From contig OZ239628.1 in assembly GCA_965195345.1 (NCBI GenBank), forward strand, positions 135,298 to 199,297: a stretch of 64,000 bases of DNA. The letters run 5' to 3'. The stretch is from an uncultured Thiomicrospira sp. GTDB taxonomy: Bacteria; Pseudomonadota; Gammaproteobacteria; CAKMZV01. The position numbers and the translations under genes are program-made. Shown here one piece after another: positions 1 through 64,000 of the stretch (position 1 is the stretch's first letter; every line of letters begins with the position of its first letter). The notes beneath the pieces are model-generated. The model was given only the letters and a program-made list of their open reading frames with translations, ran no database searches and was not told where the DNA came from.

Positions 1-308
1 AAATTCTCAACAATACGCGCCACCCCCTACTTACTCAATACTCTGCCATGCTTAAAGCAGACGGCATTCAATTAAAGTGGCTTGAAGATGGTATAACCCG
101 TATTGTTGAAATTGCGTGGGAGATTAATGAGCGTCAAGAGAACATCGGAGCAAGGCGACTTCATACCGTACTCGAACGTTTATTGACTGAAATCAGCTAT
201 GAAGCACCAGACACTAAAAACAAGACCCTCAATATTAATGCTTCATACGTTGATGAACAACTTGGAAAACTGATTAAAGATAAAGATCTTGCCCAATTCA
301 TCCTATAA
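1..308 (+). CDS. hslU: ATP-dependent protease ATPase subunit HslU, C-terminal fragment (5' end lies outside the window)
   Basis: Frame 3 is open from the window edge to the stop at 306-308. The sequence ...LTQYSAMLKADGIQLKWLEDGITRIVEIAWEINERQENIGARRLHTVLERLL...DLAQFIL matches the conserved HslU C-terminus. Confidence 0.9.
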   Translation, partial: ILNNTRHPLLTQYSAMLKADGIQLKWLEDGITRIVEIAWEINERQENIGARRLHTVLERLLTEISYEAPDTKNKTLNINASYVDEQLGKLIKDKDLAQFIL

Positions 309-318
309 AGAAGAGCAT

Positions 319-687
319 ATGAGTGCACCAACGCCCACCCTAATAAAATTAAGCAAAGATAAAAGCATGCTTGATGTGCATTTCATAGATGATCAATTTC
401 GTTTTAGTGCTGAATTCCTACGGGTATTATCTCCTTCAGCTGAAGTGCAAGGTCATAGCCCTGAAACAGCCGTTTTACAAGTGGGAAAAGAAAACGTTCG
501 TATAAATAATATTGAACCTGTTGGCCACTACGCAATTCGGATATTGTTCGACGATGACCATTCAACGGGTATTTTTTCTTGGGATACTCTGCTTGATTAC
601 GGAAGAAACCAACAGAAGTTGTGGCAGCAATACCAACAGAAGTTGAGTGAGAAATCACCTAAATGCGCTCAATATCGACCACTATAA
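319..687 (+). CDS. DUF971 (gamma-butyrobetaine hydroxylase-like N-terminal domain) protein
   Basis: The segment FSAEFLRVLSPSAEVQGHSP...VGHYAIRILFDDDHSTGIFSWDTLLDYG is typical of DUF971 proteins. I chose the ATG at 319 over the ORF-track start at 289, which overlaps hslU. Confidence 0.7.
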   Translation: MSAPTPTLIKLSKDKSMLDVHFIDDQFRFSAEFLRVLSPSAEVQGHSPETAVLQVGKENVRINNIEPVGHYAIRILFDDDHSTGIFSWDTLLDYGRNQQKLWQQYQQKLSEKSPKCAQYRPL

Positions 688-1427
688 TGAATAAAAAAAC
701 AGACTTTGGATTTACAGAAGTTCGTTGGGAAGAAAAGGCGGAACGCGTTCGGGACGTTTTTGACTCGGTTGCTGAGAAGTACGACACAATGAATGACTTA
801 ATGTCTTTCGGTGCGCATCGACTATGGAAACAGTTTTGTATTGAGTTTTGCAACCCTAAAAATGATGCAAAAATATTGGACTTGGCTGGTGGAACAGGGG
901 ACATTGCTAAAAGATTAGCTCCTTTAATTGGAAAAGATGGTGAGATTATAATCTCCGATATTAATCAAAAAATGCTTGAAGTTGGCAAAAAGCGGTTGGA
1001 AAACATAAAAAAATGCCCACTTTCTTTTGTTCAAGCAAACGCCGAGCAATTGCCTTTTCCTAACGAACGTTTTGACTTGATTACCATTGCATTTGGCCTA
1101 CGTAACGTAACAGATAAGCAGCAAGCACTCAATGAAATGAAACGGTGCATCAAACCAGGTGGAAAACTTGCCATTTTAGAGTTTTCTAAGGTAGAGTCAA
1201 AACTTCTCCAACAAGTTTATGATTTTTATAGTTTCCAAATACTACCAAAAATTGGGGCGTTTGTCGCCAAAGATGAAGATAGTTACCGCTATCTTGCAGA
1301 ATCTATCAGAAAACATCCTGATCAACAAACGCTGAAATCAATGTTGGATGAGGCAGGATTCTCCCACACTGGATACTTAAATCTGAGCAATGGTATTGTC
1401 TCAATCCATTATGGTTATGTCACTTAA
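687..1427 (+). CDS. ubiE: Ubiquinone/menaquinone biosynthesis C-methyltransferase UbiE
   Basis: MNKKTDFGFTEV...VFDSVAEKYDTMNDLMSFGAHRLWK...ILDLAGGTGD...FGLRNV is the UbiE/MenG signature. The ATG at 687 overlaps the upstream stop by 1 nt. Confidence 0.92.
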   Translation: MNKKTDFGFTEVRWEEKAERVRDVFDSVAEKYDTMNDLMSFGAHRLWKQFCIEFCNPKNDAKILDLAGGTGDIAKRLAPLIGKDGEIIISDINQKMLEVGKKRLENIKKCPLSFVQANAEQLPFPNERFDLITIAFGLRNVTDKQQALNEMKRCIKPGGKLAILEFSKVESKLLQQVYDFYSFQILPKIGAFVAKDEDSYRYLAESIRKHPDQQTLKSMLDEAGFSHTGYLNLSNGIVSIHYGYVT

Positions 1428-1893
1428 CAACTTGCATCGTCTAAACAAAGGCATTGATCAAATAATCGCCTGTGACGACCGCGCCGTCGAAATACTTGGG
1501 GGTTTAAAAAACAGCACTATCAAATGGGATGTTCGTAATTGGGGCATGCATGTCTTCTGCACAGTTATAGACGGGAAATTAAACATCCATTTTTCTCATT
1601 CTACTGCTGATTGTTGCATCCTAGCAACCCCCACTGAAATGCTGAAAGCTCTAAAATCCAAAGATATTAGTGCGTTAGAGACTTCTGGGTCCCAAGCAAC
1701 TGCCCAATCTCTTTTTGAGTTACTTTTCTCACTCAAAATAGAATGGGAAAACTGGCTAGCTGATTACATACCGCCATTGCTCGTTAATGCCTCTTCATAT
1801 AAAATTAAAATCATTAAAAAATACGTTCGCGATAAGAAAGAACACTTGAAAAATGATTGGTATAGTTTCGTCAACGAAGAAAATTGCAAATAA
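1390..1893 (+). CDS. ubiJ: SCP2-domain ubiquinone biosynthesis accessory factor (UbiJ-like); start uncertain (1390, 1411 or 1417)
   Basis: It sits directly downstream of ubiE, overlapping it. The segment ...TSGSQATAQSLFELLFSLKIEWENWLADYIPPLL... resembles the UbiJ pattern (l.G.......dwEe.ls). At 167 aa it is slightly short for UbiJ. Confidence 0.6.
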   Translation: MVLSQSIMVMSLNNLHRLNKGIDQIIACDDRAVEILGGLKNSTIKWDVRNWGMHVFCTVIDGKLNIHFSHSTADCCILATPTEMLKALKSKDISALETSGSQATAQSLFELLFSLKIEWENWLADYIPPLLVNASSYKIKIIKKYVRDKKEHLKNDWYSFVNEENCK

Positions 1894-2054
1894 AACGGCT
1901 TCTTATATATGAGATGGCATTTGATGCTTCATCTTTAATTAAATGAATGAGTATATCCAATGACTTAAAAAATCAATTTAGTCACGCGTACCCCTAATCT
2001 TTTGTGGAGACTAAAGACGTATGCACCCCATATAATTCCATTTATTCGAATCTG

Positions 2055-2762
2055 TTAATTAAGCAGACACACACTAAGGGCAGCAATAGCAGCCGTTTCT
2101 GATTTTAATACGTTATTTGAAAGCTTGCAGATTTTTGCGCCATTTGCGCTAGCAGTTTCGACTTCTTGATCTGAAAACCCTCCCTCTGGGCCAATAGCTA
2201 ACCACTGCGTTTGTTGACTAAAATGCTGCGACCAGTGTACTGTGGCTAAGTGATGAAAAAAACAACACCCAAGCATCAAATCTTCAACTTCTTCAAATAC
2301 TCGAATTGGATGAATGACGGGCAAAAGTGCTCTACCACTTTGTTCACAAGCGGCAATAGCAACCTGTTGCCAATGCTGGTGCCGCTTTAATTTCTTTTCA
2401 TCATTAAGTTTTACTACACTGAAGCGTGTTTCTATTGGTTGAATTTCAGTAACTCCTAATTCAACAGCTTTTTGAATAATCCAATCCATTTTTTCACCTT
2501 TAACGAGCGATTGAATTAAACCAATTTGTAGAGTAGGTAACCGATTATTTATTGAGACAGATTGAATACTCACCTGTGCGGTTTTTTTATTGATTATTTG
2601 TAAAACGCCTAAATAATCTTTGCCATTGCCATTAAATAATTCAACCATTGCTCCTGCTTTTAGACGAAGAACGGTTACTAAATGACGAGATGCCGATGTG
2701 GGCAGTTCCACTCTATCACCCGCATCGAAGATGGCTTTTATATAAATTCTGGGATATTGCAA
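2055..2762 (-). CDS. rsmE: 16S rRNA (uracil1498-N3)-methyltransferase RsmE
   Basis: N-terminal ...RIYI...GDRVELPTSASRHLVTVLRLKAGAMVELFNGNG and C-terminal IGPEGGFSDQEV...LSNNVLKSETAAIAAL are RsmE hallmarks. Confidence 0.88.
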   Translation of the reverse strand: MQYPRIYIKAIFDAGDRVELPTSASRHLVTVLRLKAGAMVELFNGNGKDYLGVLQIINKKTAQVSIQSVSINNRLPTLQIGLIQSLVKGEKMDWIIQKAVELGVTEIQPIETRFSVVKLNDEKKLKRHQHWQQVAIAACEQSGRALLPVIHPIRVFEEVEDLMLGCCFFHHLATVHWSQHFSQQTQWLAIGPEGGFSDQEVETASANGAKICKLSNNVLKSETAAIAALSVCLLN

Positions 2763-2771
2763 ATGAACTAA

Positions 2772-3920
2772 CTAATCGGCTAAATGTTTGGCTAGATCTG
2801 TAGCCTCCCATGGCAAATCAACATCTTCACGCCCAAAATGGCCATAAGCCGTAGTTTGCTTATATATGGGACGCAATAGATCAAAGTGTTTGATTATGCC
2901 ACTTGGTCTAAAGTCCATGTTCTCATTAAGCCGTTGGCGAATCGCCTCATCAGAAATTTTTCCAGTCCCAAAAGTATTAACGTAGATAGAAACAGGCTCA
3001 ATGACCCCAATGGCGTAAGCTAACTGAATTTCACAACGGCTTGCTAACCCAGAAGCCACTATATTCTTCGCCGCATACCGAGCAGCGTAGGCAGCAGAAC
3101 GATCAACTTTAGAGGGGTCTTTACCTGAAAAAGCACCCCCACCATGGCGTGCACTTCCACCGTACGTATCTACGATAATTTTTCTTCCAGTTAATCCACA
3201 GTCGCCTACAGGTCCGCCTATTACGAACCGACCCGTAGGGTTGATGTGATATTGTGTGTCTTTATGTAGGAGTTCTGCTGGTAAAACTGAATATATGATT
3301 TCTTCCCTTACGGCTTCTTTAATTTCCTTATCGCTGACTTCTGGATCGTGTTGCGTTGACAAAACAACGGCATCTATGGAAACAGGCTTCCCATTTTCGT
3401 AGCGAAAAGAAACCTGGCTTTTTGCATCTGGGCGCAACCATGGTATTTTTTTGTTTTTTCTTAATTCAGACTGTTTACGCATGAGTGCGTGTGCATACGT
3501 TATCGGAGCAGGCATCAATACTTTCGTTTCGTCACAAGCATAGCCAAACATTATTCCTTGGTCGCCTGCCCCTATATTTGGATCGCTCAAATCTTTATCA
3601 ACACCTTGAGCAATATCTGGAGATTGTTTACCAATCGCCGAAAGAACAGAGCATACTTGTCCATCAAAACCAAGAGATCCTGAATCGTAACCTACAGCTT
3701 TGATCTCTTTCCGAACTAACGCTTCGAGATCAATCCAACTTCTCGTACTGATTTCACCGGCGACTAGAACCATGCCCGTTTTAACTAATACTTCGCAAGC
3801 AACCCGTGCTTTTACATCCTGAGCAATTATTGCATCAAGTACAGCATCGGAAATGCGATCTGCTACTTTGTCAGGATGTCCTTCGGAAACCGATTCGGAT
3901 GAAAATAGAAAGCCAGTCAT
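2772..3920 (-). CDS. metK: S-adenosylmethionine synthase
   Basis: [32 protein letters not shown] and [19 protein letters not shown] are MetK motifs. I chose the internal ATG (cat at 3918-3920); the 20-aa extension in the ORF track looks non-native. Confidence 0.95.
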
Positions 3921-3967
3921 AGTTAGAATTGTAAGAGATTGAAACCAAAGTATTATAATGCACCACC

Positions 3968-4603
3968 ATGCCTTCACCAATAATTATTGAAACAACTAAA
4001 GAGCATCAGCACTCCGTAATCTGGCTGCATGGACTTGGCGCCGATGCGTCTGATTTTGAACCCATCATCCCCATGTTGAAGAATAGTAATCAAGGACAGA
4101 TTCGCTGGATATTCCCATATGCCCCTGTAGCACCCGTCACTATAAACAACAAAGAGGTGATGCCTTCGTGGTTTGACATCTCTTCCATGGATATAAAAGA
4201 AGGAACTAATATGGATGATGTGGTTGACAGCGCATCATCCATTGCACAATTAATTGACTCCGAAGTTGAATCTCTTAAAAGCGCATCAAAAGTACACCTT
4301 GTTGGATTTTCTCAAGGCGGCGTCGTTGTGCTTGAAGCTGCCCAATTAAGATCCGTTGGCAGTGTGCTTGCATTGTCGTCTTTTCATCCCAACGCACCAG
4401 CGTTAACATTTGATACGAAAACCTCAATTGCAGTAATGCATGGGAAGTTTGATACGATCATTCCCCTGACCGATGCACAATCAACACATCTGGCAATTTG
4501 CAGGAATACTCCAGCACAATGGTTCAGCTTTAACATGGGGCATGAGCTTTGTGTCGAACAAATTGAGGAAATTGACCGGTGGTTCAAAAAAGTCTGCCAA
4601 TAA
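3968..4603 (+). CDS. Alpha/beta-hydrolase, phospholipase/carboxylesterase family
   Basis: [12 protein letters not shown] near the N-terminus, the nucleophile elbow GFSQGG and a C-terminal H(G)HE-type motif (FNMGHEL) are typical of the carboxylesterase/YpfH family. Confidence 0.75.
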
Positions 4604-4693
4604 CTGCTAATGAAGCATGCGTATAAATGCGCATTAAAGCGTGACTATAATTTGGTAAAATGATTGTTTTCTAACTTTAAACCTATTTAATAT

Positions 4694-5281
4694 ATGCGTA
4701 CAGCATCCATTCAGCGTGAAACAACTGAAACTAAAATCAGTATTGAGTTAAATGTTGACGGCACTGGTCAATCAAATATCAATACGGGAGTCGGATTTTT
4801 CGACCACATGCTTGATCAGGTATGCAAACATGGAATGCTCGACCTGTCTATTCATTGTGAAGGCGACCACACTATTGACGATCATCATTCTGTAGAAGAT
4901 GTCGGCATTGCATTTGGGATGGCCTTAAATCAAGCAGTTGGTGAAAAGCTTGGTATCTATCGATATGGTCACTCCTATGTGCCACTTGATGAAGCGCTAT
5001 CTCGTGTTGTTATTGACTTTTCAGGACGCCCATTGTCGGTTTTTTCAGCCAACTTCAATGTCTCAAAAATAGGAACTTTCGATGTGCAGTTGGTAGAGGA
5101 GTTTTTTCAATCTTTCGCTAGCAATGCGCGCGTTACTTTACACGCCAGCTCTATATCCGGCAATAACGCCCATCATATTGCTGAAACGTTATTCAAAGCA
5201 CTCGGCAAAGCAATTCGTTTTGCTTTAACGCACGACGTCCAGAACAAGGATCAAGTCCCGTCAACTAAAGGCTGTCTGTAG
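4694..5281 (+). CDS. hisB: Imidazoleglycerol-phosphate dehydratase (monofunctional)
   Basis: RETTETKISIELNVDG...GVGFFDHMLDQ...DDHHSVEDVGIAFG...NAHHIAETLFKALG are IGPD motifs. Confidence 0.95.
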   Translation: MRTASIQRETTETKISIELNVDGTGQSNINTGVGFFDHMLDQVCKHGMLDLSIHCEGDHTIDDHHSVEDVGIAFGMALNQAVGEKLGIYRYGHSYVPLDEALSRVVIDFSGRPLSVFSANFNVSKIGTFDVQLVEEFFQSFASNARVTLHASSISGNNAHHIAETLFKALGKAIRFALTHDVQNKDQVPSTKGCL

Positions 5282-5286
5282 CTTGA

Positions 5287-5895
5287 ATGAAAACCATCGT
5301 CATTATTGACTACGAGTCTGGAAACTTGCATTCTGTTGAGCGCGCAGCAAAACACGTTAGCAAGCACCCTATTTTGCTAAGCAACAATCCCAAAATAATT
5401 GCTGAGGCTGATGCGGTCATTTTCCCAGGTCAAGGTGCTGCAAAGCAGTGTATGTCAGCGATTGCTACCAAGCAATTGACTGATAGTATCACCGATGCTG
5501 CTAAAAACAAACCTTTCTTCGGAATATGTATGGGTTTACAAGTGCTGATGGACTATAGTCAGGAGGACGGCTATGTTGAAGGGCTAGGCGTTATAAAAGG
5601 GTCCGTTTGTAGACTCACTTCTGATAGACTAAAAATTCCTCATATGGGTTGGAATCAAATTCAACAAAGAGATCATCCTCTTTGGCACGGAATCGAAAAT
5701 AATGCTTATTTCTATTTCGTTCATAGCTATTTCATCGCTCCTGATAACGATGCCGTAATCACAGGCACATGTCATTATGGTGAAGAATTTTGTTGCTCCA
5801 TTGGTCATAAGCAATTATTCGGCATACAAGCCCACCCTGAAAAAAGTGGTTCAGCAGGGCTTCAACTACTATCCAACTTTTGTAACCAAATATGA
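5287..5895 (+). CDS. hisH: Imidazole glycerol phosphate synthase, glutamine amidotransferase subunit
   Basis: VIIDYESGNLHSV, FGICMGLQ (catalytic Cys), HMGWN, FYFVHSY and QAHPEKS. Confidence 0.93.
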   Translation: MKTIVIIDYESGNLHSVERAAKHVSKHPILLSNNPKIIAEADAVIFPGQGAAKQCMSAIATKQLTDSITDAAKNKPFFGICMGLQVLMDYSQEDGYVEGLGVIKGSVCRLTSDRLKIPHMGWNQIQQRDHPLWHGIENNAYFYFVHSYFIAPDNDAVITGTCHYGEEFCCSIGHKQLFGIQAHPEKSGSAGLQLLSNFCNQI

Positions 5896-6626
5896 TTGTC
5901 ATTCCTGCTATAGATATTAAAGAAGGACAATGTGTCCGATTAAAACGCGGCGATATGAATCAAGCCGATGTCTATGGAAATGATGCGCTGGCAGTTGCTC
6001 AACGATGGGCTGATTCGGGCGCGAAACGTTTGCACATGGTTGATTTAGACGGTGCTTTTGCGGCAAAACCGATGAATCAAGACATTATTTTTCGAGTTAA
6101 ACAAGCTTTGCCTAACTTGCCTTTACAGGTTGGAGGAGGCATTCGTGACGAACAAACGTTATCTACGTACTTTGATGCCGGCATTGATTGGTGCATCATG
6201 GGCACCAAAGCGATTGAATCTTTTGACTTCTTAGAATACATTGCGGACAAATACCCTCAAAAAATCATTCTCGGCATTGATGCTCGTAACGGAATGGTTG
6301 CCACTGACGGTTGGGCAGAAGTCTCAAATATAAGTGCGATTGAGCTTGCTATGAAATGCTCTAAGTTGCCTCTTGCAGCTATTGTTTATACTGATATTTC
6401 CCGCGACGGAATGCTTTCAGGCGTAAATGTTGACGCAACGCATGCTATAGCGAAAGCGACCACTTGTGGGGTTATTGCTTCTGGAGGGGTGAAAAACTTA
6501 GAAGATATAAAACTGCTTGCCCCTCATTATAAGGATGGCATTATTGGTGCAATAGCAGGTCGTGCTATCTATACAGGTGATTTAGACCTTTTTGAAGCAC
6601 AACAACTTGCAGATCAATTATGTTAA
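5892..6626 (+). CDS. hisA: 1-(5-phosphoribosyl)-5-[(5-phosphoribosylamino)methylideneamino]imidazole-4-carboxamide isomerase
   Basis: [21 protein letters not shown]...LHMVDLDGA...QVGGGIR...[12 protein letters not shown]. It overlaps hisH by 4 nt. Confidence 0.93.
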
Positions 6627-7378
6627 CCACACGCATCATTCCTTGTCTGGATGTTGATAACGGTCGCGTTGTCAAAGGAGTAAATTTCGTTAACCTAATA
6701 GATGCGGGGGATCCTGTAGAAATTGCTGCAAAATACTATGATATGGGAGCCGATGAAATTACATTTCTTGATATAACCGCATCTTGTGATAATCGCAATA
6801 CTATGGTAGATATGGTTAGTAACGTCGCGGAACAAGTTTTTATCCCGCTAACTGTTGGAGGAGGCGTTCGTAATTTGCAAGATATCAAAAAAATACTACG
6901 TGCAGGAGCTGATAAGGTCTCAATAAATACTGCTGCAATAACAACGCCTACTTTAATAAAAGAGGCTGTGGACCACTTTGGCACACAATGCATAGTCGTA
7001 GCCATAGATGCACGCAAAGTCGGAGAGAATCGTTGGGAAGTATATACGCATGGCGGGCGTAATCCAACGGGTATAGATGCTTTAGAATGGGCAAAGAAAA
7101 TGGCTCACTTTGGAGCTGGTGAACTGCTGGTAACAAGTATGGATCGAGATGGCACAAAGCAGGGATTCGATCTTGAACTTTACATGGAAATTAGCAAGAA
7201 CGTACCTATCCCGTTAATTGCCTCTGGTGGCGTTGGGAGTTTACAGCATTTAGTAGATGGTGCTAAGATAGGCTTGGCAGATGCCGTATTGGCAGCCAGT
7301 ATTTTCCATTTTGGGCAACATACAATTTCCGAAGCGAAGCAAGTCATGCACGACAACGGAATTCCAATCAGACAGTAA
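6620..7378 (+). CDS. hisF: Imidazole glycerol phosphate synthase, cyclase subunit
   Basis: [19 protein letters not shown]...[13 protein letters not shown]...TVGGGVR...[13 protein letters not shown]...ASGGVG. Confidence 0.95.
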
Positions 7379-7379
7379 C

Positions 7380-7898
7380 ATGAAAACAATCGGATTGTTT
7401 TTCGGCACCGACACTGGTAATAGTGAACGTATTGCTGAAGAGATTAAAGAGTATTTATCAGAAAAAGCGCATGTTGAATTGCATGATCTTGCTCAGACTA
7501 GTGTAGAGGATTTTTCTCCTTACGAATACATTATTCTAAGTCATCCTACTTGGTACTATGGTGAATTACAAAGTCATTGGGAAGACTTTTGGGAAAGCTT
7601 TAAAGAAGTGCGCTTTGAAGGAAAAAAAATAGCATGTATGGGTCTTGGCGACCAGTACGATTACGCCGATTATTTTGTTGATGCGATGGGCTTAACCCAC
7701 GACATAGCCCTCGCCAATGGTGCCACACCATGTGGTTATACTTCAACAGAGGGCTACGATTTTGAAAAATCAAAGGCCACCACAGAAGATGGCGATTTTT
7801 TTGTAGGTCTTGCTCTTGATGAAGACCAGCAACCTGAGCTTACTGATACACGTTTGCATAACTGGCTCGAACAAGTTGCTGAAGAGTTTGACTTATAA
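7380..7898 (+). CDS. fldA: Long-chain flavodoxin
   Basis: MKTIGLFFGTDTGNSERIAE (FMN phosphate-binding loop), PTWYYGELQ and GLGDQYDYADYF. I used the ATG at 7380, since the upstream part of the ORF overlaps hisF. Confidence 0.9.
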   Translation: MKTIGLFFGTDTGNSERIAEEIKEYLSEKAHVELHDLAQTSVEDFSPYEYIILSHPTWYYGELQSHWEDFWESFKEVRFEGKKIACMGLGDQYDYADYFVDAMGLTHDIALANGATPCGYTSTEGYDFEKSKATTEDGDFFVGLALDEDQQPELTDTRLHNWLEQVAEEFDL

Positions 7899-9185
7899 AT
7901 GACGCCCTCTTCAACACGCCTGATTGAGCGTGATAGTCAATACGTAATTCATCCTTACGCTCCTCCAGCAGGACACCTCTCTTTCCCCCCATTACCTGTT
8001 TCTCATACAAATGGATGCAAGATTATCCTTGAGGATGGTAGCGAACTCATTGATGCCATGTCTTCTTGGTGGGGGACCATTCATGGGTATAACCACCCGC
8101 ATCTTCTAAAGGCAGTCCAATATCAGCTTAACAAGATGCCGCATGTCATGTTTGGGGGACTTACTCATGAACCCGCTGTCGCCCTTGCTGAAAAATTGGT
8201 GAAGGTAATGCCCGATAACCTTAAGCGTGTATTTTTTGCAGACAGTGGATCGGTCGCAGTTGAGGTCGCTATTAAAATAGCTCTGCAGTACTGGCAATCT
8301 AAGGGCACTCCTCGTAACACACTATTAACTGTGCGTGGTGGTTACCACGGTGACACCTTTGGTGCAATGGCGGTTTGCGATCCGATTAATGGGATGCATT
8401 CACATTTTTCTGGCGTACTTTGTAAACATCTATTTGCCCCAAGACCTTACGCTATTGACGATGAAAATACGGATGATATCGATGCTTTCAAAGCAATTAT
8501 TCATAAACACCGCAATGAAATCGCAGCCGTTATATTAGAACCTATTTTGCAAGGTGCTGGAGGAATGCATGTATACCGCAGCGAATACTTAAAAGAAGTT
8601 CGCAATATATGCGATTGCCATGGCATTTTGCTAATTGCCGATGAGATTGCTACAGGCTTTGGGCGCACTAGCATGTGGCTTGGGTGCGACCACGCCAATG
8701 TGACACCAGATATTCTATGCCTTGGAAAAGCCTTAACTGGTGGCTTGATGAGTTTTGCTGCGACTATGATTACCGATGAAATCGCTAAAGTTGTTAGTAA
8801 CGGCTCCCCTGGTTTGCTGATGCACGGACCAACCTTTATGGGGAACCCTTTGGCAAGTTCTGCCGCGCTAGCAAGCTTAGGAATACTTGAAAAAGGCGCT
8901 TGGAAAGACCAAGTAAAGTCGATTGAGAAACACTTACAACATAGCCTTCTCCCATTGAAATGTGATGAAAATGTTGTCGATGTTCGCGTCATTGGCGCTG
9001 TGGGAGTTGTTGAGCTCAAGCAAGCGATACCGCCTAATATATTAACACCCATACTCTTAAAAAATGGTGTTTGGCTACGTCCTTTCAACCGCTTACTCTA
9101 TACAATGCCTCCTTATGTGATTCAGAAAGAAGAGCTGAAGAAAATAACGGATACTATTACTTTGCTTGCGAAAAATAGTCTTTAA
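7899..9185 (+). CDS. bioA: Adenosylmethionine-8-amino-7-oxononanoate aminotransferase
   Basis: SSWWGTIHGYNHP, GGLTHEPA, FADSGSVAVE, ADEIATGFGRT and CLGKALTGG (PLP Lys) are class-III aminotransferase/BioA motifs. Confidence 0.9.
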   Translation: MTPSSTRLIERDSQYVIHPYAPPAGHLSFPPLPVSHTNGCKIILEDGSELIDAMSSWWGTIHGYNHPHLLKAVQYQLNKMPHVMFGGLTHEPAVALAEKLVKVMPDNLKRVFFADSGSVAVEVAIKIALQYWQSKGTPRNTLLTVRGGYHGDTFGAMAVCDPINGMHSHFSGVLCKHLFAPRPYAIDDENTDDIDAFKAIIHKHRNEIAAVILEPILQGAGGMHVYRSEYLKEVRNICDCHGILLIADEIATGFGRTSMWLGCDHANVTPDILCLGKALTGGLMSFAATMITDEIAKVVSNGSPGLLMHGPTFMGNPLASSAALASLGILEKGAWKDQVKSIEKHLQHSLLPLKCDENVVDVRVIGAVGVVELKQAIPPNILTPILLKNGVWLRPFNRLLYTMPPYVIQKEELKKITDTITLLAKNSL

Positions 9186-9333
9186 CGCCCCAAAACGGAC
9201 AAGACTCTCTCAAAATTAAAGCAACCAATAACGACTGCTTAGCAGGGCACTATAAGCATGCCGGCTTCTCGCATGACTTATGATCATCCAAATTCGTTTT
9301 GAATGTTAAACTGTTTAACAAAAATTAGGATTT

Positions 9334-9752
9334 ATGGTAAGCATCGTGCAAAGAATTGCCTCAGATAGCGTAGAAGTAAACGATAATACTATACATCGAT
9401 TGGGACGGACTCGTGTCTTTAACGGCATTGGAACAGGATGATAATATAGAAATCGTTCATTACATATAAAACGATTGATACAATACAGAATGTTTCCCGA
9501 CATTGACAAAAAATGAACCATGCTTTTGTAGATGTAGGTGCAGGCTACTTATTGTGTCGCAGTTTAACTGATACTTCTAAAGGCTTACACCAAAGTTTTA
9601 ATAGATGTGCGCATCCCCAAAAAGCACAACCCTTATTTGAAACAGCAATTGAGACGGTTCAGAACTCTGGAGTACACGTTGAATCTGGTTTGTTTGGACA
9701 ACATATGCGTGTTCAGTTGATACACGATTGACCCAGTAACTTTTATATTTAA
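9334..9752 (+). pseudogene. dtd: D-aminoacyl-tRNA deacylase (dtd) pseudogene, multiply disrupted
   Basis: Frame 1 gives MVSIVQRIASDSVEVNDNTIHRLGRTRVFNGIGTG followed by TGA TAA (9439-9444). Compare E. coli Dtd MIALIQRVTRASVTVEG..GEIGAGLLVLLGVEKDD. Frame 2 gives LLIVSQF (Dtd VLVVSQFTL). Frame 0 gives TDTSKGLHQSF...PQKAQPLFETAIE...VESGLFGQHMRVQLIHD, then TGA, then PSNFYI* (Dtd [23 protein letters not shown]). Restoring one reading frame needs at least 3 frameshifts, one at an A6 run (9508-9513), and must pass at least 3 stop codons. Confidence 0.8.
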
Positions 9753-9763
9753 TGCACAGTAAA

Positions 9764-12094
9764 ATGACAAATTTAGTTATCGTCGAATCTCCGGCAAAAG
9801 CCAAAACAATAGAAAAATATCTTGGCAAAGACTTTTCTGTCATTTCATCCTTTGGACACATCAGAGACCTTGATAAAAAAGGGATGGGGATTGATATAGA
9901 AAATAATTTCACCCCCATGTATTCTGTATCTCCTGGCAGCACGAAGCATGTTAGTGCCATAAAGAAGCAGCTGAAAAAATCTGAAACAGTCTGGCTCGCG
10001 ACAGACGAAGACAGAGAAGGTGAAGCCATAGCATGGCATCTATACGATGAACTAAAACTCACCGATTCAAATACGCGAAGAATAACCTTTAATGAAATTA
10101 CCAAAGAAGCCATCCTTCACGCAGTAGCACATCCTCGGATGATTGACTTAGATTTAGTGAACGCCCAGCAAGCTCGTAGAGTTATTGATAGATTAGTAGG
10201 TTTCAAGCTCTCCCCTGTTTTATGGAAAAAAATTCAACGAGGGCTATCTGCTGGGCGTGTGCAATCTGTAGCAGTGCGATTGGTTGTAGAAAAAGAACGC
10301 AAAATTCAGCAATTTCAGTCAGTCTCAAACTTCCAAATAGAAGCAAATTTAAAGTCTGGATCAGAAGAAATGAAAGCCCATTATCCCGATACTATTAATA
10401 GTAAGGAAGCGGTTTTGCCATTTTTTAATCAAATTCAGTCAACTCAATGGACGGTAGGAAAAATTAACCGCAAAGTTTCAAAGCGCTCTCCTCAACCGCC
10501 ATTTACTACATCAAGCTTGCAACAAACCGCTTCAAGCATGTTTGGTTTTTCAGTGAAAAAAACCATGGTATTAGCTCAAAAACTGTATGAAGCTGGCTAT
10601 ATAACCTATATGCGAACTGATTCTGTTACCTTATCAAGTCAAGCGCATGAACAAATAAAAAAAGGCATTTTTAAAAGGTTCGGTGATGAATACTATCAAC
10701 ATCGTCTTTATAAGACCAAACAGGGAAATGCTCAAGAAGCTCATGAGGCAATACGCCCAACGGATTTTGACTTCGATATGAAGACTGGCGACAGTGGCGA
10801 AAAAAAACTATACCGCCTCATTCTTGAAAGAACGTTGGCATCTCAAATGTCGGATGCAAAGATTAATCGAACTGAAATAAATATTGATGCTGGTGTGGAA
10901 AAACCTTTTATTTGTAAAGGAGAAGAGGTCGTTTTTGATGGTTTTATGCACTTGACAGGTAGAGGCAGTAAGAACATTATATTGCCTTCCCTAAAACAAG
11001 GCGATCACCTACAAATGCAATCCGTTCAAGCTCGCGAGCGTTTCAGTCGTCCATCCGCACGCTACAGTGAAGCAACTCTTGTGAAAGCGTTAGAAGAGCT
11101 TGGCATTGGCAGACCCTCTACATACGCACCGACCATATCCACCATTCAAGAAAGAGGGTATGTAGAAGTCAGAGATTTAGAGGCACAATCAAGAGAAATT
11201 CAGATTATTGAGTTGTCAGGCGAAGGGATATCTGAAACCGTTGAAAATGAAAAATTTGGTTCCGAGCAAGCTCGAATGATTCCAACGGCAGTTGCAGAGT
11301 TAGTGACAGATTTTCTCATAGAACATGCAGAAAGCATTGTTGATGTTCAGTTCACTGCTAAACTTGAAGCAAAGTTTGACAAAATTGCCAGTGGGAAAGA
11401 ATCTTGGGGAAACATGGTCTCTAATTTCTATTCAACATTTCATCCCATGGTTGATCATGCAAGCCAAGCTCAAAGGCCAAGCGAGACAACGGCCCGATTG
11501 ATTGGAACGCACCCAAAACTGGAAAAACCACTTTATGCAAAAATTGGCAGATACGGTCCTTATGTTCAAGTTGGTGAAAACCCAACAGATGAAGAGCCTT
11601 CTGAAAAGCCTTTATATGCAAGTCTAAGAAAAAATCAAAACATAAATACGATTTCTCTTGAAGAGGCGCTTAAATTATTTGACCTACCAAGAGAGCTCGG
11701 TACTTTGGATAAAGATATACATCATGTTGCGATTGATGGGAGCACGTTTAATGCAGAGAAAGGAGTAACCATTTATGCTAATATTGGTCGATTTGGTCCC
11801 TACCTTCAATACGGCACACGTTCATACGCATCATTAAAAAAAGATCATCCCTCTCCTGAAGAGATAACACTTGAAAGGGCTACAGAGATTATTGATGAAA
11901 AGTTAGCAGCTGATGCTAAAAAACACATTGCAGTCTACGGAGACATCTATGCAATGAAAGGGCCTTACGGTTTTTATCTTAAACAAGGCAGAAAGAATTT
12001 CAAAATATCGCAAGATATGGACCCACAAAACTTATCAGCGCAGGATATTGAGAAAATTTTGACGCAAACTCGCAAAAAAGGGAGAAAAAAATGA
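9764..12094 (+). CDS. topA: DNA topoisomerase I (cysteine-free C-terminal domain)
   Basis: [21 protein letters not shown] (Toprim), [23 protein letters not shown] (catalytic Tyr) and C-terminal [25 protein letters not shown] repeats. The start may instead be the ATG at 9752. Confidence 0.93.
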
Positions 12095-12597
12095 ATGAAC
12101 AGCGTTTTGTTTCTATTTTAATGGGATCGGATTCAGATTGGCCCGTAATGCAAAAAACGCAATCGGTACTGAAAAAACTACAGATAACTTGTGAAGTAAG
12201 AGTTCTTTCAGCACATAGGACTCCTGAACAAACTGTTGAGTACATAAAAGATGCGGAAAAAAGAGGAGCGTGTGTTTTTATTTCAGCAGCTGGAATGGCA
12301 GCACATCTTGCTGGTGCTACGGCGGCGGCAACTACGCGCCCTGTAATAGGCGTTCCGCTAAATGCGGGAAGTCTTGGTGGATTTGATGCATTACTATCGA
12401 CTGTTCAAATGCCAAGCGGCATTCCTGTAGCAACGGTTGCTATCGGCTCAGCAGGCGCGGAAAATGCCGCATATTTAGCTGCACAAATACTTGCGTTATC
12501 TGATAATTCTTTGGCTGAAAAAATAAAACACGTCCGTGCTGAAAATGTGAAGAAAGTCCTCCAAAAAAACGCTAACATACAAACAGCTCTTGATTAG
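12091..12597 (+). CDS. purE: N5-carboxyaminoimidazole ribonucleotide mutase
   Basis: [14 protein letters not shown]...VLSAHRTPE...[13 protein letters not shown]...TTRPVIGVP is the PurE signature. The ATGA overlaps the topA stop. Confidence 0.93.
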
Positions 12598-12693
12598 ATT
12601 GCGCCAAAAATGCAGAATTCTGGATAAAATCGATGCTTTTCTATAAATTAATTGCAGAAATTTCAACGATATAAACAAATAAATTTAAAGTGA

Positions 12694-12722
12694 TTGTAAA
12701 CTTTGATTTTATCTTCTATAAT
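12694..12722 (+). promoter_or_regulatory. Candidate sigma70 promoter for the ctp / stator-like / tolC gene string
   Basis: TTGTAA (12694-12699), a 17-nt spacer, then TATAAT (12717-12722), 13 nt upstream of the ctp ATG. Sequence match only. Confidence 0.35.
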
Positions 12723-12734
12723 AATTAACTAATT

Positions 12735-14063
12735 ATGCCTAACACATTCAAAACAAAAAAACTGAAATTTCTTAGTATAGGAGTGCTTATCGGTGCTTCT
12801 CTATGGCTATGCTTGCCCTTGCAAGTTACAGCCTCCTCAACGAATCTTCCATTAGAGGAAATTCATCGCTTAAACAACGCATTTGAAACAATTAAAGGAT
12901 CCTACGTCGATGAAATGGACGACAAAGAACTAATTAATGCTGCAATTCGCGGAATGATTAGCGACTTGGATCCCCATTCTGCATATCTTGAACCAGTCGC
13001 CTACAAAAACTTGCGCACATCTACAAGTGGAAAGTTTGGTGGCTTAGGTATAGAGGTCACGATGGAAAACGGTTTTGTGAAGGTAGTTTCCCCCATCGAC
13101 GATACCCCCGCATTCAAAGCTGGCGTGAAAGCTGGTGATTTAATCATTCGCTTAGACGAGTTATCAGTCAAGGGAATGAGTCTCAAAGAGGCTGTTGACA
13201 TTATGCGTGGCGAACCAGGAACAGATATTGAGTTAACTATAGTACGCGAGAACGAAGGCAAACCAATAGAAATAACGATAACTCGCGATATTATTCAAAT
13301 TACCAGTGTTCGTTCAGAAATGCTTGAAGATAATATAGTTTATATACGAATATCCCAATTCCAAGAACCAACCTCTCGGCAAATGTATGAAAAAATCAAA
13401 CAATACCAGCAAGAGAATGGCCGCATAAATGGTCTCATCCTAGATTTGAGGAACAATCCTGGCGGTGTTCTATCTGGCGCGATTGATGTTGCTGGCGCTT
13501 TTTTAGATGAAAAGGTGGTCGTTAAAACAAAAGGTCGTATTCGTAATAGCAGCGAAATTTTCAAAGCCAATCCTGGAGATTTATTGCCAAACACCCCAAT
13601 AATCGTTTTAATAAACGGGGGATCTGCGTCTGCGTCTGAAATTGTTGCCGGCGCTTTACAAGATCATCGTAGAGCTATTATTATGGGTCAAAAAAGTTTC
13701 GGTAAAGGATCTGTTCAAACCGTTATCCCTTTATCAAAAAAGTACGCGATGAAAATAACTACTTCAAGGTATTACACACCTAACGATCGCGCGATACAAG
13801 CAGAGGGCGTAACGCCTGACATAGGAATCCCTATCGTCAAAGTTACTCCTGTTGAACAAATTCAAAGATTTAAAGAGAAAGATTTGTCAGGCCACCTTGA
13901 AAATGAACCCTCCGATGACGCTCAAAAAACAACGACTTCTAACAAAAATACTATTGAAAAGCCTGATACGTTAATTAATGCCGATAGCATAATCGAAAAA
14001 GATTATGAACTTTCTCAAGCAATCAATACACTGAAAGCATTGGGCTTAACCCAAAGAAACTAA
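12735..14063 (+). CDS. ctpA: Carboxy-terminal processing protease (peptidase S41) with PDZ domain
   Basis: Signal-like N-terminus, GKFGGLGIEV, PDZ segment SPIDDTPAFKAGVKAGDLII, LDLRNNPGG, LINGGSASASEIVAGALQD and GQKSFGKGSVQ. Confidence 0.9.
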   Translation: MPNTFKTKKLKFLSIGVLIGASLWLCLPLQVTASSTNLPLEEIHRLNNAFETIKGSYVDEMDDKELINAAIRGMISDLDPHSAYLEPVAYKNLRTSTSGKFGGLGIEVTMENGFVKVVSPIDDTPAFKAGVKAGDLIIRLDELSVKGMSLKEAVDIMRGEPGTDIELTIVRENEGKPIEITITRDIIQITSVRSEMLEDNIVYIRISQFQEPTSRQMYEKIKQYQQENGRINGLILDLRNNPGGVLSGAIDVAGAFLDEKVVVKTKGRIRNSSEIFKANPGDLLPNTPIIVLINGGSASASEIVAGALQDHRRAIIMGQKSFGKGSVQTVIPLSKKYAMKITTSRYYTPNDRAIQAEGVTPDIGIPIVKVTPVEQIQRFKEKDLSGHLENEPSDDAQKTTTSNKNTIEKPDTLINADSIIEKDYELSQAINTLKALGLTQRN

Positions 14064-14084
14064 TTTTCAAATAAAGGAAGAACC

Positions 14085-15488
14085 ATGAATGTTAAACCGC
14101 TAAGAAGCATTATTGTAATTTTAATCGTATTTTTTTCCGCAGTTACTATATGGCAAGATAAGCTTTTATCTTTCTTCGAATCAAATCCTCAACTTAATGG
14201 TTTCATTGTCCTTGCAATGCTTGTTGGCATGATTTTTATCACTTGGAACGCCGCCCGTTTAGGAACAATGATACGAATCCTTAAACAAGCTGACGAAAAG
14301 CCTGACGATTACAAAAAAATCATTAGTAATTCCAAAGTATTTGAAACATTCATGTCACGTAAAGATGTGGATACTGTTCGTGGATGGAATGAAGAGAATC
14401 TTTTTAGCGCAGAACAGGTAGACGATATTCTCAGCAGTATGAGACTTCGAATCGGCGAAATTAGAAATTTTTCTAATTACTTTTCAGGCGTATTAATCAT
14501 TCTTGGCTTATTAGGGACGTTTCTTGGCCTCTTGGAAACCATTAAAGCTATTTCTGAGGTATTCAGTGGACCCTCACTAAAGTTCTTGGTAGGTACTAAA
14601 GATACTGGAGCTGCAGGTGGTGCAGAAGTACTTACGTTTTTTGAAGCAATAGCAAAACCACTCGCTGGTATGGGTATTGCGTTTTCATCTTCCCTATTTG
14701 GTTTATCTGGTTCTTTGTTTGTCGGTTTGCTTGCTTTTGTTTCCTCAAGAAGTCAATCTTTCTTCTTATTTGATGTATTTGATTGGTTCAAAAGTCGAAC
14801 CGTTGAAAAAGATAAAGAGTCGCTTGATAAAAAATCGATGACTAACATGAAAGGTGGATCTGGAGGGGCTGGAGGCTTAATGGGCTCGCTTATTTCTCGA
14901 GGAGTTCAGCACTCACAAACCTCTCAATCTGGTGGTGGAACTGGCAATGTTACTGGAACAGGGCACTTTAAAGGTGATTTTGATGGTCGTTCTTTAACAG
15001 AGGTATTTGATCGACTTGAATTGCTATCAAAAGATGCTATTGAAAAAAATGGACTGCTGGCTCAAGCTGCGCTGAAACTGGGTGAAAACCTTGCTTTGGA
15101 ACAAAAACGGTTAGCAGACATCGCCACATACCAACAAAGATCTTCCACTTTTCTTGCCAGCATAAATGAACAAAGTGCCCAGCAAATTCATATTATGAAT
15201 CAACTAGTTGAAGCAAGTCATAGTAATACAGATCGAGAAGAGTTTAGAGCGCTTGCCTCACATTTCCACCGTTCCTTTGACAAATTACTAAGTGAAGTTA
15301 GCACATCAAATCGCCACTTATTAGAGAACATTAAGATCAGAGGAGATGCACCTATCGGCAACATCGACCCATATGGGAATCAAAATCCTACTGCTCAAAA
15401 CAATCCAATTGAACCCAACCCACCCTCTTATACAACGGCGGTTGATGCGCAACATTTTGAATCTTCAGGTCAAGAAGACCGTCGTTAA
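14085..15488 (+). CDS. MotA/TolQ/ExbB-family proton-channel protein with about 240-aa C-terminal Gly-rich plus coiled-coil tail
   Basis: Four hydrophobic segments in MotA-like order (about aa 8-22, 38-55, 131-150, 190-220). Family motif VLIILGLLGTFLGLLETI and last TM GMGIAFSSSLFGLSGSLFVGLL (compare TolQ GLLGTVxGI / ALxTTxxGL). A good RBS (AAGGAAG) lies 21 nt after ctp. Confidence 0.75.
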   Translation: MNVKPLRSIIVILIVFFSAVTIWQDKLLSFFESNPQLNGFIVLAMLVGMIFITWNAARLGTMIRILKQADEKPDDYKKIISNSKVFETFMSRKDVDTVRGWNEENLFSAEQVDDILSSMRLRIGEIRNFSNYFSGVLIILGLLGTFLGLLETIKAISEVFSGPSLKFLVGTKDTGAAGGAEVLTFFEAIAKPLAGMGIAFSSSLFGLSGSLFVGLLAFVSSRSQSFFLFDVFDWFKSRTVEKDKESLDKKSMTNMKGGSGGAGGLMGSLISRGVQHSQTSQSGGGTGNVTGTGHFKGDFDGRSLTEVFDRLELLSKDAIEKNGLLAQAALKLGENLALEQKRLADIATYQQRSSTFLASINEQSAQQIHIMNQLVEASHSNTDREEFRALASHFHRSFDKLLSEVSTSNRHLLENIKIRGDAPIGNIDPYGNQNPTAQNNPIEPNPPSYTTAVDAQHFESSGQEDRR

Positions 15489-15505
15489 CAGGTCAATGTA
15501 AGCCT

Positions 15506-16288
15506 ATGGAATCTCAAGACTTAAATAGAATTGTTTGGCCAAGCTGTGTCGACATTTTTGGTCAAGTTGTGGTGACAATGGCATTCTTCTTCCTACTAAT
15601 ATTTATAATTTTAGCCTATTTCCTTGCTCAAATAGAATTTAGCAAAAGAGTTCAATCGACTGTTATCTCATATCAGACTTTATACAAACCAATTGCTGAT
15701 TTTTTATCCCCTTCTAACATAAGAAAACAAAATATTAAGAAAGAAAATCTGGATAACTTAATTTTACAGATAGAGACCTATGTTAAGTCAGTTCCTGTTG
15801 ATCGTGTTGTAGAACTTAAAACCCTAATTAAGCAAAGGGATAACTTGGTGGAAACAGTGCACAAGTTGGGCTTTACCAGCTATACACCGCAACCTTTAAA
15901 AGCCGAAATAGACACTATGGCAGTTATCTCTGGAGAAATAATAAACTATAAAGGTCGTTGGGATATATCAAGGCAAGGTGATAGTATTATTATTAACTTT
16001 AGTAATAATGGTATCATTCCTGATGAAGAATCATTGGCTTCAATTAGAACAACTCTTCGTGCTTTTGTTGCCACCTTAGGGAACAGGAGAGTTCAAGTTG
16101 AAGGGACTCAAAGCCCATCGGTTCGTAATAATGCTTTAAATAGTAGGCAAGTCATCGCACGGAATTTTGAGATTCGAAATATACTGAATCAATTTGGTGT
16201 AGATAAGAGAAACATCGAACTCATTAAATCGCCACCATTAAATAGTTATCCGCATGGCGCTATTTTTATAAAAGTTATGCCTAATTAA
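15506..16288 (+). CDS. MotB/TolR/ExbD-like single-pass membrane protein 1 with degenerate OmpA-like C-terminal region
   Basis: N-terminal IVWPSCVDIFGQVVVTMAFFFLLIF resembles MotB [20 protein letters not shown], with Asp16 (codon 15551-15553) at the position of the proton-relay Asp. C-terminal ...IIINFSNNG...RRVQVEGTQSP...NSRQVIARNFEIRNIL..GVDKRNIEL follows the OmpA-like layout, but the HTD/N..LS..RA residues are mostly replaced. Confidence 0.6.
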   Translation: MESQDLNRIVWPSCVDIFGQVVVTMAFFFLLIFIILAYFLAQIEFSKRVQSTVISYQTLYKPIADFLSPSNIRKQNIKKENLDNLILQIETYVKSVPVDRVVELKTLIKQRDNLVETVHKLGFTSYTPQPLKAEIDTMAVISGEIINYKGRWDISRQGDSIIINFSNNGIIPDEESLASIRTTLRAFVATLGNRRVQVEGTQSPSVRNNALNSRQVIARNFEIRNILNQFGVDKRNIELIKSPPLNSYPHGAIFIKVMPN

Positions 16289-16289
16289 C

Positions 16290-17141
16290 ATGAAGGATAT
16301 TCAAGATGATCGCACTCAAGATCGTAATTACGAAGGTGATTTTTGGCCAGGATTTGTCGATATCATGTCAGGTATTATTCTCGCCTTAAGCTTTCTGGTT
16401 TTAATAGCAGGCATCATTATTGCCATAATTTTCAAAGTAAATGTTACTATCAAAATTTTAAAGGACGAAGAAATACTTTATAAATACGTTCTTACCGTTT
16501 TGCAAGAATCTCCTTTGTTGACTGAAGCACAGTTTGATGTCATAGAAAAAGCGAAGGAGGGTGAATCTCTGCAAGTGCTGGTTTCAGACACAGTCCGTGA
16601 GTTAGAAAACGTTGCTGAGCGGACGCACGTTGTTCGTGATGAATATCCAGAGTTGAAAAGACGCATTCTTCAAGAAATTAGTTTTCTTGAGCTTCAGGTT
16701 GACCAACTCAGCAATCCCCCTCAAGGCCAAACAGAATCGTTATTAAAAAGTAAAGGTGGTCTCTCAAACAATACGGTTTCTCATTCAAAAGTGCCTCCTG
16801 CCGAAAAAAACTGGGATATTCGTCGATTTGATGAATCACTATTAGTTCAATTTACTAACACCTCAAGTGCTCGCCCAGAAGCTAAAGCATTTGCTGAGTT
16901 TAGGGCGTCTTTACTTCAGTGGTTGAATAATCGCAAAGGAACCATTCAGTTGTCCGTTAAGAACGCAGATGCCGTTTATCAATCGTTGGCTAATCGAGAT
17001 TCATTGGCGCGCGTTTTGTATGTAAGAGACGTCATCCGAAGTTTCGACCCAACTATAAAGATGTCTATTTCCAAAAATGCAAACACACCTGAAAAACTGA
17101 AAGACGAAAAATTCGGCTGGATCTTGATAACTTTGGAATAA
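16290..17141 (+). CDS. MotB/TolR/ExbD-like single-pass membrane protein 2 (distant paralogue of 15506-16288)
   Basis: N-terminal DFWPGFVDIMSGIILALSFLVLIAG, with Asp24 (codon 16359-16361). C-terminal LLVQFTNTS...TIQLSVKNADAV..LANRDSLARVLYVRDVI follows a degenerate OmpA-like layout. It starts 1 nt after the previous stop. Confidence 0.6.
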   Translation: MKDIQDDRTQDRNYEGDFWPGFVDIMSGIILALSFLVLIAGIIIAIIFKVNVTIKILKDEEILYKYVLTVLQESPLLTEAQFDVIEKAKEGESLQVLVSDTVRELENVAERTHVVRDEYPELKRRILQEISFLELQVDQLSNPPQGQTESLLKSKGGLSNNTVSHSKVPPAEKNWDIRRFDESLLVQFTNTSSARPEAKAFAEFRASLLQWLNNRKGTIQLSVKNADAVYQSLANRDSLARVLYVRDVIRSFDPTIKMSISKNANTPEKLKDEKFGWILITLE

Positions 17142-17178
17142 TAATTTCTATGGAACTAGAAAATCGAAGGGAATACAA

Positions 17179-18462
17179 ATGAAATATAAAATCACAGGGT
17201 TCTTTTTAATTGTTTTTATGATCAGCCCATCAGTTTGGAGCCTTGATCTTCAACAATCTGTTCTAACTGCTTTAGGTCGTGTAGAGGAATCAAAGATTGT
17301 TGCATCACAAATTCGACAGGGGCAAAATAGAATTGATGAGGCTGATGCTGCTTACTATCCTAATTTATCTGTCAACATACAGACGGGTACAGAGTTTCGT
17401 ACTCCAGGCTTTATAGCAGGTCAAACAGATGATACTTTCTATTCTTATCGATTAAGAACAACGCTTGATCAGCATCTATTTGATGGTGAAAGCAGACGGT
17501 TTTCTCTCGAAAATAGTAAGCTTTCTTTAAAGGCAACTGAATTTCAAGCCCAATCTGTTCTTGAAAGAGTTACTTTTGACGTTGTAACAAGTTATTTAAA
17601 CGTTGTTTATGTGGGTGAAGTAGTTCGCACACACAAAGAGAATTTAGTTGATTTCCAGCGCATATCAAAACAAATTGATGCGCGCGCACAAGGTGGTGCA
17701 TTACCAACGGCTGATGCGCAACAAGTCAAAGCACGTGTTGTTGGTGCTGAAGCCGCCTTAAGTCGTGCTCAGTTAGAACTTTCCGAAGCTGAATTCTCAT
17801 ATACTAGACTTGTTGGACCAGTTGAAAGTGATATGTCTATCCCGTTTGAAGTGCCTGATATCTTTTTCGAAAACTATGGTTTACTTTTGGAAAAAATGCG
17901 CACTCAAAACACTGGACTTCAACAAGCAAAATATAATCGCAGAGTAGCATTGACAGACATAAATATATCCAAAGCGGCCTTCTGGCCAACTATTTCTTTT
18001 CAACTACTGCTTCAAAATGAAAACACTTTCTCAGGAGGACAGGGAGAAATAAATCAGGCAGGCGCCTTTTTCAATTTGAACTACAACTATAACTTGGGGG
18101 GCGCTACAGAAAACAGTGTGGATAGAGCTGAAGAGCGTTCTAAAGAATTATTCCTTTTAAGGCAGCTCTTGCGTCGCGATTCAGAAATAACTTTGCAGAC
18201 GGCCTATTCAAATTATCTATCATTCAAAAAGGTTAATCGAGCCATTCAATTAGAGATTGAATCTAATCGTAAGGTTCTTGAGGCTCAATTACAACAACAG
18301 CGGTTTGGCGATGTAAGGGTCTTGGATTTAGTCACTGCACAAGAGCGATTAAATGATGCCAGAATTCGTTTACTACGTAGCCAATTGGACGAGCAATTAA
18401 CACGCTATCAAATTCTACAACTGATTGGTGAAATTCTAACGCACTTTAATTCTTCAGGCTAA
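17179..18462 (+). CDS. tolC: TolC-family outer-membrane channel (type I secretion / efflux outer membrane protein)
   Basis: Signal peptide, then LDLQQSVLTALGRVEESKIVASQIRQGQNRIDEADAAYYPNLSV. There is a two-fold repeated coiled-coil/beta architecture with a second half ...ISKAAFWPTISFQ.... Length is 427 aa. Confidence 0.8.
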   Translation: MKYKITGFFLIVFMISPSVWSLDLQQSVLTALGRVEESKIVASQIRQGQNRIDEADAAYYPNLSVNIQTGTEFRTPGFIAGQTDDTFYSYRLRTTLDQHLFDGESRRFSLENSKLSLKATEFQAQSVLERVTFDVVTSYLNVVYVGEVVRTHKENLVDFQRISKQIDARAQGGALPTADAQQVKARVVGAEAALSRAQLELSEAEFSYTRLVGPVESDMSIPFEVPDIFFENYGLLLEKMRTQNTGLQQAKYNRRVALTDINISKAAFWPTISFQLLLQNENTFSGGQGEINQAGAFFNLNYNYNLGGATENSVDRAEERSKELFLLRQLLRRDSEITLQTAYSNYLSFKKVNRAIQLEIESNRKVLEAQLQQQRFGDVRVLDLVTAQERLNDARIRLLRSQLDEQLTRYQILQLIGEILTHFNSSG

Positions 18463-18486
18463 GTCACTGAAAATCAAAAACAATTC

Positions 18487-18515
18487 TTGACATTTTAATC
18501 CGCTGCCATCATAAT
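18487..18515 (+). promoter_or_regulatory. Candidate sigma70 promoter of the RTX gene
   Basis: TTGACA (18487-18492), a 17-nt spacer, then CATAAT (18510-18515), in the 129-nt gap between tolC and the RTX gene. A purine-rich RBS (GAAGGAAG) precedes the ATG at 18592. Confidence 0.5.
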
Positions 18516-18591
18516 GATTTAATAGTGGAGAATTAACTATTCATTCCAAAAATAAATAATAGTAAAAAATAGTACGAAGGAAGATAGTAGG

Positions 18592-21500
18592 ATGGAATTA
18601 AAATCTGTTGTTGAATATACTGACCGCGGGCTAAAAATCGCGCAGCCTCTTGAAAATGAAAAACATTTAGTTTACGTTCGTCCAGGGGATAATATTGAGC
18701 TTGATTTCTCAGATCAAGATCTTGCGTTTTATCTTGTTGACGGCGACGTTATTGTCAATTCGCCCCAAGGCGGACAGCTCGTGTTTCTTCAACTTGGCAG
18801 TTTGGCTCTCAATCTTGATGATGCCCCTACCCTTATAGCAAGTGCGGGCGATAAAATTGACATTCTTTCTCGGGTTGAAGTTAGCCCTCTTATTGATCAA
18901 GAAAAAGATATAACAGACAAGTTTCTTGAGCTGCAAGCTGCAAGTGAAAAGCATGAGGTTGAGGAAGAGTCTTTAGCTCGTCAGAGAGAATTGCTCGAAG
19001 AAACATTGGAAAGTATTGAACAATACGTGTCTCAAGTGTCTGAATCAGCAGTTGCAGGTCCTAACGATACCGATCAGAGTGACGGAGAACAAAGAAGCGG
19101 TGACTTGTCAACAGTCGAATTTGTACAACAAACTGTTTCTCAAGAAGTTAGATCTTCTGAAGCCACATCGATTCCTGAGCCTCAACAAATAGACGTTGAC
19201 TCCCAATCTCAAACTCAATCAGGGGAGGGGGAGGTCGATCGAGTTGAACAACTTCCTCAATTACCTGTCCTTAATTTTTCTCTTAATAACGCCGAAGTTC
19301 TTCATGTTGCCCAACGGGTAACAGCAGTTCCTGGGAATCCAGCAACTACCACCATACTTGGTGGATCTGGAAGCTTACAAGGTGCAGTGAGTCCAAATCT
19401 TCCTGATAGGATTGCAAATGAAACATTAGGTGATACTGGTAGCTCATCAAATCAAACCATTCAAACCGAGAATAATTTATTTTTTAATGGATCAACAGCT
19501 GCTCAAGTCATCAGCTTAAATCCTTCTGCTCCTGACGGGTTTGATGTGCAGACCATCAGTATCAATGGATTCCCTGCAGGCTCTATCATATATGCGAACG
19601 ATGGAACATCCAGTACCCCTATACTGAATACTGCTTTGTCTCCTGGGGCAGACTTAACTTTTCAAAGAATAACCGCCGGTGATACTCCAAGCGACACGAG
19701 CATCTCGTTTTTAAGCAATACGGATATCTCATTTATCATTGTTTATCCACAAGCACAAGCAACTACTGTGCCCTTTTCTCTAACCGTAAATGCTACCGCC
19801 ACCTTTAACCCAAGCTCAGGCTTCGACGCTCCTAACGTCACAACATTAACAGCGCAGAATACCCTTAGCGGGATTGTACAGCAGCAAGTGGTTTCTGCAA
19901 CAGATTTAGCGACGGCAGATTTGGTTTTAAGCTCCGTTCCAACTACAAACGAAGTAACTACCGGTTCTGGGGATGATACGATATTTGGCGGGAGCGTGGT
20001 TGACATTATCAACGGTGGCGATGGCAATGATATATTCACAACTTTTGAAGGACAGGATACTGTTGATGGTGGGGGTGGCTCAGATACGTTGTACTACGGC
20101 ATAGATGGTAACTTTGGTTATTTACCTACTACAATTGGTGCTTTAAATGGAGTTGTCATTGATATGGCTAACCCTACTGCCAATGGGTCAGTTGCGGTAG
20201 CGGTTGGAACGGGGCCAGATATAGACGCTATTCGTAATGTTGAAAACATTGTTGCCTCTTTTGGCAATGACACAATACGTGGTGATGCTGCCGATAATAC
20301 ATTCAGAGGTCTGGCTGGAGATGACTCCCTTTCAGGAGGACTAGGAAACGATACTCTTGATGGCGGTGATGGAATTGATGTTGTCGACTTTAGAGATTCT
20401 GCAACAGCAATATCAGCTAATATCTCAATGACCTCTAATACTTCATTTTCAGCTGGAGCAATTAATGCAGCCTCATCAACTGGTCAAGGAACGGACTCTT
20501 TGATCGGAATTGAAAACATAATAGGCTCTTCACTCGCCGACATAATCATCGGTGATGCCGCCGCCAATACAATCAGCGGAAGCGGTGGAAACGATACTAT
20601 CTTGGCTGGTGGCGGTGTAGACATTATTGATGCGGACGGCGAATTGTTGCGCGATTTAAATAATAACGGCGATACTAACGATCCCCTTGAAACTGCCATT
20701 GCAGGAAATCAAGACACTATAGATTATAGCTGGCTTCCAGCAAATATGGGAGGAGTGGACGTTAACCTTTCCCAGCAAACAGGGAATAACGTTACTTATT
20801 TAGCAGATACTAATACTCCAGGTAGCGTTGATCAAAGTGGAGGAACTGTCTCTAATTTTGAAAATATCAGAGGTTCTCAAAACAATGACGTCCTCACAGG
20901 TGATGCTGGAGACAACGTCTTTTTTGCATCTTCAGGATTAGATGTCATTGCAGGGGGTGATGGCACAGATACATTAGATTTTTCCAATAATACGATAACA
21001 TCAAGTGATGATGTTTTTGGGGACTCTACAATAACTAGTAATATTGATCTGAACAACGGTTCCTATACCATCTCCGCCTCAGATGGAACAACCATCGCTG
21101 AAAGCACAAATGTATCAAATATAGAAAACGTAATCGGAACCGATGGCAACGACGTGATATCAACTTCAAGAAATTTGATAGGAAATAGCACTGTGATAAG
21201 TGGCGGGGGCAACGACACTATCAATGCCAGCGCAGGGAACAACTCTATTGATGGCGGCACAGGAATTGATACTGTAAACTATTTGGCTTTTACTGCAACC
21301 GACGCTATTAATGTGAACTTAAATACGAACATTGTAGATAAAGAAACTTCTGGCAGCGACACATTAACAAGCATAGAAAATGTGACGGGAACAACCAACA
21401 ACGACTCGTTCATTGGTAATGCCCAAGCTAATACCTTTGATGGACTTGGTGGAAATGACACCTTCAATTACAGCACTTCAAGCTCTTTAACAGAGAACAA

Positions 21501-24500
21501 TGATACTTTTATGGGAGGTGATGGAATAGATACTGTTGATTTTAGTAGCCTTGCAATTCCAACTGGGACGCGTCCATCAAATCAAGTCGTTACTGATACA
21601 ATTTTAGGGAATACGGTTACAACCACTTTATTAGACTTTAATCAAAATGGTATAGCAGTTAATCTTTCAAATCCCGATGCTTCAGGCAATTCATCAGTAA
21701 GCGTACTCTCTAATACACTTGCTTTGAATGGAATTGAGGAAATTATTGGCACTGGGAATGGGGATATTTTGATTGGCGATACCTCATCAAACACGTTAAT
21801 AGGAAATAACGGTAATGATTACCTCTTGGGGCTTTCTGGTTCAGATAGTCTTTCGGGGGGAGCGGGTAATGACACTTTATCTGGGGGAGCTGGAAACGAC
21901 ATATTAGATGGAGGAGTCGGACAAGATTGGTTGATCTACAACACATCCACTTCAGCGATAAATGTTAATCTGCAAACCAGCACCGTTAGCAGTGATGGCT
22001 TTGGTTCTATAGATACCATTACTGGATTTGAAAACGTCCTGGGCGGAGATTTTAATGATGATATAACAAGCGCGAGCGCAAGTACTATTGTAGGCGGGCT
22101 TGGAAATGATACCGTTCGAGTAGGCGTTGGAGCGACAGGGACATTCTCATTTTATGGAGATAACGTCGCAACCCTAACTGATCAAACCTTAATGCATCAA
22201 GTTGACAATACCGTCAATAATAATGACGTTGTTGATTTTTCCAATAGCTCTCAACCGCTATTTGTCGATTTAACAAGCCCTTTAAATCAATTTCTTCTCG
22301 GATCTAGAGTAGACGCTAATGGTGACGGTATATTTACTGACGCCGATATTACTTCTCCTACTGGATTTGCCTTTGGCTTCGAAAGCGTTACTGGAACCGC
22401 ATCTAATGACATTCTAATCGGTGATTTAAATAATAACATTCTTAATGGTGGGGATGGAGACGATACCATCAATGGTGGAGCAGGAAATGACACGCTTCGT
22501 GGTGGAAATGGCAATGATACTTTAGATCTTAGCGCTTCATCAGAAGCACAAAGAATTGATTTATCATCAACAGTAAATCAAACAACCGCATTCCTCACTC
22601 AGGATAGTTATCTCGGTTTTGAAAATGTCAATACGGGCGGTAATGTGGATTCAATTATTGGCAGTTCGAGCGATAATATTATTTTTTCCGGAGCCGGTAA
22701 CGATGATATCAGTGGCAGTTTAGGTCAAGATACAATTGATGGTGGAACCGGCGTTGATCAACTTAGTTACGCTTTGCTTAATACGGCAATTACTGCAAAT
22801 TTTGCAACTGCGCCAACAAATTTGCAGATTAACGGTTCAACCCAGACATTTAGCAATATCGAAAATTTAACAACTTCTCAAGGAAACGACACCTTGACGC
22901 TTGGGTCCAATTTAATGTTTGTTGATGGAAGTGCAGGAAATGACACCTTCAACTTACAGAATGCTCAAGGAACCGTTGGTGTGGTCTTAGCAGATGGAGG
23001 AACTGGCACAGATACGGCGTCCTTTGCTCAATCGATCGGTCAAGTGACAATCTCTGCAGGCGGGTCAACGAACGCATTAGGGATATCCGTTTCAGGATCC
23101 AGATATGATATTCAAGACTTTGAAACGCTCATCCTATCTAATCAAAATGATACTGTTCAAAGTATTGCTAACTTTGGATCCAGTCTTAATATTCAGTCGG
23201 GTCAGGGTAATGACACGATCACAGGTGGAAGCAATAATGACACTTTAGACAGTGGCTCTGGCAACGACATGATATTTGCAAGCCTTGGTTCGGATGCGAT
23301 TGAAGGTGGGATTGGTACCGATACGCTTTCGTATGCAAATTTGACAAGTACATCAACCGTTGCACTTACTGCAGGTGCGAGCCAAGTAACTGTAGCTGGC
23401 ACTAATGCATTTACCGACATGCTGACTAATGTTGAATCATTAGTCCTTGGTGGTGGGAGCGACAGTATCAATATAAGCGGTATTAATGGATTAGGGACAG
23501 TTGATGCTGGAGGTGGGCAAGACAGTGTTTCGTTCGCCAGTGCTGTGACAACGACAGACGGCGCTAACTTTTCGATCGCATCTTCAAACATAAATCTTGT
23601 AAATGTCGAAAATTTTAATGGCAGTGCCCAAGCAGATACCTTAGACTTTGGGAATATTTCCACAGGGATTACTGTTGTAGGGGGTGACGGAAATGACACT
23701 ATAACGGGCTCTTCTGCTCAAGATATTTTGGAAGGAGGCGCAGGCTCTGACATCATAAATGCTGGAGGAGGAGGAGGCACTATTTTTGGAGGCACTGCCG
23801 ATGGTGATACGATAACAGGGAGCGCAATGGGCGGAGTGGGTCTGCTCGATACTCTTAGTTATTCAACTCCTTCTTTTAGCAGTACAACGCCGACTACTTC
23901 TAATTTCACTGCTACTTTAGACGCAAATACAGGCACTATTTCTGATGGAATAGGTACGGACACCGTAAATCAAGCACAAGGTGCTATAGAAAATTTTGTT
24001 TTTGGAAGTGGTAATGACATCGTTAATGTTGATATTGATTTAATTAACGCTGCAGTAGACTCAGGGATAAACCAAATTGACACTGGATTGAACAGTGCAT
24101 TATCCCCTACAAATAATGGTGATGAAATTAGGCTTACTGGCGACTTGGTAGGAGGAGGAGCAACAAGCATTAATTCATCAGGTATTGGCGCCAATTTTAC
24201 AGCGACAATGTTTCAAAACATCGAAATACTTGACCTTACTGACGTAACAACGAACGGGAACAATAACCTCCAACTTGATGCCGAATTTCTGAGAAATTGG
24301 ACGCAAGATGCTGCAACTGGAACAGACGGGAATACTCGTGTATTAAACATATTCGTTGACGCAGATACTACTTTAAGCTTCGGTTCAAACGCTACGCCAC
24401 CCGCAGGCACAGGCTCAGATTTTTACTTCTATGAGGATGTTGGTGGGACTGCGAGCAACTCTCTAATTGGTGATCTGGTGAATCCAACGTTTCTCGGTAA

Positions 24501-24672
24501 TTTAGACGGCACCCTTACAGGCAACATCCCTACTGGAACAAACTCCCCTGCAGGAGCTCCTGCAAACACAACTTCTGGAACGGTTACCCTCACTGCAAAC
24601 GATCAATATTCTTTAACATATACTGAAAGTGGTCAGGACGGATTAGCAATAATCATTACAGCAATGGCGTAA
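18592..24672 (+). CDS. Giant RTX-type calcium-binding repeat protein (2026 aa), probable type I secretion substrate
   Basis: More than 50 GGxGxD-type nonapeptide units by eye between about 19963 and 24030 (for example GGAGNDTLSGGAGNDILDGGVGQD, NGGDGDDTINGGAGNDTLRGGNGNDTLD). They are organised in blocks preceded by [IF]EN[VI]xG motifs. The N-terminal about 455 aa is non-RTX. There is no signal peptide and no cysteine, and the C-terminus is acidic/hydrophobic, typical of T1SS cargo. Confidence 0.9.
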   Translation: MELKSVVEYTDRGLKIAQPLENEKHLVYVRPGDNIELDFSDQDLAFYLVDGDVIVNSPQGGQLVFLQLGSLALNLDDAPTLIASAGDKIDILSRVEVSPLIDQEKDITDKFLELQAASEKHEVEEESLARQRELLEETLESIEQYVSQVSESAVAGPNDTDQSDGEQRSGDLSTVEFVQQTVSQEVRSSEATSIPEPQQIDVDSQSQTQSGEGEVDRVEQLPQLPVLNFSLNNAEVLHVAQRVTAVPGNPATTTILGGSGSLQGAVSPNLPDRIANETLGDTGSSSNQTIQTENNLFFNGSTAAQVISLNPSAPDGFDVQTISINGFPAGSIIYANDGTSSTPILNTALSPGADLTFQRITAGDTPSDTSISFLSNTDISFIIVYPQAQATTVPFSLTVNATATFNPSSGFDAPNVTTLTAQNTLSGIVQQQVVSATDLATADLVLSSVPTTNEVTTGSGDDTIFGGSVVDIINGGDGNDIFTTFEGQDTVDGGGGSDTLYYGIDGNFGYLPTTIGALNGVVIDMANPTANGSVAVAVGTGPDIDAIRNVENIVASFGNDTIRGDAADNTFRGLAGDDSLSGGLGNDTLDGGDGIDVVDFRDSATAISANISMTSNTSFSAGAINAASSTGQGTDSLIGIENIIGSSLADIIIGDAAANTISGSGGNDTILAGGGVDIIDADGELLRDLNNNGDTNDPLETAIAGNQDTIDYSWLPANMGGVDVNLSQQTGNNVTYLADTNTPGSVDQSGGTVSNFENIRGSQNNDVLTGDAGDNVFFASSGLDVIAGGDGTDTLDFSNNTITSSDDVFGDSTITSNIDLNNGSYTISASDGTTIAESTNVSNIENVIGTDGNDVISTSRNLIGNSTVISGGGNDTINASAGNNSIDGGTGIDTVNYLAFTATDAINVNLNTNIVDKETSGSDTLTSIENVTGTTNNDSFIGNAQANTFDGLGGNDTFNYSTSSSLTENNDTFMGGDGIDTVDFSSLAIPTGTRPSNQVVTDTILGNTVTTTLLDFNQNGIAVNLSNPDASGNSSVSVLSNTLALNGIEEIIGTGNGDILIGDTSSNTLIGNNGNDYLLGLSGSDSLSGGAGNDTLSGGAGNDILDGGVGQDWLIYNTSTSAINVNLQTSTVSSDGFGSIDTITGFENVLGGDFNDDITSASASTIVGGLGNDTVRVGVGATGTFSFYGDNVATLTDQTLMHQVDNTVNNNDVVDFSNSSQPLFVDLTSPLNQFLLGSRVDANGDGIFTDADITSPTGFAFGFESVTGTASNDILIGDLNNNILNGGDGDDTINGGAGNDTLRGGNGNDTLDLSASSEAQRIDLSSTVNQTTAFLTQDSYLGFENVNTGGNVDSIIGSSSDNIIFSGAGNDDISGSLGQDTIDGGTGVDQLSYALLNTAITANFATAPTNLQINGSTQTFSNIENLTTSQGNDTLTLGSNLMFVDGSAGNDTFNLQNAQGTVGVVLADGGTGTDTASFAQSIGQVTISAGGSTNALGISVSGSRYDIQDFETLILSNQNDTVQSIANFGSSLNIQSGQGNDTITGGSNNDTLDSGSGNDMIFASLGSDAIEGGIGTDTLSYANLTSTSTVALTAGASQVTVAGTNAFTDMLTNVESLVLGGGSDSINISGINGLGTVDAGGGQDSVSFASAVTTTDGANFSIASSNINLVNVENFNGSAQADTLDFGNISTGITVVGGDGNDTITGSSAQDILEGGAGSDIINAGGGGGTIFGGTADGDTITGSAMGGVGLLDTLSYSTPSFSSTTPTTSNFTATLDANTGTISDGIGTDTVNQAQGAIENFVFGSGNDIVNVDIDLINAAVDSGINQIDTGLNSALSPTNNGDEIRLTGDLVGGGATSINSSGIGANFTATMFQNIEILDLTDVTTNGNNNLQLDAEFLRNWTQDAATGTDGNTRVLNIFVDADTTLSFGSNATPPAGTGSDFYFYEDVGGTASNSLIGDLVNPTFLGNLDGTLTGNIPTGTNSPAGAPANTTSGTVTLTANDQYSLTYTESGQDGLAIIITAMA

Positions 24673-24922
24673 ATACAACATTAGCAACCCCCACGTACGT
24701 TTAAACTAATTCGCATTTACCGACCTTAACCAATTTAAATCATCTCTTTTCTAAAGAATAAGATTGAGCTCGTGTATTCAAAAATTCAAAGGTTGGTAAA
24801 ATACCCTCTATTTCAATAGTTAGTCGAAGAAAAGTATTATTGCTCATGTCAAAATGGATTCGATGTTAACTGCTTTGAAATGAATAGACATTCTCAATAA
24901 TTATAGAAAACACATCAATAAT

Positions 24923-27547
24923 ATGCAAAACCCACGTAATTTAGCCAATAACACAAAAAATCAGCAATGGACAACGTCAAAAGTTCGGCAAAGTTTTCTT
25001 TCTTTTTTCGAGAAAAATGGTCACACAATTGTTGAAAGTGGTTCTCTTATCCCTGCTGGAGATAAAAGTTTATTGTTTACAAACGCTGGGATGGTACCAT
25101 TTAAAGATGTTTTTCTTGGATTAGAAGCACGAAACTATAACCGAGCCACTACCTCGCAGCGTTGCGTGCGAGCTGGAGGGAAACACAATGACTTAGATAA
25201 CGTAGGTTATACGGCGCGGCATCACACTTTCTTTGAAATGCTTGGGAATTTCAGTTTTGGGGACTACTTTAAAGAACAAGCAATTTTGTACTGCTGGGAG
25301 TTTCTGACCGAAGTTTTAAAACTGCCTCCTGAAAGATTATGGATTACTGTTTTTAAAGATGACTTAGAGACTGAACAAATATGGAAAAATAAAATTGGCA
25401 TTGACCCTACTCGTTTTTCTCGCTGCGATGAGAAAGATAATTTTTGGTCGATGGGCAACACTGGACCTTGTGGACCTTGTAGTGAAGTTTTCTATGATCA
25501 CGGACCTGAAGTTGCTGGAGGACCTCCCGGATCGCCCGAAGAAGACGGTGATCGATACGTTGAGGTTTGGAATCTTGTATTTATGCAGTACAACCGTTCT
25601 TCCAACGGTTCTCTTTCCCCGCTACCAAAACCATCCGTTGACACTGGCATGGGATTAGAGCGGATAACTGCTGTGCTCGAACATGTATACAGTAACTATG
25701 ATATTGATTTGTTTCGGCATTTAATCGATTCGGCTCATGAAATAGCACCTGATGCCGACCGCAATGATCCTTCTTTCAAGGTAATTGCCGATCACATTCG
25801 TTCGTGTGCGTTCCTAATCACTGACGGTGTTACACCTTCCAATGATGGGCGCGGATATGTGTTACGCAGAATTTTACGTCGCGCAATCCGACACGGGCAT
25901 AAGCTGGGCATCAAGAAAATATTTTTTCATCTCATGATTTCCCCTTTAGAACAAATAATGGGTAAGACTTATCCACAGTTAAGCCAACAGCAAGAAACAC
26001 TGGAAAGGGTTATCCGTTCAGAAGAAGAACGCTTTCGAGAATCTTTAGATAATGGGTTACGAATTTTTGAACAAGAGATTGCTTCGCTAAAGGCAAATAT
26101 TATTTCTGGTGAGATACTCTTTAAACTATACGACACTTACGGATTTCCTGTAGACCTGACTGCCGACATTGCTCGTGAGAGGAATTTAAAGGTGGACCTT
26201 AAAGGATTTGAACAATGCATGGAAAAGCAGCGTGATAGAGCCCGCTTGGATAACCAGTTTGTCGGCACTGACACCAATATAACCATTGAAGCAAAAAGCG
26301 ACTTCGTTGGCTACAGCTCCTTAGAGACTACCTCATCCATCGTACTATTGCTTCAGGACGATAAACACCTTACCCAACTTTGTAAAGGTGAAGAAAGTTT
26401 GATCCTATTAGAGCAGACTCCTTTCTATGCAGAGTCTGGAGGGCAAGTAGGCGATGCAGGCACTATTGAAACAGCAAACGGCATTTTTCAAGTGCTCGAC
26501 ACACGCAAAGTATCAAACAAACATCTATGCATAGGCAAAGTAGTAAAAGGCACAATCAATTTGGGAGATGCTTGCCATGCCCGCATCGATATGAAAAAAC
26601 GCGAAGATATTACGCGTAATCACTCAACAACGCATTTATTACACGCCGCTCTGCGCAACGTACTCGGCGACCACGTACAACAGAAAGGATCGTTAGTTAA
26701 TTCGAATCATCTCCGCTTTGATTTCTCTCACTTTAGCCCCTTAAGCAACGAAGAGTTAAAAAATATTGAATGGCAAGTTAATCAGCACATCCTAGCTAAT
26801 CATAACGTTCACACTGAAATAATGCCCTTAAGTGAAGCGCGGTTAAAAGGAGCCATGGCCTTGTTTGGAGAAAAATATGCTGAAGAAGTACGCGTTGTTA
26901 GCATTGATGGCTTTTCCATTGAGTTGTGTGGCGGAACCCATGTCCCAGCAACTGGCAACATTGGCTACGTGAAAATAATCATGGAAACGGGCGTTTCAGC
27001 GGGTGTTCGTCGCATCGAGGCACTTTCAGGCGAACATGCTTGGAAGTGGATAAGCAAACGCATTGAATCGCAAAATGAATTAGCAAATAAACTCAATACG
27101 TCTTCTGATAAGCTCAATGAATATATTATCAATCAAAGTGAAAAAATAAAGTATTTAGAAAAACACGTTGAAACGTTGACGAGCAAACTCAATGCTAATC
27201 AAAGCAAAGACATCATCCATGACATTAAACAGGTTAAAGGAGTCAATATCCTTGTCAAGCGTCTCGACAATCAAAGACCTGAAAATCTTCGAGACTTAAT
27301 GGATAAATTAAAAGTGTCAATTGGGTCTGGAATTATTCTCCTCGCTTCAGTAAACGGGGAAAAAATCACACTTGTAAGCGGCGTAACTGCTGATTTAATT
27401 GACAGATACCAAGCAAACGAATGGGTTGATTACGTTGCCTCTCAATTGGGTGGTAAAGGCGGGGGACAAGCGCACATGGCAATGGCAGGTGCTACAAACA
27501 TTCCTCTGTTGGATGAAGTTTTAGCAAAATCCAGTGATTGGCTGTAA
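24923..27547 (+). CDS. alaS: Alanine--tRNA ligase
   Basis: FTNAGMVPFKDVF, RCVRAGGKHNDLDNVGYTARHHTFFEMLGNFSFGDYFK, HSTTHLLHAAL and CGGTHV. Confidence 0.97.
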   Translation: MQNPRNLANNTKNQQWTTSKVRQSFLSFFEKNGHTIVESGSLIPAGDKSLLFTNAGMVPFKDVFLGLEARNYNRATTSQRCVRAGGKHNDLDNVGYTARHHTFFEMLGNFSFGDYFKEQAILYCWEFLTEVLKLPPERLWITVFKDDLETEQIWKNKIGIDPTRFSRCDEKDNFWSMGNTGPCGPCSEVFYDHGPEVAGGPPGSPEEDGDRYVEVWNLVFMQYNRSSNGSLSPLPKPSVDTGMGLERITAVLEHVYSNYDIDLFRHLIDSAHEIAPDADRNDPSFKVIADHIRSCAFLITDGVTPSNDGRGYVLRRILRRAIRHGHKLGIKKIFFHLMISPLEQIMGKTYPQLSQQQETLERVIRSEEERFRESLDNGLRIFEQEIASLKANIISGEILFKLYDTYGFPVDLTADIARERNLKVDLKGFEQCMEKQRDRARLDNQFVGTDTNITIEAKSDFVGYSSLETTSSIVLLLQDDKHLTQLCKGEESLILLEQTPFYAESGGQVGDAGTIETANGIFQVLDTRKVSNKHLCIGKVVKGTINLGDACHARIDMKKREDITRNHSTTHLLHAALRNVLGDHVQQKGSLVNSNHLRFDFSHFSPLSNEELKNIEWQVNQHILANHNVHTEIMPLSEARLKGAMALFGEKYAEEVRVVSIDGFSIELCGGTHVPATGNIGYVKIIMETGVSAGVRRIEALSGEHAWKWISKRIESQNELANKLNTSSDKLNEYIINQSEKIKYLEKHVETLTSKLNANQSKDIIHDIKQVKGVNILVKRLDNQRPENLRDLMDKLKVSIGSGIILLASVNGEKITLVSGVTADLIDRYQANEWVDYVASQLGGKGGGQAHMAMAGATNIPLLDEVLAKSSDWL

Positions 27548-27600
27548 GGTACCGCTCTTCCAAATAAAAAATACCTGTCTTTTGGGAATGGACAAAGAAA

Positions 27601-28338
27601 TTATTTTTGCGTATAAAAAGAAGCAAATAGACGGTTGTAGTACCAACAAAATGTATTTTTAAAATTTGCTTCTTCAAGACGACACAAATGTTGCTCACAA
27701 CTTTCAGTAACTAACACATCTTCCAAAGCCTTTCTTTTTCGACTAATCTCCAAGTCACTATAGCCTTGGTGCTGTTTAAATTTAGTATAGATTGACTCCA
27801 ATACACTTTGGGCTGAAGCCACTGGGTGGCGTGTTTTCTCAGAAAGGATAAAAACACCCCCTTTTTTCAACCCAGCATAGATTCTTTTGATTAAATCCAA
27901 CCGCTTGGCAATAGGCAGAAATTGTAATGTGAAATTCAACAGCACAACATCGGCATCCTTAATAACTACGCTCTCAATATCCTTTTCAACAAAATGCAAG
28001 TCATGGTCAACTTGTATAGATGCTAAATTTGCTTTGCAACGTTCAAGCATGGCGTGCGATGTATCAACCGCATAAAACCGATGCTTGCCCGGCAAATGCG
28101 ACAAAATCATCGTTGACAGTGTCCCCGTTGCACACCCCAGATCATATATTTTCAACCCTCGATCTTTTTCAGTCAACGGCATACACAAATCTATAGTACC
28201 AAGCGCAATATCCATATAACCTGGAATGGACCTCAGCACCATATCATCAAAAAAACGAGCAACGTTTTCATCAAATCGAAAACGCTCAGGAATGATTTCG
28301 TTAAATAATTCGTCTCTTTCCCTTAACTGTTTCTTCAC
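27601..28338 (-). CDS. cmoA: Carboxy-S-adenosyl-L-methionine synthase (tRNA cmo5U34 pathway)
   Basis: FDENVARFFDDMVLRSIPGYMDI, YDLGCATG, LNFTLQFLP and YSDLEISRKRKALEDVL match CmoA. Confidence 0.85.
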   Translation of the reverse strand: MKKQLRERDELFNEIIPERFRFDENVARFFDDMVLRSIPGYMDIALGTIDLCMPLTEKDRGLKIYDLGCATGTLSTMILSHLPGKHRFYAVDTSHAMLERCKANLASIQVDHDLHFVEKDIESVVIKDADVVLLNFTLQFLPIAKRLDLIKRIYAGLKKGGVFILSEKTRHPVASAQSVLESIYTKFKQHQGYSDLEISRKRKALEDVLVTESCEQHLCRLEEANFKNTFCWYYNRLFASFYTQK

Positions 28339-28757
28339 TCCAAGTTTGGCTCCAAATCTTCCACCACTAATCTGCCATAGTAACGTATATCGTGCGCAGA
28401 GTTGTCTTTAAGAATTTGACCGACCGCATAGCGCTCTTCTTCTGTTTCGACTGGAGCACTAACGAGTACATGCCCTTTCCCGAGTTCGATACGAATTAGA
28501 TCAAACAGCTTCTTTTCACTTCCATTGGCAAAATTTTGCCAAGTGCGCACTAATTTTCCCCAAACTCCGTGATGTTCTCCATCGGGGTCAAGAAAATGCA
28601 ATCCATCTTCGCCAAATGATTCATCAATATCATCATCATCGAAGCCTGTAGCCCTTAATGCACTCACTGCTTTATCAGCATTAACTCGTGCATCAAAAAA
28701 TCCCACCACTCGATTTGTAGGATAGACTGAAAAATGCGCATCATCATGTTTTAACAT
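28335..28757 (-). CDS. Hypothetical acidic protein (140 aa), translationally coupled to cmoA
   Basis: ATG at 28757 is preceded by GGAGG with 5-nt spacing. The stop overlaps the cmoA start by 4 nt. I recognise no family. Confidence 0.55.
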   Translation of the reverse strand: MLKHDDAHFSVYPTNRVVGFFDARVNADKAVSALRATGFDDDDIDESFGEDGLHFLDPDGEHHGVWGKLVRTWQNFANGSEKKLFDLIRIELGKGHVLVSAPVETEEERYAVGQILKDNSAHDIRYYGRLVVEDLEPNLE

Positions 28758-28848
28758 ATACACCTCCATTTATTAAAAATTCATATCATCGGCTAAAGAT
28801 ACATTTATAGAGTATCGCTGTTACCGTAAAAAAGCAAGTTTTCTTTCG

Positions 28849-30474
28849 CTATCGCCCGTAGAAATTGATTGTCCATCCGTTCAATATGTTGGTAGAAGGT
28901 GTTCCATTATTAGAGGGCGTTCTATCAGATATATTAAGTATCCAACTACCTATCACAGGCTCCATAAAATGAACATTCGAAGTAAATGTAAAGTTCGCGA
29001 GATTCTGATTTAACATCCCTGCAACGGACCTCGCATGCGTTTCGGTAATAATAGAAGTGGATATTGAACTTCCTTGCTCATGAATGAGCTCAATAGTCAG
29101 ATCAGTCCAATTCGCATGCGGTGAATTTATCACAAGCTCGAGTTGCTCTATCTGAGAAATATTTGAACTTGTAATATTTATCATTGATGCAACTCCTATG
29201 ATGTCATTATCTGGAATCACTAGGCTGTCCGTTGCCGTTGCCGTTGCCGACAATAAGTTACCCGAAACATTCACCCACGTACGTGCTAAAGAAGTTGCCG
29301 CCGCCGCATCAATCCGTCCAAACCCAAAATTATGATTGAATCTAATTCCTGCAATATTCGTAAACCATCCTGAGTCAGAAGGCGATGTTTCAATCGCGCT
29401 TCTTGCTAAGATCTCACGTACATCACGCCACGTCAACATAGGATTACTCTGTAGAACTTGAGCAATCACTCCGGAAGCGATAGGCGTTGACGCTGATGTT
29501 CCAATGAAGCATCTGGTGTAGTCAATATTGCCAAACTCAAAAAGATTAGTTCCTCTGTTGAACCCGAGTGTCCCAAGAATATCAATAGTCGAAATGAGAA
29601 TGTCGCTAGCGTCCCCACAATTATTGATACGTGCATTGCCTCCTGGAGCGCTGACCCATAAGTTAGCTCCCCGCTCAGAAAAGTTAGAACGCAAACCCTG
29701 CCTGTCCAAAGAACCTATAGCTAACACACCTTTATAATTCGCAAATCCATCGTAATTGCTATTATCAGAACCTAAAGCACCATTACCTGCCGCCCACGTA
29801 TAAATCGTTCCCAAGCCCCCTCTTCCTCGGCTTAGCCCATCTTCAATTAAACCAGAAAATCCAGAGCTTGCAGGATTAAGTAGTCCATCATCAGGCGGTC
29901 CCCAACTATTATTAGAAACAGCGACCTCGCTAATATTTCTTGTCATTGAAAGAAACAAATTTTGATCTGTCTGATTGTCAATAAAGTTATACGACTGTAT
30001 GTTTGCATCGGAGGCAACGCCATTAACCCCAAAAAGATTATTTTCTGCTCCAATTAACCCCGCAACTGATGTTGCATGTGATCCAGCATTTGTTATAAAG
30101 GGTTGAACACCTTCAACATCTCTTGTAAGATCAAAATGCCCGTTGCCTGCAGTATTGTTAATAATATCGCAATGCCCCACCTGCACTGACACATCAACGA
30201 CTCGAACAACCACTCCTACTCCCGTACACGCCCCAGCCCCGCAAATACTACTTGAAGCATTAACGCCAGCGTTCGAGTCCAAATGCCATTGCCGTGACAC
30301 ATAATTGGGAGCACTATACGTAGAACAAAATTCTAAATTTCTTGTATTTGCCACCGAGTCTATGCTATCCGTGCCACTGGTGTCACCACCTATGCCCGAA
30401 GACCCAGACCCTCCTCCACAAGCTCCAATGAGTAACAGCAAGAACATTAAAACAAAAAGCCTTGAAATATTCAT
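28849..30474 (-). CDS. Kexin/furin-like subtilase (peptidase S8B) lipoprotein with C-terminal P-domain
   Basis: Lipobox LLLIGAC followed by a Gly/Ser linker. QWHL, VVDVSVQVGHCDI (Asp), GSHATSVAG (His), SNNSWGPPDDG (Asn), AAGNG...NYDGFAN and GTSASTPIASGVIAQVLQSNPMLTWRDV (Ser) align with Kex2/furin. The C-terminal GSWILNISD...GWTINFYG is P-domain-like. Confidence 0.82.
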   Translation of the reverse strand: MNISRLFVLMFLLLLIGACGGGSGSSGIGGDTSGTDSIDSVANTRNLEFCSTYSAPNYVSRQWHLDSNAGVNASSSICGAGACTGVGVVVRVVDVSVQVGHCDIINNTAGNGHFDLTRDVEGVQPFITNAGSHATSVAGLIGAENNLFGVNGVASDANIQSYNFIDNQTDQNLFLSMTRNISEVAVSNNSWGPPDDGLLNPASSGFSGLIEDGLSRGRGGLGTIYTWAAGNGALGSDNSNYDGFANYKGVLAIGSLDRQGLRSNFSERGANLWVSAPGGNARINNCGDASDILISTIDILGTLGFNRGTNLFEFGNIDYTRCFIGTSASTPIASGVIAQVLQSNPMLTWRDVREILARSAIETSPSDSGWFTNIAGIRFNHNFGFGRIDAAAATSLARTWVNVSGNLLSATATATDSLVIPDNDIIGVASMINITSSNISQIEQLELVINSPHANWTDLTIELIHEQGSSISTSIITETHARSVAGMLNQNLANFTFTSNVHFMEPVIGSWILNISDRTPSNNGTPSTNILNGWTINFYGR

Positions 30475-30605
30475 ATTGGTAATTATATTGAATTTGAGAG
30501 GTTATTTATTCATGATGTTGAGAAACATACGAAATTAAATGCTTTCTCTATTAGCGAAGTACGCTCACTTAAAAGAAAAAAGATTGTTTAAAAACAGGAA
30601 AAATA

Positions 30606-33176
30606 ATGGAAAAATTTACAACAACCGTGCAAAAAGCCTTGATGGATGCTCAATCATTGGCGAATCAACAAGACCATGCCTATATTGAAGCAGCTCACCT
30701 ATTGACGACTCTTTTGCATAATGAAAATGGCGTTAAGAATTTAGTCACACTTGCCCAAGGAAATATTGATGCACTTAACCAAGAACTCAAAGGAATCATG
30801 CTTAAGTTTGCAAAAGTATCGGGTAACGCGGTGCAATTACAAATCAGCAGCTCTCTAAAAAGCATTCTATTAAATGCTGAAAAGCTCAGTAAAAAGGCTG
30901 GTGACCAGTATCTATCTAGCGAATGGATACTATTGTCCATGCTTCATTCAAACGATTCGGTAAGTACTGCTTTGAAAGAAGCAGGATTGAGTGAAAAAAA
31001 CCTAAAAAACTCCATTGAAAATATACGTGGATCAAAAACAGTGGATGATCCTGCATCAGAAAGTCAACGCGACGCTTTGGAGAAATATACCATTGACATG
31101 ACCAATCGTGCAAAAGAAGGAAAACTAGATCCTGTAATAGGTCGTGATGATGAAATTCGACGAACCATCCAAGTGTTACAACGACGTACAAAAAACAATC
31201 CTGTGCTCATCGGTGAACCTGGCGTTGGTAAGACCGCTATCGTTGAAGGACTAGCTCAACGTATTGTGAATAACGAAGTCCCCGAAGGGCTGCGCAATAA
31301 GAAGCTATTGTCGCTTGACTTAGGCGCGCTTTTAGCTGGAGCAAAATACCGTGGAGAATTTGAGGAGCGCTTAAAAGCAGTGCTCAAAGACATTCAAGAA
31401 GATGATGGGCAAATTATTCTTTTTATCGATGAGCTACACACCATGGTCAATGCTGGTAAAGCGGAAGGAGCTATGGACGCAGGAAACATGCTTAAACCCG
31501 CACTAGCACGTGGTGAGCTGCATTGTATTGGCGCAACGACATTAGATGAATATCGTCAATACATCGAAAAAGATGCAGCACTCGAGCGACGCTTTCAAAA
31601 AGTATTGGTTGATGAACCTGATACTGAAGATACTATCGCAATTTTACGAGGATTAAAACAACGCTATGAAGTACACCATGGAGTACAAATTACTGATCCT
31701 GCTATTATTGCAGCAGTTACATTATCGCAACGATACATAGCCGATCGATTTTTACCCGATAAAGCCATTGATTTGATTGATGAGGCTGCGGCTCGATTGC
31801 GTATTGAAATCGACTCAAAACCAGAAGAAATGGATCGACTACAACGCCAAATAATTCAATTAAAAATAGAAGAGCAAGCCTTAAGTAAGGAGAATGATAG
31901 TGCTTCAAGAAAGCGATTGAAAGAAATCACTCAACGCATTGGTGAGATGGAAAAAAACTATGCCCACCTTGACGAAAAATTGAAATCAGAAAAAGCATTC
32001 CTTGAAAGCGCTAAAAACACAAAAGAGTCCTTAGAAAAGGCACGAATTTCTCTTGAAAAAGCGCAAAGAAACAACGATTACGGAAAAGCTTCTGAACTTA
32101 TGTATGGGACAATTCCTGCATTGGAAAAGCAACTAGAATCTGAAGAAAAGAACGACACAAGCACACTAGAACTGCTTAGCCGTGAGGTAACGGAAGATGC
32201 CATTGCAGAAATAATAGAGCGTTCGACAGGCATTCCAATTCAACGATTAGTAGCGCCTGAGCAAGAGAAGCTTTTACAGATGGAAAGCTATTTGAAAAAA
32301 TATGTTGTTGGTCAAGAAAAAGCCATCCAAGCAGTATCAAATGCTGTGCGACGCGCTAGGGCTGGATTATCTGACCCGAATAGACCAAATGGCTCATTTT
32401 TGTTTTTAGGCCCCACTGGTGTGGGAAAAACGGAGTTAACCAAAGCCCTCGCTATGTATCTGTTTAATTCTCGTGATACTATGGTTCGCATTGATATGTC
32501 AGAGTTTATGGAAAAACATTCCATTGCACGTCTTATAGGCGCACCCCCTGGCTATATTGGTTTTGAAGAAGGCGGATTTCTTACAGAAACCGTGCGTCGA
32601 AAACCCTATTCTGTTATTTTGTTTGATGAGATTGAAAAGGCGCATCCCGATGTGTTTAACTTGCTTTTACAAGTGCTTGATGATGGACGATTAACCGATG
32701 GACACGGCAGAACAGTTAATTTCAAAAATACTGTGATTATTATGACATCAAACCTTGGCACTGAAAGCACCCAAGAGGCAAACCCTACAGATCTAAAGGG
32801 TATTGAAGATCGCGTGATGGAAACGGTACGTCAATTTTTCCGCCCAGAGTTTATCAATCGAATTGATGATGCGGTTGTATTCCACAGACTTAAACGTGAA
32901 GACATTCGCAAAATAGCGGCATTGCAAATTGATGCTTTGTCTGAACGATTAGAAGCGCAGAATATGTTTTTAAAAGTTGATGATTCAGTTCTGGACCATT
33001 TAGCAGAGAAAGGATATGACTCCGTTTATGGAGCAAGGCCGTTAAAAAGGGTTATTCAAAATGAACTTGAGAATGCGCTTGCAGAAAAAATTCTTGAAGC
33101 CTCTGTTTCTCCTTCTGAAACCATTCATGTATCCTTTGACGAGAAAGATATGCGAATTCTTATAACGACTGGTTAA
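30606..33176 (+). CDS. clpB: Chaperone/disaggregase ClpB
   Basis: Two AAA+ modules ([15 protein letters not shown]; [15 protein letters not shown]), a middle coiled-coil domain, and [24 protein letters not shown]. Confidence 0.97.
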
Positions 33177-33230
33177 GCATTTCTGCTGAGTTTGCTGCGG
33201 TGATATAGTCTGGCAGTGTACAATAACATT

Positions 33231-33331
33231 GTGGTGCTGACCCTTTACGATGATAGTCTGTAAACCCCGCCAGGTTCGAAAGAAAGCAACGGTAGCAGGC
33301 AAACCATGCGCTAAAGTTCAGTTGGCATCAC
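33231..33331 (+). ncRNA. ffs: Signal recognition particle RNA (4.5S RNA)
   Basis: CUGUAAACCCCGCCAGGUUCGAAAGAAAGCAACGGUAGCAG parallels E. coli 4.5S CUGUUUACCAGGUCAGGUCCGGAAGGAAGCAGCCAAGGCAG (GNRA tetraloop plus AGCA loop of domain IV). 5' GUGGUGC pairs with 3' GCAUCAC to close a long hairpin. A T-rich tail follows. Confidence 0.65.
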
Positions 33332-33347
33332 TTTTATTAGGGGGGAC

Positions 33348-33971
33348 ATGCAAACACTTCAGTTATTCCATTTTTGCATTCTATGCGATAAACCATGCGC
33401 CGAGCTTGACTTGTGCGACGATTGCTCTGCGAGCTTACCGTGGGCAACATACCTAATTTCGCCTCCTCCACCTGGAATTAATGAGCTACAGCCTCTTTTT
33501 TTCATGCAAGAGCCTATCAATAAATGGATTCACCAACTCAAATATAACCGTCGTCTAATGTTTGCGCGTTTGATGGCTCAATTGATGTTGCGTGAGTTAA
33601 CGGTTAATCCTGCGGTAGAGGCGATTGCGGCGATACCCTTGCATCCCGATAGAATAAGACATAGAGGCTTCAATCAAGCATTAGAAATATCAAAAATCAT
33701 AACTAAATCTTTAGAAATAGTGCCCTTAGATAATCAGCTTGAACGGGTAAAAAACACCCTTCCTCAAGTAAGCCTCAAATCAAAGTTACGTAAAAAAAAT
33801 ATGTCTGACGCTTTTAAAAGCAACTTAGACAACGACTTGTCTGGTCTTATTCTCATCGACGATGTAACAACCACTGGATCAACCGCTTCTTCTTTAGCAC
33901 ACTGTATTCGTAAAGAGAACCCCGGAATCTACTTGCAACTTTGGACAATCGCACATTCCGACTCTGGTTAA
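33348..33971 (+). CDS. comF: ComF-family protein (phosphoribosyltransferase domain)
   Basis: N-terminal Cys pairs (CILCDKPC...CDDCSASLPW), LKYNRRL, IPLHPDRIRHRGFNQA and the PRTase motif LILIDDVTTTGST. Confidence 0.8.
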   Translation: MQTLQLFHFCILCDKPCAELDLCDDCSASLPWATYLISPPPPGINELQPLFFMQEPINKWIHQLKYNRRLMFARLMAQLMLRELTVNPAVEAIAAIPLHPDRIRHRGFNQALEISKIITKSLEIVPLDNQLERVKNTLPQVSLKSKLRKKNMSDAFKSNLDNDLSGLILIDDVTTTGSTASSLAHCIRKENPGIYLQLWTIAHSDSG

Positions 33972-34009
33972 ATTAGCAAGCGTTGCAAAAATTCTTAATT
34001 GATTTTAAG

Positions 34010-34939
34010 CTACTTAAATTGAGATACGTTATATTGTAGTTTCCCTGTCAATGGGTTGATACGCGCTTCGGTATAGTTGTTTATGTCACCCTTCCCATCA
34101 CCTACCAATTGAGAAGGACATTCTTTCCCATCCAATCCACATCGATAATTATGAGCTTCTGGGCGGGGGTCACAAAAAAACCCATCCTTATTTCGCGTTG
34201 CTTCATTTATTTCGAGTAGCAACTGTGCATTAAAAAAAGTATCTTCATCCAACTCTAATCCAGATTCTTTTGTATACTCAGCGAGCATCAATATATATCC
34301 AGTAATTCCCATATAACCAGCGTCCCCGATATCTGGATGATTAGGTCTGAAAAATGGCATCGCTCGACGAATATAGTCAAACATTGTTAATGCATACGGC
34401 CAATAATTTGATACCGTTTTAATGGGCATTGGCCCGCCATCATCGCTCAAATTCAAATCACCTCCTGTAAGGGGGAGATAATGCCCATTGCCTTCTCCAA
34501 ACTCACCATGACATTCACTACAGTATTTTAAATAAAGTTTTTCTCCATCCCTAATCTTCATCCCTACGTTAGGGCCTGGCAATCCACTACCATCTCCTAA
34601 CACATCAATATTCCAAGGTTCAATGGCTGCTTCAACAATTGGCTTGCCAAATCCGTAACTGTTGTGTTCGCTGCTCCATTCTTTTTTCACTGACTGATGC
34701 ACTTCGATAAATGCAGGTGGCACTCGACACTGTCTCGAATGTTTTTCTCCAGCAACTTCTGCGGAATAGGGGTTATTCGAATCAGCTTTTTCTTGGCGTG
34801 TGTCTTTATTTTTACTCGGATGTAGATAGGCTCCTTCAGGGACTTCCTCGCTAAAACTAGGCACTGCCATAAAAATAGTACAGGTCAATACCAACAATCT
34901 ACCAAAAAGGAAATTAAATCGCATATCAGTACTGAACAT
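34010..34939 (-). CDS. soxD: Monoheme cytochrome c subunit of sulfite/sulfane dehydrogenase (SoxD-like); start 34939 or 34924
   Basis: Signal peptide MRFNFLFGRLLVLTCTIFMAVPSFS and a single CSECH heme motif. It lies immediately downstream of the molybdopterin subunit. Confidence 0.6.
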   Translation of the reverse strand: MFSTDMRFNFLFGRLLVLTCTIFMAVPSFSEEVPEGAYLHPSKNKDTRQEKADSNNPYSAEVAGEKHSRQCRVPPAFIEVHQSVKKEWSSEHNSYGFGKPIVEAAIEPWNIDVLGDGSGLPGPNVGMKIRDGEKLYLKYCSECHGEFGEGNGHYLPLTGGDLNLSDDGGPMPIKTVSNYWPYALTMFDYIRRAMPFFRPNHPDIGDAGYMGITGYILMLAEYTKESGLELDEDTFFNAQLLLEINEATRNKDGFFCDPRPEAHNYRCGLDGKECPSQLVGDGKGDINNYTEARINPLTGKLQYNVSQFK

Positions 34940-36257
34940 TCTGTACTTCTCCCTTACGTGAGCTATCCCAAGGATGGATGCGCCATGTAACCATGGCATT
35001 GCGATGATAAACAGGATTAGTGCCTCTTATACGTCTGAGCTGAGGCATTGTTGGCTGAGTATAACCTGTCTCATCAGTTGCTCGACTCATAAGCAACAAC
35101 TCCTCGCCTTCCCATTCAAACTCGTACTCAAATCGCACCCATGCTTTATCCAGAATGGGACTGGTTATTCTCGCTTGAGACCAATTTTCCCCTCCATTGA
35201 AAGAAACATCAACAACGGCTACTTTACCTCTCCCTGACCATGCTAAACCTTTTAGAACATATCTACGTGGTCCGTCCATTTTAAAATCTGGTGAAGGATA
35301 TGTGATAACCGAGTTTGCTTCACAATACCAAGTAAATTGAGCAGCCTTTCCATCAGCATATAATTCCGTGTACTTTGACGTTTCTTCTCGATGCTGCAAT
35401 GGCTCGTTGGTCACTTTTAAGCGACGTAAAAACTTTATCCACATGTTTCCTTCGCAACCTGGAACAACTAAGCGCATGGGATAGCCTTGCTCTGCACGCA
35501 GTCCTTCACCATTCTGCGCATAAGCCACTATGCAATCATCCATAGCAATTGACATAGGAATGGAGCGGCTCATTCCCGAGGCATCTGCCCCTTCGGCAAT
35601 AACCCACTTTGCACTTGGATCCACACCAGATTCTTTTAACAATACGGATAATTTAACACCTGTCCACTCACAGCAACTCATCATGCCATGTGTCCATTGC
35701 ACCGAGTCAACTTGCACACCTTTCCACTCAAGCGCACCATTGGCTGGGCATTCAAGAAAATGTATACGTTGTATGGCAGGAAATTTTTTTAGATCCTTAA
35801 CCGAGTAAATCAATGGCTGGCTTACCAAGCCATGAACAACCATACGATGCTTTGTTGGATCAATTTCAGGCGTGCCTCCATGAAAACGCTCAAAATGTAA
35901 TCCATTCGGCGTAATAATTCCATGCAACTGATGAACTGGACAGAATGAAATGGAGGCATAACGATCTGGAGTCAGCCAATCAAGCGAGCGCCTTTTAACT
36001 TGTGATTCAAACGAGACTGGTCTTCCATAGGGTCTCGTAAGCACCCCGTAGCCCAAAGTGGTCCGTGACGCAGGTATTTCAAGCGGATCAACGTGCGCAT
36101 CTTTGCCATTGTACATACTGGTATCTGGCTTGTATTGTGCGCGTCCAATCTTACTAAACAACACCCCACTGACAAGCATTGCTCCATTCTTTATCAGCGC
36201 TCGTCTCGACAAACCTGTTTTTTTTTCTTCACCTTTAGGAGTCACACTTCTCTCCAT
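34926..36257 (-). CDS. soxC: Sulfite dehydrogenase-family molybdopterin subunit (SoxC/SorA-like), Tat-exported
   Basis: Twin-arginine signal GLSRRALIKNGAMLVSG. The Mo-pterin oxidoreductase core includes HFLECPANG... with Cys ligand context (SCCEWTG) and a C-terminal dimerisation domain. Length is 443 aa. Confidence 0.75.
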   Translation of the reverse strand: MERSVTPKGEEKKTGLSRRALIKNGAMLVSGVLFSKIGRAQYKPDTSMYNGKDAHVDPLEIPASRTTLGYGVLTRPYGRPVSFESQVKRRSLDWLTPDRYASISFCPVHQLHGIITPNGLHFERFHGGTPEIDPTKHRMVVHGLVSQPLIYSVKDLKKFPAIQRIHFLECPANGALEWKGVQVDSVQWTHGMMSCCEWTGVKLSVLLKESGVDPSAKWVIAEGADASGMSRSIPMSIAMDDCIVAYAQNGEGLRAEQGYPMRLVVPGCEGNMWIKFLRRLKVTNEPLQHREETSKYTELYADGKAAQFTWYCEANSVITYPSPDFKMDGPRRYVLKGLAWSGRGKVAVVDVSFNGGENWSQARITSPILDKAWVRFEYEFEWEGEELLLMSRATDETGYTQPTMPQLRRIRGTNPVYHRNAMVTWRIHPWDSSRKGEVQNVQY

Positions 36258-36260
36258 TAG

Positions 36261-36536
36261 CTATTGGGTACTATAAAAGTCAGCGATAAATTCAATCTCT
36301 TCATCGGTAAGAGGCTGCGCAAACAGTTGCATCGTGGCACTCACTCGCTCACCTGATCGGTACGCTTTCAAAGCATTGACAAGATATTGTTTATTTTGTC
36401 CGATTAATTTGGGATATTCAGGTATTAAACTATCACCATTATTGGCATGACACCCCACACATATCTGCGGCACTTCCAAGGCAAATGCCTGACCCATAAT
36501 AAGAGCCGTAACAATAACAAGAATCTTGGCGTTCAT
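36261..36536 (-). CDS. Class I monoheme cytochrome c (cytochrome c4 half-domain-like)
   Basis: Signal peptide, CVGCHANNG, YPKLIGQNKQYLVNALKAYRSGER...M and IADFYS. Confidence 0.8.
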   Translation of the reverse strand: MNAKILVIVTALIMGQAFALEVPQICVGCHANNGDSLIPEYPKLIGQNKQYLVNALKAYRSGERVSATMQLFAQPLTDEEIEFIADFYSTQ

Positions 36537-36838
36537 AATTGCGAGTAGTACTCAGCCAATGCCACAATATCACTATCAGTCAACCCAATAAGAATAGCAT
36601 TCATTTCTGAAGATTTCCTTCTTCCATCTCTATAGGCATACAAAGCGTCTATTAGATACTTTTTATGTTGCCCCGCAAGGTGTGGATAAGAAGGTATAGA
36701 GGAATAGCCATCCACTCCATGGCACGCCTGACAAATTGCCGCTTTTGCCGGCTTGATGTTCTCAGCAAAAGCTAATGAGAAGAATGCATGGTATATAAGC
36801 AATGAGCCTAATAAAAATAATCGATGGACTTTTGTCAT
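36533..36838 (-). CDS. Class I monoheme cytochrome c (cytochrome c4 half-domain-like), paralogue of 36261-36536
   Basis: I chose the ATG at 36838 (MTKVHRLFLLGSLL... signal peptide). Motifs CQACHGVDG, YPHLAGQHKKYLIDALYAYRDGRR..EM and LAEYYS. It overlaps the next gene by 4 nt. Confidence 0.8.
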   Translation of the reverse strand: MTKVHRLFLLGSLLIYHAFFSLAFAENIKPAKAAICQACHGVDGYSSIPSYPHLAGQHKKYLIDALYAYRDGRRKSSEMNAILIGLTDSDIVALAEYYSQL

Positions 36839-37251
36839 AAAAAATGTTCTCGTATTCTGTAGCGAAACAGCAAATACATTATATCGAAGCAATATAAGAC
36901 AAATAAGCACGTATATACAGATTAGATAGTACTTCCTTGTACCATCAAATTTGTTGTCAAATACAATAGATAGACATACGCTTTGTAAGTGCTTTAATAT
37001 TGGTACATTTAGCGGCACACAATTGCATTTCCCATATGCATCGCCCACCGCATTACTCGCGTTATTACCCTATGCTGTACTATATTCTAAAAATATCGGA
37101 CCAAATTTCTGGCATAAGAGGAATAAATGTCTCCAGATATGTCTGTTCTTTTGTATAATCTCGCCCCCGATAGACATAAGGCTATTAATTAAATAACCTA
37201 CAAGCACGTCTACCAAACTTTTAAATTGCAACTGAAGAATACAGGTTCACC

Positions 37252-37596
37252 ATGAATCCAATTATAAAATCCATTGAAACAGAACAGCTCCGCACAGACT
37301 TTCCAAAGTTTTCACCTGGCGATACCGTTGCGGTTGCAATGCGTGTTCGCGAGGGCGAACGCGAGCGCATACAAACTTTTGAAGGGGTGGTCATTGCTAA
37401 ACGTAATCGCAGTATAAACAGCGCTTTTACTGTCCGCAAACATTCTTACGGAGAAAGTCTTGAAAGAGTCTTTCAGACGCATAGTCCTCTAATTGAAAGT
37501 ATTAAAGTACTCAGAAGAGGCGCTGTACGTAGAGCTAAACTTTACTACTTGCGTAAACTTCATGGTAAGTCTGCAAGAATTAAAGAAAAAATATAG
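37252..37596 (+). CDS. rplS: 50S ribosomal protein L19
   Basis: [47 protein letters not shown]...RRAKLYYLR. Confidence 0.97.
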
Positions 37597-37710
37597 ATCC
37601 CGTTCTAAGCAAATATATTTAGCCTTCCCGCAAACGGGGAATGTTGAAATATTCCGTATAATTTGGTTATTATCTCTTAGTCTCTTGAATCCTTCTAAAA
37701 GGTCTCTGTT

Positions 37711-38463
37711 ATGTTCATAAAAAAATTTATAAAAAGTTTACTCCTATCTTCTGTATTGATTGCTCCAGCCTTTGCCGTCGAATTAGCTCCTACATCAGAA
37801 CAACAAAAAATTCAAAAGGCACTTGAAGGTGTCATGGAAAATACGCACCTAGTAAAAGTCTATCTTTCTGATTTGCCAAATTTCTTTATCCTCCAAATTG
37901 GTGGGCAAACCGCTATGATTAGCAAAGACGGAAAATTTCTAATTGATGGCGATGTTATTGACTTAGATAATAGAAGAAGCTTATTAAAAGGTGTGCATAC
38001 AGCTTTCGTAGACAAGCAAATCAATGACATACCAGATGACCAAAAAGTCACGTTCAAAGCAAAAGACGAGTTAGCAGCCATACATGTTTTCAGTGATATA
38101 GATTGCGGTTACTGTCGCAAACTGCACAACGAAATAACAGCGTTAAACGATGATGGGATTACTGTACATTACTTAGCTTTTCCTCGATCAGGACCAGATA
38201 CAAAGTCTTGGAAAAAGAGCGAAAATGTTTGGTGTGCTAAAAACAAGCAGAACGCTATGACTGATGCTAAACAAGGAAAGTCAACATCTTCTTTCCCTCA
38301 ATCGGAAAACTGTTCAGTTGATATTGCAATGCAATATGAGCTTGGTCAAAAAATTGGTGTGCGTGGTACGCCTTCAATTATCATGCCTAACGGCGAAATG
38401 GTGCCAGGGTATCTTCCTGCTACTCAACTAGTTGCCAAAATTTTAAGCACCCCTCCTCAGTAA
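37711..38463 (+). CDS. dsbC: Thiol:disulfide interchange protein DsbC/DsbG family
   Basis: Signal peptide, an N-terminal dimerisation region, the thioredoxin-fold motif FSDIDCGYCRKLH and GVRGTPSII (cis-Pro loop). Confidence 0.85.
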   Translation: MFIKKFIKSLLLSSVLIAPAFAVELAPTSEQQKIQKALEGVMENTHLVKVYLSDLPNFFILQIGGQTAMISKDGKFLIDGDVIDLDNRRSLLKGVHTAFVDKQINDIPDDQKVTFKAKDELAAIHVFSDIDCGYCRKLHNEITALNDDGITVHYLAFPRSGPDTKSWKKSENVWCAKNKQNAMTDAKQGKSTSSFPQSENCSVDIAMQYELGQKIGVRGTPSIIMPNGEMVPGYLPATQLVAKILSTPPQ

Positions 38464-38474
38464 AGTAGCTTCCT

Positions 38475-39710
38475 ATGCGACCTGTGCTGCAGCTGGAGCT
38501 GGACTTTCTCAGCCCGCACCAGCGTAACACCGCACAAGAAGTTTTAGGAAAATGCATACATTGTGGATTCTGTAATGCTACGTGTCCAACCTATCGCATC
38601 CTTGGAGACGAATTAGATGGTCCTCGAGGAAGAATATACCAAATTAAAAATGTCTTAGAAGGCACTTCTGTTTCTGCTTCTTTTCAACACCACCTTGATC
38701 GATGTCTTACCTGTAGAAATTGTGAGACGACTTGTCCCTCAGGCGTTGAATACGGGAAACTATTAGACATAGGAAGACATATTGCTCGTAAAAAAGGCCC
38801 CCCTGCGCTTTGGCACCGCCGATTATTGGAATGGCTCGTTCTAGTATTTTTACCGTACCCCAATAGATTAAAACCCTTCCTTCGCATTGCACAGTTTTTC
38901 TCACCCGTATTGCCCAAAAAGCTATCTCAGAAAATTCCTTTAATTGGCGAAAAGAAACGCAACTTAACGCCTCTAACCACAGGCAAAAGAAAAGTTTTAA
39001 TTCCTGGAGGATGCGTTCAATCATTAGTCCAGCCCAATACTGTCGATGCCTGCATACGTATATTCAATCGGTTTGGCGTACATACCGTCACCAATCCCAA
39101 TCAATGTTGCGGAGCAATTGCACAACATCTTGGATCGGTTTCACTCGCAGAGAAACAAATGGTAGCCAACATATCGATTTGGGAAGAGGCTTTGGAGAAT
39201 GGTGTAGAAAACATCATCATAACCGCTTCAGGATGTGGAGTCACCGTCAAAGAATATCCACATTTGTTAGCAGATACCATCCACAAAACGCGGGCACAGA
39301 AAATAAGCGACGCGACTCTTGATATGTGTGAGTGGCTAAACCCCTCTATGGTTAAAGAACGATTCAACGATCAGCTTCCTCTACTTAAGGTTGCATTTCA
39401 ATCCCCATGCAGCCTTCAACATGGACAAAAAATCACTGGGAAAATTGAAGCACTGCTTCAGGCAGTGAACTGCGAATTATTACCTATTAAGGATGCGCAT
39501 TTATGTTGTGGATCTGCTGGAACGTACTCATTATTTCAACCAGATTTATCCGATCAACTACTCATGAGCAAAGTATCAAACTTACAAGAAACACAGTGCG
39601 ACTTAATCGTTACCGCGAACGTCGGCTGTCATCTATCACTTCAAGCACGCTCAAGCGTACCTGTTAAGCATTGGATTGAAGTAATAGATGAACGGTTAAA
39701 GCAGGCATAA
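38475..39710 (+). CDS. glcF: Glycolate oxidase iron-sulfur subunit GlcF-like (2x4Fe-4S plus CCG domains)
   Basis: CIHCGFCNATCPTY, CLTCRNCETTCPSGV, DGPRGRIY and two Cys-rich CCG-type regions (QCCG, LCCGSAG). Confidence 0.75.
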   Translation: MRPVLQLELDFLSPHQRNTAQEVLGKCIHCGFCNATCPTYRILGDELDGPRGRIYQIKNVLEGTSVSASFQHHLDRCLTCRNCETTCPSGVEYGKLLDIGRHIARKKGPPALWHRRLLEWLVLVFLPYPNRLKPFLRIAQFFSPVLPKKLSQKIPLIGEKKRNLTPLTTGKRKVLIPGGCVQSLVQPNTVDACIRIFNRFGVHTVTNPNQCCGAIAQHLGSVSLAEKQMVANISIWEEALENGVENIIITASGCGVTVKEYPHLLADTIHKTRAQKISDATLDMCEWLNPSMVKERFNDQLPLLKVAFQSPCSLQHGQKITGKIEALLQAVNCELLPIKDAHLCCGSAGTYSLFQPDLSDQLLMSKVSNLQETQCDLIVTANVGCHLSLQARSSVPVKHWIEVIDERLKQA

Positions 39711-39826
39711 TCGTTTTATCTGTTAATCTTTTCTATTTCAGAAGGAGACAATTCGTCTAAGAACTTCTCTCCCTGTTGTCTTGCTGTTTGCCTTTATTCT
39801 ATACATCCATAATAAAAGGATGTGAA

Positions 39827-40387
39827 ATGAAAAAGCTACAAAATAAACAAGAAGGCTTTAGCCTTATAGAAATTGCTATTGTATTAGTTATTATTGGCGT
39901 GCTAGCAGGCGCTGTAGTTAAGGGAGTAGCTCTCATAAATGACGCAAAGCTCTCAAAGGCGGAACAAGCCATTCAATCAATATCAACCGCTTATTTAACT
40001 TACTTGCGCTCGTATTCGGCCCCTCCCGGTGATGATAGCGTAGCAAACGAACGTTTTAACATAACCAACGCTAATGGCAATGGAGACACCGTTATCAGTT
40101 CAGAAGAGTCTAACAATGCTTGGTTGCATTTACGAAATGCAGGATTTATGACTGGCTCTGGAAGCCTTGCCCCTTTACACCCATGGGGAAGCGCCTACAA
40201 CCTTATACACAGCGTCGTATTCGCACGGAATGCGTTGTGCTTAAACGCAGTACAAGGTGATCAAGCGAGCATTCTTGATAACAGATTAGACGATGGACGA
40301 CCAAATTCAGGAACTATTCGATCAGACAACGCTCTGCACACCGCCTATGACGCATCCACAAACTATAATGTTTGTTCTCCGTTATAA
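39827..40387 (+). CDS. Prepilin-type N-terminal cleavage/methylation domain protein (pilin/pseudopilin-like)
   Basis: MKKLQNKQEG/FSLIEIAIVLVIIGVLAGAVV is a class III signal peptide (G-F-S-L-I-E). The ATG at 39827 is preceded by AAAGGA. Confidence 0.75.
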   Translation: MKKLQNKQEGFSLIEIAIVLVIIGVLAGAVVKGVALINDAKLSKAEQAIQSISTAYLTYLRSYSAPPGDDSVANERFNITNANGNGDTVISSEESNNAWLHLRNAGFMTGSGSLAPLHPWGSAYNLIHSVVFARNALCLNAVQGDQASILDNRLDDGRPNSGTIRSDNALHTAYDASTNYNVCSPL

Positions 40388-40392
40388 AGAAG

Positions 40393-40425
40393 AAAAAAGC
40401 GGGATTTTGTTAAAAATCCTTTTTG
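40393..40425. terminator. Bidirectional rho-independent terminator between convergent genes
   Basis: AGAAAAAAGC-GGGATTTT-GTTA-AAAATCCT-TTTTG forms a perfect 7-bp stem (GGATTTT/AAAATCC) with a 4-nt loop, an A-run upstream and a T-run downstream. It lies between the pilin-like gene (+) and gshB (-). Confidence 0.7.
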
Positions 40426-40453
40426 ACAAGGCTATTCTCTTTTGTGCCAACGG

Positions 40454-41401
40454 CTATGCCTGATTAAAAACGACACTCTGAATCAAATGCAAGGCGATAT
40501 TTGATCCTGTGTGATCATCAATTTCGCGTACGCACGTTGGACTGGTAATATTAATTTCGGTTAAAAAGTCACCAATAACATCCAATCCTGCAAAGTAAAT
40601 GCCTTTATCAACAAGATCTTTCCCAACCTGATCACAAATCCATTTGTCTCGTGCGCTCAATGGCTGGACAACACCTACGCCCCCAACAGCTAAATTGCCA
40701 CGAAAGTCGTCACCTGAAGGGATGCGAGCCAAAACATGCTCAACAGGTTTCCCATTAATTAGTAATATCCGCTTGTCACCAGCTGTTATCTCAGGCAAGT
40801 ACTTTTGAGCCATCACGCTACGTTGTTGCTGAAGAGAAATTGTATCCAATATGACCTGCGTATTTGGATCGCCTAAGCGCACTCTAAAAATTGAGTCACC
40901 ACCCATTGAATACAAAGGCTTCAATACAATATCTTCGTGCATATGCAAAAATTCTAAAAGAACCGATTTTTTCCTACTTACACAATGGGCGGGGCAACAT
41001 TGGGGGAAATCGAGAGCGTATAATTTTTCATTGCAATTGCGAATCGATGAAGGGCGGTTTATTACGCGCACCCCTGTTTTTTCAACCTTTTCTAATAAAT
41101 AAGTAACGAGTAGATATTCACTGTCAAACGGTGGATCATGACGAATAAACACAAAATCCATTTCTGAAAGCGACATGCTTTGTAATTCTGATACTCGCAC
41201 CTCAGAAAACGCTATTGGAGTTGCAACCTCAATACGCGCCACATCAGCAAGCACTTCATCGTTCAATAAGCGCAATGATGCGGGGGTTGAATAATAGCAG
41301 GTACATCCGCTTTGCTGACCCGCTAATATCATAGCCAAAGTGGTGTCTTTTTTCTTGTTAAGGCGATCCAAAGGATCCATCAGAAAAAGAATTTTCTTCA
41401 T
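40454..41401 (-). CDS. gshB: Glutathione synthetase
   Basis: MKKILFLMDPL..LNKKKDTTLAM, FIRHDPPFD, NEKLYAL, ATP-grasp region KPLYSMGG and GLDVIGDFLTEINITSP. Confidence 0.92.
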   Translation of the reverse strand: MKKILFLMDPLDRLNKKKDTTLAMILAGQQSGCTCYYSTPASLRLLNDEVLADVARIEVATPIAFSEVRVSELQSMSLSEMDFVFIRHDPPFDSEYLLVTYLLEKVEKTGVRVINRPSSIRNCNEKLYALDFPQCCPAHCVSRKKSVLLEFLHMHEDIVLKPLYSMGGDSIFRVRLGDPNTQVILDTISLQQQRSVMAQKYLPEITAGDKRILLINGKPVEHVLARIPSGDDFRGNLAVGGVGVVQPLSARDKWICDQVGKDLVDKGIYFAGLDVIGDFLTEINITSPTCVREIDDHTGSNIALHLIQSVVFNQA

Positions 41402-42669
41402 GCTTTTTGCGTGATCTCTAAAGCAGCAGCAGCAGCGGCAAGCCTTGCAACAACACCATATATGTAAAATCGGTTTTTTTCACTTGCAAGCGTATTCATA
41501 CAAACCATTGGCTCCTTCAAAGCCAGAGGACTAAAATGCATTCCGGGAGAGTTGAGACTTTCGTCAGCGCCTTTATTCTTATGAATTCGATAAAAGCCAC
41601 CAACAACAAAATGATCGATCATATAAACCACCGGCTCGGAAACATTACCATCTCCAACCGTTTCTACACTATAAACCCCTTCTTGCAATAGTACTTCATT
41701 GATACTAACACCTTCTTTTCCGACTTTCATTTTATTACGTTTCTTGCGATTGAGCTGCTTAACTTCGCTGGCGCTACGGATTGCAACTACGCCCATTCCA
41801 TAAGTGCCCGAAGTGGCTTTCATCATTACATAGGGTTTTTTACTAATGCCATATTCGGTGTATTTGCTTTGTGTTTTTTGCAGTAGTGCGTCCACTTCGT
41901 GTTCAAGTTGTTGTGTCGTTTCAGCACTATCCAAATCAATTTTGACGCCTTCATCAGGCGACATTGGCGTAACCAGCCATGGATCAATTCCCAGCATGTT
42001 TGAAAAAGATTCAGTAATCTCCTGATATGCTTTGTAGTGCCCTTGCTTAGTTCTTTTGTGCCACCCAAGCTCAAAGGGTGGAATAACATGCTGCCCGTCA
42101 AGCCCTTTAAGTAAATTGGGAGCGCCTGAGGATAAATCATTATTTAAGACGATTGCACAGGGCACAAAATCATTATCTACATATAAGTAATCTTCTCTAA
42201 TGACTGGAAAGATAGTTATGGATTTCCCTCCCTCAAGATCTATTACTCGAGGTTCTTTTACCTCTGGGTCAATGCTACCAATTCGAACGCGAAACCCTGC
42301 TTGCGCTATCAATGTGTAAAGTCTAAATAAACTTTCAAGATAGAAGGCATTTCTTGTGTGGTTTTCTGCAATAATTAAGACTTGATGCGCACGCGGACAA
42401 TACCTTAGTATTGCATACTCTAATGCAGGTAAGCACAGTGGTTCTGAATCAACATGCAAGTTATTGAATCCGGCTGGAAACAAATTAGTGTCCACAGGAG
42501 CGACCTTAAAGCCTGCGTTCCTAATATCGACAGAAGTGTAGAATGGCGCAGGATTTAATAACCAATGCCTATGCAACCAATACTCTATGTCTAATTGTCT
42601 ATTGAAGAATATTTTTTCTAATTCGAGAAGGGGACCTTTGAGAGACGTTTGGAGATTAGGGACGATCAT
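41398..42669 (-). CDS. gshA: Glutamate--cysteine ligase (the non-enterobacterial 'T. ferrooxidans-type' family, from memory)
   Basis: It overlaps gshB by 4 nt. The segment FYTSVDIRNAGFKVAPVDTNLFPAGFNNL matches my recollection of this GCL family. I preferred the ATG at 42669 over the TTG at 42720. Confidence 0.65.
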   Translation of the reverse strand: MIVPNLQTSLKGPLLELEKIFFNRQLDIEYWLHRHWLLNPAPFYTSVDIRNAGFKVAPVDTNLFPAGFNNLHVDSEPLCLPALEYAILRYCPRAHQVLIIAENHTRNAFYLESLFRLYTLIAQAGFRVRIGSIDPEVKEPRVIDLEGGKSITIFPVIREDYLYVDNDFVPCAIVLNNDLSSGAPNLLKGLDGQHVIPPFELGWHKRTKQGHYKAYQEITESFSNMLGIDPWLVTPMSPDEGVKIDLDSAETTQQLEHEVDALLQKTQSKYTEYGISKKPYVMMKATSGTYGMGVVAIRSASEVKQLNRKKRNKMKVGKEGVSINEVLLQEGVYSVETVGDGNVSEPVVYMIDHFVVGGFYRIHKNKGADESLNSPGMHFSPLALKEPMVCMNTLASEKNRFYIYGVVARLAAAAAALEITQKA

Positions 42670-42741
42670 GGGTGGAATGTTTTTATTAGTCTTATGATTA
42701 AGCGTGACATTATAAGCCAAGATAGATTGCTTAACGCTTGT

Positions 42742-43434
42742 ATGCTGGTTGATTTAAAGGCAAATGTTGAGTTACTTGATGAAGTTGATTCAACCAACTC
42801 TACGGCATTGTCAAATAAAAAAGATACTCATCTATTGGTTGCGACCCGTCAAACGCAAGGAGTTGGTCGGAGAACAAACCGATGGAACTCACAACCTGGG
42901 GATGTGATATTGTCGTATTCTTTTATGTACTCTTCACCTCCACCCAGCCATTTTTCTTTAAATGTAGGCGTGGCAATCAGTGAAAGTTTGCGCCGTCTCG
43001 GAGGCAAGGAGCTGCTTATTAAGTGGCCTAATGACTTAGTGTACTCTCTCGAGAGCACACTAATCAAAGTTGGCGGAATTTTGATAGATGTAGCCTCTCA
43101 ACAAGAGAAGTTTCTTTGGGTTGTTGGTGTGGGGATTAATGTCACCACATCACCTGGGCTTCGACAACTACATATCGACGCCCCTCTTGAACGTATAATC
43201 GCTCATGTGGCCAAAGCCATTGAAGATGCTCCGCATGAATTCGATATAAATCGATTCAATGAATTCAATGCCTTACAAAATAAACGCATCACTTTTATAA
43301 ATCCTAAAGGAGAAACCATTTCAGGGCGTGCACGCTCCATCGGTAAAGACGGAACTCTAGGAATAGAAATATCAAAAAAAATGCATTTTTTTAACAATAT
43401 CCACTCAATCCGCTTACATGAAACTACTAATTGA
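42742..43434 (+). CDS. birA: Biotin--[acetyl-CoA-carboxylase] ligase (group I, no N-terminal HTH)
   Basis: LLDEVDSTNS, ATRQTQGVGRRTNRWNSQPG, KWPNDL and GGILID. I chose the ATG at 42742 to avoid overlap with divergent gshA. Confidence 0.85.
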   Translation: MLVDLKANVELLDEVDSTNSTALSNKKDTHLLVATRQTQGVGRRTNRWNSQPGDVILSYSFMYSSPPPSHFSLNVGVAISESLRRLGGKELLIKWPNDLVYSLESTLIKVGGILIDVASQQEKFLWVVGVGINVTTSPGLRQLHIDAPLERIIAHVAKAIEDAPHEFDINRFNEFNALQNKRITFINPKGETISGRARSIGKDGTLGIEISKKMHFFNNIHSIRLHETTN

Positions 43435-44134
43435 TTTAGGGAGCGGTAGTTTGAAATGGTGCCTATCAAGCGACATCAACGCCATTAACCGCACATCTTT
43501 GGATGCGTTTATAGAAACCATGCAATCATTTGATGATGTTGAGCATGCTTTTATCAGCAGTGTAAGAAACCAAGATCAAACATCTACCTTAGTTCATTTT
43601 CTAAAACAACGGATTGACTTTGTTGAAAACTTAGCGCCCAACAAAGATATTCTTGATTCTGCGTACAACAATATTACCCACCTCGGCATTGATCGATGGT
43701 TGTGTATGGTTGGTGCTATGGAACAAGCGCCCTGTCTTGTAATAGACGCAGGAACGGCAATAACTATTGACTATATTGATCTCATCAATAATCGTCCCTT
43801 TCACGCCGGTGGCTGGATTTTACCTGGGCATACATTGATGTTAGAAACACTTCTCAATCAAACCAATCTCAGCGAAAAGCCACGTGACAATTCAACATTT
43901 TGGGGAAATGACACTCAAAGTTGTATGTACAACGGCATAGAAAATTCATATACAGCGATTATAAATCATGCCCAAAAACAAACAAACACGCCGATCATTC
44001 TAACTGGAGGCGATGCACCAAAACTTTTCAATGCTTTATCAAATCAAAATAATCATCGCCTGAATCAAATGGAAGAGCAACCTTCTCTCATTTTTTCAGG
44101 GATGTTAAAAACGATACTATTTGCAAATCAATAA
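43418..44134 (+). CDS. coaX: Type III pantothenate kinase
   Basis: MKLLIDLGSGSLKW, GIDRW, VIDAGTAITID, GG.ILPG and the classic birA-coaX adjacency. Confidence 0.8.
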   Translation: MKLLIDLGSGSLKWCLSSDINAINRTSLDAFIETMQSFDDVEHAFISSVRNQDQTSTLVHFLKQRIDFVENLAPNKDILDSAYNNITHLGIDRWLCMVGAMEQAPCLVIDAGTAITIDYIDLINNRPFHAGGWILPGHTLMLETLLNQTNLSEKPRDNSTFWGNDTQSCMYNGIENSYTAIINHAQKQTNTPIILTGGDAPKLFNALSNQNNHRLNQMEEQPSLIFSGMLKTILFANQ

Positions 44135-44330
44135 CAGCTAAATCCTCATCCTCTGCACCAAATTTTACTCGTGAAACTTGTCAATAACGTACATAAACGA
44201 CGGTTACAAGGACCATCCTTGTCAACGAGACTGTGTTAAATTCCCCTCTGTATATTTTTTTGTGGAATGCTTCATTTATTCATGCCATATCAAGCTAAAA
44301 TAATGCTATTAGAATACTTGTATATCATTC

Positions 44331-44846
44331 ATGTCTGACACTCCAAGTTTTTCAAATTTATGCCGCCCTATTATTGAAGAAATAGGTCAAGTCCTTGTTC
44401 ATCGTAAGTGGCTTTTAGCATCTGCTGAATCCTGTACCGCAGGGTGGTTTTCTAAAGCATGCACAGACTTGCCTGGCAGTTCAGCGTGGTTCGAATGTAG
44501 TATTTCGTGCTATAGCAATTATTCTAAACGTGAGTGGCTAGGCGTCCGCCACGCAACAATTGATCATTTTGGCGCGGTCAGCGATGAAGTCGTCGCAGAA
44601 ATGGTTCAAGGTTTGCTTAGTAGATCGCGCGCATCCATTGGTGTAGCCATTAGTGGCATTGCTGGTCCAAATGGAAATACAGAAGATAAGCCAGTAGGTA
44701 CTGTTTGTTTTGCATGGCGAACAAAAGACGGGTTTAATGTTACTCAGCGAACGCGATTTGACGGTTCACGCACCGATATTCGCCAACAATCCATCTTCTA
44801 CGCGCTAAGCGGGATTAAACAAATTCTCAACTCAAAGGAAAATTAA
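44331..44846 (+). CDS. pncC: CinA C-terminal domain protein / NMN amidohydrolase PncC
   Basis: [33 protein letters not shown] and [11 protein letters not shown]....[10 protein letters not shown]. Confidence 0.85.
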
Positions 44847-45853
44847 TGAACGAAGATAAAAAAAGAGCATTAGAGGCCGCATTAAAGCAAATTGAAAAAC
44901 AATTTGGCGCGGGTTCTGTCATGCGTATGAAAGATGAGGCAATGGAACATCACAGCATTAAAGCTGTATCAAGTGGTTCTATAAGCCTTGATGCTGCCCT
45001 CGGTATAGGTGGTTATGCATGTGGACGTATCGTTGAAGTATTTGGCCCTGAATCTTCTGGAAAAACGACTCTCGCATTACACGCTATTGCTGAAGCTCAA
45101 AAAAATGGTGGCACCGCTGCGTTTATCGATGCAGAGCACGCTCTTGATCCAGTCTATGCCCAAAAGGTTGGCGTGAATCTGGACGATTTGTTGGTATCTC
45201 AACCAGATACTGGTGAACAAGCATTAGAAATAACCGACACCCTCGTTCGTTCTGGCGGTATCGACATGATCGTTATTGATTCTGTAGCTGCCTTAACACC
45301 TAAAGCAGAAATTGAAGGCGATATGGGAGATTCTCATATGGGTTTGCAAGCTCGACTAATGAGTCAAGCATTGCGCAAACTAACGGCTAACATAAAACGT
45401 ACCAACACCATTGTTATCTTCATCAACCAAATTCGCATGAAAATTGGCATCATGTTTGGCAGTCCAGAAACCACAACGGGTGGAAATGCCTTGAAATTTT
45501 ATGCGTCCGTTCGCCTTGATATTCGTCGATTTGGTGCAGTCAAGCGCGGAGATGAAATCGTAGGTAATGAAACGCGCATTAAAGTTGTAAAAAATAAATT
45601 AGCCCCCCCATTTAAGCAAGTCGAATTAGAAATCACCTACGGGGAAGGCATCTCAAGAATGGGAGAAATAATCTCTCTAGCAGTGGAACACGATATCATT
45701 GAGAAGGCTGGGGCTTGGTATAGTTATAAGGGCGAGCGCATTGGACAAGGTAAAGAAAAAGCCAAAGCATTCCTTCAAGAAAACGCAGAGATGGCTTCAG
45801 AAATTGAAAGCACAATACGGACGTTACTTCTGCCCAAAAAACCAACCTCTTAA
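44846..45853 (+). CDS. recA: Recombinase RecA
   Basis: [40 protein letters not shown] and [38 protein letters not shown]. Confidence 0.98.
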
Positions 45854-45862
45854 AGGGAAAGA

Positions 45863-46303
45863 GTGGTTGGGGACATCGAGGCAGATCGCCTTAAAAAAAA
45901 ATGGCTAAACATGCTTGCTCGCCGAGATCATTCAGCAGGTGAATTGCGTAAGAAATCGCTGGAATTTTCCACCGACCTTGTTGAAAAAACATTAAAAGAA
46001 TTTTCTGATAAAGGGTGGCAAAGTGATGCCCGTTTTACATCCGCTTTTATTCGATATCGTTTTGAGCAAGGCAAGGGTATCAAACTAATTCGCTATGAAT
46101 TGAAAAATAGAGGCATCAGTGAAGATTGCATTGATGAAGCATTGGAACAGTTTCCTCGCGAGTCTTGGAAATCTCAATGCGAGCGAGTCTATTTGAAAAA
46201 GTTTCCCACGCCACCAAAAAACTATCAAGAAAAGCAAAAAAGAAGACTCTTCTTGGCTAATCGAGGTATTGATCTCGACCTTATTAGAGAAGTTGTTAAA
46301 TGA
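45863..46303 (+). CDS. recX: Recombination regulator RecX (GTG start)
   Basis: LNMLARRDHSAGELRKK, DARFTSAFIRYR and its position directly after recA. Confidence 0.85.
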   Translation: MVGDIEADRLKKKWLNMLARRDHSAGELRKKSLEFSTDLVEKTLKEFSDKGWQSDARFTSAFIRYRFEQGKGIKLIRYELKNRGISEDCIDEALEQFPRESWKSQCERVYLKKFPTPPKNYQEKQKRRLFLANRGIDLDLIREVVK

Positions 46304-49300
46304 GTACTCTGCAGCCTTTCGTCCATCTGCGCGTTCACTCAGAATTTTCCATTGTTGACAGTACCATTCGCATAAAAGAACTTATTCAAACATGCGTAGA
46401 TAATGCTTTTCCCGCGGTCGCCCTGACCGATGAAATGAATTTATTTGCGATGGTTCGCTTCTACCGCGAAGCAATTAAAAAAGGCATAAAACCTATTATT
46501 GGAGCTGATATATGGATTAAAAAAGGCGATACCATACAAGGACGCATCACTTTGCTTGTTCAAAATATAGACGGCTTTGTCAATCTTTCCAAAATTCTCA
46601 CACAAGGGTTGTCAGAAAATCGTATAGATGGAAAGCCTTGTGTTTATGAAGAAACCGTTCTTTCGCATGCCGACTCGCTGATTGCATTAGTTGGTGGATA
46701 TCAAAATCCATGGATGAAACTTTCCACAAGTTCTCTTGCAAAACAATTATTACCTTGGCAAGCCGTCTTCAAAGACAACCTTATTCTTGAAATTCAGCGC
46801 GTTGGGCGAGTGGATGAAAATAGCTGGATAAATAACGTTCTTGCTATTTCTCATGAATTAAAAATTGCAATTGTTGCCACTAACGACGTTCGATTTATGT
46901 TTGGTACGCCTTCCGACTTTGATGCGCATCAAGCCCGTGTAGCAATAAATATGGGCGAACGACTTGGTTCTGACACGCTGGAAGAGCTCTATACAAAAGA
47001 GCAATATTTAAAATCTTCCAAACAAATGAATGCACTGTTTGCCAAAATGCCTCAAGTGTTGAGCAACACTTGGGAGCTTGCCAAACGGTGTAACCTAGTC
47101 CTTTCTCTTGATGAACCGAAGCTACCAATCTTTCCTACCGAGAATAATCAGTCTGAGTCGGATTTTTTGATCAGTGAAGCAAAAAAAGGGTTACAAAAGC
47201 GTTTTGTTGAACTCAATCTAAATGAAGATGCACAACAAACATATGAAGCGCGCCTTGAAACCGAATTAAATGTCATTATCGGCATGGATTTTCCTGGCTA
47301 TTTTTTAATCGTCGCAGATTTCATTCGTTGGTCACGTGAGCAAAACATTCCCGTTGGCCCTGGCCGTGGCTCAGGAGCGGGTTCATTGGCTGCTTACGCT
47401 TTAGGCATAACTAACATCGATCCGATTCCATACAACTTGCTATTTGAACGCTTTTTGAACCCTGAACGAGTTTCTATGCCAGACTTTGATATTGACTTTT
47501 GCATGGAACGGCGCGATGAAGTGATTGAATACGTGACGAATCGATATGGCAATAATCAAGTTGCCCAGATTATCACGTTTGGCACAATGGCAGCTAAAGC
47601 GGCTATTCGCGATACCGCTCGGATAATGTCTTTATCTCCTATGGCCGGAGATCGCATTGCTAAAATGATTCCTCCCACTCTTGGGATTACATTATCCGAA
47701 GCAATGGCAAATTCAAATGAACTTAAGCGCTCCTATGCTGAAGACGATGAAACACGCAGTGTTTTTGATCTAGCAAGCTCACTTGAAGGACTTGTTCGAA
47801 ATGCTGGAAAGCATGCTGGAGGCGTTGTTATTGCGCCCACAGAAATAACTTCATTCTCACCGCTATACATGGATGATTCAGAAGGCAGTGGCTTTGTTAC
47901 CCAATTTGATAAAAACGATGTCGAATCAATGGGTTTGGTCAAATTTGATTTCCTTGGTTTGCGAACACTAACAATCATTCAATGGACGCTGGACATAATA
48001 CACAAACAGCAATCCGCATCAGCGCCAAAAATTGTAATAGACCAGCTTCCTTTGAATGATAGTAAAACTTTCGACATCCTCAAAAAAGCGGATACCTTAG
48101 GCATATTCCAATGTGAATCGCCTGGAATACGAATGTGGATGCGAAAGATGCAACCGTCAATTTTCGAGGATATTATTGCTTTGGTTGCCTTATATCGTCC
48201 AGGTCCTTTAGGCTCTGGAATGGTTGATGACTTTATTGCACGCAGGAAAGGTGAGCAAAATCTGAACTATTTACATCCTTCTCTTGAAGAGGTTTTGAAA
48301 GAAACTTCTGGTGTTTTTTTATACCAAGAGCAGGTCATGCAATGCGCGCAAACTCTTGCTGATTACACGCTAGGCGAATCAGACTTATTACGCCGCGCAA
48401 TGGGTAAGAAAAAGCCGGAAGAAATGCAGAAGCAAGAAGAACTTTTTGTTCAACGTGCTATTGACAAGGGAACAGATGCAGCCCTTGCCAGTCAAATTTT
48501 TAATTTGATGTCAGAATTTGCTGAATACGGATTCAATAAATCGCATTCCGCAGCATACGCCATGATCACCTATCAAACGGCATGGCTAAAAGCGCACCAC
48601 TATGCTGCCTTTTACACTGCTGTGATGAACTCTGAAATAGACAACCCTGATCGAATTAGATTGTTTGCAATGGATGCAAAAAAACATGGTGTCAAAGTGA
48701 TTGCTCCGGACATTAATACAAGCCAGCCCCGCTTCACTTTAACGGAAAGTGGCAATATTTTATGGGGATTAGCCGCAATTAAAGGCTTTGGATCCGCTGC
48801 TGCTGAAGCGGTTGCAATTGCTCAAAAAGATGGTGAACCATTTAAAGATCTCTTCAGCTTCTGCAATCGTATTAAAATCAATAAAATTGGCAAAAAAGGT
48901 CTTGAGATACTTGCTTATAGCGGAGCAATGGATTGTTTTGGTGTAGATCGGGCGCAATTGATAGCAACGATTCCCTTAGCGCACAAACAAGCTGAGCAAA
49001 ACTTATACGACTTGGAAAATGGACAAAGCGCGTTATTCGGGAACACTGATTTGTGTCAGCAAACACATAAGTACGAACCCTCTCAACCAATAAACCCCAT
49101 CGAGAAACTGCACCGAGAGAAAGCCTTAACTGGTAGCTATTTGGATAAACACCCTGTAGATTTCTTCGTCAAAGACCTTGAGAATTGCCGTATTAAGTCC
49201 ATTGAACAAACGATTGGTGATTTGAAAAAAACCGAGTTTATTTGGATTGCTGGTGAAATCGAGAAAATGCAAACGCAACGAAGCAAATCTGGGGCAGACT

Positions 49301-49728
49301 TGACCGATGTACGCATAGCCGATAGCAGTGGATATATTGAAATTTCTTTGTTCTCCGATGTCTATGAAAAAGCCCGTGAAGAGCTACTGTTACAACAAGG
49401 AAAAATTATCGTAGTACAAGGCACATCTAAATTTGATGCCCGACGAGAAGAATGGCGTATTAGAGCAAAAAATATTATTAGCTTAAAACAATTAAGACAA
49501 ATGTTTTTTAAGCACATCAATTTACATTGGCAAGAAGGATTCGACGCCCATAGAGCATCTATACTAAGCCAACTGTTCAAAGACGAAGAGGGTATTAATT
49601 TGCATGTGACCTATCAATCTAAATTCATCCAAGCCACCTTTGAAAGCCCTTATAAAATGAGTTACGATGACAGTCAATGGCTTAAACTGCGCCACATTCT
49701 TGGTGACGCTATTGAGGTGATAGTTTGA
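46300..49728 (+). CDS. dnaE: DNA polymerase III subunit alpha
   Basis: FVHLRVHSEFSIVDS (PHP), GPGRGSGAGSLAAYALGIT, PDFDIDF, GKHAGGVVI, FDFLGLRTL, YGFNKSHSAAYA and a C-terminal OB fold. Confidence 0.98.
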   Translation: MSTLQPFVHLRVHSEFSIVDSTIRIKELIQTCVDNAFPAVALTDEMNLFAMVRFYREAIKKGIKPIIGADIWIKKGDTIQGRITLLVQNIDGFVNLSKILTQGLSENRIDGKPCVYEETVLSHADSLIALVGGYQNPWMKLSTSSLAKQLLPWQAVFKDNLILEIQRVGRVDENSWINNVLAISHELKIAIVATNDVRFMFGTPSDFDAHQARVAINMGERLGSDTLEELYTKEQYLKSSKQMNALFAKMPQVLSNTWELAKRCNLVLSLDEPKLPIFPTENNQSESDFLISEAKKGLQKRFVELNLNEDAQQTYEARLETELNVIIGMDFPGYFLIVADFIRWSREQNIPVGPGRGSGAGSLAAYALGITNIDPIPYNLLFERFLNPERVSMPDFDIDFCMERRDEVIEYVTNRYGNNQVAQIITFGTMAAKAAIRDTARIMSLSPMAGDRIAKMIPPTLGITLSEAMANSNELKRSYAEDDETRSVFDLASSLEGLVRNAGKHAGGVVIAPTEITSFSPLYMDDSEGSGFVTQFDKNDVESMGLVKFDFLGLRTLTIIQWTLDIIHKQQSASAPKIVIDQLPLNDSKTFDILKKADTLGIFQCESPGIRMWMRKMQPSIFEDIIALVALYRPGPLGSGMVDDFIARRKGEQNLNYLHPSLEEVLKETSGVFLYQEQVMQCAQTLADYTLGESDLLRRAMGKKKPEEMQKQEELFVQRAIDKGTDAALASQIFNLMSEFAEYGFNKSHSAAYAMITYQTAWLKAHHYAAFYTAVMNSEIDNPDRIRLFAMDAKKHGVKVIAPDINTSQPRFTLTESGNILWGLAAIKGFGSAAAEAVAIAQKDGEPFKDLFSFCNRIKINKIGKKGLEILAYSGAMDCFGVDRAQLIATIPLAHKQAEQNLYDLENGQSALFGNTDLCQQTHKYEPSQPINPIEKLHREKALTGSYLDKHPVDFFVKDLENCRIKSIEQTIGDLKKTEFIWIAGEIEKMQTQRSKSGADLTDVRIADSSGYIEISLFSDVYEKAREELLLQQGKIIVVQGTSKFDARREEWRIRAKNIISLKQLRQMFFKHINLHWQEGFDAHRASILSQLFKDEEGINLHVTYQSKFIQATFESPYKMSYDDSQWLKLRHILGDAIEVIV

Positions 49729-50783
49729 GTTTTCATCTTGAGCGCTACTTTATTAGTGCACTTGGGAAAAATTTCCTTTCATTATTGGTAATCCTTCTTG
49801 TTATAAGCGTCGCTTCAAAAGCAAACGATATTTTAAGTAGCTTCATTAGTCGAGACCTACCCATTGACTTCCTATTTTCTGTTCTATGGAGTTTCATTCC
49901 AGAAACAATTTTAGTTGTGTTTGGTCTAAGTCTTTTTATAAGCGTTATCCTCACGCTGACCACGTTGAATTCTCATTCTGAAATGCCAATTTTGTACAGT
50001 TGTGGACTGTCGAAAGGATTTTTGCTTAAATGCGTTGCTTGGTTCTGTTTGCCCTTGGTTCCCTTAATGCTCTGGGTGTCACTCGTCTACTCTCCCACGA
50101 TAAAAGTGGATGGAAAAAAGGCCTTTATTGCTTCGCAAACAAGCATTAATCTCATTCTTCAACCAAATGATCTCCAGAGCTTTGGGGCATCAATGATGTA
50201 TGCCCAAAAACAATTAGATGAACATACTATGCAAGGCTTTTATGCACGCTATCTAAACGATAAAAAGCCGCTTTTTATAAGCGCACATAAAGCGACCTCT
50301 TTTACCAAAGACGGGCTGCCTTGGTTGCGTTTAGAGAATGGGTTCCAATGGACAGATGATAACGATGAAACACTACAAGTGCTCCGCTTTGAACAATTTG
50401 AAATAGCAGTTCCAAACTTAACACCTCAACCCGATCAGTTTGAGGTGCAAGGTGTAGCCTTTGAGCCAATCGAAGAATTGTTCATCGACAATCAAAATCC
50501 TCAAAAAAGGACTGAAATTCACTGGCGATTCTCATATGTTATCAGCGCTGTCCTTATGGCATTATTTGCTGTGTTTCTTGTCCCCTTTCAACCGAGATCA
50601 TCGCGCTTTACTTATGTCGCATTAGGACTATTAATCTTTGTGATTTTTGCAACATCCCTAACAACTCTAAAGAATCTCTCATCCAAAGATATCATCCCAT
50701 CAGATGTTGCTTTTGGCGGTATCTATCTTGCACTTATTCTCTTAACTTCGTTTGCGTGGCTACGGCACGAAAAAATCATATAA
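49725..50783 (+). CDS. lptF: LPS export ABC transporter permease LptF (TTG start)
   Basis: The YjgP/YjgQ permease pattern: N-terminal TM triad, a periplasmic beta-jellyroll segment and C-terminal TM triad. It is paired with lptG. Confidence 0.8.
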   Translation: MSFHLERYFISALGKNFLSLLVILLVISVASKANDILSSFISRDLPIDFLFSVLWSFIPETILVVFGLSLFISVILTLTTLNSHSEMPILYSCGLSKGFLLKCVAWFCLPLVPLMLWVSLVYSPTIKVDGKKAFIASQTSINLILQPNDLQSFGASMMYAQKQLDEHTMQGFYARYLNDKKPLFISAHKATSFTKDGLPWLRLENGFQWTDDNDETLQVLRFEQFEIAVPNLTPQPDQFEVQGVAFEPIEELFIDNQNPQKRTEIHWRFSYVISAVLMALFAVFLVPFQPRSSRFTYVALGLLIFVIFATSLTTLKNLSSKDIIPSDVAFGGIYLALILLTSFAWLRHEKII

Positions 50784-50785
50784 GT

Positions 50786-51880
50786 ATGTTTTTTTCAATC
50801 GGCTTCAAATATATAAGCTCTATAAGCTTTAGGTTTTCTTTGCTTGTCTCTGCCGTTTTTTTTAGTCTACTGATAATCATTGGATTCGCTGCTGAAGTAA
50901 ATTCTGCAACCAACTCTTATGGATATGGGAATATATTTTTCTATACCTTGTTAAAAAGCGGACATGCTTTTTCTTTAATCTTGCCAATTATAGGTTTATT
51001 TGCATTTTTATTGACAGTCGGTCAGCTTTCTGCCAATAGTGAGTTAATTGCTTTACAGGCATGCGGACTAAGCCATACTCGGATGATGCTCTTGATCCTC
51101 ATGTCAACATTGGCGACCTTTGGCACATTACTTCTTTTTACTGAATTAGCGACACCATGGGGACATAATAAAGCAGAAACTCTAAAAGCAAACGCTTTGA
51201 ACCAATCCTTAATTGGTGGTAAAAAATTATGGCTAAAAAATAATCTCCATTTTTTATATATTGAACGCCTTCATTCTCCCGATTCGATGAGTGGTGTGCG
51301 TTATTACGAAATCGATGCTCTCCAGAGACCCATAAAGGTAACAAGTGCAAAAACGGCTGTTCGACTTACCCAAAATACTTGGCGACTTAATGATGTAGAT
51401 ATTTTGAGTTTTTCCTTTGACCGTGAAGAAGACTTGACACTCAATAAAGTTTCTTCCAGCTCAGTTGATATTAAAAACTTATTGGAAGAGCAGCGTATTC
51501 GATTCATTCATTTGCTTCCCGAACAGCTTTTTATTTGGGAGCTTTATGATCAAATAAATGCATTCACTAAAAATGGATTAAGCAATACGCATTATGAACT
51601 CAATTTTTGGAGTCGAACGCTTTCTTTTCTTTCCATGGTTGGATTTGTGCTCATCTTACTTCCCTTATTTTTAGGCTCGCCACGACACAAAGGAACTGGA
51701 GATCGTATATTGTTAGGGCTAATAATTGGTATCCCTTATTTTATTATTTTGCAACTCAGCCAATATTTTGGAATCGCTTTGCAGTGGTCTGGCTTCTGGA
51801 CTGCAATAATTTTACCGACCATCCTGCTATCCGTAGGCTTTTTCAGAATACTTTCCTTAAAATATAATATTAGAATATGA
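50786..51880 (+). CDS. lptG: LPS export ABC transporter permease LptG
   Basis: YjgP/YjgQ architecture with ELIALQACGLS and KLWLKNN...YIE. The ATG at 50786 lies 3 nt after the lptF stop. Confidence 0.82.
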   Translation: MFFSIGFKYISSISFRFSLLVSAVFFSLLIIIGFAAEVNSATNSYGYGNIFFYTLLKSGHAFSLILPIIGLFAFLLTVGQLSANSELIALQACGLSHTRMMLLILMSTLATFGTLLLFTELATPWGHNKAETLKANALNQSLIGGKKLWLKNNLHFLYIERLHSPDSMSGVRYYEIDALQRPIKVTSAKTAVRLTQNTWRLNDVDILSFSFDREEDLTLNKVSSSSVDIKNLLEEQRIRFIHLLPEQLFIWELYDQINAFTKNGLSNTHYELNFWSRTLSFLSMVGFVLILLPLFLGSPRHKGTGDRILLGLIIGIPYFIILQLSQYFGIALQWSGFWTAIILPTILLSVGFFRILSLKYNIRI

Positions 51881-51963
51881 ATCAGGTTACATTTAAGCTG
51901 AACAGCGCCAATCAAAGTTTGCTACAATGTCTTGTTACTTAATATTTTCCTTGAGGTTTTGTC

Positions 51964-52713
51964 TTGCATGCCACTGTTTTAGTTAGAGAAATTTTTCGCT
52001 TTTCGGCGTTAGCAACAATGCTCCTCTGTCTTTCTGGTTGCATTTCAGCTATGTTGGCAGGTGAAAACACGCGTGTAATTGACACAATTCCAAGTGCGAC
52101 TGCGCTCGATAAAACTGGAAAGTCTTCTGATGAAAGCGCAAGCTTATCCAGTAAGTCAGAATCTAAAGATCCGATAGTATCGCATGATATTTGTCGCGTT
52201 CTCCAAAAATACCCTAAATGGTACGCGGCGGCGGTGCTCACAGAAAAACGCTGGGGTTTGCCTGTTGACGTCCAACTGGCTATTATTCGACATGAATCAA
52301 GTTTTGATGGTAATGCCAGACCTCTTCGTAAAGTCAAAAAAGGTTTCTCATACGCTTACGAGCAAGCATCCAGTGCTTACGGTTATGCTCAAGCAAAAAC
52401 ACTCACATGGAAAGATTACAAAGATGCTACCAAGCGTAAATCTGCTCGTCGGGATCGGTTTGCTGATGCCGTTGATTTTATTGGCTGGTATAATCACCGC
52501 TCGCACCGCTCATTGGGGCTAAAAAAGCAAGATGCCTTCCGACTTTACTTGGCCTACCATGAAGGACATCGAGGCTTTGAAAAACGATCATATAGAAAAA
52601 AACCTTGGCTAATTAAAGTCGCTAAAAGGGTTGCCGAGAGCAGCAAGCGCTACAAAAAACAATTACGTTCTTGTAAGAAAAAAGTATTGAAAAAATTAGC
52701 ATCGTCCCAATAA
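51964..52713 (+). CDS. Lipoprotein with SLT-type lytic transglycosylase-like domain (TTG start)
   Basis: Lipobox LLCLSGC. The segment WGLPVDVQLAIIRHESSFDGNARP...SAYGYAQAKTLTW resembles the catalytic ES and downstream motif of SLT domains. Confidence 0.6.
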   Translation: MHATVLVREIFRFSALATMLLCLSGCISAMLAGENTRVIDTIPSATALDKTGKSSDESASLSSKSESKDPIVSHDICRVLQKYPKWYAAAVLTEKRWGLPVDVQLAIIRHESSFDGNARPLRKVKKGFSYAYEQASSAYGYAQAKTLTWKDYKDATKRKSARRDRFADAVDFIGWYNHRSHRSLGLKKQDAFRLYLAYHEGHRGFEKRSYRKKPWLIKVAKRVAESSKRYKKQLRSCKKKVLKKLASSQ

Positions 52714-52806
52714 TGTTCTAATAAATACTTTTACTATTACGACTCTTACTTGGTTTTCAGATTTTTGATCGTATATACTTACTCAACGCTAATTACTTAA
52801 TGATCC

Positions 52807-53787
52807 ATGACAAAAAATATTGAGGAACGCTTTCACCAGCTTCACGCGCAAATTGGAACTGAAATAGTTGGACAGGAAGCACTCATAGAGCGGCTGTTTA
52901 TCGCTCTTCTTTGTGGAGGACATCTGCTAGTTGAAGGTGTTCCCGGCTTAGCAAAAACAAAAGCAATTCAAAGCCTTGAGCACGGAGTTTGCGCTTCTTT
53001 TCAGCGAATACAGTTCACTCCAGACTTGCTTCCAGGGGACATTACCGGCACTGAAATATACCGCCAACAAACCAGCGAGTTTGTCTTTCAACCAGGCCCC
53101 GTGTTTAACAATCTTATCCTTGCGGATGAAATAAACCGCGCTCCAGCTAAGGTGCAATCTGCTATGCTTGAGGCAATGGCAGAAGGCCAAGTCAGTGTTG
53201 GGAAGACCACTTATAAAATGCCTTCGCTTTTTTTAGTTATGGCAACCCAAAATCCGATAGAACAGGAAGGAACATACCCTTTACCCGAAGCACAACTTGA
53301 TCGATTTATGCTCCATGTTCGAGTCAATTATCCATCAGTAGCCGAAGAAAGATATATTCTTGACTTAGTCGAAAATGAACATCTCTTAAAAGCGCAACAC
53401 AAAGAAAAAGAAAAAATGGAACATCCTCTAACCAATGAGGAGATTTTTGAAGCGCGGAGAAAAGTCTTTTCAATGTTTGTGCCAGATCCAGTTAAAAACT
53501 ATATTGTTCAACTTATTGACGCAACCCGTAACGCTGGTAATTACAGCAATGACTTAGGAAAGTGGATCGAACATGGCGCAAGCCCTCGAGCAACGATAGC
53601 TATCGCCCAAGCCGCTCGAGCACGTGCTTGGTTAAAGGGAAAAGAAGTGGTTGATCCTCAAGACGTACAAGACGTTGCTCCAGATGCCCTGCGACATAGA
53701 CTGCTATTGACTATTGAAGCTGAAGCAAATGGCGTAACCCCTGATAAAGTCATTGATATGCTTCTTGACAGTGTTCCTGCGATATAG
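52807..53787 (+). CDS. moxR: MoxR-family AAA+ ATPase
   Basis: IVGQEALIERLFIALLCGGHLLVEGVPGLAKT, FQRIQFTPDLLPGDITG, LILADEINRAPAKVQSAMLEAM and VMATQNPIEQEGTYPLPEAQLDRF. Confidence 0.93.
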   Translation: MTKNIEERFHQLHAQIGTEIVGQEALIERLFIALLCGGHLLVEGVPGLAKTKAIQSLEHGVCASFQRIQFTPDLLPGDITGTEIYRQQTSEFVFQPGPVFNNLILADEINRAPAKVQSAMLEAMAEGQVSVGKTTYKMPSLFLVMATQNPIEQEGTYPLPEAQLDRFMLHVRVNYPSVAEERYILDLVENEHLLKAQHKEKEKMEHPLTNEEIFEARRKVFSMFVPDPVKNYIVQLIDATRNAGNYSNDLGKWIEHGASPRATIAIAQAARARAWLKGKEVVDPQDVQDVAPDALRHRLLLTIEAEANGVTPDKVIDMLLDSVPAI

Positions 53788-53936
53788 TTTTTCAAAATCA
53801 TCCTCAAGTTTGTTAACCAATTACCACATATATTACTTCAACCGACTGATCAAAAAAACACTCTCAGTTCACATCAAACACCAGTGCAACAGATACTTAG
53901 ACCGAATATGTTACCTCCCAACCTTATCTGTAAAAA

Positions 53937-54830
53937 ATGATTTTTGCTGAAACCGCCCATCTCACCACCTTTCAATATGGCGCCAAAATGTGGCAACTGC
54001 AAAAGCCGCTCACCCATTCAAAACGCATTGGTCAGTCTCGTTCTCAACAAAAAGGCAGAGGAATAGAGTTTCATAACGCCCGTATATACCAACCAGGCGA
54101 TGATGTTAGATCGATCGATTGGAGGATTACTGCGCGTAAGTCAAAAACACATGCTCGTGAATTTCAGGAGGATAGAGAACATCAAATCATGTTGGTTGCT
54201 GATATGAGTCAGTCCATGAAATTTGGCTCAAAAAATAAACTGAAAAGCGTGACTGCTGCTGAAATTGCAGCGCTTCTCGGTTGGATAACTTTAGCCCAAC
54301 AAGATCGTGTAGGAGGTTGGATTCATGCTGATAAAAAAAACATTCATAAACCTGCAAGAAGACGTGCTAATTTTAGTGCATGGTTGGGTCAACTCAGCAA
54401 TGCCAGCAAAGCATTAATTGCGCAAAAAAAAACACAACCATACACATGGGAAAATACTTTAGAAAATCTTTTCCGTTTTCTAAAAGAATCCAGCATGGTG
54501 ATATTTATTGGAGATATGCTAAGTTTAAATGAGTTCAATCGCAAAACAATCATTAGCCAAAGCAAACAGCATGATATTACGTTGATACATGTTTACGACG
54601 AGCTAGAGATTAACCTTCCAAAATCAGGGTACGCTAATTTTAGCAATGGCGATATTACTCTACGCACAAGCCTCAATAAAATTCATAGCAAGGTGCAGTC
54701 TGCTTACGAGAGGGAGTTCCATCAATTAAGAGACCAATGCCTTGCAAGTAATGTCAGTTTTTTGAGTGTCTCCAATGAAGACAGCCTCGTACCATCAATG
54801 CAGCAACAAGGCTTAATTCGAAAGATCTGA
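53937..54830 (+). CDS. DUF58 protein (MoxR-associated, VWA-like)
   Basis: GRGIEFHNARIYQPGDDVRSIDWRITARKSKTHAREFQEDRE is the DUF58 signature. Confidence 0.85.
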   Translation: MIFAETAHLTTFQYGAKMWQLQKPLTHSKRIGQSRSQQKGRGIEFHNARIYQPGDDVRSIDWRITARKSKTHAREFQEDREHQIMLVADMSQSMKFGSKNKLKSVTAAEIAALLGWITLAQQDRVGGWIHADKKNIHKPARRRANFSAWLGQLSNASKALIAQKKTQPYTWENTLENLFRFLKESSMVIFIGDMLSLNEFNRKTIISQSKQHDITLIHVYDELEINLPKSGYANFSNGDITLRTSLNKIHSKVQSAYEREFHQLRDQCLASNVSFLSVSNEDSLVPSMQQQGLIRKI

Positions 54831-55277
54831 ATGGAACAGCTTCTACAACAACTCAAAGACATACACCTCCCAAATGAACCTACTTTATGGCCTCTTGCTT
54901 GGGGTTGGTGGCTTATTCTTTCAATTGTAATATGCCTTATCCTTGCATTAACTGCGTACACTATCTATAAACGTCTTAAAGTCATTCAATGGGATTGGCA
55001 GCGCTGGGAGAACGAACCCGATGAGCACAAAGGTGTACTCGCTATCGCATGGTTAAAACAAGCGGCCTTACTCCGTTTTAATCGTGAAGAGATCGCTCGA
55101 CTAAGCGGCACAGATTGGATTGATTTTTTACAAGAAAACGGCATTGAATGCAACGCCTCAATAGCCCATTGGATTAGCATCGGATATCTTGTAAACCACC
55201 CGCCCCCCGAAGAAGCAACCCTTTGGTTAAAAAGGGCTTTATTGAAAATTTCTGGTCGAGAGATTGTTTTAAGTTAG
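54831..55277 (+). CDS. DUF4381 membrane protein
   Basis: LKDIHLPNEPTLWPLAWGWWLIL followed by a single TM segment. This is the typical position between DUF58 and BatA. Confidence 0.75.
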   Translation: MEQLLQQLKDIHLPNEPTLWPLAWGWWLILSIVICLILALTAYTIYKRLKVIQWDWQRWENEPDEHKGVLAIAWLKQAALLRFNREEIARLSGTDWIDFLQENGIECNASIAHWISIGYLVNHPPPEEATLWLKRALLKISGREIVLS

Positions 55278-55278
55278 T

Positions 55279-56265
55279 ATGCAAGACCTCATCCTTGAAA
55301 TCATGCAATGGGAGTGGACTTGGCCACAAGTACTGTGGCTTATACCCCTTCCTGCGCTCATTTTACTACTGCCCAAGTCACAGAATAATAGTGGCGCATT
55401 AATTACACCGTTTTGGCATCGTTTATTAGCAGCTCAAAGCTCCTCAGTCATCCGTTCAAATATCAATTGGTTACGACTGATCTGGCTTTGGATTCTTTGG
55501 ATTATCATTCTGATGGCTCTAGCAAGACCTGTACTAATTGGTAAGCCAATTGCCTTGCCTCGAGAAGGGCGTAACCTATTGATTGCAGTGGACATCTCTG
55601 CTTCAATGCGTCAACAGGACATGCTTATTAATAATAGGCGCGTTGACAGACTAAGCGCTGTGAAGGAAGTTCTCAAGACATTTCTTGAGCGGCGTCAAGG
55701 CGATAAAATAGGCTTAATTCTGTTTGGCACTCAAGCCTTTGTTCAAGCACCCTTAACATTTGACATTAAAACTTTGCAGCAATTCCTTGACGAAACCATT
55801 ATCGGGCTTGCGGGGGATAAAACCGCTATTGGTGACGCTATAGGACTCGCGATTAAGCAATCCGAGAACGACACCGAAGATAGGGTACTTATTCTTTTAA
55901 CCGACGGGGAAAACTCCGCTGGTAACGTAAGCCCTGAGGAAGCGGCAAAGTATGCTGGTGAAAAGAAGCTAAAAATACATACCGTTGCCTTTGGAAAGGA
56001 TCGCTTTGGTCGCAACTTCAAACCACAATCACTTATTAATATTGCTAATGTCACAGGAGGAAAGTCTTTCCAAGCAAGCAGAACCAAAGATTTGAAAAAA
56101 ATCTATGATACTATTGATGAACTTGAACCTATAGAGGGTGAGCAAGCGTTCTTTCGCCTTCGTAGCGAACAATATTTTAAAGTCCTAATGCTTGCGCTTT
56201 TTTGGGTTGCTGTTACGCTAACAGCTCTTGGAATCCGCAAAATTTGGAGCAAAAAAGATGCCTGA
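55279..56265 (+). CDS. batA: VWA-domain membrane protein BatA
   Basis: N-terminal TMs, the VWA MIDAS motif AVDISASM, LLTDGENSAG and a C-terminal TM. Confidence 0.85.
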   Translation: MQDLILEIMQWEWTWPQVLWLIPLPALILLLPKSQNNSGALITPFWHRLLAAQSSSVIRSNINWLRLIWLWILWIIILMALARPVLIGKPIALPREGRNLLIAVDISASMRQQDMLINNRRVDRLSAVKEVLKTFLERRQGDKIGLILFGTQAFVQAPLTFDIKTLQQFLDETIIGLAGDKTAIGDAIGLAIKQSENDTEDRVLILLTDGENSAGNVSPEEAAKYAGEKKLKIHTVAFGKDRFGRNFKPQSLINIANVTGGKSFQASRTKDLKKIYDTIDELEPIEGEQAFFRLRSEQYFKVLMLALFWVAVTLTALGIRKIWSKKDA

Positions 56266-58060
56266 ATTAGAAGCTCTAAGCGCCTTTTCGCTATCAAATT
56301 TTGAATGGTTGCGCTCCTATTTCCTATGGGCGATTCCTGTTGCTTTTTTAGTGTTTTACTTAGGTAAGTCTGTATTAGAACAAGACCGTTTTTGGGAGTC
56401 ACGCCTGTCGACTGAAATGGCTACACTTCTTTTGACTTCAAATAAAAAAAAGAGTATAGGACTTCTTTGGCTATTTCTTGTTTTTTGGATAACGCTTGTT
56501 ATTTCTCTTGCTGGTCCAAGTTGGAAAAAAATTAACCTGCCAACTGTTCAAAGTAAAGATGCCTTATTTATAGTTTTGGATGCATCGTTGTCTATGTTAG
56601 CAACGGACGCCTCACCCTCACGATTTGATCTGGCAAAATTTCGCATCATTGATCTACTCAGACTACGCAACGATGGATCTTCTTCTCTAATCGTATATGC
56701 AGGTTCTGCTCACATTGTTGCTCCCCTAACTGATGATGTTAATACGATAATAAACCAACTCAACGCGTTAAGCCCAACGATTATGCCAAAACTTGGTTCG
56801 GAGCCAGACAAAGCGTTTGAGCTTGTTCTCTCTATGAGTAAAGAGAATGCTGGAGCTGGCAAAATATTATGGTTTACTGACGAAGCCAGTGAAAATGACA
56901 TAACTATGGCAAGCGCATTAATATCGGATTCCGACCTTCGCTTGATAATAATCCCGACCGGAACTCAAGAGGGTGCCCCCGTTCCTCTGCCTAGTGGCTT
57001 TCTCACTAACCCATCTGGGGGAAATGTCATTGCTCGAGTACCCCTCAAAAATATGAAGCGCATTGCACAAAATATAGGAGCAGACTTCATCCCACTCGCC
57101 CATTTTAATGACACGCTGATGAAGCAGCTCGTAGACGAAACTGGCGCCTTTGCAAAGCCAAACGATTCTAATCAAGCCTCGTCTCAACAACCGCTTGATA
57201 GTGGTTACCTTCTCGCACCCCTTTTACTGCTGCTTCTTTTACCGATGTTCCGTCGAGGTGTCTTGTTTGCCTTAATATTAACTTTCTTTATTCCTGATTC
57301 AAGAGCCGATGGTTTTTGGAAACGCCCCGATCAACAAGGATATGAGGCGTTTACTAATAAAGACTTTGATAGCGCGTCCAAGACTTTTGAAAACAAAAGT
57401 TGGGAGGCCTCTTCCCTCTATAGGCTTGGGAAATACGACTCGGCGGCAAAAATATGGACGAGCATGAAAGATTGGTACAATGCAGGAAATGCCTTGGCGA
57501 AGAAAGGAAGTTTTCCAGAAGCAATCGAAGCATACGAAAAAGCCATTGCAGAAGATTCTGAAAACGAAGATGCAAAATTTAACCTTGAGTTACTTAAACA
57601 GGCTCAGCAACAGCAAGACCAGCAACAGCAAGACCAACAGCAGCAAGACCAACAGCAGCAAGACCAACAACAACAAGACCAGCAACAGCAAGACCAGCAA
57701 CAGCAAGACCAGCAACAGCAAGACCAGCAACAGCAAGACCAGCAACAGCAAGACCAGCAACAGCAAGACCAACAGCAACAAGATGAGGGTGAACAAGATG
57801 AGGATGAGCAAGATGCAGAACAAGATGCAGAACAAGATGCTGAACAGGACCCAGAAGAAAGCGAAGAAAAAACGGCTGAAGAGCTGTTAGAAGAGAAGAA
57901 ACAAGAAGCCGCACGCCAAGAAGCGGCTCAAATCTATGAGCAATGGTTGCGCAAGATTCCTAATGATCCATCGCTTCTACTTAAAAGAAAATTTTTACAT
58001 CAATATAATCAACGTCGAGGACAACTTGATGAAGGAAGCTCAAATGGAAAAGCTTGGTAA
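56258..58060 (+). CDS. batB: VWA plus TPR protein BatB with QQQQD/acidic low-complexity insert
   Basis: VLDASLSM (MIDAS), WFTDEAS, TPR helices (YRLGKYDSAAKIW...YNAGNALAKKGSFPEAIEAYEKAI) and C-terminal IPNDPSLLLKRKF. The ATG at 56258 overlaps the batA stop. Confidence 0.85.
   Translation: MPELEALSAFSLSNFEWLRSYFLWAIPVAFLVFYLGKSVLEQDRFWESRLSTEMATLLLTSNKKKSIGLLWLFLVFWITLVISLAGPSWKKINLPTVQSKDALFIVLDASLSMLATDASPSRFDLAKFRIIDLLRLRNDGSSSLIVYAGSAHIVAPLTDDVNTIINQLNALSPTIMPKLGSEPDKAFELVLSMSKENAGAGKILWFTDEASENDITMASALISDSDLRLIIIPTGTQEGAPVPLPSGFLTNPSGGNVIARVPLKNMKRIAQNIGADFIPLAHFNDTLMKQLVDETGAFAKPNDSNQASSQQPLDSGYLLAPLLLLLLLPMFRRGVLFALILTFFIPDSRADGFWKRPDQQGYEAFTNKDFDSASKTFENKSWEASSLYRLGKYDSAAKIWTSMKDWYNAGNALAKKGSFPEAIEAYEKAIAEDSENEDAKFNLELLKQAQQQQDQQQQDQQQQDQQQQDQQQQDQQQQDQQQQDQQQQDQQQQDQQQQDQQQQDQQQQDEGEQDEDEQDAEQDAEQDAEQDPEESEEKTAEELLEEKKQEAARQEAAQIYEQWLRKIPNDPSLLLKRKFLHQYNQRRGQLDEGSSNGKAW
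57605..57784 (+). repeat. In-frame tandem repeat, 12 units of 15 bp (CAGCAACAGCAAGAC variants, encoding QQQQD)
   Basis: Read directly from the sequence; six consecutive units are identical (CAGCAACAGCAAGAC). Three or four 12-bp units (GAACAAGATGCA, encoding EQDA) follow at about 57806-57850. Confidence 0.95.
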
Positions 58061-58092
58061 TTTAACAACCCATTTATTTAATAAATAAAATC

Positions 58093-59697
58093 GTGAAATA
58101 TTTTATAAATTTAAAAATAATTTGTCTATCACTCTGCCTGTTTATTGTCAGCCTTAATGCTATGGCAAAAATTGAAGCAAAGCTGTCTTTAGGAATCGTA
58201 AATTTTGGAGAGTCTGTACAACTAACAATATCTGGTAGCAGTGATGGTTCGCCTGATTTAAGTGGGTTACAAAAAGATTTTGACATTGTCAATCGTAGCA
58301 AAAACTCGAGTGTACAGCTCATAAATGGCTCTTTTTCGCGCAGCCATTCATGGATTTTCGAATTACAACCCAAACGCATAGGTAAACTTGCTATACCAGC
58401 CATTTCTGTAGGAAATGAAAAAACGCAGCCCTTAGAAGTATTAGTCAACGAACCTTCAAAAACAAATCAGGATTTTGTATTGCTCAGTGAAGTAGATACA
58501 AGCACTCAGTACGTTGGCGGACAGATTGTTTATTCCCTCAAACTGCTTTATAGAGCATGGTTAAACGGACAATTTCAACTGCCAAAGATGGATAGTTTCA
58601 AACAAATAACTCTCGGAGAGAACAAGCGCTACAACACCGTTTATAACAACCAGCACTATCAAGTCGTCGAGTGGAGGTACGCATTAATACCTACAAAAAG
58701 TGGATCGTTTGAAATTGGAGCATCGGCTTTCAATGGCAAAAGCAGAAAAAGCGGATTACGTCTAAATAGCAAGCCCATCGCCATCGAAGTATCTCCTCAA
58801 CCTGCTGATTGGCCTAAAACTGTTCCTTGGTTGGCTGCTCGATCTGTAAAACTATGGGATGAATGGGAGCCCCGAACTTCGAATTGGATTGTGGGCGAGA
58901 GCATATCAAGAACCATCTATCTCGAGGTAGAGGGTGTTATGCCTGAACAGCTTAACAATATAGACTGGCCGTTGCCGGATAATCTGAAAATTTATCCAGA
59001 AAACGCCCAACGTAAGGCAAATAACACACAAAATAGCTTAAGAAGCGATTTAACCCAGAAGTGGGTAATAATTCCTGAAAAGCCTCAAACATTCAATGTT
59101 AATGAACTCGAAATTGTCTGGTGGGACATCGTCAATAGCACACGTGTAACAACGAAACTTAAATCAAGGCAAATAACGGTAGAAGCCTCTGCTTCACCTT
59201 TTTTGAGCAATGAGCCAGCGGCAATTATAAATGACGTTGTCATAGCAGGTTCTACCGTGAACGTTACAACGAACGACAATGCCGCCTCTGCTTCTGATTC
59301 TTATCACCCTGCCATGTGGTTCGCGATGGGTGCAGGATGGTTTGGTTGGCTTATGGCAGCCTTCTTATGGATGCGTAGAGAGAGAAAAGTAGTGAAGTCG
59401 AGTGAAGAAACTAATAGTCTTGATGAGGATGCTCTATACAAGGAAATCAAACTTGCTGTCCAAAACAACAACGGGCCTAAATCCTATCACTTAAGCCTGA
59501 GATGGTTGAAGAAAAACAAAGCGATTATTGATCCTTTGAAATATACGGCATTTGAAAAATGTTTGACCGGCTTGAGCGCACAATTGATAGCAGGCGAGAG
59601 TCCTTCACTGGATGAATTACTGTCATTGGTAGAGTCAATCTCTTCTCAGAAAATGACGCCTAAAAAAGCATCTAAGATACCCGAGCTGTATAGGTAA
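58093..59697 (+). CDS. batD: BatD-family (oxygen-tolerance) protein (GTG start)
   Basis: Signal peptide, a long beta-rich periplasmic region, a TM near aa 420 (MWFAMGAGWFGWLMAAFLWM) and a cytoplasmic tail. It occupies the last position of the MoxR/Bat operon. Confidence 0.75.
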   Translation: MKYFINLKIICLSLCLFIVSLNAMAKIEAKLSLGIVNFGESVQLTISGSSDGSPDLSGLQKDFDIVNRSKNSSVQLINGSFSRSHSWIFELQPKRIGKLAIPAISVGNEKTQPLEVLVNEPSKTNQDFVLLSEVDTSTQYVGGQIVYSLKLLYRAWLNGQFQLPKMDSFKQITLGENKRYNTVYNNQHYQVVEWRYALIPTKSGSFEIGASAFNGKSRKSGLRLNSKPIAIEVSPQPADWPKTVPWLAARSVKLWDEWEPRTSNWIVGESISRTIYLEVEGVMPEQLNNIDWPLPDNLKIYPENAQRKANNTQNSLRSDLTQKWVIIPEKPQTFNVNELEIVWWDIVNSTRVTTKLKSRQITVEASASPFLSNEPAAIINDVVIAGSTVNVTTNDNAASASDSYHPAMWFAMGAGWFGWLMAAFLWMRRERKVVKSSEETNSLDEDALYKEIKLAVQNNNGPKSYHLSLRWLKKNKAIIDPLKYTAFEKCLTGLSAQLIAGESPSLDELLSLVESISSQKMTPKKASKIPELYR

Positions 59698-59710
59698 TAG
59701 CTGGTAACGC

Positions 59711-61288
59711 TTAACTTTTAGGTCCAGCGGCAATTACTTCAGGTGAAACTTGATTGTGGAACTTTTCAAAGTTGCTAATAAATTGATTTGCCAGTTTTCG
59801 AGCTAACTTCTGATATTCCGCCGTATCTTGCCAACTCACTTCAGGGTTCAATAGCTCTTTAGGAACACCTGGACACTCGACAATCATATCTAAGTTGAAA
59901 ACAGAGTGCTTTTGTAGGCGAGCATTATCTAACCTACCTGAACGGGCTTCTAATACCATAGCGCGCGAGTATGCAAGCTTAATCCGTTTACCCACACCGT
60001 ACATTCCCCCCTGCCAACCTGTGTTGATAAGCCAAACACGCACATTGTTTGTGGCAAGTTTTTGTTTGAATAGTTCCGCATACCGCACAGGAGCTAAAGG
60101 GAGAAAAGGGCTGCCAAAACAAGCGCTAAAAGTAGCTTCAGGCTCTGTCACGCCGCGTTCAGTACCCGCCAATTTAGAGGTGTATCCAGATAAAAAGTGA
60201 TACATCGCCGCATCTGTGGTTAAACGCGATAATGGAGGAAGTATTCCGTAAGCATCCGCTGTCAAAAAGAAAATATCTTGAGGCGCGGTTGTTTTTCCTT
60301 CAATGCTCGCATTCTTTACAAAAGTTAAAGGATACGCAGATCGCGTATTTTCTGTCTTGCTAACGTCTGCAAAAATGGGGTTCTGATTTTCATCAAGAAC
60401 AACGTTTTCTAATATAGATCCAAATCGCACAGAAGCATCATAAATAACTGGCTCGCTTTCCTTCGCTAAGTTGTTTGTTTTCGCATAACAACCGCCTTCA
60501 AAATTAAATACACCATGTTCATTCCAACCATGCTCATCGTCCCCTACCAAAGTATGATCCAAATCAGCAGACAGCGTTGTTTTACCCGTTCCAGATAAAC
60601 CAAAAAACAAAGCACTTTTGTTTTTTTCGTCATAATTTGCTGAACAATGCATGGGCAATTGATTGCTCGCTGGCAATTCAAAATTCATTACAGCAAATAA
60701 GCTTTTCTTAATTTCTCCTGCATAGGCCGTGTTAGCAACCAAAACTAGATGCCGGGAAAAGTCCATAGCAATCATAGTATCTGTTCTGCACCCATGCTTT
60801 ACTGGATCGGCAACAAACCCAGGTAAATCAAGAACAGTCCAGAATTCATCTACATTTTCCCAAGGCTCTCGGACAAATAAATTCTGTGCAAATAAATTAT
60901 GCCACGCAAGCTGGGTAATAACGCGCACTGGCTTGTGTGATAACTCATCTCTTCCCACATACAGATCTTGGATATATAAGTCCTGATTTGATGCATAATC
61001 GCACATGTCTTGATAAAGTGTCTCAAACTTCTCTGGTTCTACAGGTTGATTAACAGGACCCCAATCCAAAAGATCTTGAGTCAATGCGTCTTTAACTACA
61101 AATCGATCTTTGGGTGATCGACCTGTAAACTTTCCAGTATCGGCAACCAACGATCCGTTCAAAGAAAGCTGCGCTTCATTGTTTTTTATGGCATGCTCAA
61201 TCAGTGTTGCTGGACCAAGATTATGACGCACGGCGTTCGGCGCAATTAAAGAAAGAATTTCTGAATTTCTGTGGGGTTTATCAGACAT
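59711..61288 (-). CDS. pckA: Phosphoenolpyruvate carboxykinase (ATP)
   Basis: GRSPKDRF, FFGLSGTGKTTLS, LVGDDEHGW, FNFEGGCYAK and NTGW.GG.YG.G.R. Confidence 0.96.
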   Translation of the reverse strand: MSDKPHRNSEILSLIAPNAVRHNLGPATLIEHAIKNNEAQLSLNGSLVADTGKFTGRSPKDRFVVKDALTQDLLDWGPVNQPVEPEKFETLYQDMCDYASNQDLYIQDLYVGRDELSHKPVRVITQLAWHNLFAQNLFVREPWENVDEFWTVLDLPGFVADPVKHGCRTDTMIAMDFSRHLVLVANTAYAGEIKKSLFAVMNFELPASNQLPMHCSANYDEKNKSALFFGLSGTGKTTLSADLDHTLVGDDEHGWNEHGVFNFEGGCYAKTNNLAKESEPVIYDASVRFGSILENVVLDENQNPIFADVSKTENTRSAYPLTFVKNASIEGKTTAPQDIFFLTADAYGILPPLSRLTTDAAMYHFLSGYTSKLAGTERGVTEPEATFSACFGSPFLPLAPVRYAELFKQKLATNNVRVWLINTGWQGGMYGVGKRIKLAYSRAMVLEARSGRLDNARLQKHSVFNLDMIVECPGVPKELLNPEVSWQDTAEYQKLARKLANQFISNFEKFHNQVSPEVIAAGPKS

Positions 61289-61492
61289 AATAATTAAAAT
61301 ATAGTGCGTAAGAAGATTAAGCAGCTATTATATTCTTTAGAAAGATTTAATCTACAACTTTCATATTAAATTAAGAAAGAAAAATTAAAGATAATCAATT
61401 GCTTATGCTCATGTTAAAGGCCTCATTATTTTCAATAATTAGAGCATTATCCAGAGCACTACCTTTGTAACATATTGCCCAAAAAAGACTTA

Positions 61493-62272
61493 TTACTCAA
61501 AACTGGCAGAACAAACGGGGCAAACAGGATCTTTTCCAATGCTCACGACGCGTATCTCCCAGCATAAGGTGTCGATTAACATGAGTTTCCCTCGTAATTT
61601 AGAAGATTCTTCTAAATTAATAAGCGCCTTAATCACCTCCACTGATTGCATAGAGCCCACAACGCCCACACTCGGACCCAAAACACCATTCGCTGAACAA
61701 GTATCTGCAGCGCTTTCATCAGAATAGAGGCACCGATAACAAGCTGATTGCTCATCACGAGAGTCAAACACACTCAATTGCCCTTCAAAACCTGCTACCG
61801 CTGCACTAACAAGAGGCGTTTTCCCTAACCAACAAGCTTGATTTACCATTTGTCTCGTCTTGAAGTTGTCGCTGCAATCAAGAACACAGTCAACACCCGC
61901 AATCAACTGACTTAAAAAATGTGTATCTACTTCCTCTTCGACTGTTTCAATAACAAGGTCTGAATTTCCCGCCATCAGACTTTCTTTTGCCGAAATCGTT
62001 TTATATTTGCCTATATCAGCTAATGAATGGATTGGTTGTCGATGCAAGTTAGATAACTCAACTCGATCGAAATCAAGCAACGTGAAGCGACCAACCCCGC
62101 ATGCCCCCAAGTATTGCGCCGCAACAGAACCCAGCCCTCCAAGACCAACAATCAACACATGGCTATTTTTTAAGACTGTTTGCCCTGCAATGTCTATTTT
62201 AGAGAGGAATATTTGCCTGCTAAAGCGAAGCAAATCTGAGTCGGTTAAAGAATGTTTTTCAAAACGCTTCAT
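61493..62272 (-). CDS. moeB: Molybdopterin-synthase adenylyltransferase (MoeB/ThiF family)
   Basis: RFSRQI, VLIVGLGGLGS, LLDFDRVELSNLHRQ, and CYRCLY plus CPVC zinc Cys pairs. Confidence 0.75.
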   Translation of the reverse strand: MKRFEKHSLTDSDLLRFSRQIFLSKIDIAGQTVLKNSHVLIVGLGGLGSVAAQYLGACGVGRFTLLDFDRVELSNLHRQPIHSLADIGKYKTISAKESLMAGNSDLVIETVEEEVDTHFLSQLIAGVDCVLDCSDNFKTRQMVNQACWLGKTPLVSAAVAGFEGQLSVFDSRDEQSACYRCLYSDESAADTCSANGVLGPSVGVVGSMQSVEVIKALINLEESSKLRGKLMLIDTLCWEIRVVSIGKDPVCPVCSASFE

Positions 62273-62799
62273 TTGAAGCGAATTGTAAAATCGCCTTGTG
62301 GTCGTATGAATTGCTGTCCAAGTCCTAATAGTGCATCAATTTGAGGGTTCGGTTGCTTTGTTTTTATGTTCCCCTCTAATAACGCCCCATTGCTATTGTA
62401 TTGAAGCTGTGCATCGAGTTTTATTGGGCTGCCATAGTCCTTCACTGTGACATTAATTTCTTCGGTAACATTTACATTAACAATGAAATTGCCAAAATTA
62501 ATTCCTGAAACATCAACTTGACTAATGAGCACTTCGTAGCCTATCGCCATATTTTTAAGAACCTCTGGTTTCCACTCCCATTCAATATTGGCAATAGAAA
62601 CCTGTACGAGAGGAAGCTCCTTCGTGCTAGATATAGAAGTTTGCCCATGCCAAACATTCCCTGTTGGAACCGTTACGCTTATGGGCTTTCCTGCTAAATA
62701 TCCAACAAGAAATTGTTCATATAAGAAAGCCGCAGGCATTTGTACAACCGCAGCGATCATCAATGATATGAGAAAAAACAAGCTTAGAAATATTTTCAT
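62269..62799 (-). CDS. gspN: Type II secretion system protein N-like
   Basis: Single N-terminal TM, VQMPAAFLYEQFL and GNVWHGQ (compare GspN G.LW.G). It lies immediately downstream of gspM with a 4-nt overlap. At 176 aa it is shorter than the GspN proteins I recall. Confidence 0.5.
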   Translation of the reverse strand: MKIFLSLFFLISLMIAAVVQMPAAFLYEQFLVGYLAGKPISVTVPTGNVWHGQTSISSTKELPLVQVSIANIEWEWKPEVLKNMAIGYEVLISQVDVSGINFGNFIVNVNVTEEINVTVKDYGSPIKLDAQLQYNSNGALLEGNIKTKQPNPQIDALLGLGQQFIRPQGDFTIRFK

Positions 62800-63293
62800 T
62801 GCCCTGCTGGTGGTAATGTGTCAGACATAGTCAACCTTACGTCAACATATCCCGAGCGTTCCGTTGCTGTGATTACTGCATCGAGAAGCGTCACCGAATA
62901 TTCAAGTTGTAAACTTACAATCCAATCATTGAAATCCAAATAAGGAATTTCTTTAAGCTGCACGACTGTATTGTCGTTGGAATCTTTAAAAATACGTTGC
63001 GTATAGCCACTAAGAGAGCGTTCAAGTAAAGTGGTTTCAACCAAAGTGGCTAAACTTTGTTGATTCGTAAGTCCTTTTCTATCGCTTAAAAGTTCGATAG
63101 CATTTTGATTTAACCACTGATTGAAAGAGCGCTCTTTTTGAAGTTGGTTTTGTGCTTTTGTCCTTTCAATCATCGCCGGCTCCCAAAACCATAAATAACC
63201 GAGCAAAATAACCACCAGTGGAGCGCCTCCAGCAAGAATAACCTGCTCTCTTTGTTGCAATCCTTTAAACCAACTAAAAATCTTTTCCATCAT
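62796..63293 (-). CDS. gspM: Type II secretion system protein M (start 63293, 63290 or GTG at 63305)
   Basis: WFKGLQQREQVILAGGAPLVVILLGYLWFWEP....R...Q is the typical GspM N-terminus plus TM. Length is about 165 aa. Confidence 0.8.
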   Translation of the reverse strand: MMEKIFSWFKGLQQREQVILAGGAPLVVILLGYLWFWEPAMIERTKAQNQLQKERSFNQWLNQNAIELLSDRKGLTNQQSLATLVETTLLERSLSGYTQRIFKDSNDNTVVQLKEIPYLDFNDWIVSLQLEYSVTLLDAVITATERSGYVDVRLTMSDTLPPAGQ

Positions 63294-63405
63294 CGTCGCA
63301 CGCACAATCTGCTTGAATAAATTACACTAATAATGGCAACCAAATGCGCATTTTCCCTTACAAAGGCAATCATATCGAGAAAAACTGCTCTGTGAAAGGA
63401 GTGTT

Positions 63406-64000
63406 TCATTTTAGCTCCTTACGTATACTCAAAGAGCTACTCACTCTATCCCCATCCTGAGACAACTCCTGAACCTTGACAGTTAGCCCCTGTGTTTTTT
63501 GGATTGCACTATTAAATGTTTCTGCTACAGAAACACTTGGCGCACTCACCCTGAGTAGCATCGAATAATTGCTGTACTTTATTGATTCAACCTTTATTTT
63601 TGAATTTGCCTTGAGAATAGGCACTCCAGCTTGAAGCAAAGCAATCAAGCTTGTTTCTCTTAATTTTTTCGCTTTCGAAAGCCGATCAAATTGCTGACTT
63701 GCCTGGGCTTGCGGGTTAACAATTCGGCGTATGTCAGGGAAAAGTTCCTTAAAACGTGCAGTATTAATTTTGCGTTGACTGATAACACTTTCTGCCAGTG
63801 CATTATTCTCTATTGTTAGATCACCAATATAAAAAGCCAGACCTAAAATTGATGCTGCAAAGCTTAGCCCCCATGGTTTTAACCACCGACCAAATGATAT
63901 CGTGTTACCAAATCTCCCTTGTAAAAGATTGCATTGAATTCCTTTCGTATTTGCTTTTTTCGCCAGATCACTCACAAAGCCATCGAATAAAACACAATCT
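63406..64000 (-). CDS. gspL: Type II secretion system protein L, C-terminal part (5' end outside the window)
   Basis: The frame stays open to the window edge (..DCVLFDGFVSDLAKK..). The NLLQGRFG motif is followed by a TM (WGLSFAASILGLAFYIG) and a periplasmic domain, as in GspL. Confidence 0.8.
   Translation of the reverse strand, partial: DCVLFDGFVSDLAKKANTKGIQCNLLQGRFGNTISFGRWLKPWGLSFAASILGLAFYIGDLTIENNALAESVISQRKINTARFKELFPDIRRIVNPQAQASQQFDRLSKAKKLRETSLIALLQAGVPILKANSKIKVESIKYSNYSMLLRVSAPSVSVAETFNSAIQKTQGLTVKVQELSQDGDRVSSSLSIRKELK

What the first reader, a model, noticed from the sequence alone, without database searches (positions are those of the whole stretch)
14085..24672. Candidate uncharacterised envelope machine: MotA/ExbB-type channel, two MotB-like subunits and TolC, adjacent to a 2026-aa RTX protein, with no ABC transporter or membrane-fusion protein
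Seen in the sequence:
- Same-strand genes 12735-14063 (ctp), 14085-15488, 15506-16288, 16290-17141 and 17179-18462 are separated by only 21, 17, 1 and 37 nt.
- A 129-nt gap with a near-consensus TTGACA-17-CATAAT promoter follows, then a 6.1-kb RTX gene.
- The first protein has MotA-like four-TM topology and the GLLGTFLGL channel motif.
- The next two each have one TM carrying W-P-x-x-V-D-I, with an Asp where MotB Asp32, TolR Asp23 and ExbD Asp25 sit.

Established knowledge:
- Such A/B pairs form ion-driven 5:2 rotary motors (MotAB, ExbBD, TolQR, AglRQS, GldLM, ZorAB).
- RTX proteins without signal peptides are exported by an ABC transporter, an MFP and TolC.

Inference:
- The TolC gene is here wired to a stator-like module instead of an ABC/MFP pair.
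- This suggests a proton-motive-force-powered unit that acts on TolC and/or the giant RTX surface protein (secretion assistance, retention or release, or moving it along the surface).
- Possible parallels are the one-A/two-B AglRQS gliding motor and the RTX-like oscillin of gliding cyanobacteria.
- I know of no described system with this composition.
Basis: partly seen in the sequence, partly recalled or inferred. Interest (0 to 1): 0.85.

Follow-up and report, generated by a model that had tools for sequence, protein, structure and literature searches.

The report
Stator-like motor module linked to TolC/RTX secretion
Four adjacent genes encode a MotA/MotB-type ion-driven membrane motor (one A subunit and two B subunits) plus its own TolC-like outer-membrane channel, a module that in many other bacteria lies inside type I secretion operons for giant RTX proteins and whose only studied counterpart is Salmonella SiiAB.

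Summary
Genes A (14085-15488), B (15506-16288), B' (16290-17141) and a TolC-family gene (17179-18462) are packed head to tail, and a 2026-aa RTX gene follows.

**What the parts are**
- An AlphaFold model of A matches only ZorA, ExbB, TolQ and PomA.
- B has an N-terminal transmembrane helix with an invariant Asp and an OmpA-like periplasmic domain. That domain superposes best on Salmonella SiiA.
- B' is a paralogue of B.

**Linkage**
- A-B-B'-OEP is conserved in all relatives recovered, in several genomic contexts.
- A sister family, A-B-OEP, was found in 49 species.
  - It sits next to giant RTX-motif proteins in 36.
- The N-terminal domain of the window's RTX protein recurs in RTX proteins beside such modules.

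**Verdict**
- The stator/TolC/RTX link is genuine.
- The claims "instead of ABC/MFP" and "no described system" are not supported. The Salmonella SPI-4 system (SiiABCDF plus SiiE) is the precedent.
- The ABC/MFP pair is probably encoded elsewhere in the genome.
- Best reading: a proton-driven accessory that controls retention or release of RTX proteins in a dedicated TolC. It is a new variant with a duplicated B subunit and a separated ABC/MFP.

The parts
14085..15488 (+). A subunit, 467 aa. MotA/ExbB/TolQ/ZorA-fold membrane protein with four transmembrane segments, the LGLLGTFLGL motif at nt 14502-14531, and a roughly 230-residue C-terminal tail that includes a helical hairpin (residues 301-420), presumed cytoplasmic.
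   Evidence: AF2 model: pLDDT 76 overall, block means mostly above 90 for residues 1-250 with a dip to 67-89 at 151-200. The Foldseek PDB top 50 are all ZorA, ExbB, TolQ or PomA (best 8vvn_D, E 4.5e-3, prob 1.0). PADLOC ZorA1 scores 5.5e-9. Pfam MotA_ExbB scores only 12.1 bits against a 22.9 cut-off. More than 5000 homologues were found.
15506..16288 (+). B subunit, 260 aa. MotB/SiiA-like: a short cytoplasmic N-terminus, WPSCVD with Asp16 (nt 15551-15553) at the start of one transmembrane helix, a helical linker, and an OmpA-like periplasmic domain (about residues 150-260) with family-wide invariant Arg219 and nearly invariant Arg224.
   Evidence: AF2 model: C-terminal domain pLDDT about 87. 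Foldseek returns OmpA-like domains, with the best TM-score to SiiA-PD 6qvp (TMt 0.78-0.81, rmsd 2.6 A). A family profile hits AbOmpA at 1.4e-4 and C. jejuni MotB at 2.2e-4.
16290..17141 (+). B' subunit, 283 aa. Paralogue of B with WPGFVD and Asp24 (nt 16359-16361), one transmembrane helix, a longer linker, and the same C-terminal domain with Arg241 and Arg246.
   Evidence: hhalign gives B versus B' 96.5% over 237 columns, and the B' C-terminus versus the single B of type I-linked loci 98.8%. The B' transmembrane segment matches the PRK09039 MotB/OmpA-type proteins. Both paralogues are present in every member of the clade.
17179..18462 (+). TolC-family outer-membrane channel (OEP), 427 aa, with a Sec signal peptide. 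It is dedicated to the module.
   Evidence: Pfam OEP 1.1e-35; TIGR01844 186 bits, below cut-off. It always follows B or B' in related loci. phmmer hits the module-linked OEPs (median 73 bits, n=47) but not E. coli TolC.
18487..18515 (+). Sigma-70-like promoter match TTGACA-17-CATAAT in the 129-nt gap before the RTX gene.
   Evidence: 11 of 12 positions, the best in the region. It is a consensus match only, and overall counts are not above shuffles.
18592..24672 (+). RTX protein, 2026 aa. Probable substrate or cargo: no signal peptide, a conserved non-repeat N-terminal region (residues 12 to about 430, nt 18625-19900), and RTX nonapeptide blocks across residues 475-1720.
   Evidence: 16 HemolysinCabind stretches and 19 GGxGxD motifs. 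The N-terminal region is homologous (E 9e-15 to 2e-7, N-terminus to N-terminus) to RTX-motif proteins encoded beside A-B-OEP modules in L103, L107, L112, L128, L093 and L137.

Best explanation
Genes 14085-18462 encode a stator-type, ion-driven inner-membrane complex together with its own TolC-family outer-membrane channel. The complex is made of A, probably a pentamer, around an axle formed by B and B'.

The module is an accessory of a type I secretion system, not a replacement for one. [quoted passage not shown] The cargo is giant RTX proteins, including the adjacent 2026-aa one.

By analogy with Salmonella SiiAB, proton flow through the A/B channel depends on the transmembrane Asp residues (Asp16 in B, Asp24 in B'). 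That flow is converted into a conformational or rotary action. The action is transmitted through the OmpA-like, peptidoglycan-anchored B domains and the cytoplasmic tail of A to the secretion conduit. It decides whether the N-terminal domain of the RTX protein stays lodged in the TolC channel (surface display) or is released.

**Shown here:** the folds, the conserved residues and the gene linkage.

**Inferred:** the 5:2 stoichiometry, the B/B' heterodimer, proton conduction, the presence of ABC/MFP elsewhere, and the retention/release role.
For: **Identity of the parts**
- The model of A matches only subunits of 5:2 motors.
- B has an OmpA-like domain closest in shape to SiiA-PD.
- The B family has invariant Asp16 and Arg219 and nearly invariant Arg224. 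The Arg-x4-Arg spacing is the same as SiiA Arg162/Arg167, which are needed for peptidoglycan binding (PMC12607715).
- A B-family profile reaches full-length MotB at E 2e-4.

**Linkage to the OEP**
- A-B-B'-OEP is conserved in L001, L172, L002-L004, L005, L006 and L007; these contigs show four different upstream neighbourhoods.
- A-B-OEP is present in 46 of 46 evaluable loci from 49 species.
- The window's OEP resembles those OEPs and not E. coli TolC.

**Linkage to type I secretion**
- ABC plus MFP are directly adjacent in 30 of 49 loci and in L011. They are LssB/HlyB-type and HlyD-type.
- Giant RTX-motif ORFs lie within 10 kb in 36 of 49 loci.
- The window's B and B' are homologous over their full length or C-terminal domain to the B of those loci. 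Its A scores higher against their A (330) than against the alphaproteobacterial two-gene type (264).
- The RTX N-terminal domain is shared with RTX proteins next to such modules.

**Precedent**
- SiiAB conducts protons (Asp13-dependent) and binds peptidoglycan.
- SiiB binds the ABC protein SiiF.
- SiiAB is dispensable for secretion but governs PMF-dependent retention of SiiE through the SiiE N-terminus (10.1101/641415; PMC12607715; PMC6272769; 10.1101/2021.05.14.443827).
Against: - No ABC transporter or MFP is present in the 64-kb window. The rest of the genome could not be inspected.
- In the closest relatives the RTX gene is absent from the locus (L001, L172, L002-L006). Adjacency to RTX is therefore not conserved within the clade.
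- In 19 of 49 sister loci no ABC/MFP lies within 10 kb.
- Specific orthology with SiiAB is not shown. The B-family profile hits SiiA-PD only at E 0.3, weaker than MotB or OmpA. SiiB could not be obtained for comparison.
- The canonical OmpA Asp of the peptidoglycan-binding pair is not conserved.
- The gene order differs from SPI-4, where the B-like gene comes first.
- Function is inferred entirely from context and one model system.
Confidence: 0.6

Rival explanations
1. Autonomous PMF-powered TolC machine. A/B/B' act directly on the OEP without any ABC transporter or membrane-fusion protein. They export, retain or move a surface protein, or gate the channel for some other purpose.
For: - No ABC/MFP lies in the window, nor within 10 kb in any contig of the window's own clade, nor in 19 of 49 sister loci.
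- About a dozen of those sister loci still have a giant RTX gene beside A-B-OEP.
- Some module OEPs carry large unexplained N-terminal extensions.
Against: - Where DNA allows, 30 of 49 sister loci have ABC-MFP contiguous with A-B-OEP in one gene string.
- By established knowledge, RTX proteins without a signal peptide need an ABC/MFP pair.
- The only studied homologue-like system, SiiAB, is an accessory that is not required for secretion (PMC12607715).
- Unlinked type I components are common; E. coli tolC versus hlyBD is one example (established knowledge).
Confidence: 0.15
2. Housekeeping envelope-maintenance stator. It would be a Tol-Pal-like or OM-tethering system related to the alphaproteobacterial A plus OmpA-type B pair, using the OEP as its outer-membrane partner. 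The RTX gene would be a chance neighbour.
For: - The cassette lies among core genes (topA, purE, ctp, alaS, recA).
- The RTX gene is absent from the locus in the nearest relatives.
- A belongs to a superfamily whose largest branch is a chromosomal two-gene pair with no OEP or type I genes, seen in at least 572 alphaproteobacterial and other species.
Against: - B and B' share their C-terminal domain with the B of type I-linked loci. They share only the transmembrane segment with the alphaproteobacterial B.
- The OEP is of the module-linked type.
- The RTX N-terminal domain recurs next to such modules in unrelated bacteria, which chance adjacency does not explain.
Confidence: 0.15
3. Component of a pilus-like or type II-like apparatus. 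The stator and OEP would work with pseudopilins rather than with an RTX protein.
For: In L002-L004, L005 and L006, two prepilin-type genes (T2SSG, N_methyl) follow the OEP gene at 12-40 nt, although the upstream and farther-downstream genes differ among these contigs.
Against: - No pseudopilin gene is adjacent in the window, L007, L001 or L172, or in the 49 sister loci. Only an orphan N_methyl ORF lies 21 kb away.
- No secretin, ATPase or platform genes were seen.
Confidence: 0.05
4. A second flagellar stator or a Zorya-type anti-phage system.
For: Some databases name homologues "flagellar motor protein MotA". There are weak PADLOC and NCBIfam ZorA hits, and ZorA is the top structural match.
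Against: - No flagellar genes and no ZorC/ZorD-like genes are nearby. PADLOC gives nothing for B, B' or the OEP.
- The ZorA hits are far below family cut-offs (15 bits against 500).
- The conserved partner is an OEP, not Zorya effectors.
Confidence: 0.02

Closest known systems
Salmonella enterica SPI-4 type I secretion system: SiiA/SiiB accessory proton channel with SiiC (TolC-like), SiiD (MFP), SiiF (ABC) and the giant adhesin SiiE
   Same: - A MotA-like and a MotB-like gene lie adjacent to a dedicated TolC-family gene and a giant Ca-binding type I substrate.
- The B-type protein is short, with an Asp at the start of a single transmembrane helix (SiiA Asp13, helix 14-38; here Asp16 and Asp24).
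- The minimal OmpA-like periplasmic domain of B superposes on SiiA-PD at TM 0.78-0.81 and 2.6 A.
- An Arg-x4-Arg pair is present, as in SiiA Arg162/Arg167 (PMC12607715).
- The A-type protein is of similar size (467 aa versus 462).
- The substrate has a special non-repeat N-terminal region.
   Different: - There are two B paralogues instead of one.
- The gene order is A-B-B'-OEP; SPI-4 is B-A-OEP.
- ABC and MFP are not in the locus.
- The substrate is an RTX-repeat protein, not a BIg-repeat adhesin.
- Sequence-level kinship with SiiA is not significant (E 0.3), and SiiB was not compared.
- A carries a long coiled-coil tail.
Undescribed ABC-MFP-A-B-OEP type I operons of Micavibrio-like and other uncultured Alphaproteobacteria, Rickettsiales, Granulosicoccus and Pseudomonadales
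   Same: - A, B and OEP are homologous.
- The A-B-OEP order is the same.
- Giant RTX-motif proteins lie alongside.
- In six loci the RTX N-terminal domain is the same as in the window.
   Different: - These loci have a single B of 190-276 aa.
- A is usually longer (456-628 aa).
- ABC and MFP are contiguous in 30 of 49 loci.
- I found no publication describing them in the library searched.
Flagellar MotAB/PomAB, ExbBD, TolQR and ZorAB 5:2 motors
   Same: - The fold of A.
- The transmembrane Asp of B.
- The OmpA-like anchor domain, as in MotB, PomB and ZorB. A B-family profile aligns with C. jejuni MotB over residues 26-230 (E 2e-4).
   Different: - Pfam MotA_ExbB and OmpA models score below threshold.
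- The partner is a TolC-family channel, not a rotor, TonB/TolA or ZorC/D.
- The canonical peptidoglycan-binding Asp is lost.
Alphaproteobacterial MotA-like plus PRK09039 "peptidoglycan-binding protein" gene pair
   Same: - The A subunit is clearly homologous (hhalign E 1e-35).
- The B' transmembrane segment with WPGFVD matches.
   Different: - That pair has one long B (340-1100 aa) with a canonical OmpA domain.
- It has no OEP, no type I genes and no RTX neighbour in 80 of 80 loci.
Myxococcus AglRQS (one TolQ-like, two TolR-like subunits)
   Same: One A gene plus two B-type genes, which suggests a heteromeric axle.
   Different: - AglQ and AglS are TolR-type, without OmpA-like domains (established knowledge).
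- No Glt gliding genes are present here.
- No sequence relationship was detected.

Membership tests
MotA/ExbB/TolQ/ZorA superfamily (A subunit of 5:2 motors) | Characteristic helical membrane fold | tested here: met
   The Foldseek PDB top 50 hits are all ZorA, ExbB, TolQ or PomA, with prob 0.84-1.0 and TMt 0.29-0.57. The model's block-mean pLDDT is mostly above 90 for residues 1-250, dipping to 67-89 at 151-200.
MotA/ExbB/TolQ/ZorA superfamily (A subunit of 5:2 motors) | Pfam PF01618 MotA_ExbB above the gathering threshold | tested here: not met
   12.1 bits against a cut-off of 22.9. Only some distant homologues pass, for example P0025 at 24.8 bits.
MotA/ExbB/TolQ/ZorA superfamily (A subunit of 5:2 motors) | Conserved polar (Thr) residue in the channel-lining helix | tested here: inconclusive
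   Thr145 in LGLLGTF is invariant in 88 homologues. Its equivalence to the essential Thr ring of MotA/ExbB/TolQ (PMC12204202) is inferred and was not aligned residue by residue.
MotA/ExbB/TolQ/ZorA superfamily (A subunit of 5:2 motors) | Assembly as an A5:B2 complex that conducts ions | not testable with these tools
   No multimer prediction or experiment was available.
MotB/PomB/ZorB/SiiA-type B subunit | Single N-terminal transmembrane helix with a conserved Asp | tested here: met
   Asp16 (B) and Asp24 (B') lie in WPxxVD. The Asp is invariant in 35 and in 122 family members. Each protein has one hydrophobic segment.
MotB/PomB/ZorB/SiiA-type B subunit | OmpA-like periplasmic domain | tested here: met
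   Fold: 39 PDB matches at E <= 1e-3; the listed matches are OmpA-like domains. Sequence profile: AbOmpA 1.4e-4 and MotB 2.2e-4. The single-sequence Pfam OmpA score is below threshold at 12.8 against 27.2. B' was not modelled; its domain is inferred from hhalign.
MotB/PomB/ZorB/SiiA-type B subunit | Canonical peptidoglycan-binding Asp/Arg pair of OmpA-like domains | tested here: inconclusive
   The Arg is kept (Arg219 aligns with the Arg of LSLARA in AbOmpA). The GHTD Asp position is not conserved.
SiiAB-type accessory of type I secretion (SPI-4) | MotA-like and MotB-like genes adjacent to a dedicated TolC-family gene and a giant type I substrate | tested here: met
   Window gene order, conserved in relatives and in the sister family.
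SiiAB-type accessory of type I secretion (SPI-4) | ABC transporter and MFP in the same locus | tested here: not met
   None in the 64-kb window. Present in 30 of 49 sister loci.
SiiAB-type accessory of type I secretion (SPI-4) | Specific sequence homology to SiiA and SiiB | tested here: inconclusive
   SiiA-PD has the best TM-score (0.78-0.81), but the sequence profile gives only E 0.3. The SiiB sequence could not be retrieved, because the scan for the Salmonella locus failed.
SiiAB-type accessory of type I secretion (SPI-4) | Asp-dependent proton conduction and PMF-dependent substrate retention | not testable with these tools
   Needs experiments. These properties are known for SiiAB only (10.1101/641415; PMC6272769).
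Canonical type I secretion system (ABC + MFP + TolC) | All three components encoded | tested here: not met
   Only the OEP is in the window. The rest of the genome is unseen.
Zorya anti-phage system | ZorA/ZorB together with ZorC/D or other Zorya effectors | tested here: not met
   There are weak ZorA-model hits only: PADLOC 5.5e-9, and NCBIfam 15 bits against 500. B, B' and the OEP give no PADLOC hit. The neighbours are an OEP and an RTX gene.
Legionella lssXYZABD locus (considered) | LssX/Y/Z-type proteins upstream of the type I genes | not tested
B and B' give no LssY or PAP2 Pfam hit. My recollection that LssY is a PAP2 protein comes from memory only. The idea was dropped.

The most novel reading that the evidence does not exclude
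The A-B-B'-OEP cassette is a self-sufficient, proton-motive-force-driven outer-membrane machine. A 5:2-type motor with a heteromeric B/B' axle would act directly on a dedicated TolC-like channel, with no ABC transporter or membrane-fusion protein, to export, hold or release giant RTX proteins. In sister lineages it might act on pseudopilin-like proteins instead.

The evidence does not exclude this. No ABC/MFP gene is seen near the cassette in any member of its clade, nor in 19 of 49 sister loci.
Probability: 0.08. Interest if true: 0.9.

Novelty: new variant of a known kind. Interest (0 to 1): 0.55.

Why it matters
SiiAB of Salmonella has been treated as a one-off oddity, and how it uses the proton-motive force to hold or release a type I substrate is still unknown.

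This locus and the survey it prompted show that stator-like A/B pairs welded to a dedicated TolC gene are widespread:
- 49 species representatives in Alpha- and Gammaproteobacteria.
- 473 B-family clusters at E <= 1e-10.
- Usually beside giant RTX proteins, and often inside ABC-MFP operons.

That turns the SiiAB question into a general one about PMF-coupled control of type I secretion. It also supplies natural variants to compare: one B versus B plus B', linked versus unlinked ABC/MFP, a shared substrate N-terminal domain, and cultured hosts such as Granulosicoccus.

A practical point follows. None of these proteins reaches the curated score cut-off of a Pfam or NCBIfam model; their best hits are sub-threshold. 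Genome annotation therefore misses the module.

Tried and rejected
1. **Legionella lssXYZABD as the identity of the cassette.** The paper read (PMC6959600) gives no MotAB link, and B and B' have no LssY or PAP2 hit. The idea was dropped.
2. **Direct sequence searches of A.**
   - Against PDB sequences: no hit for the single sequence.
   - Against PDB with a profile: only ZorA at E 0.029.
   - Against plasmids by tblastn: no match.
3. **Close relatives of A in GTDB species genomes.** A single-protein scan found none. The lineage is known only from metagenome contigs.
4. **Retrieving Salmonella SPI-4 to compare SiiA and SiiB directly.** I fetched loci around uvrA with E. coli UvrA as the query.
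5. **Looking for SiiA among B-family representatives.**
   - I searched by length and by Asp13/Arg162/Arg167 and found none in the 150 listed.
   - A wider B-family profile reaches SiiA-PD only at E 0.3.
6. **ctp (12735-14063) as part of the system.** It is adjacent only in the window, L007, L001 and L172, where topA-purE-ctp synteny is shared. It is absent upstream in L002-L006. I treat it as a neighbour.
7. **RTX N-terminal region against PDB sequences.** Nothing was found.
8. **Flagellar-stator and Zorya readings.** Both were rejected on context.

Full report
**1. The observation**

- ctp, 12735-14063
- A, 14085-15488
- B, 15506-16288
- B', 16290-17141
- OEP, 17179-18462
- RTX, 18592-24672

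The intergenic gaps are 21, 17, 1, 37 and 129 nt. The TTGACA-17-CATAAT site at 18487-18515 is the best sigma-70-type match in the region, with 11 of 12 positions. The overall number of such matches is not above shuffled sequence, and no terminator-like hairpin precedes the RTX gene.

A has four hydrophobic segments and LGLLGTFLGL at residues 140-149. B and B' each have one hydrophobic segment, preceded by WPSCVD (Asp16) and WPGFVD (Asp24). The RTX protein has 16 Pfam RTX stretches. The OEP is TolC-family but scores below the TIGR01844 cut-off.

No type I ABC transporter or membrane-fusion protein is encoded anywhere in the 64-kb window (phmmer; Pfam). The window is otherwise housekeeping DNA of a deep-branching gammaproteobacterium. 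Its AlaS is at most 55% identical to uncultured Gammaproteobacteria, Piscirickettsiaceae and Legionellales MAGs.

**2. What the proteins are**

Standard libraries barely see A:
- Pfam MotA_ExbB: E 0.16.
- NCBIfam ZorA_4: 15 bits.
- PADLOC ZorA1: 5.5e-9.

An AlphaFold2 model built on 88 homologues has block-mean pLDDT mostly above 90 for residues 1-250, with a dip to 67-89 at 151-200. Its 50 best PDB matches are all A subunits of 5:2 motors: ZorA, ExbB, TolQ and PomA. After the fourth transmembrane helix comes a tail of about 230 residues with a helical hairpin (residues 301-420). The tail sequence is strongly conserved within the clade.

B was modelled on 19 sequences. Its C-terminal 110 residues (pLDDT about 87) form an OmpA-like domain. 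Among many OmpA, MotB, Pal and YfiB matches, the tightest superposition is on the peptidoglycan-binding domain of Salmonella SiiA (6qvp; TM 0.78-0.81, rmsd 2.6 A).

B' is a full-length paralogue of B (hhalign 96.5%).

Across 122 members of the B family:
- Invariant: Pro12, Asp16 and Arg219.
- Nearly invariant: Trp11, Arg224 and Asn225.

Arg219 aligns with the peptidoglycan-binding Arg of A. baumannii OmpA, while the partner Asp of the GHTD motif is lost. A B-family profile reaches C. jejuni MotB over almost its whole length (E 2.2e-4), and reaches SiiA-PD only at E 0.3.

So A, B and B' are bona fide members of the MotAB/ExbBD/ZorAB superfamily. They form a family of their own, and orthology with SiiAB is not demonstrated.

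**3. Gene neighbourhoods**

Close relatives of A (48-60% identity) exist only on metagenome contigs. In all of them the order A-B-B'-OEP is kept, although the flanks differ:
- topA-purE-ctp upstream and cinA-recA downstream in L001 and L172.
- Three other upstream contexts in L002-L004, L005 and L006.

The RTX gene is present only in the 98%-identical contig L007. In L002-L006 two prepilin-type genes follow the OEP.

More distant homologues fall into two groups. I surveyed them by my own ORF calling plus phmmer on loci fetched from one genome per GTDB species.

*Group i.* The 80 loci nearest to window A, mostly Alphaproteobacteria, carry A immediately followed by a long OmpA-type B of the PRK09039 family. 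They have no OEP.

*Group ii.* The 49 loci nearest to a long-form A (P0012) come from Micavibrio and other uncultured Alphaproteobacteria, Rickettsiales, Granulosicoccus and Pseudomonadales.
- They carry A (456-628 aa), a short B (190-276 aa) and an OEP.
- The OEP is present in 46 loci. The other three are cut by contig ends.
- In 30 loci an ABC transporter and an MFP are contiguous, as ABC-MFP-A-B-OEP or A-B-OEP-ABC-MFP.
- In L092 these are an LssB/HlyB-type ABC (681 bits to TIGR03375) and a HlyD-type adaptor (356 bits).
- In 36 of the 49 loci an ORF of 700 to more than 3200 aa, rich in GGxGxD motifs, lies within 10 kb.

**4. Where the window's cassette belongs**

- Its B aligns over its full length with the short B of group ii (hhalign 97.8%).
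- The C-terminal domain of B' aligns with the same domain (98.8%). Against the alphaproteobacterial B of group i, only the transmembrane segment matches.
- Its A scores higher against group ii (330) than against group i (264).
- Its OEP finds the group ii OEPs (median 73 bits) but not E. coli TolC.
- Residues 12-340/430 of the window's RTX protein, a non-repeat region, are homologous N-terminus to N-terminus with RTX-motif proteins encoded beside A-B-OEP modules in six loci. These are Micavibrio-type loci, L093 and a Rickettsiales MAG (E 9e-15 to 2e-7).

The RTX gene is therefore not a random neighbour. The same substrate family travels with this kind of module in distant bacteria, even though the adjacency has been lost in the closest relatives.

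**5. Comparison with what is known**

The literature held here describes exactly one type I system with a MotAB-like accessory: Salmonella SPI-4.
- SiiA is 210 aa with Asp13, a transmembrane helix at 14-38 and an OmpA-like domain. Peptidoglycan binding needs Arg162 and Arg167.
- SiiB is MotA-like and 462 aa.
- Together they form an inner-membrane proton channel.
- SiiB interacts with the ABC protein SiiF.
- SiiAB are not needed for secretion of SiiE. They control its PMF-dependent retention on the surface, which also depends on the SiiE N-terminal region.

Sources: 10.1101/641415; PMC12607715; PMC6272769; 10.1101/2021.05.14.443827. A 2025 review of 5:2 motors lists SiiAB as the type I secretion representative (PMC12204202).

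The idea that the stator replaces ABC/MFP is contradicted by the sister loci. Searches for RTX-linked or non-Salmonella examples found nothing, so the broad family appears undescribed within that library.

**6. Mechanism proposed**

Shown:
- The folds.
- The conserved Asp and Arg residues.
- The obligatory A/B-OEP linkage.
- The frequent ABC/MFP and RTX linkage.
- The shared substrate N-terminal domain.

Inferred:
- A forms a pentamer around a B/B' dimer. The retention of both paralogues with their Asp in every member of the clade favours a heterodimer, as one-A/two-B sets do in AglRQS.
- Protons passing the Asp residues drive a conformational or rotary change.
- The OmpA-like domains anchor or activate the complex at the peptidoglycan under the dedicated OEP.
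- The cytoplasmic tail of A contacts the ABC transporter, which is encoded elsewhere.
- The output sets whether the N-terminal domain of the RTX protein is held in, or released from, the OEP.

I put 0.6 on the accessory-of-type-I reading as a whole. I put considerably more on "stator-like complex functionally tied to this OEP", and less on the specific retention/release role.

**7. Rivals**

| Reading | Confidence | Note |
|---|---|---|
| Autonomous PMF/TolC machine | 0.15 (about 0.08 for the strict form with no ABC/MFP anywhere in the genome) | Cannot be excluded, because the rest of the genome is unseen |
| Housekeeping envelope stator with a fortuitous RTX neighbour | 0.15 | See rival explanations |
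| Pseudopilin-linked apparatus | 0.05 | See rival explanations |
| Flagellar or Zorya | 0.02 | Rejected on context |

**8. Limits**

- The survey used mechanical ORF calls, single-sequence phmmer queries and 10-kb flanks.
- It used only the 80 loci per scan that ranked nearest to the query.
- B' was not modelled.
- SiiB could not be retrieved.
- All functional statements rest on context and on one experimental system.

**9. Verdict**

This is a real and well-conserved module. It is a new variant of a known but little-studied kind (SiiAB-type PMF accessory of type I secretion), with a duplicated B subunit and an unlinked ABC/MFP.

Noticed in passing
L002:6326-7483; L005:9675-10614; L006:13024-13988; window 39776-40387: In the sister subclade, two prepilin/pseudopilin genes (T2SSG, N_methyl) follow the cassette's OEP gene at 12-40 nt, although the upstream and farther-downstream genes differ among these contigs. 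The window has only an orphan N_methyl ORF 21 kb away.
   Followed up: partly
L012-L091 (for example L008:6001-7994): A two-gene pair is present in at least 572 GTDB species hits, mostly Alphaproteobacteria. It consists of a MotA-like A homologue immediately followed by a PRK09039 OmpA/MotB-type protein of 340-1100 aa, with no OEP or type I genes. I know of no assigned function.
   Followed up: partly
L141-L144, L146, L150, L154 (about 9788-11017 in each): Rhodobacteraceae and Paracoccaceae carry a 405-aa A-like gene with no detectable B-like neighbour.
   Followed up: no
L011:12009-14234; L092:14003-16258; L094:7640-9871; L102:4496-6928 and 8 other loci: An autotransporter-family protein of mostly 740-820 aa (PF03797 in L011) is conserved right beside the ABC-MFP-A-B-OEP genes in 12 Micavibrio-like loci. 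It may be a further component or a second cargo.
   Followed up: partly
L124:12002-15229; L114:6598-8739; L118:11981-14023; L120:9325-11454: Some module-linked OEPs carry N-terminal extensions of roughly 150-660 residues with no Pfam match. The OEP domain starts at residues 269-663.
   Followed up: partly
window 18625-19900 (RTX residues 12-430): The RTX protein's N-terminus has three parts: a conserved beta-rich block of about 90 residues, an acidic coiled-coil-like stretch, and a second conserved block (GGxGS...GF...G.P). This layout recalls the beta-sheet / coiled-coil / beta-sheet N-terminus of SiiE that governs retention. It matches no Pfam family or PDB sequence.
   Followed up: partly
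window 12735-14063: A periplasmic S41 C-terminal processing protease gene ends 21 nt before gene A. This holds in the window, L007, L001 and L172 only. It is probably just synteny, but a protease next to an adhesin-retention module recalls LapG.
   Followed up: partly
window 52807-59697: A MoxR ATPase - DUF58 - VWA - VWA/TPR - BatD operon (Bat-type). A recent paper proposes vWA proteins as force transducers of TolQ-like motors, but no motor gene is adjacent here.
   Followed up: no
window 28849-30474 (-): A subtilase (S8) with a proprotein-convertase P-domain and a lipoprotein-like signal sequence lies 4 kb downstream of the RTX gene.
   Followed up: no
window 44331-51880 compared with L001:1-3911 and L001:14452-16446: Relative to the 55-60% identical relatives, the window has rearranged. 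cinA-recA and dnaE-lptF-lptG, which flank the cassette region in L001 and L172, lie 26-33 kb downstream here. RTX-alaS follows the OEP instead.
   Followed up: no
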